Below, piece by piece: positions 1 to 64,000 of a DNA stretch of 64,000 nucleotides; position 1 is the first letter of the stretch; each line of letters opens with the position of its first letter. The position numbers and the translations under genes are program-made. Under the pieces are notes generated by a model. That model did not search any database. It saw only the letters and a program-made list of their open reading frames with translations, and was not told where the DNA came from. The DNA is from Candidatus Allofournierella merdavium (lineage in GTDB: Bacteria; Bacillota; Clostridia; Oscillospirales; Ruminococcaceae). The stretch spans positions 17,059 through 81,058 of the forward strand of contig DWYI01000049.1 in NCBI GenBank assembly GCA_019118765.1. The letters run 5' to 3'.

Positions 1-1368
1 TGCGTGCTGGCGGCAAACGGCATCACCGCCTTCCTCTATCCCCGCCTGGAGCCGACCCCGGCGCTGTCCTGGGCGGTGCGGGCCCAGGGGTGCGATGCCG
101 GCATCTGCATCACCGCCAGCCACAACCCCGCCAAATACAACGGGTACAAGGTGTACGGCGCGGACGGCTGCCAGATCACGGTGGAGGCGGCCAAGGCCAT
201 CCAGCAGGCCATCGACGGGGTGGACTGCTTTGAGGGCGTGGCCATCCTGCAGGAGGAAGAGGCCCGGGCCCGCGGCCTGCTGTGCGACACGCCCGAAGCG
301 GTGCTGGACGGGTTCGTGGACGCGGTCTATGAGCAGCGGATGCCGCTGTCCCAGCCGCTGCCCGCCCTGCGGGTGGTCTACACCCCGCTGAACGGCACGG
401 GCCTGGAGTGCGTGCGCCGCATCCTGGACCGGATCGGCATCACCGATGTGACCGTCGTGCCTGAGCAGGAGAAGCCGGACGGCAACTTCCCCACCTGCCC
501 CTACCCCAACCCGGAGATCCGCGAGGCGCTGCAGAAGGGCATCGAACTGTGCGAGACCGTGCAGCCGGACCTGCTGCTGGCCACCGACCCGGACTGCGAC
601 CGGGTGGGCATCGCCGTGAAGAACGAGGGCGAGTATGTGCTCCTCTCGGGCAACGAGGTGGGGGTGCTGCTCCTCGATTTCATCTGCCGCGTGCGGCGGC
701 AGGCGGGCACCATGCCCGCCGCGCCGGTGGCGGTGAGCACCATCGTCTCCACCGACATGGCGGACGCGGTGGCCCAAAAGTACGGGGTGGAACTGCGCCG
801 CACCCTCACCGGCTTCAAATTCATCGGCGAGCAGATCGGCCTGCTGGAAGGGCAGGGGCAGCGGGAGCGGTACATCTTCGGCTTTGAGGAGAGTTATGGG
901 TATCTCTCCGGCCCTCATGTGCGGGACAAGGACGGCGTGAACGCCTCCATGCTCATCTGCCAGATGGCGCAGTTCTACAAGGCGCAGGGCAAAAACCTGG
1001 CGCAGGCCATGGAGGAACTCTATCGGGAATTCGGCTGCTATCAGAACAGCCTGCACAGCTTCACCTTTGAGGGGCAGGCGGGCTTTTCCCGGATGCAGCA
1101 GATCATGCGCACGCTCCGCGAACAGCCGCCGGTGGCCATCGGCGGCCTGGCCGTGGAGAAGGTCGTGGACTACGCGGGCGGCCTGCATGGCCTGCCGAAG
1201 GCGGATGTGCTGGAATTCCACTGCGAGGGCGGCGCGAAAGCCATGGTGCGTCCCAGCGGCACCGAGCCCAAGATGAAGCTGTATCTGTTCGCCCGTGGAA
1301 AGGACCGCGCTCAGGCGCAGGCGGTCCTGGAGCGGCTGCGGGCAGGAATGGAAGGCAATTTGAAATGA
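1..1368 (+). CDS. alpha-D-phosphohexomutase (phosphoglucomutase/phosphomannomutase family); 5' end outside window
   Basis: Frame is open to the window edge. Catalytic Ser loop ITASHNPAKYNGYK, then GFEESYGY and RPSGTEPK loops typical of the family. Confidence 0.9.
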   Translation, partial: CVLAANGITAFLYPRLEPTPALSWAVRAQGCDAGICITASHNPAKYNGYKVYGADGCQITVEAAKAIQQAIDGVDCFEGVAILQEEEARARGLLCDTPEAVLDGFVDAVYEQRMPLSQPLPALRVVYTPLNGTGLECVRRILDRIGITDVTVVPEQEKPDGNFPTCPYPNPEIREALQKGIELCETVQPDLLLATDPDCDRVGIAVKNEGEYVLLSGNEVGVLLLDFICRVRRQAGTMPAAPVAVSTIVSTDMADAVAQKYGVELRRTLTGFKFIGEQIGLLEGQGQRERYIFGFEESYGYLSGPHVRDKDGVNASMLICQMAQFYKAQGKNLAQAMEELYREFGCYQNSLHSFTFEGQAGFSRMQQIMRTLREQPPVAIGGLAVEKVVDYAGGLHGLPKADVLEFHCEGGAKAMVRPSGTEPKMKLYLFARGKDRAQAQAVLERLRAGMEGNLK

Positions 1369-1375
1369 GAACAGG

Positions 1376-1418
1376 GTCCGCCCCGGCAGCACGCCGGGAC
1401 GGGCCTTTTCCTCGTTTG
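1376..1418 (+). terminator. putative intrinsic terminator after the phosphohexomutase gene
   Basis: Imperfect GC-rich hairpin (gtccgccccggc / gccgggacgggc) followed by cttttcctcgttt, a few nt after the stop codon. Confidence 0.5.
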
Positions 1419-1528
1419 GAGAACACGACTATCCGGCTCGACGGACGAACCCTGTCAAAGCGCGCTGGAAAAGACGCGAGAATTGGGAAAAAGTGCAGGA
1501 TTTTACATCCGTAAATCGGTACCGCACA

Positions 1529-1557
1529 TTGTCGTACACAGGGGAAAATGGTATAAT
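1529..1557 (+). promoter_or_regulatory. sigma-70-type promoter with extended -10, upstream of the glycan locus
   Basis: TTGTCG (1529-1534), 17-nt spacer, TGgTATAAT (1549-1557). Lies about 60 nt upstream of the first locus gene. Confidence 0.5.
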
Positions 1558-1615
1558 AAGAAAAATTCCGCTTACGCGGCGCGCCCTGCGCCGATTTGAA
1601 TAAGGAGATATTCCC

Positions 1616-3010
1616 GTGATCCGAAGAAACCAGAAACTTTTGAACGCGGTCAATATGATCTTGGACGCGATCCTCATCTTCTGCTCCTACCTGCTGGCCA
1701 CCTACATCCGGTTCGATGTGATGTACGGGGCTGCCCCGGCGCTGCAGCTGGCGTGGAACGCGGCCTTTTTTCGCGGCGCATTTTTCTACACGGTGGCGCT
1801 GGTGGGCGCCTTCTACGCCTTTCGGCTGTACGGTTCCTACCGGTTCCAGTCCCAGATCCGGGAACTGTCGGTAATCTTTCTGATCAACGCGGTGGGTGCC
1901 ACGGCGATCACCGCGTTTTTATATGTCACCCGGCTGGCCGATTTCTCCCGCCTGGCGATCTTCTTCTTCTTCATCCTGTCCACCGTTTCGGTCTCCCTCA
2001 AGCGGATCTGCCTGCGGGCGCTGCTGCGCCATTTCCGCAAGCTGGGCTACAACCAGAAGCATGTGATCGTGGTGGGCAACGGCCACTTTGCCCGGCAGTA
2101 TATGGAGGATGTGAAGGCGCGGCCCTATCTGGGATTCGTGGTGGACGGCTATGTGAGCAAGACCGAGAAGCCGGGCATGGGCCTGCGGCTGGGGGAGTAC
2201 GAGGAGCTGGAGTCGATCCTGGAAGCCCACGACACGGACGAGTTGATCGTGGCGCTGGAGCCCCATGAGATCCGCTTCATGGGGCAGGTGCTGGCCTGTG
2301 CCGACAAGGAGGGCATCAAGGTCTGCATCATCCCGTTCTACAACGATTACATCCCCACCCATCCCACCGTGGACGTGATGGGCCGCACCAAACTCATCAA
2401 CATCCGCACCACCCCGCTGGACAACGTGCTGTGGCAGATCGTCAAACGCGGGGTGGACATCGCGGGTTCGCTGTGCCTGATCGTGCTCACCAGCCCGGTG
2501 ATGCTGGCGGCGGCCATCGGAGTGCGGCTGTCCAGCCCGGGGCCGATCATCTTCCGGCAGGAGCGGGTGGGCAAAGACAAAAAGAAGTTTTGGATGTACA
2601 AGTTCCGCAGTATGCGGGTGAACGCCGCCGAGAACACCGCCTGGAGCACCGACGCCGACCCCCGCAAGACCCGGTTCGGCAGTTTCATCCGCAAGTACAG
2701 CATCGACGAGCTGCCTCAGCTGTTCAACGTCCTCAAGGGTGAGATGAGCCTGGTGGGGCCGCGGCCGGAGATCCCCTTTTATGTGCGGCATTTCAAGGAG
2801 GAGGTCCCGCTGTATCTGGTGCGCCAACAGGTGCGGCCGGGCATGACCGGCTGGGCGCAGGTCCACGGCCTGCGGGGCGACACCAGCATTGAAAAGCGGG
2901 TGGAATACGACATCTGGTACATCGAGAACTGGACCCTGTGGCTGGACATCCGCATCCTGTTCATGACGGCCTTCGGCGGGATGAAAAACAACGAGCAGAT
3001 CGCCAGATGA
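1616..3010 (+). CDS. polyprenyl-phosphate hexose-1-phosphate transferase (WbaP/WcaJ/WsaP-type initiating enzyme)
   Basis: GTG start behind aaggaga. N-terminal multi-TM region. C-terminal bacterial sugar-transferase domain with KFRSM, DELPQLFNVLKGEMSLVGPRPE and RPGMTGWAQV motifs. Confidence 0.9.
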   Translation: MIRRNQKLLNAVNMILDAILIFCSYLLATYIRFDVMYGAAPALQLAWNAAFFRGAFFYTVALVGAFYAFRLYGSYRFQSQIRELSVIFLINAVGATAITAFLYVTRLADFSRLAIFFFFILSTVSVSLKRICLRALLRHFRKLGYNQKHVIVVGNGHFARQYMEDVKARPYLGFVVDGYVSKTEKPGMGLRLGEYEELESILEAHDTDELIVALEPHEIRFMGQVLACADKEGIKVCIIPFYNDYIPTHPTVDVMGRTKLINIRTTPLDNVLWQIVKRGVDIAGSLCLIVLTSPVMLAAAIGVRLSSPGPIIFRQERVGKDKKKFWMYKFRSMRVNAAENTAWSTDADPRKTRFGSFIRKYSIDELPQLFNVLKGEMSLVGPRPEIPFYVRHFKEEVPLYLVRQQVRPGMTGWAQVHGLRGDTSIEKRVEYDIWYIENWTLWLDIRILFMTAFGGMKNNEQIAR

Positions 3011-3027
3011 CGGCAAAGGAGTCGTTT

Positions 3028-4140
3028 ATGGAAGGACCGATGCGCGTGGCGCAGGTGTTGAACCGCATGGAGAGCGGGGGCATCGAGGCGGTGGTGATGA
3101 ACTATTACCGCCACATCGACCGGGAGAAGGTGCAGTTCGACTTTTATTTTTTCGAGGGCAGCGCCCTGCCCCAGCGGGAAGAGCTGGAGCGGCTGGGGGC
3201 GGGGCTCTATCCCATCCCCGCTTACAGCCGTCCGCTGGCCTATCACCGGGCGCTGTACCGTGCGTTCAAGGCCGCCGGCTACGCCGTCGTGCACGCCCAT
3301 CTGTCCACTATGTCGGTGTTTGCCCTCTTCGCCGCCTGGCGCGCCGGGGTGCCGGTGCGGATCTGCCACAACCACTCCACCGCCCATTGGGGCGAGGGGA
3401 AAAAGACCCTGCTGAAATACCTTCTGCGCCCCTTCAACAAGCTGTTTGCCACCGAGTATTTTGCCTGCGGCGAAAAAGCCGGCCGCTGGATGTACGGCAG
3501 GCGCAGCTTCGAGGACGGAAAGGTGTATGTAATGCCCAATGCCATCGATGTGGGGCGGTTTGCGTACGATCCGGCCGCCCGCAGCCGCTTGCGCGGGGAG
3601 CTGGCCATCCCGGAGGCCGCCTTTGTGGTGGGCCATGTGGGCCGCTTTGTCTACCCCAAGAACCATGGCTTTCTGCTGCGGGTGTTTCAGCAGACGGCAG
3701 CTCTGCGCCAGGATGCCTGGCTGCTTCTGGTGGGCGATGGCGAGCGGATGGAGCAGGTCAGGGCGCAGGCGGAGGAGATGGGCCTTGGGGACCGGGTCTG
3801 CTTTACCGGCGCCCGCCCCGACGCGGCGATGCTGTATTCTGCCATGGATGTGTTCTGCCTGCCCAGCTTTTACGAGGGGGTGCCCGTCGTGGCTGTGGAG
3901 GCCCAGGCAAACGGGCTTCCCTGCGTACTCTCCGACCGCGTAACGGCCGAGGTGCTCCTGTCACCCAACTCCCTGCGGCTCCCCCTGGGGGATGCCGGGC
4001 AGTGGGCGCGACTTCTGACCGGTCTGCAAAGAGGGACGGGCGCTTTGCCGGCAGACGAGTACGACATCACGGCGCAGGCGGCGGAACTGGAACGCTTTTA
4101 TCTGAGCCATTCCCACGAATTGAGTTTTTTTGCATCGTAA
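3028..4140 (+). CDS. glycosyltransferase family 4 (GT-B)
   Basis: ORF 2938..4140 trimmed to the in-frame ATG at 3028 behind aaggag. C-terminal FCLPSFYEGVPVVAVEAQANGLPCV (E-x7-E type) motif. Confidence 0.85.
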   Translation: MEGPMRVAQVLNRMESGGIEAVVMNYYRHIDREKVQFDFYFFEGSALPQREELERLGAGLYPIPAYSRPLAYHRALYRAFKAAGYAVVHAHLSTMSVFALFAAWRAGVPVRICHNHSTAHWGEGKKTLLKYLLRPFNKLFATEYFACGEKAGRWMYGRRSFEDGKVYVMPNAIDVGRFAYDPAARSRLRGELAIPEAAFVVGHVGRFVYPKNHGFLLRVFQQTAALRQDAWLLLVGDGERMEQVRAQAEEMGLGDRVCFTGARPDAAMLYSAMDVFCLPSFYEGVPVVAVEAQANGLPCVLSDRVTAEVLLSPNSLRLPLGDAGQWARLLTGLQRGTGALPADEYDITAQAAELERFYLSHSHELSFFAS

Positions 4141-4162
4141 AATGTAAGTTGTTGTCTGTCGA

Positions 4163-4192
4163 TTTACAGCGAACAGGCAGATATGGTATAAT
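4163..4192 (+). promoter_or_regulatory. possible internal promoter with extended -10
   Basis: TTTACA (4163-4168), 18-nt spacer, TGgTATAAT (4184-4192), in the 99-nt gap between two GT genes. Same TGgTATAAT element as at 1549. Confidence 0.4.
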
Positions 4193-4239
4193 GCTGTGAT
4201 ACCAGCGGCAGACTTCTGGATCCCAAGGAGGGCAAAGCG

Positions 4240-5361
4240 GTGAAATCCGTCACGGTCAACGCGCTGCAATTCAAAAAAAACAGTTCCGGGATCGGAGTCA
4301 TGATCCGGGAACTGTTTTCCCGCTATACCCTGATTACCTCCCGCCATTGCCGGGTGATCCTCCCAAAGGACGGCCCGGATTTTCCGGCCTCGCCGGACAC
4401 AGAGATCGTCCGCATCCCCTGGACGTACGGACAGGGGATCCGCCGCATCCTTTTTCAGACGCTGACGATGGGGCGCAGGTATGGCAAAGACGCCATTTTG
4501 CTCACCACGGATTCAAAGGCTCCGCTGCTGGTGGACCGCAGCTGTACCCTGGTGCCGCTGGTCACGGATCTGGCGGTGTTTCGCATGCCGCAGGTCTACA
4601 AGGCCTCCCGGGCGCTGTGGTGGAAGCTGCAGTACCGCTACCTCTGCCGCCGGGCGGACTTCTTTCTGGCCATTTCGGAATTTACAAAGAGCGAGATGAC
4701 GCAGCTGCTGGGCATCCCGCCGGAGCGCATTCGCGTTGTGCCCTGCGCCGGGCCGGATTCTCTGGCGCCGGTGGAGGATCCGGAACAGCTGCGCCGCCTG
4801 CGGGAGAAATACGGCCTGCCGGAAAAATATTTGCTCTTTGTGGGCAATGCGAATCCCCGAAAAAATCTGGCACGGATGATCCGTGCGTTCGACAGCGCCG
4901 CGGACAGGCTGGCGGCCGACTGCCGTCTGGTCATCGCCGGCGAACAGGGATGGAAATTCTCAGAGGAGGACGCGCTGCGGGAGATCCGGCACAGGGAGCG
5001 GATCCACTTCATCGGCTTTGTGGAGGACGGGGATATGCCGGCGCTCTACTCGGCGGCGGAACTGTTTCTGTTTCCCACCCTCTACGAAGGGTTCGGCATC
5101 CCGGTGATCGAGGCACAGATGTGCGGCACGCCGGTCCTGACCAGCAACTGTTCGTCACTGCCGGAAGTGGCCGGCGACGCAGCCGTGTATGTGGACCCGT
5201 ACAGCGAAGAGTCCATCACCGACGGGCTCCTGCGGGCGTTGGGCGACCCGCGTCTCGCCGCGGACCTGCGGCGCAAGGGGCTGGAAAACGCCCGTCGGTT
5301 CTCCTGGCAGAAGTCGGCGGAACTGCTGGAAAAGATCATCAGCGAGGAAGTGAAGCAATGA
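4240..5361 (+). CDS. GT4 glycosyltransferase, mannosyl/rhamnosyl-transferase-like (WbdB/C, WbpX/Y/Z-like)
   Basis: GTG start behind aaggaggg. Motifs LLFVGNANPRKN and FLFPTLYEGFGIPVIEAQMCGTPVLTSNCSSLPEV. Confidence 0.85.
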   Translation: MKSVTVNALQFKKNSSGIGVMIRELFSRYTLITSRHCRVILPKDGPDFPASPDTEIVRIPWTYGQGIRRILFQTLTMGRRYGKDAILLTTDSKAPLLVDRSCTLVPLVTDLAVFRMPQVYKASRALWWKLQYRYLCRRADFFLAISEFTKSEMTQLLGIPPERIRVVPCAGPDSLAPVEDPEQLRRLREKYGLPEKYLLFVGNANPRKNLARMIRAFDSAADRLAADCRLVIAGEQGWKFSEEDALREIRHRERIHFIGFVEDGDMPALYSAAELFLFPTLYEGFGIPVIEAQMCGTPVLTSNCSSLPEVAGDAAVYVDPYSEESITDGLLRALGDPRLAADLRRKGLENARRFSWQKSAELLEKIISEEVKQ

Positions 5362-6479
5362 GGGTGGCACTGGAACTGCAGTCCTGCTGCGGCAACCGTT
5401 CCGGCATTGGGACCTACACCTACGAACTGGCGCGCCGGCTGAAGAACGGGGATGGGCTGGAGTTTTCCGGGAATGTGTTCGACTTTCCGCTTCGCAGGAG
5501 CAACCTGGATTTCGTGAAAGACATCCATATGCCTGTCCACATCCAGAGAAGCATGCCCTATGGGGTCTACCGAAGGATCTGGGATTTTGTGCCGCTGCCC
5601 TACGGCATGATGTTCCCGCCGGCGGATGTGAATGTATTCTTCAACTTCATCGTGCCACCCCGGGTGCGGGGTAGATGCATTGCCGCGGTGTACGACATGA
5701 CCTATCTGCGGTACCCGGAGACGATGAAAGAAAGCAACCTGCGCAACCTGGAAAAGAACATGGTGCGCAGCCTGGAGCGCAGCGACGGGATCATAACCAT
5801 TTCGGAATTTTCGAAGCGTGAGATCTGCGATTTGCTGGGCGTGCCAAAGGAAAAGGTCCATGTCGTCTACTGTGCCGCGTCCCTGCCGCAGCGGCAAAGC
5901 CCCCAAGAACAGGTGCGCGCCCGGTTCGGCATCCGGGGACCCTACCTTTTGTATGTGGGCACGGTGGAACCGAGGAAAAACCTGCGCCGGCTGCTGCGGG
6001 CCTACCGGCGGCTGAAGCGGGAGGAGAATATCCCCCATCAGCTGGTCTGCGTGGGGGCGAACGGCTGGAACTCCCGGGAGATCTATCAGGAAGCGGAGGA
6101 ATTTCAGGGTTCCGGCGATGTAGTCTTCACCGGCTACGTCTCGGCGGAGGACAAGGCTGCCCTGTACGCCGGCAGCGACGCCTTTGTGTTCCCCTCCCTC
6201 TACGAGGGTTTCGGCATGCCGCCGCTGGAGGCCATGCACCTCGGCTGCCCGGTGGTGTGCGCCAACGCAGCCTCGTTGCCGGAGATCGTGGGGCAGGCCG
6301 CCGAGCTGGTTGATCCGCTGGACGATGCCGACATCGCCCGGGGCATCCGCCGCCTGCTGTCGGACCGGGAATACGCCCAAAGTCTGGCCGAGACGGGCCG
6401 CCGGCAGGCGCAGCGCTTCAGTTGGGAGCGATCGGCGGAAAAATTTGTAAAGACGATCATGGCAGTGGCGGAACAGTGA
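5358..6479 (+). CDS. GT4 glycosyltransferase, paralogue of the preceding gene
   Basis: The 710-aa track ORF is trimmed to ATG 5358, which overlaps the upstream stop (ATGA). Motifs LLYVGTVEPRKN and FVFPSLYEGFGMPPLEAMHLGCPVVCANAASLPEI. Confidence 0.85.
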   Translation: MRVALELQSCCGNRSGIGTYTYELARRLKNGDGLEFSGNVFDFPLRRSNLDFVKDIHMPVHIQRSMPYGVYRRIWDFVPLPYGMMFPPADVNVFFNFIVPPRVRGRCIAAVYDMTYLRYPETMKESNLRNLEKNMVRSLERSDGIITISEFSKREICDLLGVPKEKVHVVYCAASLPQRQSPQEQVRARFGIRGPYLLYVGTVEPRKNLRRLLRAYRRLKREENIPHQLVCVGANGWNSREIYQEAEEFQGSGDVVFTGYVSAEDKAALYAGSDAFVFPSLYEGFGMPPLEAMHLGCPVVCANAASLPEIVGQAAELVDPLDDADIARGIRRLLSDREYAQSLAETGRRQAQRFSWERSAEKFVKTIMAVAEQ

Positions 6480-6509
6480 ATTGCCATTGCCCCAGAAAGG
6501 AGCCAGGGT

Positions 6510-7772
6510 GTGGTAAGCGAAGGCATGAAAGACAATTTTGCCTGGGACGTAAAGCTGGAAGGCACCATAACAGGTGGCCTCTGTTGGGACAATCTGACCA
6601 GGAGCCGCATGCAGGACCCACGGGCATTGGAGCGATTCGGTTATAAGGTGTACTCTCAGAATGACGAAGATGACATTCTGCAGGAAATCTTTCGAAGAAT
6701 CGGCACCACCAACAAGATATTTGTGGAGTTCGGAACGCAGGACGGACTGGAGAGCATCGGACATTATCTGCTACTCTGTGGCTGGTCGGGGTTGTGGATA
6801 GAAGGCGATGAGGGAGCGGTGAAACGCCTGCAGTCTCGCTTCCGGCCGGCAATCGATGCCCAGCGGCTTCGGGTGCTGAATGCGTTTATCACCAGGGATA
6901 ATATCAATTCGCTGATCACTTCGGCTGGGATGCAGGGGCAGATCGACCTGCTCTCTGTCGACGTGGATGGAAACGACTACTATATTTGGAAGGCGATCGA
7001 TGCCGTTTTGCCCCGTGTGGCAATCGTGGAATTCAATGGTAAGATGCCACCAGATCTCGATTGGAAGATGGCCTACGATGCGGACCATATTTGGGATGGT
7101 TCGGACCGGCATGGCGCTTCTCTGAAAGCGCTTGAACTTTTGGGCAGAGAAAAGGGATACACATTGGTTGGAACCAGCCTGAACGGTGTGAATGCGTTTT
7201 TTGTCAGGGATGATTTGGTAAATGACTCCTTTTTGGCGCCACATACGGCTGAGTATCTGTATAACCCTCTGCGCCTGGATTTGAAGTTCGTCACAAATCA
7301 TCCGTCCCGGTATTTCCTGGGACTCCAGCGGGAGGGATATGGGCTTCTTGACTACTGTGATGTGGAATTGGTGATGGGGTTTCACAGTGTGGAGTATTGG
7401 GAAGGCGTCTCGTCAAAACAGTTTGCCTGGACATCTGAGGAAAAGAGTGTGTTGCGCCTGTTAAAATGCAGAGCAGGGGATACTTGTGTGATTCCCTGCC
7501 TGTTTCCTGAGCAAGCGTCAGAGGGCGGGGAGGTTATCTGTGAACTGGATGTATCCTCTAATTCACCTGGCGGCGAGAAAATGTATGCCGTAAAAGGGAA
7601 AAATGCAATTTACATCTACGACATCGGGGATTTGCCGCAGGGGGCGATCATCCGGCTTGCCATTTGCCATCAGAAACTGTGGATCCCCAGCGAGACAACG
7701 GAATCGTGCGATACCCGCAGACTGGGAATCGGCATCCGTTTCTCAGAGATAGAGTTCCTTTCTGCCAAATAA
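6510..7772 (+). CDS. FkbM-family (Methyltransf_21-like) methyltransferase with a ~150-aa C-terminal domain of unknown function
   Basis: YSQNDEDDIL..FVEFGTQDG..GWSGLWIEGD..IDLLSVDVDGNDY pattern typical of FkbM-like methyltransferases. RBS aaaggag 7 nt upstream of the GTG. DNA becomes visibly AT-richer from here. Confidence 0.7.
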   Translation: MVSEGMKDNFAWDVKLEGTITGGLCWDNLTRSRMQDPRALERFGYKVYSQNDEDDILQEIFRRIGTTNKIFVEFGTQDGLESIGHYLLLCGWSGLWIEGDEGAVKRLQSRFRPAIDAQRLRVLNAFITRDNINSLITSAGMQGQIDLLSVDVDGNDYYIWKAIDAVLPRVAIVEFNGKMPPDLDWKMAYDADHIWDGSDRHGASLKALELLGREKGYTLVGTSLNGVNAFFVRDDLVNDSFLAPHTAEYLYNPLRLDLKFVTNHPSRYFLGLQREGYGLLDYCDVELVMGFHSVEYWEGVSSKQFAWTSEEKSVLRLLKCRAGDTCVIPCLFPEQASEGGEVICELDVSSNSPGGEKMYAVKGKNAIYIYDIGDLPQGAIIRLAICHQKLWIPSETTESCDTRRLGIGIRFSEIEFLSAK

Positions 7773-7813
7773 AACTCTCAAAAGCAACCACCCATAGAAA
7801 AGGAGAGATCACG

Positions 7814-8884
7814 ATGAAGAAAACAGCGTTGATCATGGCGGGCGGCCGGGGCGAACGCTTCTGGCCGAAAAGCCGGAAGGATATGCCCAAGCAGTTCCTT
7901 TCACTGACCGACGATGGAAAAACGATGATCCAGCTCACGGTGGAGCGCATCCTTCCGCTGGTGGAGATGGAGGATATCTACATCGCAACCAACAGAGATT
8001 ATAAAGATCTGGTGCGCCGGCAGTTGCCGGGCATTCCGGAGGAGAACATCCTCTGCGAGCCGGTGGGGAAAAACACCGCCCCCTGCATCGGGCTGGGTGC
8101 GGTCCATATGCAGAAAAAATACGGAGACGCCACGATGATCGTGCTGCCGTCCGACCATTTGATCAAATACACCAACATCTTTGTGAACACCCTGTCCGAA
8201 GCATGTAAGGTGGCGGAACAAGGGGAAAATCTGGTCACCCTGGGGATCACGGCCGACAGCCCCGAGACGGGGTATGGATATATCAAGTTCCGGACGGAGG
8301 AGGCGATCGGCAACGCCTTTGCCGTGGAGAAATTTGTGGAGAAACCGGATCTGGAAACCGCGAAAAAGTACGTGGCTTCGGAACAGTACCTGTGGAACAG
8401 CGGGATGTTCATCTGGAAGGTCTCCACGATCCTGAATAATATGCAGGCCTATCTGCCCAGGATCCATGAGGGCCTGTGCCGCATCGGGGACGCCATCGGC
8501 ACGGAACGGCAGGACGAGGTCCTGGAGAAGGAATTCTCCGCTTTTGACGCCGAGTCTGTGGATTACGGCATCATGGAAAAGGCGAAAAATATCTTTATCC
8601 TCGCGGGAACATTCGGCTGGGACGATGTGGGTTCCTGGCTCGCGGTGGGCCGGATCAAAGCGGGCGACGAACTGGGCAATGTAATAGATGGCAATGTTGT
8701 GATGGTGGAAACAAAAAATACCATCATCCAAGGCACGCAGAAGCTGATCGCCGCCGTGGGGTTGGAGGATCTGGTCGTGGTGGATACAGAGGACGCGCTC
8801 CTCATCTGCGACAAGAACAGCACCGGAGACATCAAGAAGGTGCTGGAGCGCCTGCGGGAAAAAAACCAGACGAAGTATCTTTGA
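7814..8884 (+). CDS. manC: mannose-1-phosphate guanylyltransferase
   Basis: Track ORF trimmed to ATG 7814 behind aaaggaga. N-terminal [14 protein letters not shown] nucleotidyltransferase loop, plus EKPD and WNSGMFIW motifs. Confidence 0.9.
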
Positions 8885-8916
8885 TTAAAACAGACACACA
8901 AGAAAGGGAGAAAAAC

Positions 8917-9957
8917 ATGAAAAAAGCATTGATCACCGGCATCACCGGGCAGGACGGTTCTTATCTGGCGGAGTTGCTGCTGGAAAAGGGATATGAGGTG
9001 CACGGCATCACCCGCCGCGCTTCGCTGCCCAACACCGACCGCATCGAGCACCTGCTGGGCAGGATCACCCTGCACGATGGCGATTTGAGCGACTCCAGCA
9101 GCCTGGTGCGCATTCTGAGCATCGTGCGGCCGGATGAGGTGTACAACCTGGCGGCCCAGAGCCATGTGCAGGTGAGCTTTGACGTGCCGGAATACTCCGG
9201 CGATGTGGACGCTTTGGGCGTGCTGCGGCTGCTGGAGGCGATCCGCATCCTGGGTCTGACCAAGACCTGCCGGTTCTACCAGGCCTCCACCTCCGAACTG
9301 TTCGGCAAGGTGGAGGAGGTGCCCCAGCGGGAGACCACCCCCTTCCACCCCTACAGCCCCTACGCCGTCGCCAAGCAGTACGGATTCTGGATGGTGAAGG
9401 AGTATCGGGAGGCCTACGGCATGTTCGCGGTCAACGGCATCCTGTTCAACCACGAGTCCGAGCGCCGGGGCGAGAACTTCGTCAACCGCAAGATCACCCG
9501 CGCGGCGGGCCGCATCGCCTGCGGCCTGCAGGACAAGCTGCAGCTGGGCAACCTGGACAGCAAGCGCGACTGGGGCTACGCCAAAGACTATGTGGAGTGC
9601 ATGTGGCTGATGCTCCAGCACGACAAGCCCGAGGACTTCGTCATCGCCACCGGCGTTCAGCACACGGTGCGCGAGTTCACCACCCTGGCCTTCGCCCATG
9701 ACGGCATCGAGCTGGAGTGGCAGGGCAGCGGCATCGACGAGAAGGGCATCGACAAGGCCACCGGCAAGGTGCTGGTGGAGGTGAACGAGGCCTGGTTCCG
9801 TCCCACCGATGTGGACAACCTCTGGGGTGATCCCACCAAGGCCAAGACGGTGCTGGGCTGGAATCCCCAGACCACCAGCTACGAGCAGCTGTGCGCCATC
9901 ATGGCGGAGTACGACCTGCAGCTGGCCAAGAAGGAGAAGGCGGCGCTGGGCGAATAA
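8917..9957 (+). CDS. gmd: GDP-mannose 4,6-dehydratase
   Basis: [38 protein letters not shown] and [18 protein letters not shown] are highly characteristic of Gmd. Confidence 0.95.
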
Positions 9958-10024
9958 TCGGACAAAACGAAATATCAGGGGGCGGCGCGGTGCAGCGATA
10001 CACCGCGCCAGAATGGGAGAGCGT

Positions 10025-10993
10025 ATGAAGGCTTTAGTGGTCGGGGCGTCCGGCTTTGTGGGCGATTATCTGATCGACGCGATCAAGGAGGATATGCTGT
10101 GCGAGGTGTATGCGACAAAGCTTCCGCAGCACAAGGCCTGGCGCGACGATATCGATGTGCTGGATCTGAACATCCTGGACGCACAGCAGGTGCGGGATTG
10201 CCTGCATCAGGTGGAGCCGGACTATATTTTCTACCTTGCGGCCCAGAGTTCCATCGCGAAATCCTGGGCCGACCCACCCCAGACCGTGCAGGTGAACGTA
10301 CAGGGAAGCCTCAATGTGCTGGATGGCATCCGCACCCTCCGCAACTCCCCCCGGGTGCTCATCGTCGGTTCCGGCGAGGAGTATGGGGCCATTCCGCCCG
10401 AGGCGGTACCCATCCGGGAGGAGACGCTGCTCAACCCGCAGAACATTTATGCGGCCACCAAGGCGTGTCAGAACATGATGGCGTCCATCTATGCGGCCGC
10501 TTACGGGTTGCAGCTGATCATGGTGCGGGCTTTCAATCACATGGGGCCGGGACAGCTGGATATCTTTGTGATCTCGGATTTCTGCCATCAGGCGGCGCGC
10601 ATCGAGGCTGGCCTTCAGGAACCGGTGATCCGGGTGGGCAACCTGCAGGCCAGGCGCGATTTCACCGATGTGCGGGACGTGGTGCGGGCCTACACACGGC
10701 TGATCCAGTTCGGACGTGCCGGCGAGACCTACAACGTGGGCAGCGGCCACGCCATCACCATCCGCTCGGCGCTGGACACGATCATCCAAAAGAGCAAAAA
10801 GCAGATTAGCGTGTTCGTGGACCCCAAAAAACTTCGCCCCATCGACGTGCCGGTGATCGAGGCAGATATCAGCAAGCTGTACGCGGCCACAGGCTGGCAG
10901 CCCCGCATCCCCTTTGAGCAGACCATCGAGGAGATGCTGGACTTTTGGAGAAAACAATGCGCGGAGGAGAAAACGGAATGCGTTCACTCATAA
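10025..10993 (+). CDS. GDP-4-keto-6-deoxy-D-mannose reductase family (Rmd / Tld-like SDR), copy 1
   Basis: GASGFVG Rossmann loop, YAATK catalytic motif, FNHMGPGQ and VGNLQARRDFTDVRDVV motifs typical of GDP-6-deoxy-D-mannose or -talose synthases. Confidence 0.8.
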   Translation: MKALVVGASGFVGDYLIDAIKEDMLCEVYATKLPQHKAWRDDIDVLDLNILDAQQVRDCLHQVEPDYIFYLAAQSSIAKSWADPPQTVQVNVQGSLNVLDGIRTLRNSPRVLIVGSGEEYGAIPPEAVPIREETLLNPQNIYAATKACQNMMASIYAAAYGLQLIMVRAFNHMGPGQLDIFVISDFCHQAARIEAGLQEPVIRVGNLQARRDFTDVRDVVRAYTRLIQFGRAGETYNVGSGHAITIRSALDTIIQKSKKQISVFVDPKKLRPIDVPVIEADISKLYAATGWQPRIPFEQTIEEMLDFWRKQCAEEKTECVHS

Positions 10994-11916
10994 TCGGAGC
11001 CACCAGCTTTTCCGGCAGGTACATGTGCGAATTCCTGCAAAGTAAGGGCGAGGAATTTGTGGGCACGGCCCTGGACCTGCAAGAGGAACCGGCGGATAAA
11101 ACCGTCGGCCGGCTGATAGAGATGGACCTGTTGGACCTGCCCACCCTTGTGCAGGTGTTGAAAGAGGTCCGGCCGGCGTATATCTTTAACTTCGCCGCGC
11201 AGAGCTCGGTGGACTTGGCCTGGAAGAACCCGGGCATGACCGTCGAGGTGAATGTGAACGGGGCGCTGAACCTGTTCCAGGCGATCCGGCAGGCGCAGAT
11301 CGACCCCACGGTGGTACTGATCGGCGCGGGGGAGGAATACGGCAGGGTGGATTTTCAACAGCTGCCCACCTCCGAGGCCCAGCGCCTGGCGCCGGGGAAC
11401 ATCTACGCGGCAACCAAGGCCTGCCAGACGATGATGGCCCAGATCTACCACAAGGCCTATGGCCTAAAGCTGATCGTGGCCAGGACCTTCAACATCATAG
11501 GCCCGGGCCAGTCGGATCACTTCGCCGTGTCCAACTTCTGCCATCAGGCCGCGCTCATCGAAAAGGGTGCGGCGGAGCCGGTGCTCCATGTGGGCAATAT
11601 GAACATCGAGCGGGATTTCACCGACATCCGGGATGTGGTTCGCGCCTATTGGATGCTGGCGGAAAAAGGCATGCCTGGCGAAGTGTATAACGTGGGGCGC
11701 GGTGAGGCAATGGCGATCCGCGTGATCGTGGAGCAGATTCGCAAACAGCTCGGGGCCCGGTTTTCACTGCAGGTGGATCGGGATCGGATGCGGCCAATCG
11801 ATACGCCGAAGATCCAGAGTTCTATTCAAAAGATACACGAAGATGTAGGTTGGGAGCCGGCGATCCCTATGGAAAAAACCGTGCAGGACATGCTGAATTA
11901 CTGGAGAGCGAAATGA
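10978..11916 (+). CDS. GDP-4-keto-6-deoxy-D-mannose reductase family (Rmd / Tld-like SDR), copy 2
   Basis: Start ATG 10978 overlaps the end of copy 1. YAATK, FNIIGPGQ and VGNMNIERDFTDIRDVV motifs. Clear paralogue of the preceding gene. Confidence 0.8.
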   Translation: MRSLIIGATSFSGRYMCEFLQSKGEEFVGTALDLQEEPADKTVGRLIEMDLLDLPTLVQVLKEVRPAYIFNFAAQSSVDLAWKNPGMTVEVNVNGALNLFQAIRQAQIDPTVVLIGAGEEYGRVDFQQLPTSEAQRLAPGNIYAATKACQTMMAQIYHKAYGLKLIVARTFNIIGPGQSDHFAVSNFCHQAALIEKGAAEPVLHVGNMNIERDFTDIRDVVRAYWMLAEKGMPGEVYNVGRGEAMAIRVIVEQIRKQLGARFSLQVDRDRMRPIDTPKIQSSIQKIHEDVGWEPAIPMEKTVQDMLNYWRAK

Positions 11917-12725
11917 AACATACACAACCGGCGCACAACGGTGCGAAACGGAGCAATACCTGGTATCTGTTCTCGTTTTTGGTGAAGAACGACATCAAGC
12001 AGAGATACCAGGGGTCGGTGCTGGGCATCCTTTGGTCCATTATTGTCCCACTGATCATGCTTGCTGTTTATACCTTCATTTTCAGCGAGGTGTTTAGCGC
12101 CAAGTGGAACGTAGATACCGACAACAAGTTTGAGTTCGCACTTATGCTGTTTTGCGGTTTGAATCTTTATACCATGTTCAGCGACGTGTTGAGCAGATCG
12201 GTGGGTTTGATCCAGCAAAATCAGAACTATGTGAAAAAGGTCGTGTTCCCGCTGGAGATCCTGCCGGGGGTGATCACCTTTTCGGCGCTGTTCAACTGCC
12301 TGATCGGTTTTGGCGTGCTGATTTTGGCCAACACGGCCTTGAATCATGTAATGTATGTCACAATGATCGAAGCGCCGCTTGTGCTTGTGCCACACATTGT
12401 GTTCTGCTGCGGGATCGCGTTCCTGTTTTCCGCGTTGTCTGTCTATGTAAGAGACCTGGCAAATTTCATCAGCGTTCTCATCACGATCCTCATGTATATG
12501 AGCCCGGTGTTTTTTCCCCTTTCGGCCGTGCCGGAGCGATTCCGCGCATTTATGATGTTTAACCCGATGACTTATACCATCGAGAACATGAGAAATGTTG
12601 TCCTGTACGGAAATCACATCGAGCCAGGCTATTATGCGATCTCCTTTGGAACGGCGCTGATTGCTTTTCTGCTGGGATATTGGGTTTTTCATCGGGCAAA
12701 GAGCGGATTTGCCGATCTGCTCTGA
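11913..12725 (+). CDS. wzm: ABC-2-type polysaccharide export permease
   Basis: ATG 11913 overlaps the upstream stop (ATGA). Six-TM ABC-2 pattern beginning LVKNDIKQRYQGSVLGILWSI. Confidence 0.9.
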   Translation: MKHTQPAHNGAKRSNTWYLFSFLVKNDIKQRYQGSVLGILWSIIVPLIMLAVYTFIFSEVFSAKWNVDTDNKFEFALMLFCGLNLYTMFSDVLSRSVGLIQQNQNYVKKVVFPLEILPGVITFSALFNCLIGFGVLILANTALNHVMYVTMIEAPLVLVPHIVFCCGIAFLFSALSVYVRDLANFISVLITILMYMSPVFFPLSAVPERFRAFMMFNPMTYTIENMRNVVLYGNHIEPGYYAISFGTALIAFLLGYWVFHRAKSGFADLL

Positions 12726-12740
12726 AAAAAGGAGCGAGCA

Positions 12741-14138
12741 ATGCAGCAGATCAGAGCAGAAGACAACAGCAAGTTGGCGGTCAAGGTCGCAAATCTTTCC
12801 AAGGCGTATCAGGTGATCCATTCCCCTTGGGGAAGATTCAAATACTATGTGTTCGGTCGGGAGTGCGGCGAAAAGTTCTACGCTCTGCGGGATGTGAATT
12901 TCACGGTGAACAAGGGCGAGACTTTTGGGATCATCGGTACCAACGGAAGCGGCAAGAGCACCCTTTTGCAGATCATCTCCGGCATCATCCCTGCAACGGA
13001 TGGACAGGTGCAGGTGAGCGGAAAGGTTTCCGCCCTGCTGGAACTGGGCAGCGGTTTCAACCCGGAGAGCACCGGGTATGAGAATATTTTTTTGAATGCT
13101 GCCATTCTGGGGGTCGCCAAGAGCGAGATCGAAAAAAAATGCCAGGATATCATTGCGTTTGCTGACATCGGTGATTTTATCCATGAACCGGTGAAGACCT
13201 ATTCCAGCGGTATGTTCATTCGCTTGGCGTTTGCCGTGGCCATCAACGTGGAGGCGGACGTGATCATCATCGACGAAGCGCTGGCGGTGGGGGATATCTT
13301 TTTCCGCCAGAAGTGCTACGCGAAGCTGAATGAACTGAAAAAGCAGGGCAAGACCATCATCCTTGTATCCCATGGCATGAATGAGGTGGAACAATTCTGT
13401 GATCGGGCGTTGCTTTTGAGTCATGGCAAACAGATCATGCTGGGTGACAGCAACAATGTGGTGCAGGAATATTACATGCTCAATCAGGAGGAGAATGAAA
13501 GCACTCCTCATGAGGAAGAAGATTTCCCATCGGAAGAACCGGCTGTGGAAGTGACGTACGATGCTTCTTTTTTTCAGGAACACTGGCGGCCGCTGGATGC
13601 AACTTTTTTTGACTTGAGCAAATCCATGGAACACAGTAACGGGATGGCCCATTACACAAAGGTCGGCCTGTTTGATGAGCGGGGCTTTGCCAAGCGGCTT
13701 TTCAAACAGGGAGAAAACGCCTACTTTTATGTGGAACTGCAAGCGGATAAGGACATTCCCGCAGTGCCGATCAATGGGGTGGTTCTGGTCAATCAGAGAA
13801 GTATCATTGTGCATGGAAAAAACACATTTCAGACTGATTGCAAGCTTCCCCGCATGGTGAAAAAGGGGCAGATCATAAAGAACTGTTATAAAATAAAGCT
13901 AGACTTGGAAGAGGGTGAATACACCTTCGAAGTCGGCTTTTCCTGCCTGCCGGAAAAGGCGTATAGCAACAGAGAAAAAATCCCCCACGAGGAATTGAAT
14001 GAGCAACTGTTGACCATCGCATCCCGGCGGGCGGTGGGCGCATTCGCCATTCAGGGGAAAGAAAAGCCAAGCCCTTCGGCACTAAAATTCTACGGCCTGG
14101 TGGATCTGCCGGATGAATGTGAGACAAAACAGGAGTGA
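12741..14138 (+). CDS. wzt: polysaccharide export ABC ATPase with an extra C-terminal (Wzt_C-like) domain
   Basis: Walker A GTNGSGKST, signature YSSGM, Walker B IIIIDEAL. A further ~215 aa follow the nucleotide-binding domain, as in Wzt proteins that bind capped glycans. Confidence 0.85.
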   Translation: MQQIRAEDNSKLAVKVANLSKAYQVIHSPWGRFKYYVFGRECGEKFYALRDVNFTVNKGETFGIIGTNGSGKSTLLQIISGIIPATDGQVQVSGKVSALLELGSGFNPESTGYENIFLNAAILGVAKSEIEKKCQDIIAFADIGDFIHEPVKTYSSGMFIRLAFAVAINVEADVIIIDEALAVGDIFFRQKCYAKLNELKKQGKTIILVSHGMNEVEQFCDRALLLSHGKQIMLGDSNNVVQEYYMLNQEENESTPHEEEDFPSEEPAVEVTYDASFFQEHWRPLDATFFDLSKSMEHSNGMAHYTKVGLFDERGFAKRLFKQGENAYFYVELQADKDIPAVPINGVVLVNQRSIIVHGKNTFQTDCKLPRMVKKGQIIKNCYKIKLDLEEGEYTFEVGFSCLPEKAYSNREKIPHEELNEQLLTIASRRAVGAFAIQGKEKPSPSALKFYGLVDLPDECETKQE

Positions 14139-14244
14139 TCTGGTGCCACATTGCAGTGTTTGACCGAAGAGCGTGATGTGGGAGCAAACAAAAAGTTCAA
14201 AACGCCGCAATCCGGGATTGCCTGGCGAAAGGAGAGCATTAACA

Positions 14245-15186
14245 ATGGAAAAAGACGCGAAGATCTATGTGGCCGGCCATCACGGTATGGTGGGTTCGGC
14301 GATCGTTCGTGAACTGCAGCGGCAGGGATACTCCAACATCGTTACAAGATCGCACAAGGAGCTTGATCTGTGCCGGCAGGAACAGGTGGAAGCTTTCTTC
14401 GAGCAGGAAAAGCCCCAGTACGTTTTCCTGGCTGCCGCGAAGGTGGGCGGCATTGTTGCAAACCAGGAAGCGCTGGCCGATTTCATGTATGAAAACATGA
14501 TCCTGGAGATGAACGTGATCCATGCCGCCTGGCAGAACGGCTGCAAAAAGCTGCAGTTTCTGGGGTCGTCCTGTATTTATCCCAAATTCGCGCCGCAGCC
14601 GATGAAGGAAAGCTGTCTGCTAACTTCCGCCCTGGAGCCGACAAACGAAGCCTACGCACTGGCGAAGATCTCCGGCCTCAAATACTGTGAGTATCTGAAC
14701 CGACAGTATGGAACAGACTATATTTCTGTCATGCCTACGAATTTGTATGGCCCGAATGACAACTATCATCCCACCCATAGCCATGTCCTTCCGGCGCTGA
14801 TTCGCAGGTTTCATGAAGCGAAGGTGGCCAATCTGCCTTCTGTTACCTGTTGGGGCGACGGCAGTCCGCTTCGGGAGTTTCTGTATGTGGATGATCTGGC
14901 AAACCTGTGTGTGTTTTTGATGAACAATTACAGTGGGAACGAAACAGTGAACGCGGGCACGGGTAAAGAGATATCCATCAAGGAACTGACTGAGTTGACC
15001 GCAAAAATTATTGGCTATACCGGCGATATCCTCTGGGACACTTCCAAGCCGAATGGAACGCCGCGCAAGTTGTTGGATGTATCCAAAAGCCGCGCACTGG
15101 GATGGAACTACAAGGTGGAATTGGAAGAGGGAATCAGGCGCACCTATCAAGACTTCCTGACAAACCCCATGCGCGCAGAGCGCTGA
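14245..15186 (+). CDS. fcl: GDP-L-fucose synthase (GDP-4-keto-6-deoxymannose 3,5-epimerase/4-reductase)
   Basis: [38 protein letters not shown] and NLYGPNDNY motifs typical of Fcl/WcaG. Track ORF trimmed to ATG 14245. Confidence 0.9.
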
Positions 15187-15252
15187 ATTGCGGTCGGGGG
15201 TAACACAGAACGAGGAATTTGAAAATTTGTACGATTAGGAGACATCAGAAAG

Positions 15253-16776
15253 ATGCGGATTGCGATTGATATGACTCCTGTGGTGGCAGGCGGTGCGAAC
15301 GGAGGCGTTCTGCCGCTCACGATCGAGACCATCAAGGGATTCAGACAATGGGAAAACACAGATGTTGTGTTGCTAACGTCCAGCACAAACCACGATCTGC
15401 TGTGCGACCTGGACAAATATGGCTGTAAGAGATTTTGCCTTACAGGCGAAGGCGGCCAGGTCATGCCGCTTGTATCACGCGACGCACCTTTGCCTGCCCC
15501 CTTAACCGCACAAGCACCGGTTTTGCCCATGCGGAGGGAGATGGCGCAGCGGCTGAAACGGAAGGCCAAGCAAGCGATAAAGCAGTATGCACCTTCTTGG
15601 TTCCTGCGCTTTGCAAAACGACACAAAGGCGGGATCAAAAAGATATTCTGGCGCTGTGTCCATCCGGTCAAGGGGCTTTTAAAGCCGTTGGCGCGATTTG
15701 TCATGCCTCATGGGGTGTATGTTCTGTACTCCACACGATGCGCTGAACGTGTGGCAGTCCAAACACAGATCGCGGCATCTGCCGCGGCTGCTTCAAAAGT
15801 GCGTGCTGAACCACAGTATGATGTTGATCGTTGTAACTTATCCGCTTTGATTGGGGAAAAGGTCGATGTTTTGTACTGCCCTTTTTCGGCGGTGAATTTT
15901 TACGATCCGCAAGTCGCGACAGTATCGGTGATCAATGATATACAACATGTATATTATCCGTTCTTTTTTGCGCCGCAGGAATTGGAAGCGCGGAAAGATT
16001 TCTATGACAAGCTGCTCCGGGTCCACCCCCAAATCGTGACCATTTCCGACTTTACCAAAAAAACGATCGTAGAAACGTATGGCTGTGCGGCAGAAACGGT
16101 CCAGACGATTTATCCATCCGTACAAAAGCGCCTTTCGGCTTTTACTGAAGAGGAAAAACAAGCGGCATTCCAGAAGTTTGGATTCAATAAACAGGGGTAT
16201 ATCATTTACCCGGCAAATTTCTGGAAACATAAGAATCATCCGATTTTGCTCACGGCCTTCCGAATGTACCTGGAAACCCACAGAGAATCGCCTCTCCAGC
16301 TTGTACTTACCGGATCCGCTGTGGATCAGGCAGAGGCGATGAAAACGCTGATTGATGGAAGCGGACTGGCCGACCGAGTACACCATTTGGGATATGTTGA
16401 GAACGTGGAACTGGCGGCTCTGATCTCAAACAGCAAATACCTCATTTTCCCCAGTTTGTTTGAAGGGTTTGGCATCCCGGTGGCGGAAGCGATGCAATTG
16501 GGGACCACAGTACTGTGTTCCAATTCAACTTCACTTCCCGAAGTTGGCGGCGACTGCGCATTTTACTTTGATCCGCGCACCCCGGAAAGCATTTTGAACT
16601 GTATGGAATTTGTGGATGAAAATCCTGCCGAAGTCAAAAAGAAGAAAGAGCGCTATCAAGAGCAACTCTCCAAATTTGATTTCGATGTATATATGGAAAA
16701 ATATAGAAAGCTCTTTGAATTATTGTGCAAGGAGAAACAGCCCGATGAAGCTATCAATTGTAACGCCCTCCTATAA
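15253..16776 (+). CDS. GT4 glycosyltransferase with an enlarged, basic N-terminal half
   Basis: C-terminal IFPSLFEGFGIPVAEAMQLGTTVLCSNSTSLPEV motif. The N-terminal domain carries a ~130-aa Pro/Ala- and Lys/Arg-rich insertion. Confidence 0.8.
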   Translation: MRIAIDMTPVVAGGANGGVLPLTIETIKGFRQWENTDVVLLTSSTNHDLLCDLDKYGCKRFCLTGEGGQVMPLVSRDAPLPAPLTAQAPVLPMRREMAQRLKRKAKQAIKQYAPSWFLRFAKRHKGGIKKIFWRCVHPVKGLLKPLARFVMPHGVYVLYSTRCAERVAVQTQIAASAAAASKVRAEPQYDVDRCNLSALIGEKVDVLYCPFSAVNFYDPQVATVSVINDIQHVYYPFFFAPQELEARKDFYDKLLRVHPQIVTISDFTKKTIVETYGCAAETVQTIYPSVQKRLSAFTEEEKQAAFQKFGFNKQGYIIYPANFWKHKNHPILLTAFRMYLETHRESPLQLVLTGSAVDQAEAMKTLIDGSGLADRVHHLGYVENVELAALISNSKYLIFPSLFEGFGIPVAEAMQLGTTVLCSNSTSLPEVGGDCAFYFDPRTPESILNCMEFVDENPAEVKKKKERYQEQLSKFDFDVYMEKYRKLFELLCKEKQPDEAINCNALL

Positions 16777-18760
16777 TCAGGGAGAATTTATCAAGGCGAC
16801 TATCGACAGCGTGCTGGGCCAGGGATACCCTGACCTGGAATATCTCGTTATGGATGGGGGAAGCACAGACTCCACGGTCTCCATTCTCAAGTCATATGGA
16901 GATAAAATCATCTGGGTCAGCGAGCCGGATGGCGGGCAGGCTGCCGCGGTAAACAAGGGGATTCTTGCGTCCACGGGAGACATCATCGGTTGGATCAACT
17001 CGGACGATATCTATTATCCGGGAACTTTCGAAACAGTAATGAAGGCGTTTGAGCAGCACCCGGAAGTAAATGTGATCTATGGGCACGCCGACCACATCAC
17101 TAAGGACGGAGCATATCTGGAGGATTATTACACTGAAAAGTGGAATTATGAACGGCTCAAGGAGATATGCTACATCTGCCAGCCAGCGGTGTTTTTTCGC
17201 AAAAAGACAGTGATGGAATGCGGCCTGTTAAACCCCGATCGCCATTTTGCGATGGATTATGATCTGTGGTTGCGGATGGGGAAAAGCAACGACTTCTATT
17301 TCATCGATAAGAAGTTTGCTGGTTCCCGCCTGTACCAGGAGAATAAAACACTCGGTTTCCGTGACAAAGTCTGTTATGATATTCTGGACACCGTGAAAGA
17401 AGTGACCGGTTCTGTGCCGATGCGGTGGCTGGAGGCGGGTGCCCATATGCTCAACGAAGGATATGAGCACAACGACCCCATTCTCCGGGAACGGACAGAG
17501 TATATTTCCCGGCTCATTGCTTCGGGGATGGATCTGAGCCTTAAGTATACGGGCAGGTTGCCCGCGACAAGGGAGGAACTCCCTTTGCGGGAAGTCCCGA
17601 TCAGAATTGGATATGATGTGAGCATTACCTGTGATTCGGGTGCCGGAGTCAGCCAATACACGCAGGCTTTGGCCGAAGGACTGTGCAGCATTGACCGGGT
17701 GAATCAGTATCTGTTTTATCCCTTGTTTAAAAACAGATACAGCGGAAACTATAAACAGTGTAAGATCCCCGCAAAGTCTCCGAATGCACAGATGATGTTT
17801 CGAAATAAATACCCGGTTGAGTATTATCAGTCGTTGTTTGATGCCCCTGGGCAGGATATCACGGAAGTATTGGGAACGCCGAATGTTGTCCATCACACTG
17901 GATTTTGCTATACAGATCAGCACAACGCGGCGAATGTTTATACTCTGTTTGATATGTCTTTCTTTGACTATCCCGATTGCACAACGGAAGCAAACAGAGT
18001 GTATTGTTATGAGGCGATGCAGCGCGCGGTCCTCAGCGCGGATGTGTTTGTGTCCATCTCCGAATACACAAAGCAGCGTTTCCTTCACTATTTTCCTTAT
18101 GTGGATGCAGATAAAATCAAGGTCGTTCCCCTTGCATGCCGGAAAACGCTGAAGGTGCCGGCCAATCCCGATCAGTGCCTGAAGGATATGGGGATCACGC
18201 CGGGAACGCCGTTCTGGCTGAGCGTGAACACCATCGAACCCCGTAAAAATATCAAAACATTGCTGAGAGCCTACAAAAAGCTGCGGGACAAGGGCGCGAC
18301 GTATCCTTTGTATCTTGCGGGTGGTCGCGGGTGGAAAAATCAAGCGATCTACGAAGAAGTGAAAGTCCTTGGGATCGAAGAATCTGTCCGCTTTTTGGGA
18401 TTTGTGGATGACAGGCACCTTTCGGCGCTGTATGCGTCTTGTTTCTGCTTTTTGTATCCTTCCGTGGATGAGGGCTTCGGCCTGCCGGTCCTGGAGTCGA
18501 TGACCTTGGGTGGTCCTGTCATCTGCAGCAATGTGGCAAGTCTCCCTGAGGTGGCGGGTCAGGCTGCGCTGTATGTGGATCCCGCAAATGTGGATACCAT
18601 AGTTGCTGCGATGGAAAAGGTTTCCAAGGACGAATCGCTGCGGCAGACGCTGATTCAACAGGGGAAGGAAAAAGCTGAGGACTTCTCTTGGGAGAAGACG
18701 GCTGAAAAAACGCTGATGAGCTATTACGAGGCGATTTGGCGACACAAACAAAACAAGTAA
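16745..18760 (+). CDS. two-domain glycosyltransferase (N-terminal GT2, C-terminal GT4)
   Basis: Track ORF trimmed to ATG 16745. N-terminus LSIVTPSYNQGEFIKATIDSVLGQGYPDLEYLVMDGGSTD (GT2). C-terminus EPRKNIKTLL and FLYPSVDEGFGLPVLESMTLGGPVICSNVASLPEV (GT4). Confidence 0.85.
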   Translation: MKLSIVTPSYNQGEFIKATIDSVLGQGYPDLEYLVMDGGSTDSTVSILKSYGDKIIWVSEPDGGQAAAVNKGILASTGDIIGWINSDDIYYPGTFETVMKAFEQHPEVNVIYGHADHITKDGAYLEDYYTEKWNYERLKEICYICQPAVFFRKKTVMECGLLNPDRHFAMDYDLWLRMGKSNDFYFIDKKFAGSRLYQENKTLGFRDKVCYDILDTVKEVTGSVPMRWLEAGAHMLNEGYEHNDPILRERTEYISRLIASGMDLSLKYTGRLPATREELPLREVPIRIGYDVSITCDSGAGVSQYTQALAEGLCSIDRVNQYLFYPLFKNRYSGNYKQCKIPAKSPNAQMMFRNKYPVEYYQSLFDAPGQDITEVLGTPNVVHHTGFCYTDQHNAANVYTLFDMSFFDYPDCTTEANRVYCYEAMQRAVLSADVFVSISEYTKQRFLHYFPYVDADKIKVVPLACRKTLKVPANPDQCLKDMGITPGTPFWLSVNTIEPRKNIKTLLRAYKKLRDKGATYPLYLAGGRGWKNQAIYEEVKVLGIEESVRFLGFVDDRHLSALYASCFCFLYPSVDEGFGLPVLESMTLGGPVICSNVASLPEVAGQAALYVDPANVDTIVAAMEKVSKDESLRQTLIQQGKEKAEDFSWEKTAEKTLMSYYEAIWRHKQNK

Positions 18761-18787
18761 TAAACTTTTACATGAGAGGACAAACAG

Positions 18788-20107
18788 ATGAAACGTTGCT
18801 GGTGCGGAAATGAGGCGTTGGAGGAGTACTCCTCCCAATATCGTGTTTGTACGAAGTGCCACACATTGGTTACCAAGTATGACGTGAACGACTCTCTGTA
18901 TAAAGTCTCGGATGAAGAGTCTGATTTTTACGGCGAGAATTATTGGGCAAAAGGGATGCTTGAGCTATCTGGACTGCCCAGCCTCAGTGCGCTGGTGGAC
19001 GCATACCTGCGTGGGCGCGTACCGTACTGGACGGAAAATGTTTTGAAATATGCAAAGCTTGGAGGATGTGTTGCGGAGGTCGGTTGCGGACTGGGTCAAT
19101 TGCAGTATGTGCTGAAAAGAATAGGATATCAACAGCTGGCCTATGAACTCAGCCCGGACATCTGCCGGTATATGGAGGATACCTTGGGTGTCTCTGCGCA
19201 CTGTGGCTCTTTTGAAAGAAGCGATAAACCATACGATGCCATCTTGGCGTTTGATTTGTTTGAACACCTGTTGGAGCCAGAGGAGTTTCTTTCAGCATGT
19301 GCCGATTCTCTGCAAACCGATGGTGTTTTGATGATGCAGACACCGTGCTATGATGCGGCGCTCAGCTATGATGAGATGCTGATTCAAAAGCCGCGCTTCA
19401 AGGAGCTTTTAAGGCCCGAACAACACTTGTACCTTTTCAGCCGCGAATCCATTGCTGAGATCCTTCACAAACACGGCTTTGTGAACGTCGTCTTCGAGCC
19501 GGCGTATTTCGGTGATGATTACGATATGTTCTTCGTGGCGTCCAAGGGTGAACTCTGCCAGAATACCAAGGACGAGATCGATGAGTATCTGAACCGGCAA
19601 GAGAACGGCCGCCTTGTCAAGGCAATGATCGCTTTGCAGGATGAAAACCGGGAGTGGGAGAAGAGGTATTTACAGGCGGATCGAGATCGGGAAGAGCGGC
19701 TGCACAATATGCAAAAACTGGAAGAACTGCTGCGGGTGAATGAAGCTGACCGTGAAGACAGGCTGAAACAGGCACAAACTCTGGAGCGGCGCCTGGAAGA
19801 AAGCGAGGCGGACCGGGCGGCACGGCTGGAGCAGGTGAAGATTTTGGAGCAGCGCCTGGAAAAAAGTGAGAGGGACCGGGCGGCACGGCTGGAGCAGATG
19901 AAGATTTTGGAGCGGCACCTGGAAGAAAGCGAGACGGATCGTGCGGCACGGCTGGAGCAGATGAAGATTTTGGAGCGGCGCCTGGAAGAAAGCGAGGCGG
20001 ATCGTGCGGCACGGCTGGAGCAGATGAAGATTCTGGAGCGGCGCCTGGAGGAAAGCGAAGCGGATCGGGCGGCAAGAAAAGGATGCAATACTGGAAATCC
20101 ATCTTAA
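18788..20107 (+). CDS. class I SAM-dependent methyltransferase fused to a C-terminal repeat coiled coil (candidate chain terminator / ruler)
   Basis: N-terminal CWCG..CTKCH knuckle. Methyltransferase motif I VAEVGCGLGQL, with ILAFDLFEHL and DGVLMMQTP. From about residue 285 a charged heptad-compatible helix ends in tandem LEESEADRAARLEQMKILERR units. Confidence 0.75.
   Translation: MKRCWCGNEALEEYSSQYRVCTKCHTLVTKYDVNDSLYKVSDEESDFYGENYWAKGMLELSGLPSLSALVDAYLRGRVPYWTENVLKYAKLGGCVAEVGCGLGQLQYVLKRIGYQQLAYELSPDICRYMEDTLGVSAHCGSFERSDKPYDAILAFDLFEHLLEPEEFLSACADSLQTDGVLMMQTPCYDAALSYDEMLIQKPRFKELLRPEQHLYLFSRESIAEILHKHGFVNVVFEPAYFGDDYDMFFVASKGELCQNTKDEIDEYLNRQENGRLVKAMIALQDENREWEKRYLQADRDREERLHNMQKLEELLRVNEADREDRLKQAQTLERRLEESEADRAARLEQVKILEQRLEKSERDRAARLEQMKILERHLEESETDRAARLEQMKILERRLEESEADRAARLEQMKILERRLEESEADRAARKGCNTGNPS
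19793..20074 (+). repeat. in-frame tandem repeat: four 63-bp units plus one 30-bp partial unit
   Basis: Units start at 19793, 19856, 19919 and 19982, with a partial unit at 20045. By manual alignment units 3 and 4 differ at 2 of 63 positions. More diverged 21-aa units lie upstream. Confidence 0.95.
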
Positions 20108-20260
20108 ATTGGTGAAGTGATCACGAACAGCCATGGAATAACATGATTGAACGACACTGGCTGAAATGATTGAAATGCAACTGCTATAAGAGTATCTGCC
20201 AAGCGCATAGGAGATGGGGGTTTCAAAAGGTATCTGCATTAAGACGAGGAGTGATTTCTG

Positions 20261-22465
20261 ATGTTTGAACTGACGCAAATTCTTTACTATATTGGATGTA
20301 CGCTTGGGACGCTCTTGATTGGAAGTCCCGCGGTTCTTCTGTTGCACCGTGATGGGGCCAAGATTTTTCATCCGAAGTCATGGTTCATGGGAACAACAAT
20401 TATAATGTTGCTTTGTTACTGGATGAGTATGTTCGGAATTCCGATGAAGCAGGCATGGCTGATTGTCGCTGCGCTGTCTTTGATTGTGTGGATTATAGTT
20501 TGGAAGCGCAGGCTCAAGGGAAAAGATTCTTTGTTTGTTGAAAAACAAACAAGGGGTTTGTTGGTGCTTTGTTTTATTGCCGGATCGCTGGCGCTTATAC
20601 CCATGATTGTGTTTAAAGCGTGTTTCCTGTACGGTGATATGTATACCTATGTAAGCATTGCTGATTACCTGCTCCAACATGGCTATGGAAGCACAGTCTC
20701 ATTGGATCCATATTCACCATGGCTGTCACAAGTTTTGCTGTATCAAAGTCATGGGTTTCGGATGGGAGCACAATTTTTCCTCTCGTTTTGGACAGCGGCT
20801 CTGCAGCAAGAGTTTTCCGTTTTTGTTTACTCGCCGGCATCGGCCTTTGGAATCAGCTTGTATGGCATGGCCGTGTGGGAATTTACACAGTCGGTTTGGA
20901 AACTTAGTCCGCGACGGGTAGCCTATGCGGTGATCTTTTCGGCGTTTAATATTCCGTTTGTGATTTGGAGCGCCGTATATGGCTTCTTCCCTCAATTGCT
21001 GGGGCTTGCGTTTTTCATAATGGCTCTCGGAACAGTGGTAAAACTGCTTGTTCACCATCAGAAGTTTTCCGTGTTGGACTATGTAGAGGGTAGCTTGTGG
21101 ATTGCCTCCATGGCGTTTTGCTATAGTGAAGTTGTGCCGTTCTTTGTGGTTTTTACTTCTGTTCTGTATTTTACACAGAACAGGAGTAAAAAGGCGTTTT
21201 TGCAGGGGTTTAAATCATTGGCACTGATTGCGGTATTTAGCCTGACCGTATTGGGAAAGTATGCCATTGAAATGTTTGGTTCAATCATTACAATGATGGG
21301 AGCTGCGGTAGGCTGGGAGCAACGATTGAACTGGATAGGATATCTGGCTTGTTGGTTCTCTTCCGCGCCAGTGCAGTATAACTTTGTTGATGCCCAATAT
21401 CCATTAGTACCACATACTGTGTTTGTCACAGCTACGATTATTATGCTGGCACTGCTGGTATATGGACTGTGCGTTCACAAAAGTGATTCAAAAACAAAGC
21501 ATCTGACAATAGGTGCAATCCTTGCAATCCCATTGCTTCTCTTCCTGGTTTACTTTGGTAATATAGCAGAAAATCCGTTTGGCAATGGGTATGGGAACTC
21601 GTGGTCAGTGTTTAAGTTGGCGCAATACGCATTCCCTGTTATAGGCTGCTTTCTGTTTCCTTACTTTGCGGATGTTTTTCAAGGAGGCGGCCTGATAAAG
21701 CGTAGCCTTTCGATTGCGTTTCCCAGCGTCTTTTGCGTAGTGGGGTTGATGCATGCCGTTCTCTATTCCGATAGCGTTACCGAATCAATGAGAAAATATA
21801 CAAACTACGCGGAAAATCCCATTATGGCTTATATAGACATAGCAAAGCATTATGAGGGTGAAACAAGAGTCCTCAACTTACTTGGTTTTGATGAACATCA
21901 AAGTGAGAGAAAAATCCTTACCTACTTTTTGCGCGGAAATAAACTTGCCTCTGACTGGAGCAGCGACGGGTATTTTTCTCTTTACAAAAATAAAGATCCG
22001 GAGATTGTATCGGACGGCTTGTTTTTGATTTATGACCCCAAGGCAACGGAGCCGATGTTAAAACTCACAGAAATGACAGCGGAGAACTGTGTCTTGATGG
22101 AGGAAAACTATGGCGTCGGCGGTACAGAAAATTCTGCCGAGAATGTGAGTTGGACATGGAATGAATCTGAAAGCCAGTACGCAGTCACAAATTATTCAGT
22201 GAAAGAATCTGTCCTTTTGTCGGCGGAACTGGCAAATGCAAGCGCGATTCCTGGCGCTAGTGTGGATGTATACCTGAACGACCAGCTCATTCAAACCGTG
22301 GAACTTATCCCTGCACAGCGCATACCTTTTTCTGCCAATCTGAAGATCCCATCCGGGACTACTACCTTGGTGAAATTTGTGTACCATGGCGAATCGGTTC
22401 AGGAGCCGGGCGGCCAGCGGACTTTGAATTTGGGCATTTGGAACATCGCTTGCACTGTTTCTTGA
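20261..22465 (+). CDS. large polytopic membrane protein with a C-terminal soluble domain (GT-C-like glycosyltransferase or oligosaccharyl/ligase-type enzyme; family not resolved)
   Basis: 734 aa with many hydrophobic helices over the first ~500 aa. An early loop carries GDMYTYVSIADY. The ~230-aa hydrophilic C-terminal part is beta-rich in appearance. RBS gaggag. AT-rich codon usage. Confidence 0.55.
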   Translation: MFELTQILYYIGCTLGTLLIGSPAVLLLHRDGAKIFHPKSWFMGTTIIMLLCYWMSMFGIPMKQAWLIVAALSLIVWIIVWKRRLKGKDSLFVEKQTRGLLVLCFIAGSLALIPMIVFKACFLYGDMYTYVSIADYLLQHGYGSTVSLDPYSPWLSQVLLYQSHGFRMGAQFFLSFWTAALQQEFSVFVYSPASAFGISLYGMAVWEFTQSVWKLSPRRVAYAVIFSAFNIPFVIWSAVYGFFPQLLGLAFFIMALGTVVKLLVHHQKFSVLDYVEGSLWIASMAFCYSEVVPFFVVFTSVLYFTQNRSKKAFLQGFKSLALIAVFSLTVLGKYAIEMFGSIITMMGAAVGWEQRLNWIGYLACWFSSAPVQYNFVDAQYPLVPHTVFVTATIIMLALLVYGLCVHKSDSKTKHLTIGAILAIPLLLFLVYFGNIAENPFGNGYGNSWSVFKLAQYAFPVIGCFLFPYFADVFQGGGLIKRSLSIAFPSVFCVVGLMHAVLYSDSVTESMRKYTNYAENPIMAYIDIAKHYEGETRVLNLLGFDEHQSERKILTYFLRGNKLASDWSSDGYFSLYKNKDPEIVSDGLFLIYDPKATEPMLKLTEMTAENCVLMEENYGVGGTENSAENVSWTWNESESQYAVTNYSVKESVLLSAELANASAIPGASVDVYLNDQLIQTVELIPAQRIPFSANLKIPSGTTTLVKFVYHGESVQEPGGQRTLNLGIWNIACTVS

Positions 22466-22829
22466 TGCCCGCGAAATCAACTGCAAGATTTGTTTCAATG
22501 AATAAGATTGTGATTTTTGAAGAGGACACTTTCATCCACCTTGTATCCTTGCCTACAGTTTGTCATATGGCGGAAGTGGCTTCAGCCCCTACTTGTACTT
22601 TTGATTCCAAAACATGAAAAGAATACGTTTCATTTTTGAAGCGCATACTACGATTACAATTTCCAAACAGGTCATTTATGAGTTTTCCCATATAAATATC
22701 ATCATCGTTAAGTGAGCATAAGGGGCTAATTTCTTGTTCGGTTGAGAATCTATGAAATGCCCGTATTGGTAGCGAGCTATTCACAATGTGGTGTTAGCCA
22801 TCATCGAATAAAACGAGGAGGACGCAAAA

Positions 22830-23612
22830 ATGAAAGCAGTTATTCTTGCGGGTGGTTTTGGCACCCGAATTTCAGAGGAAAGCCAATTTAAACCCAAGCC
22901 CATGGTGGAATTGGGAGGCATGCCGATCCTGTGGCACATCATGAAGCTGTATGGCCATTATGGCATCAACGAGTTTGTGATTTGCGCCGGTTACAAACAA
23001 CATGTGATTAAAGAGTATTTTGCCGATTATTTCCTGCATACTTCGGATATCACCTATGACTTTACCCATGGCAGAAATGAGATGATTGTGCATTACAACA
23101 CCTCGGAGCCTTGGAAAGTTACGGTGGTGGACACCGGCCTTAACACCATGACCGGCGGCCGGGTGAAGAGGATCCGCGACTATATGGACAATGAGCCCTT
23201 CATGTTGACCTACGGCGACGGCGTGGCCAACATTAATATCCAGGAGCTGCTGGATTTCCACCGCGCCCATGGCAAGATGGTTACCATATCCGCTTATAAC
23301 GCAGGCCAGCGGTTTGGTGTGCTGGACATCGATGGACAGGGCCGGATTACTGAATTCCGGGAAAAAACGCAGGGCGACGGCAACATGATCAATATTGGTT
23401 ATATGGTGTGCCAACCGGAATTCATTGATTACATCCAGAATGACAGCACCGTGCTGGAAAAGGAGCCCCTGGAGCGAGTTGCAAAGGAAGGCCAGCTGAT
23501 GGCCTACAAACACACTGGGTTCTGGCAGTGCATGGATACAATGCGAGAAAAGGAACAGCTGGAAAAAATGTGGGCGGCCGGACGTGCCCCTTGGAAAGTG
23601 TGGGAAGACTGA
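22830..23612 (+). CDS. rfbF: glucose-1-phosphate cytidylyltransferase
   Basis: MKAVILAGGFGTRISEES..KPKPMVELGGMPILWHIMK..YGHYGINEFVICAGYK is characteristic of RfbF/DdhA. Confidence 0.93.
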   Translation: MKAVILAGGFGTRISEESQFKPKPMVELGGMPILWHIMKLYGHYGINEFVICAGYKQHVIKEYFADYFLHTSDITYDFTHGRNEMIVHYNTSEPWKVTVVDTGLNTMTGGRVKRIRDYMDNEPFMLTYGDGVANINIQELLDFHRAHGKMVTISAYNAGQRFGVLDIDGQGRITEFREKTQGDGNMINIGYMVCQPEFIDYIQNDSTVLEKEPLERVAKEGQLMAYKHTGFWQCMDTMREKEQLEKMWAAGRAPWKVWED

Positions 23613-24682
23613 TGGATTATTTGAATCTGGAGTTTTATCAGGGGAAAAAGATCTTTGTGACCGGGCATACTGGCTTCAAAGGCACCTGGCTGTGCCATAT
23701 GTTGGCGCTTGCCGGCGCGCAGATCACTGGCTATTCGCTCCCTGCGCCCACGCAGCCCAATCTGTTTGAGCTTTCCGGCCTGGAAAGCAAAATGACCTCG
23801 GTCATTGGCGACGTGCGGGATCGCGAAAAGCTGATGGAGATTTTTCGCAAGGCACAGCCGGAGATCGTTTTGCATCTGGCGGCGCAGCCCATCGTGCGCG
23901 ACAGCTACAAGGATCCGGCCTTTACTTACGAGACCAACGTGATGGGCACGGTCAATCTGTTGGAGTGCGTGCGCAGCGCACAGGTACCTGTGCGCTCGGT
24001 GGTGAACGTCACCACCGATAAGGTCTATCTGAACCGGGAATGGTGTTGGGGCTACCGGGAGGACGAGATGCTGGATGGCTACGACCCCTACTCCAATTCT
24101 AAATCCTGTTCGGAATTGGTGACCCACAGCTATTGCCACAGCTTTTTCAACACCGAGGATGCGCCGGCCGTCTCAACGGCGCGGGCGGGCAATGTGATTG
24201 GCGGCGGCGACTTTGCGAATGACCGCATTATTCCCGACTGTGTGCGCGCTGCTGTGTCGGGGCAGACCATCGCCGTGCGCAATCCCTATTCCACTCGTCC
24301 TTACCAGCATGTGCTGGAACCCCTGTTTGCCTACCTGATGATTGCACGCATGCAGTATGAGGACAAGCGTTATGCCGGCTGGTATAATGTGGGCCCGGAC
24401 GATTGCGACTGTGTCACTACAGGTGAATTGACAGATTTGTTCTGCGAAGAGTGGGGCGCACCAGCTTGCTGGCAAACGCAGGCAGAGCAAAACGCACCGC
24501 ACGAGGCAAATTTTTTGAAACTTGACTGCACAAAACTGAAATCTACGTTTGGCTGGAAACCTCGCTGGCACATCCGAGAGGCGGTCGCCCAAACTGTTGC
24601 ATGGAGCAAGGTTTGGTGTGCTGGCGGGAGTATTCCAGACGAAATGGACCGAGAGATTAAAACATTCCAAAAGGAAGACTAA
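23612..24682 (+). CDS. rfbG: CDP-glucose 4,6-dehydratase
   Basis: Start overlaps the rfbF stop. KKIFVTGHTGFKGTWL, PYSNSKSCSE and RAGNVIGGGD motifs typical of RfbG/DdhB. Confidence 0.9.
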   Translation: MDYLNLEFYQGKKIFVTGHTGFKGTWLCHMLALAGAQITGYSLPAPTQPNLFELSGLESKMTSVIGDVRDREKLMEIFRKAQPEIVLHLAAQPIVRDSYKDPAFTYETNVMGTVNLLECVRSAQVPVRSVVNVTTDKVYLNREWCWGYREDEMLDGYDPYSNSKSCSELVTHSYCHSFFNTEDAPAVSTARAGNVIGGGDFANDRIIPDCVRAAVSGQTIAVRNPYSTRPYQHVLEPLFAYLMIARMQYEDKRYAGWYNVGPDDCDCVTTGELTDLFCEEWGAPACWQTQAEQNAPHEANFLKLDCTKLKSTFGWKPRWHIREAVAQTVAWSKVWCAGGSIPDEMDREIKTFQKED

Positions 24683-24694
24683 GGGGATCGTTCG

Positions 24695-25627
24695 ATGAAA
24701 AAATTGATAACCGTTGTGGTGCCAACATTTAATGAGGAACTCAACGTGGAAAACGTGTGGCAGCGAGTTACGAATATTATGAACAAGCAACTGCCACAAT
24801 ACGATTATGAGATTTTGTATGTAGATAACTGCTCGTTGGATAGGACGCAGGAAATCATTTCCGCCTTGGCAGAAAAAGACAGTCACGTTAAGGCCATTTT
24901 CAATGCACGGAACTTCGGGTATGTAAAGAACGTATACTACGCGATAACGCAGGCGAAAGGTGACTGCGCATTCCTGCTCCATGCAGACTTGCAGAATCCC
25001 CCTGAAATGCTGGTGGAGTTTGTCCAATATTGGGAGGAAGGCTATAAGGTCATTGCGGGCGTGAAGAAAAGCAGCAAAGAAAACAAATTGCTGTTTGCCG
25101 CAAAAGGAATGTACTATCACCTGATGAAGAAAATTTCCGATTCGGAGATGATCGAGCAGTTAACAGACTTTGGCCTCTATGATCGGAAATTCCTGGATGT
25201 GTTAAAGAATCTGGATGATACTTTACCCTATTTTAAGGGAATCGTTTCAGAGCTTGGCTTTGACCTGAAGATAGTCGAGTTTGACCAGAATGACCGGGAA
25301 AAAGGGAAATCATTTACCAACTTTTTCAAAAGCTATGACTACGCAATGCTGGGCATCACAACATATACCAAGCTGATCCGCGCTGCAAGCTGGGCTGGTT
25401 TGCTTTTGGGGATCTTGTGTGTTGTAATCGCTGTCATCACATTCGTGCTGAAATTACTCAACTGGGCTTCCTTCCCCACAGGTGTAGCGGCAATTTGCAT
25501 AGGCGTGTTTTTCATTGGAGCAATCCAGCTGTTCTTCCTGGGGCTGCTGGGCGAATATGTGATCTGTATCAACACAAGGCTTCTGCGGCGGCCGCTGGTA
25601 ATTGAAGAAAAGAGGATTCATTATTGA
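24695..25627 (+). CDS. GT2 polyprenyl-phosphate glycosyltransferase (GtrB/CsbB/ArnC-like)
   Basis: N-terminal VVVPTFNEE GT2 fold, plus two C-terminal TM helices and a LGEYV..RRP tail, as in GtrB/DPM1-like lipid-carrier glycosyltransferases. Confidence 0.8.
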   Translation: MKKLITVVVPTFNEELNVENVWQRVTNIMNKQLPQYDYEILYVDNCSLDRTQEIISALAEKDSHVKAIFNARNFGYVKNVYYAITQAKGDCAFLLHADLQNPPEMLVEFVQYWEEGYKVIAGVKKSSKENKLLFAAKGMYYHLMKKISDSEMIEQLTDFGLYDRKFLDVLKNLDDTLPYFKGIVSELGFDLKIVEFDQNDREKGKSFTNFFKSYDYAMLGITTYTKLIRAASWAGLLLGILCVVIAVITFVLKLLNWASFPTGVAAICIGVFFIGAIQLFFLGLLGEYVICINTRLLRRPLVIEEKRIHY

Positions 25628-25631
25628 AATC

Positions 25632-26822
25632 ATGAAATATGATGTAATCGTTGTTGGAGCAGGCTTTACAGGCAGTGTTATTGCCAGACAGCTGTCGGAT
25701 CGCCTAAACATGAAGTCTCTCATCATCGAAAAAAGAAACCACATTGCGGGCAATATGTACGACAAAACCATTGGCAACAATATTTTCGTACATATGTACG
25801 GCCCTCATTCCTTTTTTACGGACGAAAAATGGATTGTAGGGTATATTAAAAAGTTCGCGGAATGGAAAGATCTGGATGTAACCGCCGAGGTGGAAATAGA
25901 CCATAAGCTGTATTCTCTTCCATTTGGGTTTTCTTTTATTCGCGAGTATTATCCATCTGAACAAGCTCAGGCCCTTATCGGCAAATTGCAGGAAGAATTC
26001 CCGGGGGAAGAGCGGGTCACTATTTTTGAACTGCTGAACAGCAAGGAGCCAGCTGTTGTAGAATTTGCCAAGATGTTGTGCGAAAAGGACTATTACCCTT
26101 ACAGCTCCAAACAGTGGGGGATCCCTATGGATAAAATGGATCCCAGCGTGATTGGAAGGGTCAAATTCGCGCTCTCTGAAGACAACCGATATATCCAGCA
26201 AAAATATCAGCTAACCCCTGTTGAGGGCTTTACGGCATTTTTTGAGAAATTGCTGGATTCTCCGAACATTACTGTCATCAAAGAGACGGACGCCCTGGAA
26301 TATCTGGAATTCTGTGCCTCGGATCACACAGTTCGATTTTTCTGGAATGGAACAACATACAATTGCCCGGTGGTGTTCACCGGACCGATCGATGAACTGT
26401 TTGGATGCCAATATGGGGCACTGCCATACAGGTCGCTTGAAATTCAGTTCGAGTCGTTTGAGCAGGACAGCTATCAGGACGTTCCATTTATTTCCTATCC
26501 ACAGGCGGACGGCTACACAAGGATTGTCGAGTATAAGAAATTGACAGGCCAAGAGAATGAAAAGGGAACAGTCATATCGGTGGAGTATCCGGAACAATAT
26601 GCAAAAGGAAAGAATCTGCCCTATTATCCCATTATTAACGCGCCAAATTTGACTTTGTATGACCGTTATCACAAGCTTGCAAGCGAATATAAGAATTTGT
26701 TTGTATGTGGGCGGCTTGGCGACTACAAATACTACAATATGGATGCCGCAATTGTTCGTGCAATGGAAGTGGAAAGGCAGATCGAAGAATATCTTTGCAA
26801 AGAAAACAGCGAGGAACGATAG
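25632..26822 (+). CDS. UDP-galactopyranose mutase family flavoenzyme (nucleotide-sugar pyranose/furanose mutase; substrate uncertain)
   Basis: YDVIVVGAGFTGSVIA FAD loop, EKRNHIAGNMYD, YGPHSFFT and GRLGDYKYYNMDAAI motifs typical of Glf/UGM. Confidence 0.8.
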   Translation: MKYDVIVVGAGFTGSVIARQLSDRLNMKSLIIEKRNHIAGNMYDKTIGNNIFVHMYGPHSFFTDEKWIVGYIKKFAEWKDLDVTAEVEIDHKLYSLPFGFSFIREYYPSEQAQALIGKLQEEFPGEERVTIFELLNSKEPAVVEFAKMLCEKDYYPYSSKQWGIPMDKMDPSVIGRVKFALSEDNRYIQQKYQLTPVEGFTAFFEKLLDSPNITVIKETDALEYLEFCASDHTVRFFWNGTTYNCPVVFTGPIDELFGCQYGALPYRSLEIQFESFEQDSYQDVPFISYPQADGYTRIVEYKKLTGQENEKGTVISVEYPEQYAKGKNLPYYPIINAPNLTLYDRYHKLASEYKNLFVCGRLGDYKYYNMDAAIVRAMEVERQIEEYLCKENSEER

Positions 26823-26823
26823 T

Positions 26824-27387
26824 ATGGCATTCGCTTTTGAAAACACTCCAATTGATGGAGTGATCCTGATTCATTCGCACACGTATTTTGATGACAGAGG
26901 TTTGTATAAAAAGGTCTACGAGAAAAACGTATTTCAAGAAGCAGGCATTCGGGTGGAGTTTACGGAGACCAGCGACCTTTATTCCCAAAAAGGCGCATTG
27001 CGGGGTCTGCACTATCAGACGAACTATTCCCAGGCTAAACTGATTCATGTGGTCACAGGGATTATTTTTGATGTCGCTTTGGATCTTCGCCGGGAGTCCA
27101 GAACATTTGGCAAGTACTTTGCAACACTGTTAAAGCCGGAAGATCACTGCGCCGTGTATATCCCCGAAGGTTTCGCGCATGGCTTCATCACGCTGAGTGA
27201 TGAGGCAATATTCTCCTACCAATGTTCGGGGAAATACGATCCTGCTTCTTGCGGAGGGATTTTGTGGAACGACCCCGATTTGGGTATTCCCTGGCCGCTG
27301 AAAGAGTATGGCGTGGATAGAGTTATCTGCACCGACAAAGATAAAAGCTGGCCGACGTTCAAAGAGTATTGTTCTGCAATGAGGTAA
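26824..27387 (+). CDS. RmlC-like cupin nucleotide-sugar 3,5- (or 5-/3-) epimerase
   Basis: Track ORF trimmed to ATG 26824. DDRG, GALRGLHYQ, QAKLIHVVTGIIFDVALDLR and PEGFAHGF match the dTDP-4-dehydrorhamnose 3,5-epimerase fold. Confidence 0.85.
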   Translation: MAFAFENTPIDGVILIHSHTYFDDRGLYKKVYEKNVFQEAGIRVEFTETSDLYSQKGALRGLHYQTNYSQAKLIHVVTGIIFDVALDLRRESRTFGKYFATLLKPEDHCAVYIPEGFAHGFITLSDEAIFSYQCSGKYDPASCGGILWNDPDLGIPWPLKEYGVDRVICTDKDKSWPTFKEYCSAMR

Positions 27388-27395
27388 TGGATGGT

Positions 27396-28397
27396 ATGAA
27401 AAAAGTTCTTCTGACAGGGGCAACAGGATTCATTGGAAGGAACCTTGTGAAGGAATTATTGCTGCATGATGTGGAGATTATCGCCGTTGTTCGGGAAGAA
27501 CATGAGCAGCAGAAAACACAGTGGAGACTAGAGAAGAACATTCGACTGGTATACTGTGACTTGGAACATTATTCTCGTTTGCCGCAGCTGATCGCTGACC
27601 GGGACATAGATGTGGCATACCATTTGGCATGGAGAGGTGTTTCAGGGCCGGATTTGCGCGATGCCGCCCTGCAGATCGCGAACATTGAAGGAACATTGGA
27701 GCTGATCCATGCTCTTTCTCAAATGAATTGCCGGTCATTTGTTGGCGCGGGCAGTCTTCACGAGATAGAAAGCTTTTACGAAATGGCGGAAGATAAGCCA
27801 ATCAGTAATTTGGGCTACATGTATAAGGCGGCAAAACTATCGGCACATTGGATGGGTAAAGCGTTAGCTGGCTCCAAGGGCCTGCGTTTCTTCTGGCCGA
27901 TCGTTTCTAACGCATACGGAGATGGCGAAAACTCCAAAAGACTGATTAATTCTATCATAAGAGAGATGATGGAAGGCAAACAGCCCGCGCTGTCGCCAGG
28001 AAAACAAAACTATGATTTTGTATACATCAGTGATGTTGCACATGCTTTCTATCTGATCGGTGAGTATGGTGTTGACGGGACAAACTATTTCATTGGCTCT
28101 GGAAAAGTCAGGCCTCTAAAAGAGTATCTCCAAAAAGTGGGGGATATGGTCAATCAGGCTAACGGCACGAATGTAGAATTAGGGTTTGGAAAAATACAAG
28201 CAAATGTTGTTTATTTGCCTGAAGAAGTTTTCAGTATTGAAACATTAGAAAAAGACACTGGCTTTATCCCAAAGGTTAGTTTTGAAGAAGGAATAAAACG
28301 GACCATAGCTTGTATACAAGATGAGATGACCGAAAAAGCGGGGGCCCATGAACGGTGTTCACTGACTCAGAGCGAAACAGAAGTCCCGGGAGCATAA
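27396..28397 (+). CDS. NAD(P)-dependent SDR epimerase/reductase (probable nucleotide-sugar 4-ketoreductase)
   Basis: VLLTGATGFIGRNL Rossmann loop and YKAAK catalytic motif. The start could instead be ATG 27387. Confidence 0.75.
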   Translation: MKKVLLTGATGFIGRNLVKELLLHDVEIIAVVREEHEQQKTQWRLEKNIRLVYCDLEHYSRLPQLIADRDIDVAYHLAWRGVSGPDLRDAALQIANIEGTLELIHALSQMNCRSFVGAGSLHEIESFYEMAEDKPISNLGYMYKAAKLSAHWMGKALAGSKGLRFFWPIVSNAYGDGENSKRLINSIIREMMEGKQPALSPGKQNYDFVYISDVAHAFYLIGEYGVDGTNYFIGSGKVRPLKEYLQKVGDMVNQANGTNVELGFGKIQANVVYLPEEVFSIETLEKDTGFIPKVSFEEGIKRTIACIQDEMTEKAGAHERCSLTQSETEVPGA

Positions 28398-28579
28398 GGG
28401 AATGAATAGGAACGCCCTAAAAAGGCGGAGATTGTCACAGACAGAAACAACTGAACGCGGTGTCGGCTGAGGTACGATACCCACTGTGAAGGGTGTCTGG
28501 ATGGGAATATACTTGGCCGGACGGGTAGTGTCAAGAGTTTTGCGCCAATTTGTTTGCAGTTTCTGGCATGATGAAGTCG

Positions 28580-29454
28580 ACCAGCAATGGAGGTATCCTC
28601 AACAGTAGCCTCCAGATGCTTCATGTCCATATATTTCTTAGCCCCACAGGGTATGACTACAAGGCGTGGTCGGGCACAGACCAGCATAAGGGCAGAGTTA
28701 GCGTCCAGGAACCGCCCAACAAAGAGTGCAGCAGTGGATCTCACGGTTCGGCTGTTCAATGACATTGTTGGTGCGGATGGAGTCCAGTGCTTGCTGGAAA
28801 AATCGCAGCAGATCAGCACTTCCTCGACGCTATTTTCCACCTTCTTGGCGCCCCCCTGTCAGTTTCATGGAATGAAGTTCTTCTTCGATCACAGCTTTGA
28901 GCTTCTCACAGGCTGCTTTCTTGCCCCTCTGGGCGTGAATCGCTTTGAGCACTTTGGCTACCAGCTTAACCTTAGAGAGGTGTAACCGAGAGCACTTTAC
29001 AATAGAAGAGGACGGTACACTGTGGGCATTTGGGCTGGGAAAACACTTCTCCCACAGCCTCCAACATACCAAGGCACTTGTCGTCAACAAAGAGCTTCGC
29101 GCCATCCGGGTCATGGCTACGCAGCCGTTGGAAGAAACTGACCCAACTGGCCTTGCCCCCTTTCATGCCCTCGGCGGCGCCCGGAACCTCTCGATATCTG
29201 TCTTCATCTACCGTAACCGCCACAAGAATAGCCTGATTTTTAAACTCTTTGCCCCGGTTGCGGCGCAGGCAGATGCCATCCGTGCAGACATACGGATGCC
29301 GCCCTCCTTGCAAGGGGCGGCTCCGCCAATCCTCAATGTGGACACACGCTTTCTTATTTAACTCACGGATGGTAGATGGGGATGCTTTGCTTCCCCACAG
29401 GGCCTCGGTAATATCCTCTACACGCCGCTGGATCGGATAACGAACCGATGCCAT
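28580..29454 (-). pseudogene. IS256-family (mutator-type) transposase remnant, 5'-truncated and frameshifted
   Basis: Three consecutive minus-strand frames (28972-29454, 28830-29114, 28367-28840) together read like an IS256 transposase. Matching segments include RRVEDITEALWG, ILVAVTVDEDRYREV, KASWVSFF, KVLKAIHAQ, TMSLNSRTVR and NSALMLVCAR. About 100 N-terminal residues are missing. The left end of the element is not definable. Confidence 0.8.
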
Positions 29455-29475
29455 GATGGAGCAGGCTTTTTGGGG

Positions 29476-29525
29476 ATACAGAACGACGGGCGCACCGCAA
29501 AAGCGGTGCGCCCGTCGTTCTGTAT
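29476..29525. terminator. 23-bp perfect hairpin with AAAA loop between convergent units
   Basis: atacagaacgacgggcgcaccgc / aaaa / gcggtgcgcccgtcgttctgtat. A T-rich tract follows on the + strand. It sits 8 nt from the stop of the minus-strand gene. Confidence 0.7.
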
Positions 29526-29532
29526 GACGTAT

Positions 29533-30729
29533 TTATTTTGTCTCCTTGGCGAAGTTGTCGAAATAGCCCTGGATGAGGATGATGGGGGTGCCCTTGTCGC
29601 CGGAGCCGCTGGTCAGGTCGCACAGGCTGCCGATCAGGTCGGTGAGGCGGCGGGGGGTGGTGCCCTGGCTGGCCATCTGGCCTTTGAGGTCGGCGTCCTT
29701 GTGGGTGATGCTCTCCTTGATGGCCGCGGTCAGCGCATCGCCGGAAAGGTCGGCGAAGTCGTTGTCCGCCAGATACTTCAGCTTCAGTTCGTTGGGCTGG
29801 CCCTCAAGGCCGGCGGTGTAGGCCGGGCTCACCACCGGGTCCGCCAGCTCCCAGATCTTGCCCACCGGGTCTTTGAAGGCGCCGTCGCCGTAGACCATGG
29901 CCTCGATCTGTTTGCCGGTGGCGCTGCGCAGGCTGGCCGCCAGCTTGTCCACAAAGGTCTGGCAGTCCCGGGGGAAGAGTTTCACGCTCTCCTCGGTGGC
30001 CTTGTTGGAGCCCAGCAGGCCGAACTGCTCGTTGCAGCCGCTGCCGTTCACCGGGGCGTTGAGGATGTCGCTGAGCAGCAGCACCTTCTCCGCGCCCGCC
30101 GCCTCCAGCCGGCGCTTGGAGCGGAAACGGGTGTGAATGTCGCAGCAGAGCACATTTTTGGTGTAGGGGAGGATGGCCCGCACGTCGTTGGCGAAGAGGA
30201 ACTCCACCTCACAGCCCTGGCTGCGGAACAATTCGCCGTAATACTCCACATAGTCCACGCCGGTGAAGGGGTGCTTCTGGTAGCCGAACAGCTCCCGATA
30301 CTTCTCCTCGGTCAGCACGTCCCGCCAGGGGTCTACGCCCTTTTCATCCAGAAGGTCCTCGTCAAACAGGTGGTTGCCCACCTCGTCCGAAGGGTAACTC
30401 ATCAGGATGTAGGCCTTCTTGAAGGCCCGGGCGATGCCCTTCAGGCAGATGGCGATGCGGTTGCGGCTGAGGATGGGGAAGGTCAGGCCGATGGTATCGG
30501 TGCCGAATTTGGCGGCGCAGTCGGCCGCGATGGCGTCGATGGAGGCATAGTTGCCCTGGCTGCGGGCCACCACGGCCTCGGTCACCGCGACGATGTCCCG
30601 GTCCTGGAATTCGATGTTCTGCTCCTCGCCGCAGGCGAGGATGGCGTCGGTGACGATCTTTACCAGGTCGTCGCCCTCACGGATGACGGGGCAGCGCACG
30701 CCGCGCGATGTTGTGCCGACAGTTCTCAT
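29533..30729 (-). CDS. CofE-like (F420-0:gamma-glutamyl ligase family) protein, long form
   Basis: Track ORF trimmed to MRTVGTTSRGVRCPVIREGDDL. The N-terminal pattern and overall fold-type resemble proteins annotated as coenzyme F420 ligase family in Clostridia. Assignment is from recall of the family only. Confidence 0.55.
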   Translation of the reverse strand: MRTVGTTSRGVRCPVIREGDDLVKIVTDAILACGEEQNIEFQDRDIVAVTEAVVARSQGNYASIDAIAADCAAKFGTDTIGLTFPILSRNRIAICLKGIARAFKKAYILMSYPSDEVGNHLFDEDLLDEKGVDPWRDVLTEEKYRELFGYQKHPFTGVDYVEYYGELFRSQGCEVEFLFANDVRAILPYTKNVLCCDIHTRFRSKRRLEAAGAEKVLLLSDILNAPVNGSGCNEQFGLLGSNKATEESVKLFPRDCQTFVDKLAASLRSATGKQIEAMVYGDGAFKDPVGKIWELADPVVSPAYTAGLEGQPNELKLKYLADNDFADLSGDALTAAIKESITHKDADLKGQMASQGTTPRRLTDLIGSLCDLTSGSGDKGTPIILIQGYFDNFAKETK

Positions 30730-30953
30730 GGCTGAATGCTCCTTTTCTTCCCGTTTTGACAGTCGATTTGCCACGCAAAAGAGGCTGATTCTCATTATAA
30801 AGGATTTATAGGGTGAAGTAAAGCGGCGGCACGCCCGGCAGCGGAAAAAGCAGAGCGTTCCGAAATGAAATATAAAAAGCAGGTAAAATCACGGCTTGCG
30901 TCGGAACTTTTTTGTGCTATGATAATACACGGATAAAAAACGAATGGCAGCAC

Positions 30954-32360
30954 ATGGCTGCAACGGTGCGGAAAGAAGGAAAACCAGTGGCAAGACAATA
31001 TGAGATGAATATGACCAGCGGCCCGCTGTTTGGCAAGATCGTGACGTTTGCGTTCCCCTTGATGTGTTCCGGCGTGCTGCAACTGCTGTTCAACGCGGCG
31101 GACATCATTGTGGTGGGGCGCTATACCGGCCACACGGCGCTGGCGGCGGTGGGTTCCACCTCGGCGCTCATCAACCTGATCGTCAACCTGTTCGTGGGCC
31201 TGTCGGTGGGCGCCAACGTGCTCATTGCCCGCTGCTGCGGCGCGGGGCAGATGGAAGCGGTGCACAAAGGCGTGCACACGGCCATGCTCACGGCGGTGGT
31301 GGGCGGTGTGGTGCTGATCTTTGTGGGCGTCGCGGCCTCCCGTCCGATGCTTACCCTGATGGGCACCCCCGAGGACGTGATCGACCAGGCCACCCTCTAT
31401 CTGCGCATCTACTTTGTGGGCGCGCCCAGCCTGCTGGTCTACAACTTCGGCGCCGCCATCCTGCGGGCGGTGGGCGACACCCGTCGGCCGCTCTACTTTC
31501 TCACCCTGGCGGGCATCATCAATGTGATCCTCAACCTGGTGTTTGTGATCGTGTTTTCGCTGGGCGTGGCGGGCGTGGCCCTGGCCACCATCATCAGCCA
31601 GACCGTCTCGGCCTACCTGATCGTGGTGTGCCTGCAGCACAACGCCGGCGCGTTCCGGCTGGTGCTGCGCGAACTTCACATCGACCCCGAACAGTTCCGG
31701 GAGATCCTGCGCATCGGTGTGCCTGCCGGCGTGCAGGGCATGGTGTTCAGCCTTTCCAACGTGCTGATCCAGTCCTCGGTGAACAGCTTTGGCTCCTCGG
31801 TGATGGCGGGCAACACCGCGGCATCCAACATCGAGGGCTTTGTCTACACCTGCATGAACGCGGTGTCCCAGACGTCCATGAGTTTTGTCAGTCAGAACGT
31901 GGGCGCGCGCAGTTTTCAGCGGGTGGATCAGGTGGTGCTGCGCTGTATGATGCTGGAAGCGGCGGTGGGTATCACCCTGGGGGGCAGCGCCTACCTGCTG
32001 GGCCACTGGCTGCTGGCGATCTACACTCCGGACGCCCAGGTCATCACCTACGGGCTCTACCGCATGAGCGTGGTCTGCACCACCTATTTCCTCTGCGGAT
32101 TCATGGACTGCCTGGCCTGCAGCGTTCGGGGCCTGGGCTCTTCGGTGGTGCCCATGGTGGTGTCCATCCTGGGCGCCTGCGGGCTGCGGATCGTCTGGGT
32201 CATGACCCTCTTCCAGTGGGAACACACCCAGCTGTGCCTGTACATCTCCTACCCGGTGTCCTGGGCGCTCACCGCCTGCGTGCATCTGATCTGCTACTTT
32301 ATCATGCGCAAGAAGGTGCAGGCGGCTAACTCTGAGGTGACCGCCGCCCCGGCGACCTGA
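30954..32360 (+). CDS. MATE family efflux transporter
   Basis: GPLFGKIVTFAFPLMCSGVLQLLFNAADIIVVGR start pattern and 12 TM helices. The start codon is uncertain (ATG 30954, GTG 30987 or ATG 31005). Confidence 0.85.
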   Translation: MAATVRKEGKPVARQYEMNMTSGPLFGKIVTFAFPLMCSGVLQLLFNAADIIVVGRYTGHTALAAVGSTSALINLIVNLFVGLSVGANVLIARCCGAGQMEAVHKGVHTAMLTAVVGGVVLIFVGVAASRPMLTLMGTPEDVIDQATLYLRIYFVGAPSLLVYNFGAAILRAVGDTRRPLYFLTLAGIINVILNLVFVIVFSLGVAGVALATIISQTVSAYLIVVCLQHNAGAFRLVLRELHIDPEQFREILRIGVPAGVQGMVFSLSNVLIQSSVNSFGSSVMAGNTAASNIEGFVYTCMNAVSQTSMSFVSQNVGARSFQRVDQVVLRCMMLEAAVGITLGGSAYLLGHWLLAIYTPDAQVITYGLYRMSVVCTTYFLCGFMDCLACSVRGLGSSVVPMVVSILGACGLRIVWVMTLFQWEHTQLCLYISYPVSWALTACVHLICYFIMRKKVQAANSEVTAAPAT

Positions 32361-32377
32361 CCCAAAACTGCAAGAAG

Positions 32378-32415
32378 AAAGCAGCCCCCGGCCAACCGGC
32401 CGGGGGCTGCTTTTT
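32378..32415. terminator. bidirectional intrinsic terminator
   Basis: aaa-gcagcccccggcc / aacc / ggccgggggctgc-ttttt, between convergent genes. Confidence 0.8.
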
Positions 32416-32431
32416 GAATGGAAGGAGAATA

Positions 32432-33571
32432 TCACTCGCCGATCTTGACCTCCACGCCGTTCACCTCCACGCCCTCCTCGGCGCGGATGAGGATGTAGCG
32501 CACCCCGTCGATGATGCGGGTCTCGACCAGATCGCCCCGCTCGGGGTTCACCTGGATGGTCACGTCGGGACAGCGCAGCTCCAGGTGCTTTGTGTCCACC
32601 AGGTTCTTGGGTGGCAGCGCCGCTTCAGGGCCGAAATCCTCCTCAAAGCGCTGGCCGAAGGCCTCCACCCGGTTTTCCTCCACGCCGCACTCCTCCAGCA
32701 CGCGGACGGCGGCGTGTCTGTCCAGCAGAAGGGGCTGGGGCTCGCCGCTCTCCTTGTGCTCGGCGATCATGCTGCACAGCTGCTCCTGCACCGACTGCAC
32801 CACCTGGCAGCTGCAGGCCTCTCCCAGGCTTTCGGCCAGGATGGCGTCGAAGGTCTCCTTCTGGGCCGCCGCCGGCATGGGCAGCGGGGCGGCGAAGATG
32901 CGGTCGGTGAAGGCGGTGTGGCTGTGGGTGGTGTCCCGGGTATAGTAGAGCGCGCCGTAGAGGTTGGTGGAGCGGTCGTCGAAGGCGGGAAAGAGGAACC
33001 CCATCTCCGGCGGGGCCACCAGCCAGTCGATGTCCCGGTTGCGGAAGGCGTTCTCCACCACGAAATAGCTCAGGGCGGGCTTGGTCATCTTCACCGGGCA
33101 GACGCTGCACAGGATGCCGGTGTACACCTCTTCGCTGCCGTCCTCAAAGCGCTGGCCGTCCTTTGCGAAGCCGGGCACGTCGTAGGCGTCGCAGGTGAGC
33201 AGGATGAGATAGTTGCCTTCCACATCCAGCGTCTCGATGGCCCGGGCATAAAACTCCTCCCGGGCGGCCTCGTCCTGCAGTTTTGAATCCCGCAGGGCCA
33301 TCAGCAGGGCGTGTTCGTCGCCCGCCTGGCCCGCCACCTGGGAGGTGGAAAAGGTGATGTCGATGAGGTTTTTGCCCAACGTACCCGACAGGGTGCGGCG
33401 CAACAGGGCCAGGAATTTGTCCGTTTCCTCCTGGCCGGAGAGGGTCAGCGACTGGTCGAAGCGGGCCACGATCTGCCGCTCCTCGTTCACATAGCAGCCA
33501 ACCACATGGGCGATGTTGGTTTTTCCCTGGCGGTAGCGCCGGCGGATCTCGGCGATCTCTTTTTCGTTCAT
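32432..33571 (-). CDS. conserved hypothetical protein (DUF4317-like)
   Basis: Track ORF trimmed to MNEKEIAEIRRRYRQGKTNIAHVVGCYV. Resembles the Firmicutes DUF4317 family from memory. No catalytic motif recognised. Confidence 0.5.
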   Translation of the reverse strand: MNEKEIAEIRRRYRQGKTNIAHVVGCYVNEERQIVARFDQSLTLSGQEETDKFLALLRRTLSGTLGKNLIDITFSTSQVAGQAGDEHALLMALRDSKLQDEAAREEFYARAIETLDVEGNYLILLTCDAYDVPGFAKDGQRFEDGSEEVYTGILCSVCPVKMTKPALSYFVVENAFRNRDIDWLVAPPEMGFLFPAFDDRSTNLYGALYYTRDTTHSHTAFTDRIFAAPLPMPAAAQKETFDAILAESLGEACSCQVVQSVQEQLCSMIAEHKESGEPQPLLLDRHAAVRVLEECGVEENRVEAFGQRFEEDFGPEAALPPKNLVDTKHLELRCPDVTIQVNPERGDLVETRIIDGVRYILIRAEEGVEVNGVEVKIGE

Positions 33572-33611
33572 GTCTCGGTATTCCTTTCTTGTGCGGGCGC
33601 AGGGCCCGTGG

Positions 33612-34505
33612 TCATTGGCGGGATGTGGCCAGAGATTCCTCCAGCAATGAGAACAGACGCCTGAGGGTGGGAGTGAGGGCGCCGGTGCGGTACAGGGCGC
33701 CGAAGGAGAGGAACTCGAACTCCGGCAGGCGGATGTAGCGCAGATTCGGCAGCCGCGCTCCCGGCAGATCCGGCAGCACGGTGAAGGCATAGCCGGACTC
33801 CACCAGCGTGCAGGCGATCTCCAGACTGTCACAGAAGAGCATCCGTTCCGGCCCGCGGCCCGCCAGCACATGACTGAGAACCGCCGAGAAGGGGGGCGAG
33901 TAGAGGGGCAGCGGACAGCTGGCCACCCGCCCGCCCAGCCGGCCCAGCTGTTCCAGAGTCAGCTGTTCGTACTGCGCCAGGGGGTCATCGGGCGCGCAGA
34001 CGCACACCACCGGACAGTCCGCCAGGGCCCGCCGGCTCACCTTGGGCCCCGCCTCCTGCTGCGTGGTGAAGATGGCCTGCACATCCTCATCTTCCAAAAG
34101 GTTCTCCAGCGCTGCGGAAGGTACCTGTCGCAGCACCGGCAGCAGTTGCGGCTCCTCCAGGCGCAGTTTCGCCAGCGGCTGCTGCAGCGCCCGCAGCGCC
34201 AGAAAGTTGCGGCAGCCCAGCCCCAGACGCTGGGGCAGCGCCTCCCGCCACTGGCGCATCCGCGCCCGGGACAGCCCCGCCAGCTTGAGCATCTCCTGGG
34301 CGTACTGGCCGAACTGGTGGCCCGCCTGGGTCAGCCGCACGCTCTTGCTGGTGCGGTGAAACAGCTTGACCTCCAGTTCCGCCTCCAGGGTGTTGATCTG
34401 GTGGCTCACCGCCGGTTGGGTGATGTGCAGCTGCTGGGCCGCACGGGAAAAGTTCAGATAGTTTGCCACCGCCAGAAAACATTCCAGCTGTGTCGTATTC
34501 AACAA
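33612..34505 (-). CDS. LysR-family transcriptional regulator
   Basis: N-terminal HTH LECFLAVANYLNFSRAAQQLHITQPAVSHQINTLE, followed by a substrate-binding domain. Confidence 0.9.
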   Translation of the reverse strand: MLNTTQLECFLAVANYLNFSRAAQQLHITQPAVSHQINTLEAELEVKLFHRTSKSVRLTQAGHQFGQYAQEMLKLAGLSRARMRQWREALPQRLGLGCRNFLALRALQQPLAKLRLEEPQLLPVLRQVPSAALENLLEDEDVQAIFTTQQEAGPKVSRRALADCPVVCVCAPDDPLAQYEQLTLEQLGRLGGRVASCPLPLYSPPFSAVLSHVLAGRGPERMLFCDSLEIACTLVESGYAFTVLPDLPGARLPNLRYIRLPEFEFLSFGALYRTGALTPTLRRLFSLLEESLATSRQ

Positions 34506-34671
34506 AAACCCCTCCCCGATTTCGCGCAGTTTTGTTATATGCGTTAATGCGATAAATGTTCTTTATAGATAATAACACATTTGAATTTCACATACAAGAG
34601 AGGCTGTGTTATAAATGATAAAGCGATGAACAGTTTTCACCTTAACGATTTCCGGAAAGAGGCGACGAGCG

Positions 34672-35145
34672 ATGAGGCCGCACCACAGGACCCTGGTGCT
34701 GGAAAACCGGCAGATCAGTATTCGCATGGAACAGATGACCGATCAGATGGTGGGGCGCACGGGGCTGTCCGCAGCCCAGGCACACCTGCTGCTATACATT
34801 CTGTGCCATGCCGACGAGGGCATCTCTCTCACCGATATCCACCGGGAATTCGGCTACTCCATGGCGGCGCTGAGCAACATCCTCAAACGGCTGCGGGGGG
34901 GCGGCTATGTGCGCGCCGAGACCAGCCAGCGGGATAACCGGCGCAAGCGGCTGTATGGGACCGAGAAGGCGCTTGCGGCCCGAAGCGAACTGGAACAGGC
35001 GCTGCGGGAGAGTTGCGAGGCGGTGTATCGCGGATTCAGCGAGGAGGAACTGTGCCAGCTGGAGGCGCTGCAAAAGCGTATGCTGGAAAACCTGGTGGCC
35101 CCGGCGGGGGCTCCGGAAACGATCCGAAGGGAGTGGAGAAAATGA
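34672..35145 (+). CDS. MarR-family transcriptional regulator
   Basis: Winged-HTH pattern LSAAQAHLLLYIL..ISLTDIHREFGYSMAALSNILKRLRGGGYVRAE..DNRRKRL. The stop overlaps the start of the ABC gene. Confidence 0.85.
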   Translation: MRPHHRTLVLENRQISIRMEQMTDQMVGRTGLSAAQAHLLLYILCHADEGISLTDIHREFGYSMAALSNILKRLRGGGYVRAETSQRDNRRKRLYGTEKALAARSELEQALRESCEAVYRGFSEEELCQLEALQKRMLENLVAPAGAPETIRREWRK

Positions 35146-36881
35146 AGCAAGTTTTCAAGCAGCTCAAGCAATACAAAAAGCCCACCTTCCAGTGCATCCT
35201 GATGGCCGCGCTGGAAGTGGTGATGGAGATCCTGCTGCCGTTCGTCACCGCGCACATCGTGGACGAAGGGCTGGATGCGGGGAATTTGTCGGTGGTCTAC
35301 CGTTACGGCGGCGTGATGGTGGTGCTGGCGTTCCTGAGCCTGGTGTTCGGCGCGGCGGCGGGGCGCTACGCCGCGACGGCCGCCTCCGGACTGGGGGCCA
35401 ATCTGCGCCAGGGCCTGTATGATACCATCCAGACCTTTTCCTTCTCCAACATCGACAAGTTCAGCGTTCCTGGCCTGGTCACCCGTATGACCACCGACGT
35501 GACCAACATTCAGAACGCCTTTATGATGATCATCCGCATCGCGGTGCGCGCGCCGCTGATGTTCATCTTCAGTTTTGCCATGTGTGTGTACATCAGCCCG
35601 CGGCTTTCCGCCACCTTCCTCATCGCGGTGGTGTTCCTGGTGGTGGTGATCGGTACCATCATGGTGATCACCCTGCGCATCTTCGACCGGGTGTTCCGCA
35701 AGTACGACGATCTGAACGCCAGCGTACAGGAGAACGTCTCCGCCATCCGCGTGGTAAAGGCGTTTGTGCGGGAAAACTACGAGAACGAGAAATTCTCCCG
35801 CGCGTCGGAGAACATCCGCAAAATGTTCGTCAAGGCCGAGGGCCTGCTGGCTTTCAACAACCCGGCCATGATGATCGCTGTCTATTTCTGTATCATCATG
35901 GTGAGCTGGCTGGGCGCCCAGTTCATCGTGGCGGGGGATCTCTCCGCCGGTGACCTGACCAGCCTGTTCAGCTACATCATGTCGCTGCTGATGAGCCTGA
36001 TGATGCTCTCCATGGTGGTGGTGATGATCTCCATCTCCCTGGCCAGCATTCACCGTGTGGGCGAGGTGTTGCGGGAGACCCCCGACCTGAAGGAGCCGGA
36101 GAACCCGGTGGAGACCATCCGGGACGGCAGCATCGACTTCGACCATGTGAACTTCTCTTACAAGCACGGCAGCGGCAAGAACGCTTTGTCCGACATCGAC
36201 CTGCACATCCATTCCGGCGAGACCATCGGCGTCATCGGCGGCACCGGCTGCGGCAAGAGCAGCCTGGTGAACCTGATCTGCCGGCTGTACGACGTGGACG
36301 AGGGCTGCGTCAAGGTGGGCGGCGTGGACGTGCGCAACTACGACATGGAGGCCCTGCGCAACCAGGTGGCCGTGGTGCTGCAGAAAAACACCCTGTTTTC
36401 CGGCACCATCCTGGACAACCTGCGCTGGGGTGATCCCAACGCCACCGAGGCCGAGTGCATCGCCGCCTGCAAGGCAGCTTGCGCCGATGAGTTCATCGAC
36501 CGGATGCCCGACGGCTACAACACCCGCATCGAGCGGGGCGGCGCCAACGTGTCCGGCGGCCAGAAGCAGCGGCTTTGCATCGCCCGGGCGCTGCTGAAAA
36601 AGCCCAAGGTGCTGATCCTGGACGACTCCACCAGCGCGGTGGACACCGCCACCGACGCCAAGATCCGGGCGGCCTTCGCCAAACGGATCCCCGGCACCAC
36701 CAAGATCATCATTGCCCAGCGAGTGTCCAGCGTGGAGCACGCCGACCGTATCCTGGTGCTGGACAACGGGCGCATCGACGCCTTTGACACCCATGAGAAC
36801 CTGCTGAAGTCCAACGCCATCTACCAGGAGATCTACGAGTCCCAGGTCAAGGGCGGCGGCGACTTCGACCAGCCGGCGTGA
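35142..36881 (+). CDS. ABC exporter, fused permease-ATPase (heterodimer subunit 1)
   Basis: Six-TM exporter domain. Walker A GGTGCGKSS, signature VSGGQKQR, Walker B LILDDSTSAVD. Confidence 0.9.
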   Translation: MKQVFKQLKQYKKPTFQCILMAALEVVMEILLPFVTAHIVDEGLDAGNLSVVYRYGGVMVVLAFLSLVFGAAAGRYAATAASGLGANLRQGLYDTIQTFSFSNIDKFSVPGLVTRMTTDVTNIQNAFMMIIRIAVRAPLMFIFSFAMCVYISPRLSATFLIAVVFLVVVIGTIMVITLRIFDRVFRKYDDLNASVQENVSAIRVVKAFVRENYENEKFSRASENIRKMFVKAEGLLAFNNPAMMIAVYFCIIMVSWLGAQFIVAGDLSAGDLTSLFSYIMSLLMSLMMLSMVVVMISISLASIHRVGEVLRETPDLKEPENPVETIRDGSIDFDHVNFSYKHGSGKNALSDIDLHIHSGETIGVIGGTGCGKSSLVNLICRLYDVDEGCVKVGGVDVRNYDMEALRNQVAVVLQKNTLFSGTILDNLRWGDPNATEAECIAACKAACADEFIDRMPDGYNTRIERGGANVSGGQKQRLCIARALLKKPKVLILDDSTSAVDTATDAKIRAAFAKRIPGTTKIIIAQRVSSVEHADRILVLDNGRIDAFDTHENLLKSNAIYQEIYESQVKGGGDFDQPA

Positions 36882-36898
36882 AAGGAGGGCAAGAGAAT

Positions 36899-38785
36899 AT
36901 GAATCCCAGAATGCAACGTCCCGCGGACCCCACCGCGGTGCTCAAGCGGGTCATCCGCTATATGCTCCATTACTACAAGGTGCCCTTCGCGCTGGTGGTG
37001 CTGTGCATCATCATCAACGCGGTGGCCAGCGTGGTGGCGGCCACCTTCCCCCAGACCCTGGTGGACGATTACATCACCCCCATGGTCGCCAGCGGCTCCA
37101 CCGATTTCAGCGGTCTGGCCGCCCAGATCCTGCGGCTGATCGGCGTCATGGGCCTGGGCGTGGTGGCGGCCTTTACCTACAACCGCATCATGGTGAGTGT
37201 GGGGCAGGGCACCATGTGCCACCTGCGCAACGACTTGTTTCACAACATGGAAGCGCTGCCCATCAAGTACTTTGACACACACGCCCACGGCGATATCATG
37301 TCGGTGTACACCAACGATGTGGACACCCTGCGTCAGATGCTGGGCCAGGCTACGCCCCAGATCATCAACTCCACCATCACCATGGCCGCCACGCTGGTGA
37401 CCATGATCGTCATCAACCCGGCGCTCACCGTCATCTCCATCCTCACCGCTGTGGTCATGTTCACAGTCACTGCCAATTTCTCCAAGCTGTCCGGCAAGTA
37501 CTATGTGCGCCAGCAGCGGGACCTGGGCGCGGTGGACGGCTTCATCGAGGAGATGCTGGATGGTCAGAAGGTGGTCAAGGTGTTCTGCCATGAGGAGGCC
37601 GCCAAGGCGGACTTCCGCAAGGTGAACGAGGAGCTGCGCCAAAGCGCGAATCTGGCCAACCGTTACGCCAACCTGCTGATGCCCATCAACGCCAACATCG
37701 GCTGGCTGAGTTACGCCCTGGTGGCCATCGTGGGCGCGGTGCTGGGCATCAACGGCCTGGCGGGGGTCACCCTGGGCACCGTCATCACCTTTGTGGGCCT
37801 GAACAAGAGCTTCACCCAGCCCATCACCCAGGTGAGCCAGCAGGTGAACTTTGTGGTCACCGCCGCCGCTGGCGCCCAGCGTGTGTTCGACCTGATGGAC
37901 CAGAAGCACGAGACCGACGAGGGCTATGTGGAACTGGTGAACGCCAAAGAGAACGCCGACGGCCAGCTGGAGGAGGTGCCTGAGCGCACGAATGTGTGGG
38001 CCTGGAAACATCCCCACCACGACGGCACCGTCACCTACACCAGGCTGGAGGGCAGCGTGGTGTTCGAGGACGTGGACTTCGGCTACGACGAGAAAAAGCT
38101 GGTGCTCCACGATGTGAGCCTGTGGGCAAAGCCCGGCCAGAAGATCGCCTTTGTGGGCGCCACCGGCGCGGGTAAGACCACCATCACCAACCTGATCAAC
38201 CGTTTCTACGACATCGCCGACGGCAAGATCCGCTACGACGGCATCAACATCGGCAAGATCAAAAAGCCTGACCTGCGCCGTTCTCTGGGCATCGTGCTGC
38301 AGGACACCCACCTGTTCACCGGCACCGTGATGGACAACATCCGCTACGGCAACCTGGACGCCACCGACGAGGAGTGCATGGCCGCGGCAAAGCTTGCCAA
38401 CGCCGACGGCTTCATCCGCCGCCTGCCCGACGGCTATCAGACCATGCTCACCGGCGACGGCGCGAACCTCTCCCAGGGCCAGCGGCAGCTGCTGGCCATC
38501 GCCCGGGCGGCCGTGGCCGACCCGCCGGTGTTGATCCTGGACGAGGCCACCTCCTCCATCGACACCCGCACCGAGGCGCTGGTGCAGAGCGGTATGGACG
38601 CCTTGATGTACGGGCGCACCACCTTCGTGATCGCCCATCGGCTGTCCACCGTGCGCAACGCCGACTGCATCATGGTGCTGGAGCAGGGCCGCATCATCGA
38701 GCGGGGCACCCACGACGAACTCATCGAGAAAAAGGGCAAGTATTACCAGCTCTACACCGGCAACTTTGCCGAGGAGCCGGCGTGA
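36899..38785 (+). CDS. ABC exporter, fused permease-ATPase (heterodimer subunit 2)
   Basis: Walker A GATGAGKTT, signature LSQGQRQL, Walker B LILDEATSSID. Confidence 0.9.
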   Translation: MNPRMQRPADPTAVLKRVIRYMLHYYKVPFALVVLCIIINAVASVVAATFPQTLVDDYITPMVASGSTDFSGLAAQILRLIGVMGLGVVAAFTYNRIMVSVGQGTMCHLRNDLFHNMEALPIKYFDTHAHGDIMSVYTNDVDTLRQMLGQATPQIINSTITMAATLVTMIVINPALTVISILTAVVMFTVTANFSKLSGKYYVRQQRDLGAVDGFIEEMLDGQKVVKVFCHEEAAKADFRKVNEELRQSANLANRYANLLMPINANIGWLSYALVAIVGAVLGINGLAGVTLGTVITFVGLNKSFTQPITQVSQQVNFVVTAAAGAQRVFDLMDQKHETDEGYVELVNAKENADGQLEEVPERTNVWAWKHPHHDGTVTYTRLEGSVVFEDVDFGYDEKKLVLHDVSLWAKPGQKIAFVGATGAGKTTITNLINRFYDIADGKIRYDGINIGKIKKPDLRRSLGIVLQDTHLFTGTVMDNIRYGNLDATDEECMAAAKLANADGFIRRLPDGYQTMLTGDGANLSQGQRQLLAIARAAVADPPVLILDEATSSIDTRTEALVQSGMDALMYGRTTFVIAHRLSTVRNADCIMVLEQGRIIERGTHDELIEKKGKYYQLYTGNFAEEPA

Positions 38786-38803
38786 CCCCAGACACAAACA
38801 AGC

Positions 38804-38846
38804 GCGCCCCCGCCCGGCGAAAAGCCGGGCGGGGGCGCTGTCTTTT
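38804..38846. terminator. bidirectional intrinsic terminator
   Basis: 15-bp GC stem (gcgcccccgcccggc / gccgggcgggggcgc) with GAAAA loop, then tgtctttt. Lies between convergent genes. Confidence 0.8.
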
Positions 38847-38851
38847 ATCCC

Positions 38852-41419
38852 TTATGCCAGCCGGTGACGCTCCAGCCAGGGGGTGAGGGTGGGTTTGCCC
38901 GCGCGGATGCGCTTTGCCCGCGCCGTGAACACGACCAGCGTCAGCAGGGTGAACACCGCGGCCCACACCGCCAGATACACGGCGCAGCCGGTCACGTCCT
39001 GCCCGGCGCAGATGGCGCTGCGGAAGGCCTTGACGGTGTAGGTGAAGGGCACCCAATCGTACAGGTACTTCACAAAGGAGCCGGAAATTTCCAGCGGGTA
39101 GGTGCCCACCGAGCCGGCCAGCTGCACCACCATGAACACCAGCATCAAAAAGCTGCCGATGCAGCCCAGCAGGCTGGTGAAGAAGTACATCACCGACATG
39201 AAGGTGACCGCCGCCAGGCAGGCGATGAGCAGGGCCTGCCCCATCCGGGCGGGGGAGAAGCCGTCCAGCGCGTGCAGCGCGCCCACCATCACCACCGCCT
39301 GCAAGATCGCCACCGGGTAGAGCACCGACGCCTTGCTCAGCCACCAGGCCGCGCCGCTCTTCATCTCGCCCTGGTACTCGGTGAGGGGGTACATCAGGCT
39401 GAAAGCGATGCATCCCACCCACAGCGCCACCGACATCATGTAGGGCGCCATGGCGTGACCGTTGTTGGGCACATCGGTGAGTTGGGTCTCGCCGGCGCTC
39501 ACCGGGGCGGCGATCATCTCGGCCACTTCATCGCCGGTGTTGGTCTCGGCGATCTGCTGCGCTCCGTCCGAAAGGGATGCGCCCAGTGTGGCGGAGCCCT
39601 CCCGCAGCTGACCGAGGCCGTCGGTCAGTTCGCCGCTGCCCTCATAGAGTTTGGACGCGCCGTCCCCGATTTGGGCTGCGCCATCGGCCAGGGCCGCGGC
39701 GCCGCTGTTCAGCGCGGCGCTGTTCTTCTGCAATTCGCCGGTGCCGCTTGCCAGCTGCCCGGCGCCCTGCTGCAGGTCGCCGGCGCCGGTCTGCAGCCGG
39801 GTCAGCCCGTCGGTGAGAGCGGGCAGTTTGGCGGAGAGGTCGCCCAGGCCAGTCTGCAGCGCCGCGCTGCCCCCGGCCAGCTGGGCCAGGCCGCCGCTCA
39901 GGTCCTGCGCGCCCTGGCGCACCACACTGGTGCCCTCCTGCTGCAGCTTCTGGCCTCCCTGGGCGGCCTGGTCGATGCCCTGGGCCAGCAGCGGCGCCTG
40001 CTGGGCGAGGGTGGCGGTACCCTGCTGCAGGGTGGTGAGCCCGCCGGTCAATTCCGCGGATCGGCCTGCCATCTGGCCGAGCCCGTCGGCCAGCGTGGGC
40101 AGCCCCATGGCCGGGTCCACCAGGGCGGCGGCCCCGGCGGCGGACGTATCCACCCCGGCGGTGTATTCGCCGATGCCCGCCTGCAGCGCCGCAGCGCTCT
40201 GCTGCAGCTGGCTCAGGGTCTCCGGGGGGATGGTGCCCCCCTGCGTCGCCAGCGCCGTGATGCTTTGGACCAGCGCGGCCGCCCCGTCGTTCAGCGCGGC
40301 GGACTTGCCGGCCAGCGCCTGCAGGCCGTCGTTCAGCTGCACCGCGCCGTCCCGGGCGGTGTTCGCCCCGGCCGAGGCGGTCTGCAATCCGCTTTGCAGT
40401 TCGGTGGCGCCGGCAAGGGCCTGCTGGGCCCCGGCGTCCAGCGCCGCCGCGCTGTCGGGCAGGCCGGCGGTCTGGGTCTGAAGCTGGGCAAGGCCACCGT
40501 TCAGTTCGGTGAGTTTGTCGTCCACCTGGGCCGCCCCGGCGGCCAGCGTATCGCCGCCGGACTTGGCGCTGTCCACGCCGCTGGCCAGATCCTGCACGCC
40601 CTGGCTCAGTTTGCCCGCCCCCTCTGTCAATGCGGGGGCCGCCTGGCCCAGCTGCCCCGCGCCCTGGGCCAGCTGGTCGGCGCCGTCCTTCAGTTTGGCC
40701 GCGCCCTGGGCCGCCGCGTCTACCCCGGCGGTGTACTGGGCCAGCCCTTCGGTGAGCTGGGTGCTGCCGCTGCGGAAGGTGAGGGTGCTGTCCGCCAGAA
40801 GTTTGAGGTTGTCCCGGATGGTCTGGCCGCCCTGGGCCAGATCCTCCGCGCCCTCTTCCAGTTTTGCCGCCCCGTCGGCACCCTCCTGCAGCCCGTCGCC
40901 GATGTCCGCCAGCTGCTCCAGCATGGTCTCGGCGTAGGTCCGGGTCACCTCCTGGCGCACCTGGGCTTCGATCTTGGCCATGGCGCTCTCCCCCAGTTTG
41001 GAGGCGATGTAGTTGGTGCCAGGATTGGTCTCATAGGCCAGCTGCATCTGCCGGGGCGAGGCGTCGGTGACGGTGGCCGCACTGGCCGAAAAATCTTTGG
41101 GAATGGTGATGACCATGTAGTAGGTCCCGTCGGCCAGGCCCTGCTGCGCGGCCTGACTGTCCACAAAGTGAAAGTCGAGGGAGCCGTCCTCCCGCAGATT
41201 GTCCGCCAGTTCGCTGCCGATGGCCAGCGTCTCTCCCCGGTACTCCACCGGTTCGTCCTCGTTCACCACCGCCACCGGCAGGTGTTCCACACTGCCGTAG
41301 GGGTCCCACATGGACCCGAGAAACAGCGTGGTGTAGATGGTGGGGATGGCCACCACCGCCGCCATCACCACCAGCATGATCCAATTGCTCCGCAGAGCAT
41401 TCCATTCGTTCTTCAACAT
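38852..41419 (-). CDS. YhgE/Pip-domain membrane protein
   Basis: Track ORF trimmed to MLKNEWNALRSNWIMLVV. N-terminal TM helix, then YhgE motif LGSMWDPYG..LPVAVVNED. Long A/G/Q/L-rich repeat region and a C-terminal 5-TM ABC-2-like bundle. Confidence 0.85.
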   Translation of the reverse strand: MLKNEWNALRSNWIMLVVMAAVVAIPTIYTTLFLGSMWDPYGSVEHLPVAVVNEDEPVEYRGETLAIGSELADNLREDGSLDFHFVDSQAAQQGLADGTYYMVITIPKDFSASAATVTDASPRQMQLAYETNPGTNYIASKLGESAMAKIEAQVRQEVTRTYAETMLEQLADIGDGLQEGADGAAKLEEGAEDLAQGGQTIRDNLKLLADSTLTFRSGSTQLTEGLAQYTAGVDAAAQGAAKLKDGADQLAQGAGQLGQAAPALTEGAGKLSQGVQDLASGVDSAKSGGDTLAAGAAQVDDKLTELNGGLAQLQTQTAGLPDSAAALDAGAQQALAGATELQSGLQTASAGANTARDGAVQLNDGLQALAGKSAALNDGAAALVQSITALATQGGTIPPETLSQLQQSAAALQAGIGEYTAGVDTSAAGAAALVDPAMGLPTLADGLGQMAGRSAELTGGLTTLQQGTATLAQQAPLLAQGIDQAAQGGQKLQQEGTSVVRQGAQDLSGGLAQLAGGSAALQTGLGDLSAKLPALTDGLTRLQTGAGDLQQGAGQLASGTGELQKNSAALNSGAAALADGAAQIGDGASKLYEGSGELTDGLGQLREGSATLGASLSDGAQQIAETNTGDEVAEMIAAPVSAGETQLTDVPNNGHAMAPYMMSVALWVGCIAFSLMYPLTEYQGEMKSGAAWWLSKASVLYPVAILQAVVMVGALHALDGFSPARMGQALLIACLAAVTFMSVMYFFTSLLGCIGSFLMLVFMVVQLAGSVGTYPLEISGSFVKYLYDWVPFTYTVKAFRSAICAGQDVTGCAVYLAVWAAVFTLLTLVVFTARAKRIRAGKPTLTPWLERHRLA

Positions 41420-41642
41420 GGTTTGAAATTCCGCACCCTTTCCCCGCGACGTTAAAAGCGACACGAAGTTGATTTTTCATCGCGGTATTGCTTTTTCTGC
41501 GAAGAGAATTATACTGAAAGGGGGAAAAACAAACAACCGTTGATTTTTAGCCGAAATGATGTTTAATAGACATAATGACGAAAAACTGTTGAACATTCAA
41601 AAAAGATTTACAATTCGCCCGGCGGGCGAACAAGGAGAGGCC

Positions 41643-42230
41643 ATGGACGAGACAAAGGACCGGCGCATCCGGCGCACCCGCCGGCAGATACGGCGGGCGC
41701 TGGCGCAGCTGATGCAGCAAAAGAGCGCCAGCGAGGTGACGGTGAAGGAGTTGGTGGATCTGGCGGACATCAACCGCTCCACCTTCTACCTGCATTACAG
41801 CGATATCTTCGATCTGCTGGGAGCGGTGGAGGAGGAGTTGTTCCGTGAGATACGGGCGGCGGTGGACGCTCACCCGGTGAGCGCTTTTGAGCAGGAGGGT
41901 CTGGCCTTCATCGAGGAGGTCTTCTCGATCCTCTACGAAAACCGGGAGATCTGCGCCGCCCTGGTGGGCCCCCACGGGGACATGGCCTTCCTCCACCGCA
42001 TCGAGCGGATGATGGCGGAGAACGTGCTGCCCCGGCTGCAGGAGAATTTTCCCGACCGGCGCAGCAGCATCGACTACGGCTATGCCTTTTGCACCACCGG
42101 CGCGGTGGGCCTCATCAAGCACTGGCTGGCGGCCGGGTGCGCCGAGCCGCCCCAGGAGATGGCGCAGCAGACCTACCGGATGATCCACAACATGATGACC
42201 CTGGGCCTGGGTCATCCCGACCGGGGCTGA
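41643..42230 (+). CDS. TetR/AcrR-family transcriptional regulator
   Basis: RRIRRTRRQIRRALAQLMQQKSASEVTVKELVDLADINRSTFYLHY is a classic TetR N-terminal HTH. Confidence 0.9.
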   Translation: MDETKDRRIRRTRRQIRRALAQLMQQKSASEVTVKELVDLADINRSTFYLHYSDIFDLLGAVEEELFREIRAAVDAHPVSAFEQEGLAFIEEVFSILYENREICAALVGPHGDMAFLHRIERMMAENVLPRLQENFPDRRSSIDYGYAFCTTGAVGLIKHWLAAGCAEPPQEMAQQTYRMIHNMMTLGLGHPDRG

Positions 42231-42240
42231 CCGGCAGGAA

Positions 42241-42283
42241 AAACGCCCCCCATCGCCGCAAACAGCGGCGATGGGGGGCGTTT
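42241..42283. terminator. bidirectional intrinsic terminator
   Basis: aaacgccccccatcgccgc / aaaca / gcggcgatggggggcgttt, between convergent genes. Confidence 0.8.
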
Positions 42284-42305
42284 GCTGCGCTTGCCGGGAA
42301 GGGGA

Positions 42306-43343
42306 TCACTCGGCGCGCGCCATGGCCTGACGGAAATCGGACGTATCGGTGAAGATCTCGTTCTTGTAGGGATTCTTTTTCTGCTGCACGGCGCGCTTGA
42401 TAATAATGGCCAGCACGATGACGTTGGCGGCCAGCGCCAGAACGGCGATCACGCCCTGCATGGTGGGGTCGGCGGCGGTGGGCCGCACGGTGGGATCCAT
42501 CACCCCGTCGGCATACAGCACCGGCAGGGTGCTGAACACGCTGGCGTCCTGGAACAGGGGGAACACCTGGGCGAACATGCACCACAGCGCCAGGGTGTTG
42601 GCCCGGTTCTGGATCCAGCCGCCCTTGTTCCACAGCGCGTTGGCAAAGGTGGGGGCCAGCAGCAGGGCCAGGCCGCAGTACCAGGCGTGGGTGGGCAGGT
42701 TATTGTAGGTGTATTCGAAGTTCCACAGGTCGTAGGCGATGATGTACAGCACGGTCATGTCCGGCCAGAGCATGTCGTCCCGCTTTTTGGAGGAGTAGAT
42801 GCCCCACCAGCCGGTCATGCACAGGATGTTCAGGATGCCGGCGATGCCGTTCACCCAGTTCCACCAGCCGCCGTAGAGCCAGACGTTCTCGCTGGACAGC
42901 CACCACCGCTCGCCGGTGGCGGCCAGGGCCATGGTGCCCCGGATGCCGGACTCAAAGTCGCTTCCCACGGCGATGAGGATGTTGATGGCCACGATCACAA
43001 AGGGGAAGGCCTTGAACCAGTGGGTCTTGCCCACGCCCCACTTGTACTTGAGCATCATGAAGCCGATGCACCCGGCGGTGGCGGCGTAGAGCTTGGCGTA
43101 GTGGAACCAGCTGTTCATGTGGGTGTAGGTGGGGTTGGTCAGCGCCCATTCAGCCCCCATGGCCGCGCCCACATAGATGGAGATGAAATAGACGGTCAGC
43201 CCCGCGGGCAGGATGAGAAAGCAGAAGATGCCGCCCTGGGGCGTGCGGCGGGCCACCTCGTTGGCCAGAACCAGCCCCGCGAACACCAGCAGCCAGCCCA
43301 GCAGCTGCCAGCCGGCGGTATCCCCGTAGATTTGAAACAACAT
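42306..43343 (-). CDS. uncharacterised Trp-rich polytopic membrane protein (last gene of the hyp-containing operon)
   Basis: 345 aa with about 9-10 hydrophobic helices and no recognisable transporter signature. Starts 33 nt downstream of hypA on the same strand. Confidence 0.6.
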   Translation of the reverse strand: MLFQIYGDTAGWQLLGWLLVFAGLVLANEVARRTPQGGIFCFLILPAGLTVYFISIYVGAAMGAEWALTNPTYTHMNSWFHYAKLYAATAGCIGFMMLKYKWGVGKTHWFKAFPFVIVAINILIAVGSDFESGIRGTMALAATGERWWLSSENVWLYGGWWNWVNGIAGILNILCMTGWWGIYSSKKRDDMLWPDMTVLYIIAYDLWNFEYTYNNLPTHAWYCGLALLLAPTFANALWNKGGWIQNRANTLALWCMFAQVFPLFQDASVFSTLPVLYADGVMDPTVRPTAADPTMQGVIAVLALAANVIVLAIIIKRAVQQKKNPYKNEIFTDTSDFRQAMARAE

Positions 43344-43376
43344 GATGATTCCTCCTTGTCTATATACGACATTAAA

Positions 43377-43763
43377 TTACAAATTGGATTTTGGATTTTC
43401 GGTCAGAGGGGGCGGCTCGTCCGGCACCGCGATATCCCGGATGAGCATTTCATTGCCCTGCACCAGGTGGGTCTGCCCGCTGCCGCAGGCGGGGCAGGTG
43501 CGCCCATGTTCCAGTGTGGCGTACACCTGGCCGCACGCTTCGCACAGGGTGCGGGCGGGGATGGCCTTGACCCGCAGTTCCGCGCCGGTGAGCATTTCCG
43601 AGCGGGCGGCGGCCCACTTCCAGCAGTCCTGGAGGTAGTCTCCCACCACGCCGGACACCTCGCCCAGCTCCAGCGTCACGGCCTTCACCCGCTGGACGCC
43701 GTGCTCCCGGCCGGCGGCCTCCACCGTCTTGATGATGTGGAATACGATGCCCAGTTCGTGCAT
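43377..43763 (-). CDS. hypA: hydrogenase/urease-type nickel metallochaperone HypA
   Basis: Track ORF trimmed to MHELGIV (the MHE nickel site). Zinc knuckle CEACG..CPACGS. About 128 aa. Confidence 0.85.
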   Translation of the reverse strand: MHELGIVFHIIKTVEAAGREHGVQRVKAVTLELGEVSGVVGDYLQDCWKWAAARSEMLTGAELRVKAIPARTLCEACGQVYATLEHGRTCPACGSGQTHLVQGNEMLIRDIAVPDEPPPLTENPKSNL

Positions 43764-43768
43764 GGCCC

Positions 43769-46525
43769 TCAGCCCTTCCTGCCGAATTTCAGCCGCAGGC
43801 CCCGCTTCACCATGTAGGGCAGGATGGCCTTGAACTTGTCCTCGGTGCGCACCATGGTGCTGCACGCGGGCAGGTCGCGGGAGAGGTGGATGGCGTCAAA
43901 TTCGCACTTGGTGGTGCAGATGCCGCAGCCGATGCACTTGTTCGGGTCCACCACCGACGCGCCGCAGCCAAGGCAGCGGGCGGTCTCGGTCTTGACCTGT
44001 TCCTCGGTGAGGGTGCCGTGGGTGTCCCGGAAGGAGAGGCCCGGCGCGGGGGGCGCGGCCTCCTGGCGGGCGGCGTTGTCGTAACCGGCCAGCACCAGGT
44101 CGTCCTTGTCCAGCTGGATGAAGTCCCGCCGGTTGCGGCCGATGGTGAGGCTGGTGTCCGGCTGCACAAAGCGGTGGATGGACACCGCGCCCTCCTTGCC
44201 GGCGGCGATGGCCTCGATGGCAAAGCCGGGGCCGGTGTACACGTCGCCGCCCACGAACACATCCGGCTGGGCGGTCTGATAGGTGAGGGCGTCCGCCGCG
44301 GCGCGCCCGCCGCGGGCCAGCTCCACCTTGCTGCCCTGGAGCAGGTCACCCCAGAGAATGCTCTGGCCGATGCTCAGGAAGACCCGCTCGCAGGGCACCG
44401 TCACGGTGTCGGCCTCGTCGTACACCGGGGCAAAGCGGCCCTGGGCGTCGGTCACCGAGAGGCACCGCTTGAACACCACGCCGGTGACCTTTCCGTTCTC
44501 GGTGAGAATTTCCCTGGGGCCCCAGCCGCAGTTCACCCGCACCTGCTCGGCCTCGGCTTCGGCCACCTCCTCGGCGGTGGCGGGCATGGCCTGCCGGTCT
44601 TCCAGGCAGAACATGGAGACCTCCTCTGCGCCGCAGCGGCGGGCGGTGCGGGCCACGTCGATGGCCACGTTGCCGCCGCCGATGACCACGGCGCGGCCGG
44701 TCACGGAGGTGTGCTCGTCCTCGGCCACCGCGTGCAGGAAATCCACGGCGGTCATCACGCCCGCGGCGTCCTCGCCGGGCACGCCCGCCTTCCGGCCGCC
44801 CTGGCAGCCGATGGCGACGTAAAAAGCCTTGTAGCCTTCGGCCCGCAGCTGGTCCAGGGTCACGTCCCTGCCCACCTCCACGCCGCAGCGGATGTCCACG
44901 CCCATGGCGCGGATGACGTCGATCTCCGCCGCCACCACGTCCTTCTCCAGCTTGTAGGAGGGGATGCCGTACACCAGCATGCCGCCGGGCCGGGCGTTCT
45001 TTTCAAACACAGTGGGCTTGTAGCCCTTTTCCGCCAGGTAGTAGGCACAGGACAGGCCCGCCGGCCCCGCGCCGATGATGGCGATCTTTTCGTCAAAGCC
45101 GCCCCGGTTGGTGGGGGCCACCACCGGCGGGATGTAGCGGGTGGCGGCGTCCAGGTCCTTCTGGGCGATGAACTTCTTCACCGCGTCGATGGCCACCGCC
45201 GCGTCCACATTGCCGCGGGTGCAGGCGTCTTCGCAGCGGCGGTTGCACACCCGGCCGCAGACGGCGGGGAAGGGGTTCTCCTTCTTGATGAGGGCCAGCG
45301 CCTCGGTGTAGCGCCCCTGGGCCGCCATCTTCAGGTAGCCCTGCACCGCGATGTGGGCGGGGCAGGCGGTCTTGCAGGGGGCGGTGCCGGTGTCGTGGCA
45401 GTTCACGCGGTTTTTGTCCCGGTAGTCCACCGTCCATTTCTCCGGGCCCCAGGGGGTCACCGCCGCATCCTCTATCCGGGGATACTCCACCCGGCCGTTT
45501 TTGGTGCACAGCTTCTGACCCAGCTTTACCGCGCCTGCCGGGCAGAACTCCACACAGCGGCCGCAGGCCACACAGTTCTCGGTGGTCACATGGGCCACAT
45601 AGGCCGACCGGCCCAGGTTGGGGGTGTTGAACATCTGGCTCAGCCGCAAAGCGTTGCAGATGTTCACGTTGCAGTTGCAGATGGCGAAAATCTTGTTCTC
45701 GCCGTCGATGTTGGTGATCTGGTGCACAAAGCCGTTGTCCTCGGCCCGCTTTAAAATGCGCAGCACCTCGTCGTAGTCCACATAGCGGCCTTTTTTGGTC
45801 TCCACCAGATAGTCCGCCATGTCGCCCACGCCGATGCACCAGTCCTCCGGGTCGTCGCCGCAGCCCTCGCCCAGCTTCGCCCGGCTCATCCGGCAGCTGC
45901 AGGGGCTGGCGGCGTACTTGCCGTCGTACTTTTTCAGCCAGTGGCTGATGTGCTCGATGTCCACCGACTGATTCTCGGTCTCGATGGCCTTCTCCACCGG
46001 GATGACGTGCATGCCGATGCCCGCGCCGCCCGGCGGGATCATGGCGGGGATGTGCTCCAGGGGCAGAAAGGTCATCCGCTCGAAGAAGGCGGTCACCTCC
46101 GGATGCTCCTCGATCTGGTGCTTCTGCATATTGAAGAACTCGGCGCTGCCCGGCACGAACATGGGCAGCACATACTGCTTTTCGTGCCGCTCGTTCTCCC
46201 AGTTGTATTCCAGCAGGCCCACATAGCTCATCTGGTAGAGCAGCGGCTCCAGCTCCTCGGCGCTGCGGCCGGTGGCCTTCACCAGCTGGGGCAGCGTCAT
46301 GGGCTTGCGCACCTCCATCTTGAGGGCCACGTCCGCCATCTCGTCGGTCACAAGGCCCGCCAGGCCCCAGTATTCCGGGTCGTCGCCGGTGACGCCCTTC
46401 AGCTTCGCGGGGATGCGGTCGGTGATCTTGCGCCCCAGCTTCAGAATCTTCTCCCGGGGCTGCTCGTCCCGGGGGATCTCAAAGGACAGTTTGCTCTCGT
46501 CCAGGGGGAAATGGGTCTCACTCAT
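43769..46525 (-). CDS. multidomain Fe-S flavoprotein oxidoreductase (GltD-like NAD(P)H/FAD module plus ferredoxin domains and a Cys-rich N-terminal domain)
   Basis: Track ORF trimmed to MSETHF. CVACGRCVEFCPAGA and CIGCGICTTKCEFDA are 4Fe-4S motifs. CKTACPAH..CGRVCNRRCEDAC is a GltD-type cluster region. IAIIGAGPAGLSCAYYL is an FAD loop. The N-terminal ~330 aa carry SPCSCR..CGDDPEDWC and AICNCNVNIC motifs. Confidence 0.8.
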   Translation of the reverse strand: MSETHFPLDESKLSFEIPRDEQPREKILKLGRKITDRIPAKLKGVTGDDPEYWGLAGLVTDEMADVALKMEVRKPMTLPQLVKATGRSAEELEPLLYQMSYVGLLEYNWENERHEKQYVLPMFVPGSAEFFNMQKHQIEEHPEVTAFFERMTFLPLEHIPAMIPPGGAGIGMHVIPVEKAIETENQSVDIEHISHWLKKYDGKYAASPCSCRMSRAKLGEGCGDDPEDWCIGVGDMADYLVETKKGRYVDYDEVLRILKRAEDNGFVHQITNIDGENKIFAICNCNVNICNALRLSQMFNTPNLGRSAYVAHVTTENCVACGRCVEFCPAGAVKLGQKLCTKNGRVEYPRIEDAAVTPWGPEKWTVDYRDKNRVNCHDTGTAPCKTACPAHIAVQGYLKMAAQGRYTEALALIKKENPFPAVCGRVCNRRCEDACTRGNVDAAVAIDAVKKFIAQKDLDAATRYIPPVVAPTNRGGFDEKIAIIGAGPAGLSCAYYLAEKGYKPTVFEKNARPGGMLVYGIPSYKLEKDVVAAEIDVIRAMGVDIRCGVEVGRDVTLDQLRAEGYKAFYVAIGCQGGRKAGVPGEDAAGVMTAVDFLHAVAEDEHTSVTGRAVVIGGGNVAIDVARTARRCGAEEVSMFCLEDRQAMPATAEEVAEAEAEQVRVNCGWGPREILTENGKVTGVVFKRCLSVTDAQGRFAPVYDEADTVTVPCERVFLSIGQSILWGDLLQGSKVELARGGRAAADALTYQTAQPDVFVGGDVYTGPGFAIEAIAAGKEGAVSIHRFVQPDTSLTIGRNRRDFIQLDKDDLVLAGYDNAARQEAAPPAPGLSFRDTHGTLTEEQVKTETARCLGCGASVVDPNKCIGCGICTTKCEFDAIHLSRDLPACSTMVRTEDKFKAILPYMVKRGLRLKFGRKG

Positions 46526-47231
46526 GGCCGTTCTCCTTTTTCGTTTCTTCGCCCCGCCAGGCGCGCACCTCCCGGCGCAGCCAGTCGTACCAGGCGTCCA
46601 TTCCCTCGCCGGTGGCGGCGCAGATGGGGATGACCTGCGCCTTCGGGTTGCGCATCCGCACATATTCGGTGCATTTCGCAAGATCAAAGTTGAAATAGGG
46701 CAGCACGTCGATCTTGTTCACCAGCACCACGTCGCACACCTGGAACATCAGCGGGTACTTCAGGGGCTTGTCGTGGCCCTCCGGCACCGACAGGATCATG
46801 GCGTTCTTCGCCGCGCCGGTGTCAAATTCCGCCGGGCAGACCAGGTTGCCCACGTTCTCCAGAATGGCCAGTTCCACGTCGTCGAGGCCAAGGCCGTCCA
46901 GCCCCTGCCGGGTCATGCCCGCGTCCAGGTGGCACATTCCGCCGGTGTGCAGCTGGATGGACTTCGCACCCGCCGCCGCGATGGCGCGGGCGTCCACGTC
47001 CGAGTCGATGTCCGCCTCCATCACGCCGATCTTGAACTCGCCCTTCAGCGCCGCGATGGTGCGGGTCAGGGTAGTGGTCTTGCCCGAGCCGGGGCTGGAC
47101 ATCAGGTTCAAAAGGAACACGCCCTTTTCCTTCAGCTCGGCCCGCAGCTGCGCCGCCTCCTGGTCGTTGGAGGCGAACACGCTCTGGCGGATCTCCAGGA
47201 TTTTAAATGATTCCATTCTCTCACGCTCCAT
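46518..47231 (-). CDS. hypB: nickel-inserting GTPase HypB (G3E family)
   Basis: P-loop SSPGSGKTT, CH motif GGMCHLDA, ENVGNLVCPAEFD and NKID. The stop overlaps the downstream start by 8 nt (ATGAGTGA). The start may instead be ATG 47216. Confidence 0.88.
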   Translation of the reverse strand: MERERMESFKILEIRQSVFASNDQEAAQLRAELKEKGVFLLNLMSSPGSGKTTTLTRTIAALKGEFKIGVMEADIDSDVDARAIAAAGAKSIQLHTGGMCHLDAGMTRQGLDGLGLDDVELAILENVGNLVCPAEFDTGAAKNAMILSVPEGHDKPLKYPLMFQVCDVVLVNKIDVLPYFNFDLAKCTEYVRMRNPKAQVIPICAATGEGMDAWYDWLRREVRAWRGEETKKENGHE

Positions 47232-47420
47232 GGGTCATAACATTGGCCCAATGTGGTCGGGCCAGCGAAAAAGCGCACAGGGCCTGATAAGCGCCGCTGC
47301 ACGTTAAAAGAATAACATTCCCGGGAGAAAAGGTCAATGTGCCGGGAATTTTTCGCCTCTTTGTGCAAAAAAACTCCTTGGCCTTCGGCCTTTTGCATGG
47401 TAAAATAAGGGTGTGGTATC

Positions 47421-47431
47421 TGGTATGACCA
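47421..47431. promoter_or_regulatory. candidate GntR/FadR-type operator (TGGT-N3-ACCA)
   Basis: tggtatgacca palindrome, with an adjacent tggtat direct copy at 47414. Located in the divergent hypB / gntR intergenic region, just upstream of the gntR RBS. Confidence 0.35.
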
Positions 47432-47450
47432 ATACGAGGAGGAACGAGCC

Positions 47451-48158
47451 GTGGAATTTGAGAAACTCTCCGCCCCCAGCCTGAAGGATCTGTTCGTAAA
47501 GCAGATACAGGGAATGATCCTCTCGGGGGAGCTGGCCGAGGGAGCGATGCTGCCTCCCGAGCGGGAACTGGCCCGTCAGATGCAGGTGAGCCGGGCGGTG
47601 GTGAACGGGGGCCTGGCGGAACTGGCGGCGCAAGGGTTTGTGGAGATACGCCCGCGGCAGGGCACCTGCGTGGCGAATTACCGGCGCAACGGCAACCTGA
47701 GCACCCTCATCGCCATCATGGAGTACAACGGCGGCACCCTGGGCCGGGAGGAGATACGCTCCATCCTGGAGGTGCGCCGTGCGCTGGAGCATCTGGCGGT
47801 GGGGCTCATCCTGCGCAACGCCACCGACCAGGACATGAGCCGCCTGGGGGACCATGTGGCGCGCATTGCCGGGGCCAAAACGCCCCAGCAGGCGGCGGAG
47901 CGGGCTTTTGAGTTCCAGCACGAACTGGCGCTCATCAGTGGCAACAGCATCCTGCCGCTGTTTTACTATTCCTTCCGGGCGCCGGTCATCATGCTGTGGG
48001 TGCGCTTTTGCCGCCGCTACGGCATCGAGGCCCTGTGCCGCAACACGGAACTGCTCTACACCCATCTGAAAAACCGGGACGAGGCGCAGCTGCGCCGCTG
48101 GATCGACAGCTACCTGGGCGAAGCCATTGAGGGCAGCCAGCAGGTGTACAGCGAGTGA
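47451..48158 (+). CDS. GntR-family (FadR/FCD subfamily) transcriptional regulator
   Basis: LPPERELARQMQVSRAVVNGGLAELAAQGFVEIRPRQGTCV winged HTH, plus a helical C-terminal domain. GTG start behind gaggagg. Confidence 0.88.
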   Translation: MEFEKLSAPSLKDLFVKQIQGMILSGELAEGAMLPPERELARQMQVSRAVVNGGLAELAAQGFVEIRPRQGTCVANYRRNGNLSTLIAIMEYNGGTLGREEIRSILEVRRALEHLAVGLILRNATDQDMSRLGDHVARIAGAKTPQQAAERAFEFQHELALISGNSILPLFYYSFRAPVIMLWVRFCRRYGIEALCRNTELLYTHLKNRDEAQLRRWIDSYLGEAIEGSQQVYSE

Positions 48159-48291
48159 GGCGCCGGGCGCCCGGAACGGCGGAATGAAAAGACGATTCAA
48201 AAAGAGGCCGGCGGGAACAGCTTTTGGCCTTCCCATTTTTTGCGCAAGGCGCTATAATAAGGAAAACAGAAGGAAAGCAGGGGAGAATGTT

Positions 48292-48813
48292 ATGAATCAG
48301 GTGCTCGACGCCATCATCACCCGCCGCAGTGTGCGCAGCTACAAGCCGGACCCCATCCCCGAAGACGTGCTGGAACGCATTCTCACCGCAGGGCAGTACG
48401 CCGCCACCGGCATGAACCGCCAGAGCCCCATCATCCTGGCGGTCACCGACAAGGCCGTGCGGGACGAACTCTCGGCCATGAATGCGGCCATCATGGGCGC
48501 CGACAAGGACCCTTTCTACGGCGCGCCGGTGGTGCTGGTGGTACTGGCCAGCAAGGCCGCCCCCACCTATGTGTACGACGGCAGCCTGGTGATGGGCAAC
48601 CTGATGCTGGCCGCCCACGCCGAGGGCCTGGGCAGCTGCTGGATCCACCGGGCCAAGGAGGAGTTTGAGAGCGAGGAGGGCAAGGCCCTGCTGCGCAGGC
48701 TGGGCATTGACGGCGAATACGAGGGCATCGGCCACTGCATCCTGGGCTATGCCGCGGAGGAGCCGAAGGCCGCCGCGCCCCGCAAGCAGGATTACGTCTA
48801 CTGGCTGCGCTGA
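48292..48813 (+). CDS. nitroreductase-family flavoprotein
   Basis: Track ORF trimmed to MNQVLDAIITRRSVRSYKPDPIPEDVLERIL. Typical nitroreductase N-terminus and length. Confidence 0.85.
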   Translation: MNQVLDAIITRRSVRSYKPDPIPEDVLERILTAGQYAATGMNRQSPIILAVTDKAVRDELSAMNAAIMGADKDPFYGAPVVLVVLASKAAPTYVYDGSLVMGNLMLAAHAEGLGSCWIHRAKEEFESEEGKALLRRLGIDGEYEGIGHCILGYAAEEPKAAAPRKQDYVYWLR

Positions 48814-48964
48814 GGCGCGGCGCCGTATCCTGCACCCACTTTTGGCAAAAGGCGGAAAAATGTTGCCCAAGCAACAGAATGCCACCGCTTTTTTGCATAG
48901 AATATAGGCGTAGGCCCGCTTTATGGGCTGACTTGTGAAACGAAACAAAAAGGAGCGACGAACC

Positions 48965-49123
48965 ATGAAGTATGTGTGCACCGTTTGCGGTTATATCTAC
49001 GACGAGACCACCGGCGATCCCGACAACGGCATCGCCCCCGGCACTGTTTGGGCCGACGTGCCCGAGGACTTTGTCTGCCCCCTGTGCGGCGTGGGCAAGG
49101 ATCAGTTCGAGCTGGAGCAGTAA
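48965..49123 (+). CDS. rubredoxin
   Basis: [14 protein letters not shown]...[17 protein letters not shown]: two CxxCG knuckles, 52 aa. Confidence 0.95.
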
Positions 49124-49137
49124 ACACCTGTAAACGG

Positions 49138-49175
49138 AAGGGGCGGGTGCCTTTTGGTGCCCGCCTCTTTCGCTT
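49138..49175 (+). terminator. putative intrinsic terminator after the rubredoxin gene
   Basis: Hairpin aaggggcgggtgcc / tttt / ggtgcccgcctctt (two G-U pairs), running into a T-rich tail. Confidence 0.55.
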
Positions 49176-49356
49176 GCATGCTGCTTGATAGGCAAACGAG
49201 GCAACCCTGGCCCCGTCTGCTGGCTTTGCATGGGTGGAGGCGGAAAGGTTTCGGATAGATGAAAGAATTCCTGCGCCCCAAATTACGAAAAATATCTTGA
49301 CAAACCGAAGTCTCTTGGCTATAATATTATTTGCCGCTGATAACCGGCGGCAATGT

Positions 49357-49433
49357 CCGGGTGTAGCGCAGTTTGGTAGCGCGCTTGAATGGGGTTCAAG
49401 AGGCCGTGAGTTCGACTCTCGCCACTCGGACCA
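49357..49433 (+). tRNA. tRNA-Pro (anticodon GGG)
   Basis: Manual cloverleaf. Acceptor ccgggtg / cactcgg with a C1-G72 pair, A73 and encoded CCA. D arm gcgc-agtttggta-gcgc. Anticodon arm cttga-atGGGgt-tcaag with G37. T arm gtgag-ttcgact-ctcgc. Confidence 0.85.
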
Positions 49434-49436
49434 GAG

Positions 49437-49466
49437 CCCCCAGCCGAAAGGCTGGGGGATTTTTTG
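49437..49466 (+). terminator. intrinsic terminator after tRNA-Pro
   Basis: cccccagcc / gaaa / ggctggggg followed by attttttg. Confidence 0.8.
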
Positions 49467-50255
49467 TTGTCATACTGTGGTCTTTCGAACTTCTCACACG
49501 GGCCGTTTTCGCCCCTTTTATGAGGCTGCTGGCTTCTTTGCCAGAAAAGCGTTGTAGCGGTTTTCTGGGGTGTTTTACTACAGAATGATGCGTTTTCCAG
49601 TGGATTTGCTACATCGGTGCTGATTTTCCCGGAAAACGGCCATAAAATTTGGAGGCTGAAAACTGCACAGGCGGCATATGAGAACATCTCTGGCATTGTG
49701 CCGCCCTCGTTGCCGTTTTCCGTCGCGGTGTCCGGCTTGATTCACGTTATAATTGGAAACACCGCTTGCGCTGCCGCGCAATGCCCCACAAAAGCCCTGT
49801 AAACGCTTTTGCCGTCACAGACAGGGAAGGGATGCCGGCAGACTAAAAACATCGCTGCGGGTGCGAATTTCCGCCTTATAGGGGCACTCAAAGATATTGC
49901 CATATTTAACGTGATCGCTCGCGATTTTATAGTCAATCAGGGCGCACCCGACCTGGTTATAAAACAGCCGTCTGCACTGGTCTTCCGGGTGCGCTGGTGC
50001 AATGACACATCTCATTTGACGGGGGTCGGCATCTTGCCGCCACAGAGGAAAAGTTTTATCCTTCGGATAGTAAATGCATTCGCTCTCCGCAGGTGGGTAG
50101 ACGTAAAGACTTTTGGCCGTCTCCTGCCCCGGCACAGCTTCAGAAACGCAGCATGGTGCAAATGAGCGCGTCCCCCCTTGTATGGTGCGAGTGTCATTTG
50201 TCAACGGGTAAAGGGTAAACAAAACAAGCGGATATTTGGCCGTTTTGGAAGATAA

Positions 50256-50297
50256 ATGCCCGGGCGGGCGCCGGAAAACCGGCGCCCGCCCGGGCAT
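50256..50297 (-). terminator. 19-bp perfect hairpin with AAAA loop downstream of the peptide-transport operon
   Basis: atgcccgggcgggcgccgg / aaaa / ccggcgcccgcccgggcat, 10 nt beyond the stop of the minus-strand M14 gene. Confidence 0.7.
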
Positions 50298-50306
50298 GAT
50301 CGTTTC

Positions 50307-51707
50307 TTATTGGGGGGTGTTTTTGCACATGTCGCGAACGTACTGTGCGTAGATCAGGCCGCTGGCCGCCTGGATGCGCACCAGCTTGCGGATGGGAATG
50401 GCGGTGTAGTGGATGTGCTCCTCCAGATAGGCGCTGTCCTGGGCCAGGCGCTGCCCGGCCACCGCTTCCACCTCGTCCAGGATCCTGCGGGCCTCCGCGG
50501 TCAGGTTCTCCGCGTGCTCCTTTTCGTAAATGCAGGTGCGCCGGGCCAGAGCCATGTTCAGATTCAGATAGAACCGGGCACTGTAGAGGTTGTCAAACTC
50601 CTGGGCCACCGTGGCGGTCTTGCGGAATTCCGGGTTGCTCTTGGCCCATTCCCGGCTGGCGTCCTTGTTGAAATAACTCTTCACCCGATCCTCCACCGCC
50701 AGGAAGAAGGGGTTCCAGGTGGTGATCACCGGCTGGAGTTTCTCGTACAGTTCCTTCATCAGCTTGCCGATGGCCTCGCTCTGGTCAAAACTCTCCAGCA
50801 TGCAGTCCAGGCGGCTGCGCTGACCGGGCGAGGTGTCGTCCACCCGGGGATCGAAGAAATAGGGCATCTCGTTCACCAGGGAGTACACCGGCTTTTTCAG
50901 CAGCCGGGTGGCGTACTCGTCGCTGGAGGAGCCGGAGGTGATCAGCTTGGCCGGATCCTCATCGGGCTGGAACTTGGCCAGATACTCATAGTGGGGGATG
51001 ACGCCCACGCTCTCGAATACCGCGGGATAGAGCTCCACACAATAGGGCATCTCCGGCTCGCCCAGGTTGAGGGGCACCCCCTCCTCCTTGGGTTGGCGGT
51101 AGAGCTGCTGATAGAGCCCTTCATCCCCCCCGGTGAGGTACCAGTAGCACCCGCCGAAGCCTGCGTTGTGCAGGGAGTAGATAAAGTCGGGCCGGTGCTC
51201 CTGGATGATCTTCATCAGAGCCTGGGTCTCGGGGATGGGCTTGTCAAAGTGCAGGGTCTTGTAGTCGATGGGGAAACTCCACTCTACCTGCTGGGCGTAG
51301 GCGGGGCGGTAGAAGTTGCGGGCGTAGTGGGTGATGGTGAAGGGCCCCTTGAACCAGCCCTCGTTAAGGCTGGTGCCGTCGGGGTCGCTGGTCTTGACGA
51401 TGTACCAGGTAAAGTCCAGTTCCTCCCGCAGGGCGGCGTTCTCGGCCAGCTCCCGGGTGAAGAAGTCCAGCATCATGGCGCCGATGGGCTCGTTGGGATG
51501 GGGGCAGCCGAAAATCAGGGCGTTTCGGCTGCCGCTGCCGATGGTGAGGCAGTAGATGGGCCTTCCCCATCGGGAGGTGCCCACCTGATCCACCTTTACC
51601 ACATCGGGAAACTCCTGGGCCAGGGCCAGGGTGCGCTGATCCATCTCCTCTACGGTGAAAAATTCCTTATAATCCGGAACGCGGTCCAGTATCTCCTGTA
51701 AATTCAA
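50307..51707 (-). CDS. M14-family metallocarboxypeptidase-like protein, cytoplasmic (copy 2)
   Basis: CPHPNEPIG (HxxE zinc motif). No signal peptide. Paralogue of the 57221..58642 gene, alignable over the full length by eye. Confidence 0.75.
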   Translation of the reverse strand: MNLQEILDRVPDYKEFFTVEEMDQRTLALAQEFPDVVKVDQVGTSRWGRPIYCLTIGSGSRNALIFGCPHPNEPIGAMMLDFFTRELAENAALREELDFTWYIVKTSDPDGTSLNEGWFKGPFTITHYARNFYRPAYAQQVEWSFPIDYKTLHFDKPIPETQALMKIIQEHRPDFIYSLHNAGFGGCYWYLTGGDEGLYQQLYRQPKEEGVPLNLGEPEMPYCVELYPAVFESVGVIPHYEYLAKFQPDEDPAKLITSGSSSDEYATRLLKKPVYSLVNEMPYFFDPRVDDTSPGQRSRLDCMLESFDQSEAIGKLMKELYEKLQPVITTWNPFFLAVEDRVKSYFNKDASREWAKSNPEFRKTATVAQEFDNLYSARFYLNLNMALARRTCIYEKEHAENLTAEARRILDEVEAVAGQRLAQDSAYLEEHIHYTAIPIRKLVRIQAASGLIYAQYVRDMCKNTPQ

Positions 51708-51723
51708 CCTGCTTCGACCTCCT

Positions 51724-52722
51724 TTAGTCCTCCTCCAGGCAGTGACAGCTCACCTGTCGCCCGTCGGGAAGGGTGCGCATGGGCGGATATTCCTTGAAAC
51801 ACTTCTCACAGGCCTTGAAGCACCGGCCGGCAAAGTAGCAGCCCGGCCCGGGATCCACCGGGGAGGGCGGTTCGCCGTCGATCTTGATGACCTCTTTCTC
51901 TTTAAAGTCAATGGAGGCGCAGTTGGAGATCAGCGCCTGGGTATAGGGGTGCTTGGGATTCTGGATGATGGTGTCGGTGTCGCCCTGCTCCACGATGCGG
52001 CCCAGATACATCACGCCTACCCGGTGGCAGATGTAACGGATCACCGCGATGTCGTGGCTGATGAAGAGGATGGCCGTCTCGTGGGTCTTGCACAGGTCGA
52101 TGAGCATATTGATGATGTCCGCCCGCACCGACACATCCAGCATGGACACCGGTTCGTCCACCACCAGGAACAGGGGATTGAGCAGCATGCTGCGCAAAAT
52201 GGAAATGCGCTGAAGCTGGCCGCCGGAGAGTTCGTGGGGATAGCGGCTCAAAAAGTCCTTGGCGGGAACGAGGCCGCCCTCCTCCAGGGCCTTGACGCAC
52301 ATGTCCATGCGCTCGGCGTCGTCGGCGCCGATGCCATGGAGTTTCAGGGGCCGGGTCATGATGGCCCCGATGGTGTCGTTGGGGGTAAAGGTGTCAAAGG
52401 GGTTTTGGAAGACCGTTTGCACCATGCGGCGGAACTTTTTGGGGTTCTTTTTCAGAATGGCGCCGCTGTCCTCACCGCCGAAGAGCACCTGCCCCTCGCT
52501 GGGCTGCTCCAGACGCACCAGCAGCCGGCCCAGGGTGGATTTGCCGCAGCCGCTCTCTCCGATGATGCCAAAGACCTCGCCTTTGTACACGTCGAAGCTG
52601 ACGCCGTCCACCGCCTGTACCCACTTCTTCTTGCCAAAGGAGAACAAGCTGTCGTTCCCCCGCTGGCGGTACCATTTTTTCAGCCCCGCCACCTGGATGA
52701 CAGGGACGTTCTGTTCGCTCAT
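51724..52722 (-). CDS. oligopeptide/dipeptide ABC transporter ATPase (OppF/DppF-like)
   Basis: Walker A GESGCGKST, signature LSGGQLQR, Walker B VVDEPVSMLD, and a C-terminal oligopeptide-type extension with Cys residues. Confidence 0.9.
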   Translation of the reverse strand: MSEQNVPVIQVAGLKKWYRQRGNDSLFSFGKKKWVQAVDGVSFDVYKGEVFGIIGESGCGKSTLGRLLVRLEQPSEGQVLFGGEDSGAILKKNPKKFRRMVQTVFQNPFDTFTPNDTIGAIMTRPLKLHGIGADDAERMDMCVKALEEGGLVPAKDFLSRYPHELSGGQLQRISILRSMLLNPLFLVVDEPVSMLDVSVRADIINMLIDLCKTHETAILFISHDIAVIRYICHRVGVMYLGRIVEQGDTDTIIQNPKHPYTQALISNCASIDFKEKEVIKIDGEPPSPVDPGPGCYFAGRCFKACEKCFKEYPPMRTLPDGRQVSCHCLEED

Positions 52723-53699
52723 GCTCCTTCACCTCCGTCATAGAGATGGCAGGCCACCTTGTGGACCTCCGACATCCGCCGCTCGGCCGGCCGCTCCTGG
52801 AAACAGCGGGGGGTGGCGTTGGGGCAGCGGGCCGCGAAAATGCACCCGCCGGGCGGGTCGGCCAGGTCAGGCAGGCTGCCGGGTATGGATTTCAGGGCGC
52901 TCTTCTCCCCGTGGAGAGAGGGGAAGGACTGGATCAGGCCGCGGGTGTAGGGATGCAGGGGATTGCTCAGCACATCCCGCACATAGCCGAACTCCATCAT
53001 CTGCCCGGCATACATAACGATGATCTTCTTGCAGGAGGTGGCCACCACCGACAGGTCATGGGTGATCATCAACCGGGTCACCGAAATCTGGTTCTCCATC
53101 TGCTTGATCTCATTGAGGATCTGGCCCTGTGTCACCACATCCAGAGCGGTGGTGGCCTCGTCCATGATGAGCAGATCCGGGTCAAAGAGCAGGCTCAGGG
53201 CGATGTTGATCCGCTGGAGCATGCCGCCGGAAAGTTCATGGGGATAGAGCTTATACACCCGGGGGGCCAGGTTGACCATCTCCAGCAGGTGAATCACCCG
53301 CTTGTAGATCTCTTCCTTGGATGCCCGGGGCTCGTGCACCCGGTAGATGTCTTCAAACTGTTCGCCGATGCGGTGCACGGGGCTGAGGCTGTTCATGGAT
53401 TTCTGAAACACCACGGACAGCTTCTTCCAGCGCAGTTCCTTCAGCCGGGCGGGGCTGACGGTGAGCAGGTCCTCCTGCTCGAAAAGCACCTGGCCGGAGA
53501 TCTCCGTGGTGCGGGGGTCGTGGAGACGAAGCACCGCCATGGCCAGGGTGGACTTGCCCGAGCCGGACTCGCCCACGATCCCCAGGGAGTCGCCTTTTTC
53601 GATCTCCATCGACACATGATCCACAGCCCGCACCCGCTTGGCGCCCGAGCGGTAGGTGACGCATAAGTCCTTGATATCCAAAATAGGCATTATCCGCAC
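52719..53699 (-). CDS. oligopeptide/dipeptide ABC transporter ATPase (OppD/DppD-like)
   Basis: Walker A GESGSGKST, signature LSGGMLQR, Walker B IMDEATTALD. Overlaps the downstream gene by 4 nt. Confidence 0.9.
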   Translation of the reverse strand: MRIMPILDIKDLCVTYRSGAKRVRAVDHVSMEIEKGDSLGIVGESGSGKSTLAMAVLRLHDPRTTEISGQVLFEQEDLLTVSPARLKELRWKKLSVVFQKSMNSLSPVHRIGEQFEDIYRVHEPRASKEEIYKRVIHLLEMVNLAPRVYKLYPHELSGGMLQRINIALSLLFDPDLLIMDEATTALDVVTQGQILNEIKQMENQISVTRLMITHDLSVVATSCKKIIVMYAGQMMEFGYVRDVLSNPLHPYTRGLIQSFPSLHGEKSALKSIPGSLPDLADPPGGCIFAARCPNATPRCFQERPAERRMSEVHKVACHLYDGGEGA

Positions 53700-53703
53700 C
53701 TCC

Positions 53704-54558
53704 TCAAATCTTCTTCATCTTGGGGTTGAGCGCGAAGTTCAGCCCGTCGCCGATCAGGTAGAAGATCAGCACGATGAACACGATGGCCAGGCCGGCGAAG
53801 GTGGACATCCACCAGCCGTTGGCCGACAGATACTGCTTGCCGTCAAAGATCATCTGGCCCCAACTCACCACATTGGGGTCGCCCAGGCCCAAAAAGCTCA
53901 GGCTGGCCTCGGTGAGGATGGCTTTGGCCACGTCCATGGTGGTGTTGGCCACGATGGGGAACAGGCCGTTGGGGATGATGTACTTGAAGAGCACCCGGGG
54001 CCGGGATTCACCCATGGCCGTTGCGCTCTTCACGAAAGTGCGCTCTTTCAGGCTCATGGCCTGCACCCGCATCATACGGGCATTGCTGGGCCAGGAGGTC
54101 AGGCCGATGACCAGCATGACGTTGACCATGTTGCTGCCGAACAGCGCCACAATGATCAGGATGAGGAAGAAGGTGGGGATCATCAGGAAGATGTTGGTGA
54201 CCTCCGCCACGCACTTGTCCAGCTTGCCACCGTAGAATCCGGCATAGGCCCCCAGCAGGGTGCCGATGACGCCGGAGATCAGCGCTGAGATCATGCCGAT
54301 GGCCAGGGAGGTGCGGCTGCCGAAGATTACCATGCTCAGGATGTCCTGGCCCATGTTGTTTGTGCCCATCCAGTGATTGTTGGTGCCCGGAGACACCAGC
54401 AGATCATCGCTCATGTAATAGGGGTCAAAAGGCGCCAGAATGGGGGCAAAAATGACCACGAGCAGCACCACGGCAAAAAGTGCCAGACCCAGCCGGAGCT
54501 GGCCGCTGGCAGCGACCAGTTTGCACAGCCGCTGCCAAAAGGCTTTCGCTTTTTCCAT
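53704..54558 (-). CDS. peptide ABC transporter permease (OppC/DppC-like)
   Basis: BPD-type permease with the EAA-like loop SATAMGESRPRVLFKYIIPN. Confidence 0.88.
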   Translation of the reverse strand: MEKAKAFWQRLCKLVAASGQLRLGLALFAVVLLVVIFAPILAPFDPYYMSDDLLVSPGTNNHWMGTNNMGQDILSMVIFGSRTSLAIGMISALISGVIGTLLGAYAGFYGGKLDKCVAEVTNIFLMIPTFFLILIIVALFGSNMVNVMLVIGLTSWPSNARMMRVQAMSLKERTFVKSATAMGESRPRVLFKYIIPNGLFPIVANTTMDVAKAILTEASLSFLGLGDPNVVSWGQMIFDGKQYLSANGWWMSTFAGLAIVFIVLIFYLIGDGLNFALNPKMKKI

Positions 54559-54570
54559 GTCTGCACCTCC

Positions 54571-55536
54571 TTACTCGTAGCGGATCCGGGGATCCAGCCA
54601 TGCGTAGATCAGGTCCACCACGATCATGACCAGGGCCACCGAGATGGCGATGATGAGATACACGCCCATGAGCACGTTGTAGTCGCGCATCATGATGGAG
54701 CGGTACATGAACGCGCCGATGCCCGGCCAGGAAAACACGATCTCCACCAGGGTGGAGCCCGCCACCACATAGGCCAGGTTGATGCCGAAGATGGTGATGA
54801 TGGGCAGGATGGCGTTTTTAAAGACGTACTTGCGGAAGATCTTGCCCTCGCTCATGCCGGTGACCCGGAAGGTGGTGATGAAGTCCTCCGCCATCACCTG
54901 CATCACCGAGGATTTGGTGATGCGGAAATAGGTGGGGATCTGTACCGCCACCAGCGTCAGGCAGGGCAGCACCATGTGCCGTGCCACGTCCAGCACATAG
55001 GCAAAGCCTTCGTGATCCGCCCGCATATCCACCATGCCTTGCGTGGGCAGAAGCTTGAATGTGGAGGCAAAGATCAGGATCAGCATGATCCCCACCCAGA
55101 AGGACGGCATGGCGTTGAGCACATAGGCCACGCCGGAAAACACCTTGTCCATCACGGCGCCGTGGTTCTTTCCGGCGTACAGCCCCAAAAAGCCGCCCGC
55201 CAGCACCGCCAGCACCGCGCTCACCCCTGACAGCAGCAGCGAAGGGCCGATGTGGCTCAGGATCAGCTGGGCAACCGGCTGGTTGTACAGATAGGAATCG
55301 CCCATGTCGCCGTGCAGCAGGGTGGTAACATACCGATAAAACTGGACGTGAAAGGGTTGATCCAGGCCGTACTTCACCGTCAGCGCATCAATGAGCTCCT
55401 GAGAGGGGTTGTCAAAGCCGGCCATGATCCGGGCGGGATTGCCCGGCGCCAGTTTGATAATGGTGAAGTTGATCAATACCACGACAGCCACAATGGCCAA
55501 GGCAGAGATGATGCGTTTGAGCAGATATTTTTTCAT
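54571..55536 (-). CDS. peptide ABC transporter permease (OppB/DppB-like)
   Basis: MKKYLLKRIISALAIV start typical of OppB/DppB. Contains an EAA-like loop (FRVTGMSEGKIFRKYVFKNA). Confidence 0.88.
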   Translation of the reverse strand: MKKYLLKRIISALAIVAVVVLINFTIIKLAPGNPARIMAGFDNPSQELIDALTVKYGLDQPFHVQFYRYVTTLLHGDMGDSYLYNQPVAQLILSHIGPSLLLSGVSAVLAVLAGGFLGLYAGKNHGAVMDKVFSGVAYVLNAMPSFWVGIMLILIFASTFKLLPTQGMVDMRADHEGFAYVLDVARHMVLPCLTLVAVQIPTYFRITKSSVMQVMAEDFITTFRVTGMSEGKIFRKYVFKNAILPIITIFGINLAYVVAGSTLVEIVFSWPGIGAFMYRSIMMRDYNVLMGVYLIIAISVALVMIVVDLIYAWLDPRIRYE

Positions 55537-55625
55537 ATGCGGTGTCAGACCACCTTTCGCTGCGGATAAAGCAGAGGGAGGAAACGGCCCCTGCCCGGTG
55601 CAGGGGCCGTTTCCATCTGTGTCGG

Positions 55626-57224
55626 TCAGTTGATGACCACTTTGCTGTAGTTGCTGTCGTGAACGTCGGTCACATTATCAATGTAAGGCACGCCGCTGAT
55701 GTTGGAATGGCAGGCGTAGTAGTTGGCAAATTCCACGACGGGGATGATGGGCAGGTCCTCCGCCAGGATGGCCTGCACTTCCTTATAGCAGGCGCCGCGA
55801 TCCTCCTCGGTCACCAGCACCTTGCCCTGGGCCAGCAGCTCGTCGACCTTGGGGTTGGAGTAGTTGGAGTAGTTCATCACCGCGCCGGTGCCGATGCGCT
55901 TGCTGATGGCGTCGGGGTCGGGACCCTGGTAGCCGGCCATCATGCCCAGCTCGTAGTTGCCGGACTCGATCTTCTCAGACCAGGCGGCCATCTCCATGAT
56001 GTTCACCTGCACGTCGATGCCCACTTCCTTCAGGTTGGAGGCGATGACTTTGGCGCAGTCGCCGTAGGTGCCGCCGCTGAACACGTCCAGGGTGATGGAC
56101 AGATACATGCCGTTGGCGTCCTTGGTGTAGCCGGCCTGCTCCAGCAGCTCCTGGGCCTTGGCCACGTCCCGCTCACCGATGTCGGCGTCGGCATTGTAGG
56201 CCCAGTCCAGGAAGGGGGGATAGAAGCCGTAAGCGGGGGCCTGCAGGCCGTTGGTGCCCTTCTGGGAGATCTCCTCGCGGTCGATGCCCAGGGCGATCGC
56301 CTTGCGCACCTCCCACTTGCTCATGATCTCGTTCTCCATGTTGCAGATGAGCTGATAGCGGCGGGCGGCGGTCATCACGCCCAGTTTGATGTCGGGATCC
56401 TGCTCCATGGCGGGCACTTCGGAGTTGGGCACGCCGGTGAGCAGATCGATCTCGCCGTTGTAGAAGGCCTGCAGGGCGGTGTTGTCATCGGGGATCACGG
56501 AGTAGATCAGCTTGTCAATGGCGGGTGCGCCCTTGAAGTAGTCGGGGTTCTTTTCCAGAACGATGCTGGAACCGGGGTTGTATTCCACAAACTTGAAGGC
56601 GCCGGTGCCGATGGGATGGCTGGTGGCCGCCTCACAGGTGGACCAATCCGCCTCGTTCTCATAGATGTGCTTGGGAATGATGAAGCACTCGTACCAGGCC
56701 AGGGTGCCCAGCAGGGTGGAGTCGGGGGTGGACAGGTGCAACACCACGGTGTTCTCGTCCGGGCACTCGATGGATTCCACCACTGCCGTGAGGCTGGCGG
56801 CGATGAAGCCGTTCTCCGCCATGATCTTCTCGTAGGTGTACTTGACGTCCTCAGAGGAGAAGGGCTCCCCGTCGTGCCACTTGACGCCCTGGGCCAGGTG
56901 GAAGGTGTAGGTCAGGCCGTCGTCGGAGACCTCCCAGGTCTCGGCCAGGCCGGGCACCACTTCGCTGTTGATGTTCAGTGCCACCAGGCTGTCAAACACG
57001 TTCTGGTAGATCAGGTGGCCGTCGTCGTCCCCCTTCAGCACAGGGTTGAAGGTGGTGGGGTCGGCGCCGATGTTCACAATAAAGGTGCCGCCGCCGGTGG
57101 AACCGCCCTCACTGGTCCCGCTGCCGGTGGCTGTGCTTTCGGTGGTGGTCCCGCCGCCGCAGGCCGTGATGCTCACGGCCAGGCATGCGGCAAGGAACAG
57201 TGCTGCCAGCTTTTTGAATTTCAT
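55626..57224 (-). CDS. family-5 peptide/nickel-type substrate-binding lipoprotein
   Basis: Track ORF trimmed to MKFKKLAALFLAACLAVSITAC (lipobox). Body is typical of the OppA/DppA/NikA family. Its start overlaps the stop of the upstream M14 gene (ATGA). Confidence 0.88.
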   Translation of the reverse strand: MKFKKLAALFLAACLAVSITACGGGTTTESTATGSGTSEGGSTGGGTFIVNIGADPTTFNPVLKGDDDGHLIYQNVFDSLVALNINSEVVPGLAETWEVSDDGLTYTFHLAQGVKWHDGEPFSSEDVKYTYEKIMAENGFIAASLTAVVESIECPDENTVVLHLSTPDSTLLGTLAWYECFIIPKHIYENEADWSTCEAATSHPIGTGAFKFVEYNPGSSIVLEKNPDYFKGAPAIDKLIYSVIPDDNTALQAFYNGEIDLLTGVPNSEVPAMEQDPDIKLGVMTAARRYQLICNMENEIMSKWEVRKAIALGIDREEISQKGTNGLQAPAYGFYPPFLDWAYNADADIGERDVAKAQELLEQAGYTKDANGMYLSITLDVFSGGTYGDCAKVIASNLKEVGIDVQVNIMEMAAWSEKIESGNYELGMMAGYQGPDPDAISKRIGTGAVMNYSNYSNPKVDELLAQGKVLVTEEDRGACYKEVQAILAEDLPIIPVVEFANYYACHSNISGVPYIDNVTDVHDSNYSKVVIN

Positions 57225-58642
57225 GTCTCTTCCTCCTCTTTTTTGATCTCCTGGGATACATATTGCGCCGTCAGCAGGCCGCACTCGGCCTGGACGGTGA
57301 CAAGCTTGCGAATGGGGGGCACCTGATAGGTGATGTTCTCCTCCAGGTAGTCGCATTCCGCCTTCAGGTAGGCCTCACACCGGGCCAGTGTCTGTTCCAG
57401 CTGGGCCACCTGCTCATCGGTGAAGCCCCGCTCGTCCTTCCGGCCAAGTTCCTGTTCACAGGCCCGCAGCAGCAGGGTGGTGCCGGTGGCCTGGAAGAAC
57501 CGGGATACGAACAGGTTGTCAAACTTCTGGGCGTGGGTGGCGGGCTGCTCAAACTCCGGATTGGAGGAGGCCCACTGGATCTGCGCCTCCAGGTCGCCTT
57601 TGCCCAGCGCCATGCGCTCGTCAAAGGCGGTTTTGAAGTGGTTATCCGGCATATCCAGCAGCTTCAGCACCGGCTGGGACATGCGCACCAGATCCTCGTG
57701 GTGCTGGGCTTTGTAGCGGCAGTTGCGGATGACGCACTCCCGCCGGGTGGTGTCCGAGGGGCTCAGGTCGTCGATCTCCGCGGTGAAGAAGTAGGGCAGT
57801 TCACACACGAACACGAACACGTTCTTCCCGCCGTGGTTCTGGGCGTAGTCGCCGCTGGAGGTGCCGAAGGGGTGTCCCTCCACCGGGTCGCCCTTGGTGT
57901 AGGTCTCGGTATAGTCGTAGTCGTCCTTCACCGTGAGCATCTGGAACACCGCGGGGGCGTACTCCTTGGCGTAGGGGACTTCCGCCTCGCCCAGCTTCAT
58001 GGGAATGCCCATGCGCTTGACACAGGCGGCGTACTTCCCGTAGAGTTCCGGCGCGGGCCGGGAGAGGTACCAATATGCCCCGCCGAAGCCCAGGTTGTGC
58101 AGCGGATAGATAAAATCCGGCCGCAGCTGATCCATCAGTTTCATCAGCAGCTGCGTTTCCGGCAGGGGCGCGTCGAACTTCAGGCGCTTGTACTCCACCG
58201 GGAAGGTCCACTCCACCTGCTCCTTGAAGGCGGGGCGGTAATAGTGGCGCAGATAGTGGTGAATGGTGAACGGGCCGGCAAACCATCCCTCGTTCAGGGC
58301 GATGCCGTCGGGATCGCTCACCTTGATCAGGTACCAGGTGAAATCCATCTCCCGGCGCAGTTCCTCATTCTCCGCCAGTTCCCGGGCCAGAAAGTCCAGC
58401 GTCATGGCCCCGATGGGTTCATTGGGGTGGGGGCAGGCGAACATCAGCGCGTTGCGGCTGCCCGAGCCGATCTTCAAACACCGGATGATCCGTCCGTCCC
58501 GGGAGCGGCCCAACTCGGTCACTTGCACCACATCGGGATACTCCCTGGCCAGATCCAGTGTATTTTTATCCAATTCCGGAATGGTCAAAAATCGTGTACT
58601 ATCCGGCACACGATCCATGATCGCCTGTATATCGATTCCCAT
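57221..58642 (-). CDS. M14-family metallocarboxypeptidase-like protein, cytoplasmic (copy 1, first gene of the operon)
   Basis: CPHPNEPIG HxxE motif and no signal peptide. Same domain order as the 50307..51707 gene. Confidence 0.75.
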   Translation of the reverse strand: MGIDIQAIMDRVPDSTRFLTIPELDKNTLDLAREYPDVVQVTELGRSRDGRIIRCLKIGSGSRNALMFACPHPNEPIGAMTLDFLARELAENEELRREMDFTWYLIKVSDPDGIALNEGWFAGPFTIHHYLRHYYRPAFKEQVEWTFPVEYKRLKFDAPLPETQLLMKLMDQLRPDFIYPLHNLGFGGAYWYLSRPAPELYGKYAACVKRMGIPMKLGEAEVPYAKEYAPAVFQMLTVKDDYDYTETYTKGDPVEGHPFGTSSGDYAQNHGGKNVFVFVCELPYFFTAEIDDLSPSDTTRRECVIRNCRYKAQHHEDLVRMSQPVLKLLDMPDNHFKTAFDERMALGKGDLEAQIQWASSNPEFEQPATHAQKFDNLFVSRFFQATGTTLLLRACEQELGRKDERGFTDEQVAQLEQTLARCEAYLKAECDYLEENITYQVPPIRKLVTVQAECGLLTAQYVSQEIKKEEEET

Positions 58643-59314
58643 ATCCTCACCTTCACTCCCGCAAAATCCTCATTTGCGCCCCACGCGGGGCATTTTTGTA
58701 ATTTGGTTTATTATACTGCAATCACCGGCGGTTTTCTACATGAAATTGTACTCCCACTGTATAATTCTACAATATATCTAAAAATGGCTTTTTTAAATGT
58801 CGGTGAGGTTGTTTAAAGTGCTACCGCATTAATACATTAGCGTGATGAATTACCCGCTGCGCTTCCGCCGGAAAGCCCGGTTCAGGCATATGACAGCGTT
58901 CGAAACGGCAAGCCGACCGGAAGCCGGCCACGGAACCTTGCCAAGGCGGGGACCGTCCGGCGACGCGGCCACTTTGAGCCTGCGGCACATCGATTTGGGT
59001 GGCGGACCGGGAGACCGGTTGACGTTTCCCTGTAAGAAAAATATACTGGATACAAAAAGTGGAGCGGCCGCGCAGAAGATCCCGGACTATGCGCACCAGC
59101 CCTTTGCGGGCGCTGGAGCGGGGCCTGCCGCCGATCATGGGGCGGAGGCCCAAACATGGGAAAGACAGACCGGGAAAAGGGAGCGCGGACACGCATGCGC
59201 CGCGTCGGACTCACGCCTTTTGACCTGCCTGCACTGCGGGAGTAAAAAGGGACTCCGCCGTTTTCCCCCAAAGCGGCTTTCCGCCTGCCTTTCCCCGTCG
59301 GCGATGGGGCGCAC

Positions 59315-59344
59315 TTGACACGGCACGACGAGGGTCCGTATACT
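59315..59344 (+). promoter_or_regulatory. sigma-70-type promoter upstream of the two-component system
   Basis: TTGACA (59315-59320), 18-nt spacer, TATACT (59339-59344). Lies about 120 nt upstream of the response-regulator start. Confidence 0.5.
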
Positions 59345-59463
59345 GACAGATGAACGAAGGCTCGCCGGCGCCCACCGGGCGGGAGAGGGAAAAGCCGCGG
59401 TGGGCAGCGGCCGGCGCGCCGCACAGGCAAGGGGCCTTTGCCCTGTTTTTGGGGAGTGTGGGA

Positions 59464-60147
59464 ATGGAAAAGATCTTTCTCATGGAGGACGACGCCGCGC
59501 TGTGCCGGGGCATCTGCATGGCCCTGGGCACAGAAGAGCGGACGGTGGTGCCGGCGGGCAGCCTGACCGGGGCGCGGCAGGCGCTGGCGGGCGCCCGGTT
59601 CGACCTGCTCATACTGGACATCAACCTCCCGGACGGCAGCGGCGTGGAGCTGCTGCGCGCTTTGCGCGCCGAAGGGGACGGCACGCCCGCCATCCTGCTC
59701 ACCGCCAATGACCTGGAACTGGACGAGGTGACCGGCCTGGAGGCGGGGGCGGACGACTACATCACCAAGCCCTTCTCGCTGGCGGTGCTGCGGGCCAGGG
59801 TGAACGCCCAGCTGCGCCGCGCGGGCCGCCGGGCCGTCCCCCGGCTGGCGCTGGGGCCCTTCCTCTTTGATTTTGACCGGATGGAATTCTTCCGGGACGG
59901 CGCGGCGGTGGAGCTTTCCAAAACCGAGCAGAAGCTGCTGCGGGTGCTGGTGGAGAACCGGGGGCATGCCGTGCCCCGGTCCACTCTGGTGGACCGGGTG
60001 TGGACGGACGGGGCGGCCTTCGTGGAGGAAAACGCCCTCTCGGTGACGGTGAAGCGGCTGCGGGGCAAGCTGGAGAGAGACCCCGCGAAACCGGAATATC
60101 TGAAAACGGTGTACGGCATCGGCTACACCTGGGCGGTGGGACCATGA
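59464..60147 (+). CDS. OmpR/PhoB-family response regulator
   Basis: Track ORF trimmed to MEKIFLMEDD. Receiver motifs DLLILDINLPDGSG and TANDLE..GADDYITKPF. Winged-helix C-terminus ending TVYGIGY. Confidence 0.92.
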   Translation: MEKIFLMEDDAALCRGICMALGTEERTVVPAGSLTGARQALAGARFDLLILDINLPDGSGVELLRALRAEGDGTPAILLTANDLELDEVTGLEAGADDYITKPFSLAVLRARVNAQLRRAGRRAVPRLALGPFLFDFDRMEFFRDGAAVELSKTEQKLLRVLVENRGHAVPRSTLVDRVWTDGAAFVEENALSVTVKRLRGKLERDPAKPEYLKTVYGIGYTWAVGP

Positions 60148-61043
60148 CCGGCTGGCTGATCGCGGGGGCCGCGGTGCTGGCGGCGCTGGCCGTGGTGCTG
60201 CTGGACCGCCGCAGGACCCTCGGCACCATCAAACGGCTGGACGAGATGCTAAAGGCGGCCATCGACGGCCATTTTTCGGAAGAGGACTTTGACGAGAGCC
60301 GCCTCTCCGCCCTGGAAAGCCGGCTGGCGAGGTATCTCGTCGCCAGCGCCCTCTCCGCCCGCCGGGTGGGGGAACAGAAAAACCAGATCAGCGCCCTGGT
60401 CTCGGACATCTCCCACCAGACCCGCACCCCGGTGGCAAACCTCCAGCTTTACGCCCAGCTGCTCACCGAGCAGCCCCTCACCCCCGAAGGCGCCGAGTGC
60501 GCCCGGGCCATCTGCGCCCAGGCGGGCAAACTCCAGAGCCTGATCGAAGCCCTGGTCAAGACCTCCCGGCTGGAAAACGGCATCCTGGCGGTGCATCCCC
60601 GGCCCTCCCACATCGGCCCGCTGGTGGCCCGCGCCGCGGCCCAGTACGCGCCCGTGGCGGCCCAAAAGGGGATCGGGTTGCGGGCGGGGCCGGTGGCGGG
60701 CACCGCCGTCTTCGACCCCAAGTGGACGGAGGAAGCCCTGTGCAACCTGCTGGACAATGCCGTGAAGTACACCCCCGCCGGCGGGACCGTGACGGTGGAG
60801 GTGAAGGAGTATGAGATGTTCGCCGCCATCCGGGTCGCCGACACGGGGCCCGGCATCCCGGAAGAGGAGCAGGCCAGAATTTTCGGGCGCTTTTACCGGG
60901 GCGCCGGCAACGACCAGACGCAGGGGGTGGGCATCGGCCTCTACCTCGCCCGGCAGATCGCCGAACAGCAGGGCGGCTATGTGAAGGTGGCGAGCGCGCC
61001 GGGAAAGGGCAGCGCTTTTTCCCTGTTCCTTCCCCGGCCGTGA
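60144..61043 (+). CDS. sensor histidine kinase with one N-terminal TM helix and no extracytoplasmic domain
   Basis: ATGA overlap with the regulator gene. H-box SDISHQTRTPVANL, N-box LLDNAVKYTP, G-boxes DTGPGIP and GIGLYLA. Confidence 0.9.
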   Translation: MTGWLIAGAAVLAALAVVLLDRRRTLGTIKRLDEMLKAAIDGHFSEEDFDESRLSALESRLARYLVASALSARRVGEQKNQISALVSDISHQTRTPVANLQLYAQLLTEQPLTPEGAECARAICAQAGKLQSLIEALVKTSRLENGILAVHPRPSHIGPLVARAAAQYAPVAAQKGIGLRAGPVAGTAVFDPKWTEEALCNLLDNAVKYTPAGGTVTVEVKEYEMFAAIRVADTGPGIPEEEQARIFGRFYRGAGNDQTQGVGIGLYLARQIAEQQGGYVKVASAPGKGSAFSLFLPRP

Positions 61044-61101
61044 GGGGGAGTTGTGTCAAAGCTGTCACATTCCGGAAAGGGCCAGGAAAGATTTTTGTGA
61101 T

Positions 61102-61140
61102 AGAGTCTGTATTGTCCAAAGACAGTACAGACTCTTTTTG
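61102..61140 (+). terminator. hairpin plus T-tract between the kinase gene and the ABC ATPase gene
   Basis: agagtctgtattgtc / caaa / gacagtacagactct (15 bp, one G-U pair) followed by ttttg. It ends 17 nt before the ATPase start. Confidence 0.6.
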
Positions 61141-61156
61141 ACGGGAGGCAGGGAAA

Positions 61157-61825
61157 ATGGCGATTCTTGAGACGAAGGATCTGCGAAAATACTACGGCAG
61201 CGGCGACACCCAGGTGCGGGCGCTGGACGGGGTGGACCTGGCGGTGGAACAGGGGGAGTTTGTGGCCATCGTGGGCACCTCCGGCTCCGGCAAATCCACC
61301 CTGCTGCACATGCTGGGCGGGCTGGACCGGCCCACTTCCGGCACTGTCCTGGTGGACGGCCGGGACATCTTCCGCCTGAAGGACGAGGCCCTCACCATCT
61401 TCCGCCGCCGCAAGATCGGCTTTGTGTTCCAGGCCTACAATCTGGTGCCGGTGCTCAGCGTGTGGGAGAACATCATCCTGCCGGTGCAGCTGGACGGCAA
61501 CCGGGTGGACACGGAGTACACCCGCGCGGTGATCGCCGCGCTGGGCCTGGAAAAGAAGCTGCGCAGCCTTCCCGGCCAGCTCTCCGGCGGCCAGCAGCAG
61601 CGGGTTGCCATCGCCCGGGCGCTGGCGGCAAAGCCCGCCATCCTGCTGGCCGACGAGCCCACCGGCAATCTGGACAGCAAGACCAGCCAGGACGTGCTGG
61701 GCCTGATGAAGGTGACGGGGCAGCGGTTCGGTCAGACCATGGTGATGATCACCCACAACGAGGAGATCGCCCAGATGGCGGACCGCATCGTCCGCATCGA
61801 GGACGGGCGGATCGTCCGGCGGTGA
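61157..61825 (+). CDS. ABC transporter ATPase (MacB/FtsE/BceA-like)
   Basis: Walker [10 protein letters not shown], signature LSGGQQQR, Walker [12 protein letters not shown]. Confidence 0.92.
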
Positions 61826-61838
61826 GGAGGGCGCGGCC

Positions 61839-64000
61839 ATGAACGTATCCAATCACAGCTGCATCCGCCGGCTGAGCCTGCGGGCGCTTCGCGCCAGCCG
61901 CACCCGGAACCTGGTGGCGGTGCTGGCCATTGCCCTGACGGCCATCCTGTTCACCTCCCTGTTCACCATCGCCCTGTCCATCAACGAGGGCATCCAGCAG
62001 AACAACTTCCGCCAGGCCGGGGGCTGCAGCCACGGCACCTTCAAATACCTCACCCGGGCGCAGTGCGACGCTCTGAAAGACGACCCCCTCATCCGGGCCT
62101 ATGGCGTGCGCCGCTTTCTGGGGATGCCCACCGAGGCGCCCTTCAACAAAGACCATGTGGAGATCGGCTATTCCGACGAAAACCAGGCCCACTGGGGTTT
62201 CTGCGACCCGGCGGAGGGCCGCCTGCCCCGGGAGGGCACCGACGAGGCCGCCACCGACACCCGCGTGCTGGAATTGCTGGGGGTGGAGCCGGCGACCGGC
62301 GCGCGGTTCACCGTCACCTTTGAGGTGGACGGTCAAACCACCACCCAGACCTTCACCCTCAGCGGCTGGTGGGAGTACGACGAGGCGGTGCCGGCGCACC
62401 ACCTCCTCATCCCCGAGAGCCGGCTGGACGCCGTGCTGGCCGAGACAGGGGTGACCCCGCCGGGCAGCGATGGCATGGTGGGAAGCTGGAACCTGGACGT
62501 GATGCTGAAAAACGGCGCCGGCTCCATCGCCGCCGACATGGACAGAATTCTCGCCAACCACGGCTATCAGTCTCAGACGGCGGGGGAGGACTACATCTCC
62601 ATCGGTGTCAACTGGGGCTATACCGGCGCTTTGCTGGCCGACAAGCTGGACGCCGCCACGGCGAGCCTCATTCTGGGCGTGCTGGGGCTGATCCTGCTCA
62701 CCGGCTACCTCATCATCTACAACGTGTTCCAGATCTCGGTGGCGGGGGACATCCGCTTCTACGGCCTGCTCAAAGCCATCGGCACCACGCCCCGGCAGCT
62801 GCGGCGCATCATCCGCATCCAGGCGCTGCTGCTCTCTCTGGCGGGCATCCCCCTGGGCCTGCTGGTGGGCTGGCTGCTGGGTGGGGTGCTCACCCCCGTC
62901 ATCACCGCGCGGCTCAACGGGGTGCGGGCGGTGGTGTCGGTCAGCCCCCTCCTGTTCGCCGGGGCGGCCCTCTTTGCCCTGGCCACGGTGCTCATCTCCT
63001 GCCGCCGCCCCGGCCGCCTGGCGGGCAAGGTGTCCCCGGTGGAGGCGGTGCGGTACACCGAGGCGCAGCCGGCCGGGCGCCGGGCAAAGCGAAACGGCAG
63101 AGGGGTGTCGCTGCTGTCTATGGCCTGGGCCAACCTGGGCCGCAGCCGGGGCAAGACCTTCCTCACGGTGCTGTCCCTGACCCTGGCAGTGGTGCTGCTG
63201 ACCCTCACCGTCACCTTCACCGGCGGCTTTGACATGGACAAGTATGTGTCCAACTTCACCGCCAGCGATTTCATCCTGGCCGACGCGGGCCAGTTCCAGA
63301 ACGGCGGGGACGCCTTTTACGACGGGATGGCGGTGCCGGAGACGGTCATCGACGCAGTGAACGCCCAGGGGGGGATCACCGGCGCCGGCCGCGTCTACGG
63401 CAAGACGGCCCCGGCGGAGGAGTTCGTCACCGAAGAATACTACCGCGCGGTCTGGGCCGACTGGAACACCCCGGAACAGCTGGACAGCATGATCGCCTTT
63501 ATGGAGCCCACGCCGGACGGCCTGCTGGCCGACCGGGTGCAGCTGTACGGCATGGAGCCCTTTGCCCTGGAGCAGCTGACGGTGCTGGAGGGGGATCTGG
63601 CCGGGCTGGATGACCCGGGCGAAAACCGCATCGCCGCCGTGTACGGCGTGGACGAGTACGGTGATCTGGAGCCGGGCAGCCACTGGGCCAGACTGAGAGA
63701 CACCGTGACCCTCCGCTATGTGGAGGAATACGAATACTTCGACCCTGACACCGGCGAGGTGTACGGGCCCCGGGAGAATGTGCCCGAGGGGGCGAACTTT
63801 GCCCAGCGGGCGGTGAAATACCGGGACGTGGACTACACCGTGGCCGCCCTGGTGGCGGTGCCCAACGCCCTGAGTTACCGCTACTACGGCGCCGACGAGT
63901 TCGTTCTGGGGGCAAATACCTTTATCCGGGACACGGGCACCGACTGCGTGATGTATTACGCCTTCAACACCACCGACGAGGCCAACGCCGCGATGGAGGC
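61839..64000 (+). CDS. FtsX-family ABC permease, large duplicated type (BceB-like); 3' end outside window
   Basis: ATG 61839 behind gaggagg, and the frame is open to the window end. RTRNLVAVLAIALTAILF N-terminal helix. First FtsX module LKAIGTTPRQLRRIIRIQALLL. A long hydrophilic segment follows the fourth to fifth helix. Confidence 0.85.
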   Translation, partial: MNVSNHSCIRRLSLRALRASRTRNLVAVLAIALTAILFTSLFTIALSINEGIQQNNFRQAGGCSHGTFKYLTRAQCDALKDDPLIRAYGVRRFLGMPTEAPFNKDHVEIGYSDENQAHWGFCDPAEGRLPREGTDEAATDTRVLELLGVEPATGARFTVTFEVDGQTTTQTFTLSGWWEYDEAVPAHHLLIPESRLDAVLAETGVTPPGSDGMVGSWNLDVMLKNGAGSIAADMDRILANHGYQSQTAGEDYISIGVNWGYTGALLADKLDAATASLILGVLGLILLTGYLIIYNVFQISVAGDIRFYGLLKAIGTTPRQLRRIIRIQALLLSLAGIPLGLLVGWLLGGVLTPVITARLNGVRAVVSVSPLLFAGAALFALATVLISCRRPGRLAGKVSPVEAVRYTEAQPAGRRAKRNGRGVSLLSMAWANLGRSRGKTFLTVLSLTLAVVLLTLTVTFTGGFDMDKYVSNFTASDFILADAGQFQNGGDAFYDGMAVPETVIDAVNAQGGITGAGRVYGKTAPAEEFVTEEYYRAVWADWNTPEQLDSMIAFMEPTPDGLLADRVQLYGMEPFALEQLTVLEGDLAGLDDPGENRIAAVYGVDEYGDLEPGSHWARLRDTVTLRYVEEYEYFDPDTGEVYGPRENVPEGANFAQRAVKYRDVDYTVAALVAVPNALSYRYYGADEFVLGANTFIRDTGTDCVMYYAFNTTDEANAAME

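What the first reader, a model, noticed from the sequence alone, without database searches (positions are those of the whole stretch)
19793..20074. Near-identical in-frame 63-bp tandem units: a possible copy-number switch for glycan chain length, and an assembly hazard
Seen:
- Head-to-tail 63-bp units start at 19793, 19856, 19919 and 19982, with a 30-bp partial unit at 20045.
- By manual alignment units 3 and 4 differ at only 2 of 63 positions. Units 1 and 2 differ from them at about 5-6 positions.
- Older, diverged 21-aa units continue upstream to about 19670.
- The unit length is a multiple of three, so gain or loss keeps the frame.

Inference:
- The gradient of identity suggests recent expansion at the 3' end.
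- Recombination or slippage between units would lengthen or shorten the putative ruler. That would give heritable, reversible variation of surface-glycan length, a form of phase or antigenic variation not based on on/off switching.
- Short-read assemblies could also have collapsed the true copy number.
Basis: partly seen in the sequence, partly recalled or inferred. Interest (0 to 1): 0.6.

Follow-up and report, generated by a model that had tools for sequence, protein, structure and literature searches.

The report
Variable-length stalk of glycan-capping methyltransferase
A real in-frame 63-bp tandem array encodes the long helical stalk of a probable sugar-chain-capping methyltransferase in a chicken-gut Clostridia bacterium; nearly identical strains carry different numbers of units, which fits an adjustable "ruler" for surface-glycan length, but fast switching is not shown.

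Summary
Four 63-bp units start at 19793, 19856, 19919 and 19982, followed by a truncated fifth. It is the only tandem repeat in the window. The array lies in ORF 18788..20107 (439 aa): a zinc ribbon, a SAM methyltransferase, then one predicted 157-residue helix (about 23 nm). One unit is 21 aa, or three heptads.

The gene sits in an ABC-transporter glycan locus with wzm, a wzt carrying a cap-binding module, and polymerase-type glycosyltransferases. That is the architecture of WbdD-type terminators, whose coiled coil is a proven chain-length ruler. There is no detectable sequence homology to WbdD, and the window allele lacks a C-terminal membrane anchor.

Public assemblies hold alleles of 376, 381, 402, 418 and 439 aa whose stalks differ in exact 21-aa steps. 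One pair has 0 differences in 19.8 kb of flank but differs by two units.

The window's clone shows the same array in all 13 contigs and in unitigs from four studies, so fast reversible switching is unproven. Collapse is unlikely, because the longest exact repeat is 37 nt.

New here: the array is also a recombination boundary, and the "partial unit" is a truncated terminal unit. Homogenised 63-bp arrays occur in this family across several phyla.

The parts
18788..20107 (+). Gene for a 439-aa protein: zinc ribbon, SAM methyltransferase and a long repeat-built helical stalk. Putative glycan chain terminator.
   Evidence: ORF. Pfam Methyltransf_23 at residues 81-234, E=3e-19. AlphaFold2 model with mean pLDDT 88.6. 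The exact protein is found on 13 public contigs.
18797..18862 (+). N-terminal four-cysteine zinc-ribbon-like element (C4, C6, C21, C24).
   Evidence: All four cysteines are invariant in a 44-sequence family alignment. The model has beta strands at residues 11-29. The best structural matches are zinc-domain sugar methyltransferases TcaB9, KijD1 and MtmC.
19028..19489 (+). Class I SAM-dependent methyltransferase domain (residues 81-234), with the glycine-rich SAM loop AEVGCGLGQ.
   Evidence: Pfam PF13489, PF08241 and PF08242. E97, G99 and G103 are invariant in the family.
19607..20077 (+). One continuous predicted alpha-helix, residues 274-430 (157 aa, about 23 nm): the stalk.
   Evidence: DSSP on the AlphaFold2 model gives H274-430; pLDDT falls from about 95 to about 66 along it. 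Hydrophobic periodicity is strongest at 3.5 residues.
19667..19792 (+). Two older, diverged 63-bp (21-aa) units.
   Evidence: They differ from the core units at 33-34 and 23-27 of 63 positions.
19793..20044 (+). Four full, near-identical 63-bp units (LEESEADRAARLEQMKILERR type), each 21 aa or three heptads.
   Evidence: Pairwise differences are 2-8 of 63. TRF score 467. Heptad a positions fall on unit residues 1, 8 and 15, and d positions on 4, 11 and 18.
20045..20077 (+). Truncated terminal unit (11 codons, ending in an AGA arginine codon). It lies at the edge of the near-identical flank shared with L008, not in the divergent block.
   Evidence: It differs at 1 of 33 positions from the same unit in L008, whereas the block upstream is only 74-91% identical. 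The AGA codon is shared with the terminal unit of the canonical allele in L005.
20078..20107 (+). Novel 9-codon tail (KGCNTGNPS) plus stop. It replaces the conserved 14-aa end L(E/K)QIxxLNxMLxxR of relatives.
   Evidence: Protein comparison. No significant DNA similarity to canonical tails. Disordered in the model, pLDDT below 50 at residues 425-437.
11850..12725 (+). wzm, the ABC-2 permease of the glycan exporter.
   Evidence: PF01061, E=1.7e-22.
12741..14138 (+). wzt, the ATPase with a C-terminal carbohydrate-binding (cap-reading) module.
   Evidence: PF00005 plus PF14524 Wzt_C at residues 297-401, E=1.4e-13. Its nucleotide-binding domain (residues 13-248) gives the best PDB hits, to 'ABC transporter' entries 8dku and 7k2t, at E=5e-74.
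14173..15186 (+). GDP-L-fucose synthase-like gene inside the transport-polymerisation-termination block.
   Evidence: NCBIfam NF047922, E=1e-144, 481.7 bits against a cut-off of 500.
15253..16776 (+). GT4 glycosyltransferase (507 aa), a candidate polymerase component.
   Evidence: PF00534. Co-located with the methyltransferase gene in most relatives.
16745..18760 (+). Two-module GT2-GT4 glycosyltransferase (671 aa as called in public contigs), a candidate polymerase.
   Evidence: PF00535 plus PF00534. Conserved next to the methyltransferase gene across phyla.
20261..22465 (+). 734-aa protein with strongly hydrophobic stretches in its sequence, matching no known family. It is the first gene downstream, in sequence near-identical to L008, and is one of two alternative downstream cassettes.
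   Evidence: No Pfam or NCBIfam hit. Alleles with the canonical tail have GtrA, three large proteins and two GT2 genes here instead.

Best explanation
The array encodes most of a rigid alpha-helical, probably coiled-coil, stalk. The stalk carries a SAM-dependent methyltransferase head in an ABC-transporter-dependent surface-glycan pathway of a chicken-gut Clostridia bacterium.

Proposed mechanism, by analogy with WbdD-type terminators:
- The head caps the non-reducing end of the growing lipid-linked glycan once the chain is long enough to reach it.
- The cap is read by the carbohydrate-binding module of Wzt, and the chain is exported.
- Each 63-bp unit adds 21 residues, or three heptads (about 3.1 nm).
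- Unequal recombination between units therefore changes stalk length in quantal steps while keeping both the reading frame and the heptad register.
- Natural alleles span about 14 to 23 nm of stalk, which should shift modal glycan length.

The same repeats also serve as a homology patch where locus modules are reshuffled between strains.

Shown: the array, the domain architecture, the gene context, the allele ladder and the recombination boundaries.
Inferred: terminator activity, the oligomeric coiled coil, and any effect of stalk length on glycan length.
For: - The array is real and in frame.
- The protein has a methyltransferase domain followed by a single 157-residue helix, with 3.5-residue hydrophobic periodicity and 21 aa equal to three heptads.
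- The locus has wzm, a wzt with a Wzt_C carbohydrate-binding module, and GT4 and GT2-GT4 glycosyltransferases.
- Of the 20 loci found among GTDB species-representative genomes, from several phyla, 16 carry wzm and/or wzt beside the methyltransferase-stalk gene and 18 carry GT4/GT2-GT4 homologues. The usual order is wzm, wzt, methyltransferase-stalk, GT4, GT2-GT4. This matches the P. syringae transport-elongation-termination operon (PMC7820976).
- The literature describes the extended coiled coil as a marker of terminators, and as a proven ruler in E. coli O9a WbdD and K. pneumoniae O12 WbbB. Insertions or truncations shift modal length, and the WbdD stalk is about 20 nm (PMC11231755; PMC5082667).
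- Alleles of 376, 381, 402, 418 and 439 aa differ in exact 21-aa steps once the two tail types are separated.
- L008 (418 aa) and L009 (376 aa) have 0 differences in 10.8 kb upstream and 9.0 kb downstream. Their arrays differ by two units, a hybrid unit head and one substitution.
- Other lineages show pairs differing by exactly 21 aa at 93-96% identity.
- Arrays of 63 or 126 bp with 80-94% DNA match occur in 11 of 16 representative species tested, including Gastranaerophilales, Caballeronia and Methylococcaceae.
- The divergent allelic block between otherwise 99-100% identical genomes runs from the start of wzt to the array. The cap reader, the polymerase genes and the terminator are therefore inherited together.
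Against: - There is no sequence similarity to WbdD. The best structural matches are nucleotide-sugar C-methyltransferases.
- Only about 44% of predicted a/d core positions are strongly hydrophobic, and the unit is very rich in charged residues. The stalk could be a single stable helix, or a non-canonical bundle, rather than a classic coiled coil.
- The window allele ends nine polar residues after the helix. It has no amphipathic membrane anchor and lacks the family's conserved terminal half-unit. How the base of the ruler is fixed near the polymerase is unknown.
- The 21-aa motif (SEADRAARLEQI) is conserved across phyla, which is more than a passive spacer needs.
- No glycan structure, methyl cap or chain-length data exist for this organism.
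- The window clone's copy number is constant across all 13 contigs found.
Confidence: 0.55

Rival explanations
1. The stalk is only an oligomerisation or scaffolding domain. The copy-number ladder is then a neutral by-product of recombination in a repetitive sequence that tolerates length change, with no effect on glycan length.
For: The array sits at recombination boundaries, and all four combinations of upstream allele and downstream cassette exist, so length changes could simply be crossover scars. The window clone is constant across all 13 contigs found. No phenotype data exist.
Against: The 63-bp period and within-array homogenisation are kept in distant phyla. Changes are always whole heptad triplets. 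In the two tested systems of this architecture, stalk length does set chain length (PMC11231755, PMC5082667).
Confidence: 0.22
2. This is a true contingency switch. Unit gain and loss is frequent and reversible within clonal populations, and it produces subpopulations with different glycan lengths that are selected by phage or host immunity.
For: L008 and L009 have zero flank differences but differ by two units and in array substitutions. Array-specific k=31 unitigs are at about 0.4-0.8 of flank depth in runs X1, X2 and X3, though not in X6. Family-wide homogenisation shows that recombination is ongoing.
Against: The consensus array is identical on all 13 contigs carrying the protein, and the same array unitigs appear in runs from four studies. 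Unitig depths are internally inconsistent: in X9 the loop accounting fails, so short-unitig depth cannot be trusted here. No long read spans the array, since the nanopore run X20 had no real hits. Units 63 bp long with 2-8 mismatches recombine far more slowly than short homopolymer or tetranucleotide tracts (established knowledge).
Confidence: 0.12
3. The methyltransferase is not a terminator. It makes or modifies a methylated sugar, either on a nucleotide-sugar precursor or on internal residues of the polymer, and the helix merely tethers it to the assembly complex.
For: The top Foldseek matches are the sugar C-3 methyltransferases KijD1, TcaB9 and MtmC, which share the N-terminal zinc domain. 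There is no WbdD sequence similarity.
Against: The C-terminal domain of the TcaB9 class has no Pfam match here, and the model shows a continuous helix in its place. The gene is usually placed directly after wzm-wzt, and here co-varies with a Wzt that carries a carbohydrate-binding module. That pattern is the signature of cap-dependent export (PMC11231755, PMC7820976).
Confidence: 0.1
4. The array, or its copy number, is an assembly artefact.
For: k=31 unitig graphs break inside the array in every run examined. The L008 allele contains a 99-nt exact repeat, read directly from the sequence, which short k-mers could collapse.
Against: The longest exact repeat in the window array is 37 nt. The identical protein is on 13 contigs; the four shown are from four different ENA assemblies. 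The array units carry distinguishing substitutions. The shorter L009 array has a hybrid unit head and a substitution that cannot be built from L008-type reads. Unitig depths in the array are not above flank depth, as a collapse would require.
Confidence: 0.02

Closest known systems
WbdD of E. coli O9a/O8 (= K. pneumoniae O3/O5): chain-terminating methyltransferase(-kinase) with a coiled-coil molecular ruler
   Same: - N-terminal catalytic cap-adding head followed by a long helical stalk of similar size (about 23 nm here, about 20 nm in WbdD).
- Encoded with wzm and a wzt that carries a cap-binding module, plus separate polymerase glycosyltransferases.
- In WbdD, engineered insertions or deletions in the stalk shift modal chain length (PMC5082667, PMC11231755). 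The natural alleles here differ in just that way.
   Different: - No detectable sequence homology, and no kinase domain.
- An N-terminal zinc ribbon is present here.
- The stalk is built from homogenised 21-aa tandem repeats.
- The window allele has no C-terminal amphipathic membrane helix or polymerase-recruiting region.
- The host is apparently a Gram-positive-type Clostridia bacterium, so the product is not an LPS O antigen.
P. syringae TET (transport-elongation-termination) operon with a WbdD-like SAM methyltransferase (PMC7820976)
   Same: - A wzm, wzt, methyltransferase and GT4 module next to GDP-6-deoxyhexose genes.
- Divergent alleles of that module are exchanged by recombination within a species, as seen here between the window and L008.
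- The authors note variable chain-length ranges within clades.
   Different: - No repeat-number polymorphism of the terminator is mentioned in the passages of that paper read here.
- Whether the Pseudomonas protein belongs to this sequence family was not tested.
- Relatives in Caballeronia, Lysobacter, Methylococcaceae and Legionellaceae do belong to it.
WbbB (K. pneumoniae O12) and ORF6 (K. pneumoniae O7): terminator, coiled coil and polymerase in one polypeptide
   Same: A terminator module held away from the polymerase glycosyltransferase modules by a coiled coil that acts as the ruler (PMC11231755).
   Different: In those proteins the polymerase modules are fused C-terminal to the coil. 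Here the protein ends after the coil, and the GT4 and GT2-GT4 proteins are separate.
Repeat-built protein rulers such as YscP of the Yersinia injectisome (from my own knowledge, not checked here)
   Same: A length-determining protein whose own length, altered by duplication or deletion of internal repeats, sets the length of the product.
   Different: A secreted, largely extended ruler for a protein needle, not an enzyme stalk for a polysaccharide.

Membership tests
WbdD-type terminator with coiled-coil ruler (ABC-transporter-dependent glycan assembly) | Cap-adding catalytic domain (methyltransferase and/or kinase, or Kdo transferase) at the end of the protein distal to the polymerase | tested here: met
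   PF13489 at residues 81-234 with an intact SAM loop. The domain is N-terminal to the stalk.
WbdD-type terminator with coiled-coil ruler (ABC-transporter-dependent glycan assembly) | Extended coiled coil after the catalytic domain | tested here: inconclusive
   A single 157-residue helix is predicted. Periodicity is 3.5 residues, but only 44% of a/d positions are strongly hydrophobic. Oligomeric state cannot be tested with these tools.
WbdD-type terminator with coiled-coil ruler (ABC-transporter-dependent glycan assembly) | Encoded with wzm and a wzt that carries a C-terminal carbohydrate-binding module reading the cap | tested here: met
   PF01061 and PF00005+PF14524 lie about 5 kb upstream. 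wzm and/or wzt lie beside the gene in 16 of 20 relatives. wzt and the methyltransferase belong to one co-inherited allelic block.
WbdD-type terminator with coiled-coil ruler (ABC-transporter-dependent glycan assembly) | C-terminal membrane-associating amphipathic helix and polymerase-recruitment region at the base of the coil | tested here: not met
   The window protein ends nine polar, disordered residues after the helix. Some proteobacterial relatives have basic, Trp/Leu-rich tails that look amphipathic by eye, for example RSWMWRLRRALPSVL.
WbdD-type terminator with coiled-coil ruler (ABC-transporter-dependent glycan assembly) | Sequence homology to WbdD | tested here: not met
   phmmer against the PDB finds only generic methyltransferases (3dli, 3cc8, 1ve3) at E of 2.5e-4 or weaker. 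No WbdD entry is named among the top 50 Foldseek matches.
WbdD-type terminator with coiled-coil ruler (ABC-transporter-dependent glycan assembly) | Stalk length determines modal glycan chain length; the glycan carries a terminal cap | not testable with these tools
   This needs glycan sizing and NMR or mass spectrometry on allele-swap strains.
Contingency (repeat-mediated phase or size variation) locus | Near-identical tandem repeats inside a surface-related gene, with unit number differing among very close relatives | tested here: met
   The 376-439 aa ladder. L008 and L009 have 0 differences in 19.8 kb of flank but differ by two units.
Contingency (repeat-mediated phase or size variation) locus | High-frequency, reversible change within a clonal population | tested here: inconclusive
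   The array is constant on all 13 contigs of the window clone. Unitig depths are noisy and internally inconsistent. No spanning long reads were found.
TcaB9/KijD1-type nucleotide-sugar C-methyltransferase | Zinc-binding N-terminal domain plus class I methyltransferase fold | tested here: met
   These are the top Foldseek matches, at E about 1e-13. Four cysteines are invariant.
TcaB9/KijD1-type nucleotide-sugar C-methyltransferase | C-terminal sugar-nucleotide-binding domain of that class | tested here: not met
   No such Pfam domain is found. Residues 274-430 form a single helix. TM-scores are only about 0.42.

The most novel reading that the evidence does not exclude
The stalk is an evolvable, register-preserving adjustable ruler. 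A 63-bp unit (three heptads) is kept homogenised by recombination in this methyltransferase family across several bacterial phyla, so that populations can retune surface-glycan length in about 3-nm quanta. That would be size variation rather than on/off phase variation. The same repeats would also act as portable crossover sites for reshuffling glycan-locus modules.
Probability: 0.15. Interest if true: 0.75.

Novelty: new variant of a known kind. Interest (0 to 1): 0.5.

Why it matters
Coiled-coil rulers that set polysaccharide length are established only from engineered mutants of a few enterobacterial enzymes. This locus provides a natural allelic series of the same kind of stalk: 3.5 to 6.5 units, including one pair of alleles with identical flanks. 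The series occurs in a gut commensal and in a sequence family unrelated to WbdD but widespread.

If stalk length maps onto glycan length, this would show that bacteria tune surface-glycan length by repeat recombination. That bears on phage and immune recognition of gut Clostridia, and it would offer a ready-made toolkit for engineering glycan length.

The mosaic structure also shows a practical point. Repeat arrays inside glycan genes can be the crossover points at which serotype-like modules are exchanged.

Tried and rejected
- **Read-level test of heterogeneity.** Of the 23 runs listed, 19 held part of the stretch, but all of those are kept only as k=31 unitigs that fragment in the array. 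Depth ratios suggested about 0.4-0.8 of flank depth for array-specific unitigs in X1, X2 and X3 but not in X6. The loop accounting in X9 is internally inconsistent, so I do not rely on these figures.
- **Long reads.** The only long-read run, X20 (nanopore), gave no real hits. A search for PacBio runs returned only very large genomic runs that share the label 'organism A', are not indexed for this stretch, and were not examined.
- **Decayed or frameshifted tail.** I tested whether the window's unusual tail is a decayed or frameshifted copy of the canonical tail. Local alignment scores (19 and 15) fall within the shuffled distribution (mean 17.5, sd 2.6), so no homology can be claimed. An LEIHLKLVK reading in another frame is not supported.
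- **First reading of the mosaic, corrected.** I first took the downstream cassette to be the horizontally transferred part. The sliding identity profile shows that, between the window and L008, the wzt-to-array block is the divergent segment instead.
- **Source species.** A first attempt with a 44-sequence alignment failed because it was too diverse.
- **Hagelueken et al. 2015.** The paper is not held. Its results are cited through PMC5082667 and PMC11231755.
- **Minus-strand ORFs over the array** (189, 161 and 233 aa). They were not searched. I read them as by-products of the repeat.
Full report
**1. The observation**

Tandem Repeats Finder reports one array at 19782..20074: period 63, 4.7 copies, 91% matches, no indels, score 467. 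It is the only array scoring at least 60 in the whole 64-kb window.

Units 3 and 4 differ at 2 positions. The two preceding units (19730, 19667) differ from the core units at 23-27 and 33-34 positions. The array is in frame with ORF 18788..20107.

One correction applies. The last, partial unit runs to the AGA codon at 20075-20077, so it is 33 nt. It is homologous to the terminal unit of related alleles rather than being an unfinished new copy.

**2. The protein**

The ORF encodes 439 aa. Pfam finds a class I SAM methyltransferase at residues 81-234 (PF13489, E=3e-19).

An AlphaFold2 model built on 44 family members (mean pLDDT 88.6) shows three parts:
- a small beta-ribbon at residues 11-29, carrying four cysteines that are invariant in the family;
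- the methyltransferase fold;
- one uninterrupted helix from residue 274 to 430, followed by nine disordered residues.

The helix is 157 residues, about 23 nm at 0.148 nm per residue.

The unit is LEESEADRAARLEQMKILERR. Hydrophobic periodicity peaks at 3.5 residues. In the best heptad frame, a positions fall on unit residues 1, 8 and 15 and d positions on 4, 11 and 18. Only about 44% of those positions are strongly hydrophobic.

Because 21 aa is three heptads, gaining or losing a unit preserves both the reading frame and the heptad register. Substitutions between units fall mostly outside the predicted core positions. The one at a core position is conservative (V/M at unit residue 15), and the change at residue 4 is synonymous (sequence read directly).

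**3. Gene context**

The gene lies in an ABC-transporter-dependent glycan locus:
- phosphomannomutase-type and initiating-transferase genes;
- several GT4 glycosyltransferases;
- GDP-mannose dehydratase and two related reductase-like genes;
- wzm (11850-12725);
- wzt with a Wzt_C carbohydrate-binding module (12741-14138);
- a GDP-L-fucose-synthase-like gene;
- a GT4 and a GT2-GT4 two-module glycosyltransferase;
- then the methyltransferase-stalk gene.

The nucleotide-binding domain of Wzt (residues 13-248) gives the best PDB hits, to 'ABC transporter' entries 8dku and 7k2t, at E=5e-74.

Twenty loci with relatives were found among GTDB species-representative genomes. They come from Lachnospiraceae, Eubacterium, Acetatifactor, Gastranaerophilales, Caballeronia, Methylococcaceae, Lysobacter, Legionellaceae and others. 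Sixteen carry wzm and/or wzt beside the gene, and 18 carry GT4/GT2-GT4 homologues. The usual order is wzm, wzt, methyltransferase-stalk, GT4, GT2-GT4.

This is the same modular logic as the transport-elongation-termination operon of Pseudomonas syringae (PMC7820976). It is also the logic of the WbdD, WbbB and ORF6 systems. In those systems an extended coiled coil is described as the characteristic marker of the terminator, and as a proven ruler of chain length (PMC11231755; PMC5082667).

**4. Copy number in relatives**

The exact 439-aa protein occurs on 13 public metagenome contigs. The source is chicken gut. Loci L001-L004 differ from the window by 0-2 bases in about 20 kb and carry the same array.

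The 90%-identity clusters around the protein hold members of 376, 381, 402, 418 and 439 aa. Once the two alternative C-terminal tails are separated, the stalks end at residues 367, 388, 409 and 430. That is a ladder of exact 21-aa steps. The tails are:
- the canonical tail, ...ADRAAR-L(E/K)QIxxLNxMLxxR, 14 aa;
- the window type, ...ADRAAR-KGCNTGNPS, 9 aa.

The sharpest case is L008 (418 aa) against L009 (376 aa), from two samples of one study. They have 0 differences in 10,800 bp upstream and 9,000 bp downstream, yet differ by two units. The L009 array carries a hybrid unit head and a substitution (CGC to TGC) that cannot be produced by collapsing L008-type reads. It is therefore a genuine second allele.

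In two further runs (X9, X15) the unitig graph keeps both window-type flanks but lacks every word specific for units 1-3. This indicates still shorter alleles, although the exact unit number cannot be read from k=31 unitigs.

Outside this species, pairs at 93-96% identity also differ by exactly 21 aa (P0013/P0023 and P0025/P0033). In-frame arrays of 63 or 126 bp with 80-94% DNA match are present in 11 of 16 representative species tested, including distant phyla. Those proteins are only 35-58% identical to each other. Each lineage therefore homogenises its own units, which is concerted evolution and means recombination within the array is ongoing across the family.

**5. Switch or stable alleles?**

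- The consensus array is identical on all 13 contigs that carry the window's protein. The same array unitigs appear in runs from four studies.
- Array-specific unitigs run at about 0.4-0.8 of flank depth in X1, X2 and X3, but not in X6.
- In X9 the depths do not satisfy the loop arithmetic of the graph, so short-unitig depths are unreliable here.
- No long read spans the array.

The data fit a change rate that is clearly higher than point substitution in the flanks (the L008/L009 pair). They also fit a rate too low to blur consensus assemblies.

**6. Assembly hazard**

The longest exact repeat within the window array is 37 nt. Assemblers using k of 39 or more, and reads of 100 nt, resolve it. 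Only the k=31 graphs break. Array depths are not above flank depth, which argues against a collapsed higher copy number. Other alleles are riskier: L008 has a 99-nt exact repeat (sequence).

**7. The array is a recombination boundary**

A sliding comparison of the window with L008 gives three zones:
- 99.2-100% identity at 8788-12787;
- 74-91% identity from 12788, the start of wzt, to the array;
- essentially 100% identity again from 20288 onward.

The truncated terminal unit differs at 1 of 33 positions, against about 86% identity for the preceding units.

One species therefore carries two divergent alleles of a block made of wzt with its binding module, the fucose-synthase-like gene, both polymerase-type glycosyltransferases, and the methyltransferase-stalk. 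The right edge of that block lies inside the array. That the cap reader and the putative capping enzyme are inherited together supports a functional link.

Against L005-L007 (402 aa), the window is 99.5-99.8% identical upstream, up to the middle of unit 2 (about 19896). After that it shares nothing. Those alleles keep the canonical tail. They are followed by a GtrA-like gene, three large proteins without family matches, and two GT2 genes, where the window has the 734-aa protein.

All four combinations of upstream allele and downstream cassette exist: the window, L005, L008 and L010. Crossovers in or at the array have therefore happened repeatedly.

The window-type tail begins abruptly after the AGA codon and has no detectable similarity to canonical tails. 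It removes the half-unit LEQIxxL(T/N)xx(L/I), which closes the stalk in most of the closer relatives listed.

**8. Mechanism and its weak points**

The best-supported reading is a WbdD-like terminator:
- A methyltransferase head is held about 14-23 nm, depending on allele, from whatever anchors the base of the stalk.
- The head caps chains that have grown long enough.
- The Wzt binding module then recognises the cap for export.

The domain architecture, gene context, allele ladder and boundaries are shown. Cap chemistry, oligomeric state and any length effect are inferred.

The weak points are these:
- There is no sequence relation to WbdD.
- The nearest structures are zinc-domain nucleotide-sugar C-methyltransferases.
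- The core of the helix is only half hydrophobic.
- The window allele has neither an amphipathic membrane helix nor the conserved terminal motif.
- The 21-aa motif is more conserved across phyla than a passive spacer requires. This hints at a specific packing or binding role.

I put the ruler reading at about 0.55, a neutral scaffold at about 0.22, a true high-frequency switch at about 0.12, a non-terminator methyltransferase at about 0.10, and an artefact at about 0.02.

**9. Novelty**

Coiled-coil terminators are a known and widespread kind (PMC11231755). One full-text search, for the combination of coiled-coil, tandem repeats, chain length, O-antigen, methyltransferase and copy number, found no description of a stalk built from homogenised 21-aa repeats, of a natural allelic ladder, or of the repeats acting as module boundaries. 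I file this as a new variant of a known kind, of moderate interest. It gains value because it offers a natural allelic series for testing the ruler model outside enterobacteria.

Noticed in passing
window 12788-20045, compared with L008: Two genomes that are 99.2-100% identical on both sides differ by 9-26% across a 7.3-kb block. The block runs from the start of wzt through the fucose-synthase-like gene, GT4 and GT2-GT4 to the methyltransferase array. These are two alleles of a transport-polymerisation-termination module within one species.
   Followed up: partly
window 20261-22465; L005 11308-19808; L010 8390-16922: There are two alternative cassettes downstream of the methyltransferase gene. 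One is a single 734-aa protein with strongly hydrophobic stretches and no family match. The other has a GtrA-like gene, three large unannotated proteins and two GT2 genes. They look like alternative glycan-decoration modules, possibly extracytoplasmic three-component systems as in PMC11127046, but this was not tested.
   Followed up: partly
window 24288-26287, compared with L008: A second, smaller divergent block (88-95% identity) covers the GT2 gene (24695-25627) and the UDP-galactopyranose mutase gene (25602-26822), inside otherwise 99.6-100% identical sequence.
   Followed up: no
window 28972-29454 (-); L001 20185-20526; L002 19281-20001: [quoted passage not shown] Gene calls differ between otherwise near-identical contigs (113 aa in L001, 160 aa plus an extra 83-aa ORF in L002), which suggests local rearrangement.
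   Followed up: no
window 8881-11916 and 14173-15186: GDP-mannose dehydratase, two related reductase or epimerase-like genes and a GDP-L-fucose-synthase-like gene (481.7 bits against a cut-off of 500) suggest a polymer of 6-deoxyhexoses, such as fucose with rhamnose or 6-deoxytalose. A separate CDP-sugar set follows at 22830-24682.
   Followed up: partly
window 18797-18862 (residues 4-24 of the methyltransferase): A four-cysteine zinc-ribbon-like N-terminus is invariant across the family. The whole head resembles the sugar C-methyltransferases TcaB9, KijD1 and MtmC more than any other solved structure.
   Followed up: partly
window 6510-7772: A 420-aa ORF inside the glycan locus has no family match, apart from a weak sub-threshold hit to a crAss-phage tail hub family (E=0.005).
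   Followed up: no
L008 3958-5379 against window 12741-14138: Wzt is 473 aa in the alternative allele and 465 aa in the window. The protein that carries the cap-binding module therefore differs in length between the two alleles, along with the terminator.
   Followed up: no
window 49357-49433: A single tRNA-Pro (GGG) gene is the only tRNA in the window.
   Followed up: no

Follow-up and report, generated by a model that had tools for sequence, protein, structure and literature searches.

A predicted CDP-6-deoxyhexofuranose pathway coupled to a GtrB-type glycosyltransferase and a candidate GT-C enzyme in a gut Clostridia polysaccharide locus

Introduction

In Campylobacter jejuni HS:41, soluble glycosyltransferases build 6-deoxyhexofuranoses into the capsule repeat unit. 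The five-enzyme pathway that supplies these sugars, HS41.21 to HS41.17, was reconstituted in vitro by Simons, Narindoshvili and Raushel (Biochemistry 2025; PMC12369002); its products are CDP-D-fucofuranose as well as CDP-6-deoxy-L-altrofuranose, furanoses that end up in the capsule repeat unit, and HS41.17 was characterised as a CDP-sugar pyranose/furanose mutase. Escherichia coli O52 resembles the locus described here in pathway logic, with a 4,6-dehydratase, a C4 reductase and a Glf-like mutase acting in turn on a 6-deoxyhexose. Its dTDP-D-fucofuranose is reportedly made by RmlA, RmlB, the Fcf1 reductase and the Fcf2 mutase, and the system differs in using dTDP rather than CDP and in lacking both an epimerase and a lipid-carrier GT2. 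In Yersinia enterocolitica O:8, a route to CDP-6-deoxy-D-gulose is said to involve WbcA (PDB 5buv). Yersinia pseudotuberculosis O5b/O11 carries alpha-L-6dAltf side branches (PMC8533242). The Yersinia systems likewise present CDP-glucose-derived 6-deoxyhexoses as glycan side branches without 3-deoxygenation, but their Wzx/Wzy O-units are made in the cytoplasm, and WbcA, the sole sequence compared, scores 91 bits against the epimerase studied here.

In three-component extracytoplasmic glycosylation, a GtrB-type polyprenyl-phosphate GT2 and a GT-C enzyme act together on an already completed glycan beyond the membrane and modify it there. Such systems include GacI/L (S. pyogenes), CsdAB (lactococci) and gmlABC (Klebsiella), the last of which modifies a glycan exported by an ABC transporter. 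Shigella GtrA/B/C and pentofuranose systems also belong to this group, and the GtrB-type enzymes described use UDP-hexoses (PMC11127046). The GtrB-type donors described so far are UDP-hexopyranoses, and the described lipid-linked furanoses (Ribf, Araf) derive from PRPP via another synthase. We know of no GtrB-type enzyme that uses a CDP-sugar or a furanose. Here we analyse a 64 kb stretch of DNA (the window) from Candidatus Allofournierella merdavium, in which the predicted donor is a CDP-6-deoxyhexofuranose.

Results

Organization of the locus

Six co-directional ORFs occupy positions 22830-28397 of the + strand (Table 1) in the order rfbF-rfbG-GT2-mutase-epimerase-reductase, and genes called independently on the contig of origin concur. 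Because the rfbG start lies on the rfbF stop codon (TGATG overlap) and the remaining junctions are gaps of 12, 4, 1 and 8 nt, the six genes form one operon. A membrane protein of GT-C fold, beginning upstream at 20261, is probably the first member of the functional unit. The window also holds a Wzm/Wzt polysaccharide locus, which encodes several GT4/GT2 enzymes (e.g. 15253-16776 and 16610-18760); the locus contains no GtrA- or ArnE/F-like flippase gene, a difference from the three-component systems that was counted against a lipid-carrier reading.

The original prediction placed rfbF and rfbG here together with a cupin epimerase, an SDR reductase and a UGM-family flavoenzyme, interleaved with a lipid-carrier GT2, and these assignments are borne out by TIGR02623 and TIGR02622 scores above the cut-offs and by Pfam matches. 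RfbG carries GHTGFKG and YSNSK motifs. The reported absence of ddhC and ddhD from the locus also holds, and in the whole 64 kb tblastn returned no DdhC/DegT-like sequence (best E-value 0.23); PF01041 had no match among the window ORFs scanned. A 3,6-dideoxyhexose (ddh/rfb) pathway, which requires DdhC (E1, PMP-dependent, DegT family) and DdhD (E3), was rejected. The sequences support a module that would constitute a CDP-glucose branch without 3-deoxygenation, ending in a pyranose-to-furanose mutase.

Table 1. Features of the CDP-sugar module and its upstream membrane protein (window coordinates)
Feature	Position	Strand	Evidence
734-aa polytopic membrane protein, candidate GT-C glycosyltransferase	20261..22465	+	AF2 model and Foldseek; no Pfam match
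rfbF, glucose-1-phosphate cytidylyltransferase	22830..23612	+	TIGR02623 equivalog, 390 bits (cut-off 300)
rfbG, CDP-glucose 4,6-dehydratase	23612..24682	+	TIGR02622 equivalog, 435 bits (cut-off 278)
GtrB/ArnC-type polyprenyl-phosphate glycosyltransferase (GT2, C-terminal transmembrane hairpin)	24695..25627	+	PF00535
Glf-family FAD mutase, predicted CDP-6-deoxyhexopyranose/furanose mutase	25602..26822 (alternative ATG 25632)	+	PF03275, 198 bits
RmlC-family cupin epimerase, predicted substrate CDP-4-keto-6-deoxy-D-glucose	26824..27387	+	PF00908, 192 bits; TIGR01221, 195 bits
Extended SDR, predicted C4 ketoreductase (NAD(P)H-dependent)	27396..28397	+	PF01370, 134 bits

Comparison with the HS:41 pathway

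The module shares with HS:41 a glucose-1-phosphate cytidylyltransferase, a CDP-glucose 4,6-dehydratase, an RmlC-fold epimerase, an SDR C4-reductase and an FADH2 Glf-family mutase in a single cluster, here in a Gram-positive Oscillospiraceae host rather than Campylobacter. Identities to the HS:41 enzymes are 50% for RfbF (HS41.21), 42% for RfbG (HS41.20), 42% for the mutase (HS41.17) and, over 145 aa, 36% for the epimerase (HS41.19), whereas the SDR is not orthologous to HS41.18, which it matches at 23% identity (47 bits). With counterparts for all five soluble enzymes, and with the block syntenic in dozens of species, the proposed conversion of a CDP-activated 6-deoxyhexose to its furanose form is supported, and a CDP-6-deoxyhexose pathway with a CDP-specific mutase is highly probable. 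The chemistry is no longer unprecedented, as the earlier statement that no CDP-sugar mutase had been biochemically defined is overtaken by the 2025 characterisation of HS41.17 (PMC12369002).

The best PDB match of the epimerase is RmlC 1ep0 (174 bits); that this dTDP-type enzyme outscores both HS41.19 and the CDP-sugar epimerase WbcA was counted against the pathway reading. The SDR carries GATGFIG and YKAAK (YxxxK) motifs, belongs to no equivalog-level NCBIfam family and has no close characterised relative in the family and PDB comparisons, its best PDB match being 2pk3, a GDP-4-keto-6-deoxymannose reductase (57 bits). It is 59% identical to its counterpart in locus L001 and 37-41% identical to the reductases of epimerase-containing CDP blocks. 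Its function class is likely that of HS41.18; because it is neither orthologous to that enzyme nor close to another characterised one, homology does not fix the C4 stereochemistry or the epimer captured. The sugar-pocket residues of the mutase differ as well, so the sugar may be another than that of HS:41.

A candidate nucleotide signature in the mutase

The window mutase is closer to HS41.17 (41.8% identity, 298 bits, full length) than to the Dr, Kp and Ec UDP-galactopyranose mutases (UGMs; 32-33%, 184-229 bits). In common with UGM (Glf, EC 5.4.99.9) it has the fold, the motif that binds FAD and the residues contacting flavin and diphosphate (H85, Y179, W184, R198, Y209, R305, E325, Y335, R364 and Y370, Dr numbering), and it scores 378 bits against the UGM equivalog TIGR00031 (cut-off 304); a covalent flavin-N5 mechanism is expected. 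A comparison of uridine contacts, as the original prediction had suggested, was run with residue roles as tabulated in PMC3624792 (Table 3) and PMC3322874 (Table 2), namely Dr F175 and N296 and Kp N270 for uracil and H109/N84 for Gal. Dr F175 and N296 mark positions that hydrogen-bond uracil in UGMs (Table 3, PMC3624792), whereas the window enzyme has Asp and Ser at these positions and Val for the galactose contact H109, and so lacks the uracil-bonding and Gal-binding residues of a UGM sensu stricto. HS41.17 shares the Asp and has Ala at the N296 position, and the H109/N84 position is Val or Leu, which fits a 6-deoxy sugar.

Across the loci compared, Asp at the F175 position tracks the rfbF/G context, occurring in 40 of 46 loci with these genes versus 1 of 34 without them (Fisher p = 3.6e-15). 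Judged from these alignments, Glf-family mutases appear to read the nucleotide at a single position, by Asp versus Phe, Val or Ala. The synteny survey placed RfbF and/or RfbG within 10 kb of the mutase in 41 of its 80 best relatives (GTDB species genomes), most commonly in the order rfbF-rfbG-SDR-RmlC-mutase, and dozens of species from many genera have members of the mutase clade within rfbF/rfbG operons. In a crude neighbour-joining tree, the window mutase and HS41.17 fall in the same deoxysugar-linked superclade, and a separate basal clade without deoxysugar genes retains the UGM-like Asn and His. Within the sugar pocket, the window subclade departs from the HS41.17 clade (H88 to F, F210 to I, V268/T294 to F), which was counted against the proposed pathway. 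In public annotation, these gut Firmicutes mutases are named 'UDP-galactopyranose mutase'.

The interleaved GT2 and the upstream membrane protein

The GT2 aligns over its full length with GtrB (5ekp; 143 bits; query 5-303 against 28-325) and with ArnC (92 bits; query 3-302), and has the GtrB-type architecture of a GT2 catalytic domain followed by a C-terminal membrane hairpin. Its best NCBIfam matches are PgfS and ArnC, with PgfS at 181 bits falling far under the cut-off of 500. The motif at residue 96 is HADLQ, in which His replaces the first Asp of DxDxQ and the second Asp and Gln are kept; DxDxQ is the hallmark of GtrB-type polyisoprenyl-phosphate glycosyltransferases, and its first Asp lies outside binding distance (PMC10821137).

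Close homologues of the GT2 occur on the same contigs as close homologues of the mutase. For each of the four GT2 homologues looked up (56-71% identity), a Glf-family mutase directly adjoins the gene in a CDP block and a large membrane protein without family assignment lies alongside. The GT2 clade is also found beside Glf-family genes in loci L001, L002, L004, L021, L054 and L083, and the pairing of GT2 with a membrane protein recurs in the dTDP-type sister clade of mutases; about 25 of the 41 CDP blocks have no GT2 within 10 kb. The GT2 is a dedicated partner of Glf-family mutases in CDP blocks and not incidental to them. Its presence had been recorded correctly in the original prediction, which missed the lipid-carrier link given by these adjacencies and by the GT-C-fold protein upstream. 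The five pathway genes described for HS:41 (PMC12369002) include neither the GT2 nor that protein. From its context, the GT2 is predicted, with rather better than even confidence, to make Und-P-6-deoxyhexofuranose; the UDP-hexose donors of the GtrB-type enzymes described were counted against this.

The upstream 734-aa protein has about 12 hydrophobic segments and a C-terminal beta-sandwich domain that resembles CBM6/35/36 in Foldseek. Its AF2 model (pLDDT 81, pTM 0.82) was searched against the PDB, where the best 16 matches are all GT-C (PglB at 2e-5, STT3, AftD, EmbA/B and DPY19; E 2e-5 to 4e-3) and ArnT ranks 32nd (E 1.5e-2); the TM-scores are low, at ~0.3-0.4, and were counted against the assignment. 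The modelled fold is that of GT-C, making the protein a candidate GT-C enzyme whose donor would be a lipid-linked sugar on the outer side of the membrane. Its family is rare; of the 10 homologues, one (39% identity) adjoins the same CDP/GT2/mutase block in L083 and others lie inside Wzm/Wzt loci (L085, L086). As a possible counterpart of the acidic catalytic residue that GT-C enzymes have in an extracytoplasmic loop close to the N-terminus, D126, invariant in the 10-sequence alignment, is placed by the model in the loop after helix 95-117.

Discussion

In the pathway that we propose, RfbF would produce CDP-D-glucose, which RfbG would dehydrate to CDP-4-keto-6-deoxy-D-glucose. Next, the RmlC-like enzyme would epimerise next to the keto group, the SDR would reduce C4 to give a CDP-6-deoxyhexopyranose, and the Glf-family mutase, with reduced flavin, would contract the ring, giving the CDP-6-deoxyhexofuranose. 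If HS:41 is taken as the model, this sugar is most likely 6-deoxy-L-altrofuranose, or D-fucofuranose where the epimerase is skipped. The adjacent GT2 would move the furanose onto undecaprenyl phosphate and, once the lipid-linked sugar is flipped, the GT-C-fold protein would attach it, as a side branch, on the Wzm/Wzt-exported glycan of the locus; whether that protein transfers the 6-deoxyhexofuranose to this glycan we regard as evenly balanced. What the analysis shows is which families the proteins belong to, their homology to characterised enzymes, the conservation of synteny, the residue signatures of the active sites and the GT-C fold. The substrates and stereochemistry, as well as the acceptor and the lipid-linked intermediate, are what we infer, and the scheme as a whole, from CDP-6-deoxyhexofuranose through an Und-P donor to GT-C decoration of the Wzm/Wzt glycan, we consider moderately likely. 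It predicts an undescribed variant of extracytoplasmic glycosylation.

The original prediction had allowed that the mutase might be an ordinary UDP-galactopyranose mutase located here by chance. The operon itself would then make a CDP-6-deoxyhexopyranose, with a product such as the 6-deoxy-D-gulose proposed for Y. enterocolitica O:8. The TIGR00031 score above cut-off and the full set of flavin and diphosphate contacts would suit such an enzyme, but the uracil-bonding and Gal-binding positions are all altered, Asp is associated with the CDP context, HS41.17 is a nearer relative than the solved UGMs, the clade keeps its synteny with rfbF/rfbG in many genera and is separate from that with UGM-like Asn/His, and spacing to the neighbouring genes is just 1-4 nt; we rejected this very improbable explanation. 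It is also unlikely that a CDP-6-deoxyhexofuranose is used in the cytoplasm by conventional glycosyltransferases, such as the GT4/GT2 enzymes of the locus, with the GT2 loading another sugar or the pyranose form. The HS:41 furanoses are indeed part of a capsule repeat unit, several GT4/GT2 enzymes are encoded in the locus, known GtrB-type enzymes take UDP-hexoses (PMC11127046), and many CDP blocks lack a nearby GT2; yet here just 12 and 4 nt separate the GT2 from rfbG on one side and the mutase on the other, its clade adjoins Glf-family genes in all four reciprocal look-ups and in the further loci listed above, and the dTDP-type sister clade shows a parallel pairing with a membrane protein.

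If a lipid-linked sugar is made, it could instead be destined for surface proteins or a teichoic-acid-type polymer, in a Pgf-like or CsbB/YfhO-like system. The best NCBIfam match of the GT2 is PgfS, which we take to be part of the S. mutans protein-glycosylation system, and the protein glycosyltransferases PglB, STT3 and DPY19 are among the top fold matches of the 734-aa protein. Against such targets, the window, L085 and L086 each have this protein or a homologue within a Wzm/Wzt polysaccharide locus, and its C-terminal domain resembles carbohydrate-binding modules, making the alternative improbable. Decoration of the Wzm/Wzt glycan is the reading we retain.

The core chemistry is already known; what is new and testable is the Asp residue signature and the repeated coupling to a GtrB-type enzyme and GT-C-fold proteins. 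More tentatively, at a little under an even chance, these operons, which are common among gut Clostridia, might make the first lipid-phosphate-linked hexofuranose donors, through a GtrB-type enzyme acting on CDP-6-deoxyhexofuranose, a new GT-C family, a non-Campylobacter sugar and a single Asp for Phe that switches UDP to CDP. The non-orthologous reductase and the altered sugar pocket of the mutase would set this sugar apart from the Campylobacter products. The 2025 Campylobacter pathway is no oddity and occurs widely in Firmicutes of the human and animal gut. If true, the GtrB/GT-C coupling would bring CDP-derived hexofuranoses into the scope of three-component extracytoplasmic glycosylation, and rare furanose side branches of this kind are likely to determine how phages and antibodies recognise abundant gut commensals.

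Composition of the module

At 22830–28397, six co-directional, tightly packed open reading frames lie on the + strand, with rfbF and rfbG overlapping at TGATG and later gaps of 12, 4, 1 and 8 nt. Both RfbF and RfbG, whose presence was part of the original prediction, score above their family cut-offs, and profile assignments for the remaining genes agree with the cupin epimerase, SDR, Glf-like flavoenzyme and GT2 that it described. A 3,6-dideoxyhexose pathway with ddhC/ddhD elsewhere in the window was rejected: the absence of these genes, initially noted for the locus, extends to any DegT/DdhC-like sequence throughout the 64 kb. The module is thus confirmed by profile assignments, gene packing and this absence. 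A promoter and terminator scan of 20000–29500 gave the same counts as shuffled sequence, and operon boundaries therefore carry no usable promoter or terminator signal.

Features of the module and its surroundings (lengths of the six module genes agree with independent gene calls on the source contig)
Feature	Position	Strand	Length (aa)	Evidence or remark
RfbF		+	260	TIGR02623, 390 bits (cut-off 300), profile search
RfbG		+	356	TIGR02622, 435 bits (cut-off 278), profile search
GT2		+	310	Profile search
Glf-family flavoenzyme	25602–26822	+	406	PF03275, 198 bits
RmlC-family cupin		+	187	PF00908, 192 bits
Extended SDR		+	333	Profile search
Membrane protein	20261–22465		734	Directly 5′ of rfbF
ManC, Gmd, two Rmd-like SDRs, Wzm, Wzt	within 7664–20107			Gmd, 525 bits; Wzt with Wzt_C carbohydrate-binding domain
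Fcl-like enzyme	within 7664–20107			482 bits, slightly below cut-off 500
GT4/GT2-GT4 enzymes, methyltransferase	within 7664–20107		439 (methyltransferase)	
ORF within polysaccharide locus	6510–7772		420	No match in Pfam or NCBIfam
Mutator-family transposase remnants	28972–29454			Additional ORF, 28367–28840
tRNA-Pro(GGG)	49357–49433			Single, in high-GC flank

Relationship to the HS:41 pathway

The original prediction combined a CDP-6-deoxyhexofuranose interpretation with the view that CDP-sugar mutases were still biochemically undefined. That view is outdated, because the C. jejuni HS:41 pathway has been reconstituted (Simons, Narindoshvili and Raushel, Biochemistry 2025; PMC12369002), comprising the cytidylyltransferase HS41.21, the CDP-glucose 4,6-dehydratase HS41.20, the 3,5-epimerase HS41.19, the NADPH-dependent C4-reductase HS41.18 and the mutase HS41.17, with a mutase equilibrium reported as unfavourable. 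Compared with these proteins, in the order listed and with sequences from the supplement of that paper, the window proteins show identities of 50, 42, 36, 23 and 42%. The interpretation itself was right in substance, as borne out by this homology and by rfbF/rfbG synteny: the module core belongs to the HS:41-type pathway, and its product would be a CDP-6-deoxyhexofuranose. The window module differs from the HS:41 pathway in its predicted integrated lipid-carrier arm and in a reductase that, at 23% identity, is not orthologous to HS41.18. These two features, together with an Asp that may read the nucleotide, appear to be what is new here.

Mutase specificity

We also weighed the alternative that the mutase is a stray UDP-galactopyranose mutase (UGM) co-located by chance. 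By BLASTP, the window enzyme shares 41.8% identity with HS41.17 (298 bits), whereas its matches to the UGMs of D. radiodurans, K. pneumoniae and E. coli reach only 32–33% (184–229 bits). The synteny survey proposed at the outset, which screened a single genome for each GTDB species and took the best 80 loci, placed RfbF and/or RfbG within 10 kb of the mutase in 41 of them, usually in the order rfbF-rfbG-SDR-RmlC-mutase; hosts of the mutase-relative loci include Clostridia, Mucispirillum, Treponema and Negativicutes. In a neighbour-joining tree, a UGM-like clade without deoxysugar context is basal, and a large deoxysugar-linked superclade comprises: (i) HS41.17 and the majority of CDP loci, (ii) the window plus L002, L003 and the Acetatifactor locus L001, which has this six-gene set, and (iii) RmlA/RmlB-linked loci.

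UGM ligand-contact roles (PMC3322874, PMC3624792) were then transferred via alignment. This comparison of uridine contacts, likewise envisaged originally, showed that both uracil positions in the window mutase differ from those of UGMs. At the position of D. radiodurans F175, L001–L003 all have Asp (3/3), with Ala in 24/25 dTDP-linked and Val in 8/8 context-free mutases, and Asp coincides with rfbF/rfbG context (40/46 loci versus 1/34; Fisher p = 3.6e-15). Closer similarity to HS41.17, synteny, clade placement and altered uracil and galactose contacts together led us to reject a chance UGM in favour of a CDP-type mutase, in which the Asp carboxylate may read the 4-amino group of cytosine. Because all flavin and diphosphate contacts of UGMs are kept in the alignment, the enzyme should be catalytically active.

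Residues at UGM ligand-contact positions (Dr, D. radiodurans; Kp, K. pneumoniae numbering)
Position	Role in UGM	Window	HS41.17	Large CDP clade
Dr F175	H-bond to uracil (PMC3624792)	Asp	Asp	Asp 43/44
Dr N296	H-bond to uracil (PMC3624792)	Ser	Ala	Ala 41/44
Dr H109 (Kp N84)	H-bond to Gal	Val	Leu	Leu 37/44

Identity of the sugar

The window reductase, which is without a characterised close relative, is nearest to reductases of epimerase-containing CDP blocks (37–41%, and 59% for L001), and epimerase-less blocks mostly use another reductase type (29–32% identity to that of the window). Such epimerase-less RfbF-RfbG-SDR-mutase(-GT2) blocks occur at L004, L015, L021, L066, L069, L088 and L089, and would be expected to give only a non-epimerised product, e.g. 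of the D-fucofuranose type. Substitutions in the mutase sugar pocket (H88 to F, F210 to I, V268/T294 to F) set the window subclade apart from the HS41.17 clade. As a search for stereochemical clues from the reductase and epimerase turned up neither an equivalog nor a closely related solved structure, the stereochemistry is left at analogy, with 6-deoxy-L-altrofuranose as the default sugar. It is only a default because the reductase is non-orthologous and the mutase sugar pocket altered, and another epimer is quite possible.

A predicted lipid-carrier arm

Matches of the GT2 to GtrB (5ekp, 143 bits) and ArnC span the whole protein and take in the membrane hairpin, and HADLQ stands in the place of the DxDxQ hallmark. 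Judged from gene neighbourhoods, it is a dedicated partner of CDP-block mutases, because 68–98% GT2 homologues share contigs with 60–93% mutase homologues, and all four of the more distant homologues examined (56–71%) directly adjoin a Glf-family gene within RfbF-(RfbG)-SDR-(RmlC) blocks. All four of these loci also have a neighbouring 615–661-aa membrane protein without family assignment. The 734-aa membrane protein of the window has no match in Pfam or NCBIfam; its confident structure model (pLDDT 81, pTM 0.82), with a CBM-like C-terminal domain, marks it as a candidate GT-C glycosyltransferase, the best 16 PDB fold matches all being GT-C enzymes. Its family is rare, with a 39% homologue adjoining the CDP/GT2/mutase block of L083 and further homologues within Wzm/Wzt loci. 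BLASTP against the large GT2-adjacent membrane proteins of L001, L002, L012 and L083 (L083_663) found no similarity, and these are therefore separate families that cannot be pooled.

The GT2–mutase partnership and the GT-C-like protein lead us to predict a three-component extracytoplasmic system using a CDP-derived furanose, in which, as throughout the module, we infer every substrate. The GT2 would transfer the furanose to undecaprenyl phosphate, this loading step would draw the unfavourable mutase equilibrium forward, and, on the outer side of the membrane, the GT-C enzyme would link the sugar to the glycan exported by Wzm/Wzt. A survey from the Whitfield laboratory holds only UDP-hexose GtrB types and PRPP-derived pentofuranoses among such systems (PMC11127046), and we found no literature description of one based on CDP or a hexofuranose. 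No GtrA/ArnEF-type flippase was found, and the + strand at 11850–28397 is taken up by the genes described here, leaving no room. In L089, two small EamA-family genes (7951–8624; 115 and 109 aa) lie directly 3′ of the GT2, the only such pair among the GT2 loci examined; they resemble ArnE/ArnF, the pair that flips Und-P-L-Ara4N, whereas the window locus has no equivalent gene.

Surrounding locus

A LysR protein in the flank falls into a cluster, at 90% identity or more, with proteins bearing the name Candidatus (Allo)Fournierella, which makes the host a Gram-positive gut Oscillospiraceae bacterium. Its locus runs from a WcaJ-type initiating transferase, GT4s, ManC, Gmd and the Rmd-like SDRs, through Wzm, Wzt, the Fcl-like enzyme, further GTs and the methyltransferase, to the 734-aa protein. 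The part at 7664–20107 looks like an ABC-transporter glycan locus with many GDP-derived 6-deoxyhexoses, the glycan probably bearing a methyl cap read by Wzt. The module forms the 3′ end of an island of 45–52% GC (about 12–29 kb; 12000–29500) in a genome of 60–67% GC; the island stops at the transposase remnants, and the L001 copy adjoins a phage-type integrase, which together suggest that the polysaccharide locus received its variable half by horizontal transfer.

Implications for the Glf family

A dTDP-linked sister clade of the window mutase accounts for 25 of the 80 loci (L012 at 3124–13499, L006, L013, L022, L024, L057, L060, L061, L075 and others), with Ala in place of the CDP-type Asp. 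Its operons open with a large membrane protein, a GtrB-like GT2, an NDP-hexose 2,3-dehydratase and a GFO/IDH 3-ketoreductase, and continue with an RmlC-like epimerase, SDR, Glf-like mutase, RmlA and RmlB. This gene order predicts a dTDP-2,6-dideoxyhexofuranose passed to a lipid carrier, of which we know of no description. On the window mutase, TIGR00031, the NCBIfam 'equivalog' for UDP-galactopyranose mutase, reaches 378 bits, above its cut-off of 304, and all public named homologues carry the same label. Since this is a mutase in a CDP context, the Glf family is likely to be systematically over-annotated as UDP-galactopyranose mutase.

Follow-up and report, generated by a model that had tools for sequence, protein, structure and literature searches.

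The hypB operon and its control region

The window analysed here, a stretch of 64 kb from Candidatus Allofournierella merdavium, contains one operon of four genes (42306-47231) that encode, in this order, HypB, a 918-aa Fe-S flavoprotein, HypA and a membrane protein of the DUF5692 family (Table 1). The original prediction had described four closely spaced genes on the same strand, and gene calling placed all four on the minus strand with the spacing it had given. The last 8 nt of hypB are also the first 8 nt of the oxidoreductase gene (46518-46525, CAT GAG TGA read as ATG AGT GA(A)), 5 nt separate the oxidoreductase stop from hypA, and a gap of 33 nt precedes the gene for the membrane protein, which is rich in Trp (20 residues, 5.8%). 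For hypB, the second ATG at 47216 is the likelier start, with a GGAG located 9 nt upstream of the ATG.

Table 1. Features of the hypB operon and its control region, by position in the window
Feature	Position	Strand	Description and basis
Intrinsic terminator	42239-42283	.	19-bp G+C-rich stem; T-run on operon strand, A-run before stem
DUF5692 membrane protein gene	42306-43343	-	345 aa; PF18948
hypA	43377-43763	-	128 aa, nickel metallochaperone; PF01155
Fe-S flavoprotein (oxidoreductase) gene, assigned to IsrA family	43769-46525	-	918 aa; proposed nickel client, catalytic subunit
C-terminal 4Fe-4S ferredoxin motif	43832-43960	-	Fer4 at residues 858-879
GltD/NfnB-like electron-input module	44156-45415	-	Fer4_20 (two [4Fe-4S]), FAD site, NAD(P)H site
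Canonical 4Fe-4S motif C318-x2-C321-x2-C324-x3-C328	45515-45601	-	Domain match and conserved Cys
Flavoprotein N-terminal domain, residues 1-305	45611-46525	-	Winged-helix-like subdomain and Cys-rich alpha/beta subdomain
Cys6 site: C209-x-C211-R, C230, C283-N-C285, C290	45656-45901	-	Candidate Ni/Fe-S active site
hypB	46518-47231	-	237 aa, G3E GTPase; TIGR00073, PF02492
Second, imperfect operator copy TGGTCGGGCCA	47254-47264	.	One mismatch; between operon promoter and hypB start
Predicted sigma-70-like promoter of hypB operon	47309-47337	-	TTGACC, 17 nt, TG-TATTCT; consensus match only
Palindromic GntR-type operator TGGTATGACCA	47421-47431	.	Exact copy; TGGT-N3-ACCA motif match
GntR-family regulator with FCD effector domain (FadR subfamily)	47451-48158	+	GntR 55.8 bits, FCD 48.9 bits

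The predicted promoter of the operon sits within a 219-bp divergent intergenic region. The terminator at the other end folds with an energy of -53.2 kcal/mol (z = -6.6), and none of 200 shuffled sequences folded equally well; it would end the operon and probably also the convergent TetR gene. As the predicted promoter (47337-47309) and this strong terminator lie at either end of the four genes, they are framed as a single unit. A peptide/nickel-type ABC importer is encoded 3 kb from the operon (50307-58642).

A divergent GntR regulator with a TGGT-N3-ACCA site had also been predicted upstream of hypB, and both the gene and the site were found. The exact copy of the palindrome, TGGTATGACCA, is located immediately 3' of the -10 element of the regulator's own predicted promoter (47378-47406). 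When matches with at most one mismatch were counted over the 64 kb, 14 were found against 22 expected, so that the count alone is no more than chance. However, of 11 related GntR-hypB intergenic regions, 10 contain the motif and five of these contain two exact copies, and this recurrence argues for a real conserved operator despite its chance-level count in the window. The regulator shows all the features of the GntR/FadR subfamily, namely an N-terminal GntR winged helix, a C-terminal FCD domain and a palindrome in its own divergent region, and it is the probable repressor of the operon.

The flavoprotein and its relation to IsrA

Pfam and NCBIfam domain matches confirmed that the 918-aa protein combines a GltD-like FAD/NAD(P)H module with several 4Fe-4S motifs, as had been proposed. 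Fer4_20 and Pyr_redox_2 matches fall at residues 371-790, and further 4Fe-4S motifs occur at about residues 309-337 and 856-898. Residues 371-860 align with solved modules with E values of 1e-60 to 1e-92, the best relatives being 9bov and 8oh5 (both HylB-like), 9n5u (NfnA) and 5jca (NfnI). These NfnB/GltD/DsrL-type proteins share the two [4Fe-4S] clusters and the FAD and NAD(P)H sites, but have neither an N-terminal Cys6 domain nor a link to HypAB, and the module corresponds to the electron-input part of our protein only.

The N-terminal domain (residues 1-305) is not matched by any Pfam or NCBIfam family. When solved structures were searched by profile and by sequence, residues 1-300 stayed uncovered, the profile matching ferredoxin motifs only, beyond position 280. 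The AF2 model of this domain is of moderate confidence (pLDDT 69, pTM 0.73, with pLDDT below 50 around residues 155-189), and its comparison with PDB folds returned weak MarR-like winged-helix matches at residues ~50-120 (E > 0.03) and none for the Cys-rich part. A likeness to the A-cluster of acetyl-CoA synthase, considered on account of the CxC motifs, was absent among the fold-search matches. Within the whole genome, the profile of the N-terminal domain matches the flavoprotein only.

Searches with the N-terminal domain recovered full-length homologs of 751-945 aa that share 29-58% identity with the flavoprotein. The original prediction had singled out three Cys motifs in this domain (SPCSCR, CGDDPEDWC and AICNCNVNIC). 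All three are present, but conservation does not extend to C223, with which CGDDPEDWC begins. The other Cys residues of these motifs, C209, C211, C230, C283, C285 and C290, do not vary in sets of 14 and of 11 diverse homologs, even at 29% identity, and R212, E262, H268 and N284 are likewise invariant.

Kronen et al. (2023, mSystems) described IsrA, a "putative isoprene reductase", together with its "clade 9" homologs (PMC10134865). IsrA (VUZ27132.1) has 901 aa, four canonical clusters, an NfnB-like module and a Cys6 site with the CxC motifs C180/C182 and C254/C256; this site was first modelled as an Fe/S "cluster V" at 13.5 A from cluster IV, an electron-transfer distance (PMC10134865). By this description, the flavoprotein resembles IsrA in its length of about 900 aa, its unannotated N-terminal domain of about 300 aa, its NfnB/GltD-like module and its four canonical [4Fe-4S] sites. 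The spacing of 74 residues between C209/C211 and C283/C285 is the same as that between the two CxC motifs of IsrA, and the Cys6 site here corresponds to "cluster V". A 26-residue insertion at IsrA positions 756-782 is unique to isoprene reducers and Pelotomaculum (PMC10134865). Compared with most homologs, our flavoprotein has no insertion in its C-terminal third; one homolog has an insertion of 26 residues, at positions 714-739 (own, not IsrA, numbering). None of the homologs compared with IsrA by Cys positions and length was an exact match.

The isr operon consists of isrA, two hypA genes, hypB and a gene for a 350-aa ferredoxin that shares the N-terminal domain, and RT-PCR linked these five genes as a single transcript (PMC10134865). 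During growth with isoprene, IsrA, HypA and HypB were strongly increased in the proteome, with log2 fold changes of 6.2 to 10.7 (PMC10134865). The linkage of clade 9 to HypA, HypB, TetR and DUF5692 has been published, and the family has been proposed as a nickel client (PMC10134865). The operon described here shares with clade 9 the adjoining hypA and hypB genes, DUF5692 as a frequent neighbour and a genome without [NiFe]-hydrogenase. It differs from the isr operon in having one hypA rather than two, no gene for the 350-aa ferredoxin, the order hypB-enzyme-hypA-DUF5692 and a GntR/FCD rather than a TetR regulator, and its host is a gut Oscillospirales bacterium rather than an acetogen. Judged by its architecture, motif spacing and neighbourhood against the published description, the 918-aa protein is a predicted member of the IsrA family ("clade 9"). 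Since this bacterium lives anaerobically in the gut, its enzyme is unlikely to act on isoprene.

Conservation of the cassette and nickel enzymes of the genome

HypB was identified at equivalog level (TIGR00073, 241 bits against a cut-off of 121) and contains GSGKT (residues 48-52), a CH...C nickel site (C100-H101 and C132) and NKID (172-175). HypA (PF01155, 107.8 bits) has the M-H-E nickel motif at residue 1 and a zinc site, C74xxC77 ... C90xxC93. Both proteins belong to the same families, and have the same metal-binding motifs, as those that act on [NiFe]-hydrogenase and on Helicobacter urease; like that of H. pylori, this HypB is of the short type that lacks a His-rich N-terminus. In a HypA tree, the IsrA-linked copies split from hydrogenase-linked copies of the same bacterial family as one branch with 96/95 support, and the HypA of this operon groups with the IsrA-linked copies. 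The M-H-E motif was kept at the N-terminus of all 11 IsrA-linked copies examined.

The synteny of hypB, the flavoprotein gene, hypA and the membrane protein gene is conserved elsewhere. We compared 80 species-level loci that contain a homologous enzyme gene, counting neighbours in the fetched flanks. A hypA gene lies directly 3' of the enzyme gene in 67 loci; hypB was present in 49, DUF5692 in 44 and a GntR homolog in 20. Neither hypB (missing from the flanks in 31 loci) nor DUF5692 (missing in 36) is therefore obligatory in cis. The resulting frequencies for HypA, HypB and DUF5692 (0.84, 0.61 and 0.55) compare with published co-occurrences of 0.73, 0.56 and 0.40, and of 0.21 for TetR (PMC10134865). 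The TetR gene convergent with our operon (41556-42230) was rejected as a counterpart of this published neighbour: it and a gene for a YhgE/Pip ABC-2 membrane protein form a divergent pair, and it was found again in only one of the 80 loci. Besides hypA, hypB, DUF5692 and GntR or TetR regulators, no other recurrent partner gene was found across the 80 loci, so that the gene context does not point to a substrate.

A phyletic profile was drawn up from 151 genomes of the same bacterial family as the host. The N-terminal domain occurred in 16 of these genomes, all of which encode HypA (Fisher p = 6e-19), and 15 of the 16 have no hydrogenase of any kind. HypA was otherwise found in three genomes only, each with a [NiFe]-hydrogenase-like gene. 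One genome carries three paralogues of the enzyme, each with a hypA of its own. DUF5692 occurred in 12 of the 151 genomes, all among the 16 that bear the enzyme (p = 1e-14), and was missing from the other four.

The genome assembly that we searched comprises 2.63 Mb and is 92% complete. The window had been noted to contain no hydrogenase subunits and no hypCDEF genes, which was borne out, and profile searches of the whole genome found no [NiFe]-hydrogenase large subunit (PF00374), no HypD (PF01924), no CODH/prismane protein (PF03063) and no urease. In these respects the locus differs from [NiFe]-hydrogenase maturation systems. A urease alpha lead (21.9 bits, below the cut-off) was identified as a D-aminoacylase-type amidohydrolase. 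HypA is present in a single copy. Another nickel enzyme is represented by a LarA-like gene at C78:17622-19142, and nickel handling is thus not needed solely for the hypB-flavoprotein operon. Pfam searches of the genome found no CbiM/NikM or NiCoT importer; the single motif match for these importers across all ORFs was spurious, in a wrong-frame ORF.

These results lend good support to the conclusion, which rests on synteny and phyletic co-occurrence, that HypA and HypB serve the flavoprotein rather than a hydrogenase. The original prediction had proposed this client relationship as a possibility, with which the lack of a [NiFe]-hydrogenase in the genome and the conserved synteny both agree; it had also called the client so far unrecognised, which is not the case, since the family, its Cys6 site, its HypA/HypB/DUF5692 neighbourhood and the proposal that it receives nickel were published in 2023 (PMC10134865).

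A model for the operon and its possible substrates

We favour, with a probability of about 0.72, the reading that these genes form an autonomous unit under repressor control that produces an IsrA-family reductase with a nickel site loaded by HypAB. Four parts of this model are inferred: that the enzyme contains nickel, which way its electrons flow, what kind of substrate it reduces and what DUF5692 does. NAD(P)H electrons would enter at the GltD/NfnB-like FAD module and pass through the four canonical [4Fe-4S] clusters, arranged as a chain, to the Cys6 site of the N-terminal domain. The GTPase HypB, together with HypA, would load nickel into this site, creating a Ni- or Ni-Fe-S centre. As IsrA is proposed to do with isoprene, this centre may reduce the C=C bond of a poorly activated conjugated substrate, probably hydrophobic or carboxylated. 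The GntR/FCD protein would repress the operon via TGGT-N3-ACCA until an effector, probably a carboxylate, appears, and the DUF5692 protein may cooperate with the enzyme, on either the substrate side or the metal side.

The membrane protein matches PF18948 (470 bits, profile positions 3-304 of 304) as its sole Pfam match, and is polytopic with about 9-10 helices (AF2 pLDDT 80). Comparison of its model with the PDB by Foldseek gave no fold match (best E 0.27, TM at most 0.3). Its invariant residues are His81, His219, Cys92, Cys175, Cys223, Cys255 and several Asp and Glu. It is rather unlikely that this protein is a nickel importer feeding HypAB. Such a role would fit its confinement to enzyme-bearing genomes (12 of 12), the position of its gene as the last of the operon, its invariant His, Cys, Asp and Glu residues and the lack of CbiM/NikM and NiCoT in the genome. 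Against this, the protein is unlike any transporter in sequence or fold, it is missing from four of the 16 enzyme-bearing genomes and from 36 of the 80 flanks, its richness in Trp and other aromatic residues fits lipid handling at least equally well, and the peptide/nickel-type ABC importer, which may or may not carry nickel, is encoded nearby.

A second alternative concerns the metal itself. The Cys6 site might hold iron-sulfur only, possibly as an unusual non-cubane cluster and with no nickel, and HypA and HypB might then supply a different metal, for instance zinc, or function in assembly or quality control. Zinc is also bound by G3E GTPases and HypA, the genome has none of the nickel importers named above, and the site was first modelled as an Fe/S cluster (PMC10134865). 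We nevertheless consider this alternative unlikely, as the M-H-E nickel motif is kept in 11 of 11 IsrA-linked HypA proteins, HypB retains its CH...C nickel site and scores at about twice its cut-off at equivalog level, and the retention of a conserved, nickel-specific chaperone pair would be hard to explain if no nickel were involved.

It is very improbable that HypA and HypB serve a nickel enzyme encoded elsewhere (LarA-like, a glyoxalase, or a hydrogenase lying in the 8% that the assembly lacks), with the gene position being uninformative, as, although HypAB is pleiotropic in Helicobacter, where it serves both urease and hydrogenase, and although a LarA-like gene is present, LarA-type enzymes receive their nickel from LarC rather than HypAB, 67 of 80 species have hypA immediately behind the enzyme gene, HypA accompanies the enzyme in all 16 genomes that bear it and otherwise occurs only in genomes with a hydrogenase-like gene, and the number of enzyme paralogues tracks that of hypA in the genome that has three.

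Within the favoured reading of a HypAB-loaded IsrA-family reductase, we considered what the substrate might be in the gut and rumen branch of the family. To our knowledge, no gene has yet been assigned to the fatty-acid biohydrogenation reductase. It is conceivable, although we judge it unlikely, that the enzymes of this branch fill this role. DUF5692 would then act as an isomerase or handler that forms a conjugated diene from linoleic or linolenic acid. The flavoprotein, matured by HypAB, would use a new Ni-Fe-S centre to reduce this unactivated diene, converting conjugated linoleic acid to vaccenic acid, and the FadR-type GntR regulator would be the fatty-acid sensor. The model for DUF5692 in this proposal is BBI, a membrane-bound linoleic acid isomerase of Bifidobacterium breve that converts the fatty acid to a conjugated diene (PMC9636412, PMC12048573, PMC11812354). 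The comparison is one of size and topology only, in which the two match: BBI has 330 aa and a predicted nine-helix membrane topology, and DUF5692 proteins have 324-350 aa. BBI acts alone, without a reductase, unlike DUF5692 with its flavoprotein.

Several observations are compatible with this proposal. Isoprene, the one substrate proposed for the family, is a conjugated diene, and an oleate hydratase gene is located within the A. woodii and A. fimetarium clusters (PMC10134865). Roseburia hominis, which is among the 80 loci and carries a hypB-enzyme-hypA cassette, has been reported to make vaccenic acid from linoleic acid (PMC7524357).

The idea that the IsrA family are nickel enzymes was already put forward in 2023 (PMC10134865), and our operon is one more copy of the cluster. 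A literature search found no later biochemical characterisation of the family, and a 2026 preprint still lists its nickel content as open. What is new here is the clean phyletic profile, the separate group of IsrA-linked proteins in the HypA tree and the conserved GntR operator; the analysis is otherwise confirmatory. If nickel were confirmed, the family would represent a new class of nickel enzyme and a third kind of HypA/HypB client, after [NiFe]-hydrogenase and Helicobacter urease, and its nickel would hydrogenate alkenes, as is well known from industrial catalysis. Judging from record titles, the cassette occurs in numerous gut genera that are abundant in humans and animals, including Gemmiger/Subdoligranulum, Roseburia, Lachnospira, Agathobacter and Collinsella, and because it is so widespread its substrate could be a dietary or host compound of quantitative importance.

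The flavoprotein as a probable IsrA homologue

In Acetobacterium wieringae ISORED-2, Kronen et al. (2023, PMC10134865) described a putative isoprene reductase, IsrA. Its 901 aa comprise an N-terminal region that lacks annotation, an FAD/NADH module resembling NfnB, and four canonical [4Fe-4S] sites. Its sixth-ligand-rich "cluster V" has six cysteines, including the CxC motifs C180/C182 and C254/C256, and isrA lies together with hypB, a pair of hypA genes and a ferredoxin gene in a genome without [NiFe]-hydrogenase. For its 988 "clade 9" homologues, the neighbours reported were HypA (73%), HypB (56%), DUF5692 (40%) and TetR (21%) (PMC10134865).

In the window's 918-aa flavoprotein, Pfam and NCBIfam placed a GltD/NfnB-like module (Fer4_20 plus Pyr_redox_2) at residues 371-790 and detected ferredoxin motifs around residues 318-328 and around 858-879; neither database had a match for residues 1-305 (the N-domain). 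An exhaustive HMMER search found 1938 N-domain relatives. In an alignment of full-length homologues down to 29% identity, C209, C211, C230, C283, C285 and C290 (the Cys6 site, counterpart of cluster V) were invariant, as were R212, E262, H268 and N284, and C223 was not conserved. As in IsrA, 74 residues separate the two CxC motifs. Given the invariant Cys6 site, this spacing, the architecture and the gene neighbourhood, we therefore assign the protein provisionally to clade 9, with IsrA compared by its published description. The operon is not an isoprene operon proper; unlike the latter, it belongs to a genome with one hypA (six-frame search of the assembly), in which no second N-domain protein was found. 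It appears to be a further copy of a known family, whose biochemistry is putative. The original prediction, that the flavoprotein may be a so far unrecognised nickel (or other metal) client of HypAB, was right in substance but already in the literature, since Kronen et al. had proposed IsrA as the HypAB nickel client and cluster V as its likely site (PMC10134865).

Operon layout, regulation and flanks

ORF listing and translation gave four consecutive minus-strand genes, hypB, the oxidoreductase gene, hypA and a DUF5692 gene, with exactly the junctions first described (an 8-nt overlap, then gaps of 5 nt and 33 nt), and ORF, Pfam and NCBIfam data confirmed the operon as observed. HypA keeps its M-H-E nickel motif and zinc CxxC pairs, and HypB its CH...C site and GTPase motifs. 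The more likely hypB start is the second ATG (47216, MESFKIL...), which has GGAG 9 nt upstream and agrees with the N-termini of homologues; the first ATG (47231) is without a Shine-Dalgarno sequence. A predicted promoter and terminator delimit the operon.

Features of the operon and its flanks
Feature	Position	Strand	Details
hypB	46518-47231	-	ORF listing and translation; TIGR00073 241 bits, cut-off 121 (NCBIfam)
Oxidoreductase, 918 aa	43769-46525	-	ORF listing and translation; Pfam/NCBIfam domains
hypA	43377-43763	-	ORF listing and translation; PF01155 108 bits (Pfam)
Membrane protein, 345 aa, DUF5692	42306-43343	-	ORF listing and translation; PF18948 470 bits (Pfam)
Sigma-70-like promoter	47337-47309	-	Bounds operon at upstream end
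Terminator hairpin, very stable	42239-42283		-53 kcal/mol, z -6.6; immediately past last operon gene
TetR regulator, TetR_N + TetR_C_8	41556-42230	+	Divergent from YhgE/Pip-type gene
YhgE/Pip-type ABC-2 membrane protein, 870 aa	38852-41464	-	Paired with TetR regulator
Nitroreductase-family gene	48292-48813	+	Directly 3' of GntR gene

The divergent regulator is a GntR protein with an FCD domain, which marks the FadR branch of GntR proteins, with carboxylates and acyl-CoAs as known effectors. Two copies of TGGT-N3-ACCA lie in the divergent intergenic region, an exact one at 47421-47431 and one with a single mismatch at 47254-47264. Although the motif is no commoner in the window than chance would give, 10 of the 11 related spacers between GntR and hypB genes contain it, five of them in two copies. 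The TetR and YhgE/Pip-type pair (38852-42230) is a separate regulator-transporter unit outside the IsrA-like operon, found beside it in one of 80 related loci. The nitroreductase-family gene is probably unrelated to the hypB-enzyme-hypA cassette, because it lies near it in only one of these loci (L054). At 50307-58642, 3 kb away from the cassette, is an operon for an ABC importer of the peptide/nickel type (Opp/Dpp/Nik family).

Coupling of the operon's parts

The 80 loci, from a scan with one genome per species, are the most query-like rather than a random sample, and come from Lachnospiraceae, Oscillospiraceae, Collinsella, Erysipelotrichaceae and others. By tblastn, hypA lay directly downstream of the enzyme gene in 67, and hypB, DUF5692 and a GntR homologue were present in 49, 44 and 20, respectively; clustering of all ORFs in the 80 loci found no further recurrent partner gene. 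Cassettes 63-76% identical to the window's (loci L009, L018, L049, L017, L044 and L062-L081) occurred in MAGs labelled Alloprevotella or Bacteroidaceae, in Atopobiaceae and in many Collinsella. This spread points to inter-phylum horizontal transfer of the cassette, with contamination a possible alternative source in the Bacteroidales bins.

The operon's parts are also coupled in evolution. Among 151 genomes of the window's own bacterial family, 16 had the N-domain, and all 16 had HypA above cut-off (Fisher p = 6e-19); DUF5692 occurred in 12 of the 151, every one within those 16 (Fisher p = 1e-14). HypA without the N-domain was confined to three genomes, all with a [NiFe]-hydrogenase-like gene, and one of the 16 N-domain genomes had a hydrogenase. 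In a small tree, 11 IsrA-linked HypAs stood apart from four hydrogenase-linked ones (branch support 96/95). One genome (G096) encodes three paralogues of the enzyme (C26:9242, C15:54870 and C19:44744; 95%, 41% and 38% identity in the N-domain). A separate hypA lies some 2.7 kb downstream of each, an arrangement that hints at several substrate specificities within a single cell.

The [NiFe]-hydrogenase-like genes of this bacterial family are few (genome:contig G025:C195, G071:C402, G076:C349, G079:C1 and G024:C23). They are short open frames of 360-436 aa matching the N- or C-terminal profile part alone, and hypA adjoins three of them.

Proposed nickel supply, active site and substrate

Whole-genome six-frame searches of the assembly (2.63 Mb, 92 contigs, estimated 92% complete) found no CbiM/NikM or NiCoT importer. 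A LarA-like gene (C78:17622-19142, 506 aa, Lar_N 137 bits) adjoins ABC-importer genes and encodes a second putative nickel enzyme of this importer-lacking genome. LarA-type enzymes obtain nickel via LarC. The DUF5692 model (pLDDT 80) shows roughly 9-10 helices packed as a bundle, and the fold search gave no match (best E 0.27). Among the polar residues that do not vary are H81 and H219, four Cys and a number of Asp, Glu and Asn. That DUF5692 is a nickel importer, rather than a substrate-side partner, seems unlikely to us.

The AlphaFold2 model of the N-domain, built on an 11-sequence alignment (pLDDT 69, pTM 0.73), resembles a winged helix in its first part, and the cysteines lie in the alpha/beta part after it. 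Against the PDB, Foldseek gave weak MarR-like matches alone (E above 0.03), and no sequence or profile match covered residues 1-300. We consider it rather improbable that the Cys6 site is Fe-S only or that HypAB deliver a different metal. In the same 92% complete assembly, six-frame searches found no [NiFe]-hydrogenase large subunit, HypD, CODH/prismane or urease, and it is very improbable that another enzyme is the one served by HypAB. One sub-threshold urease candidate turned out to be an amidohydrolase.

The most probable reading makes the flavoprotein the HypAB client; its nickel, the course of its electrons and its kind of substrate are our inferences. In this scheme NAD(P)H would reduce the FAD, and the electrons would travel by way of the four canonical clusters to the Cys6 site, into which nickel would be loaded by HypB and HypA; the reaction there would be the reduction of a C=C bond in a conjugated, poorly activated substrate. 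BBI, the genetically validated membrane linoleic acid isomerase of Bifidobacterium breve, has 330 aa and nine predicted membrane helices (PMC9636412, PMC12048573, PMC11812354). Roseburia hominis, which carries the cassette (locus L032), is reported to convert linoleic acid to vaccenic acid (PMC7524357). It is conceivable, if doubtful as a joint proposal, that DUF5692 is a BBI-type membrane linoleate isomerase and that the flavoprotein would reduce the conjugated diene it makes.
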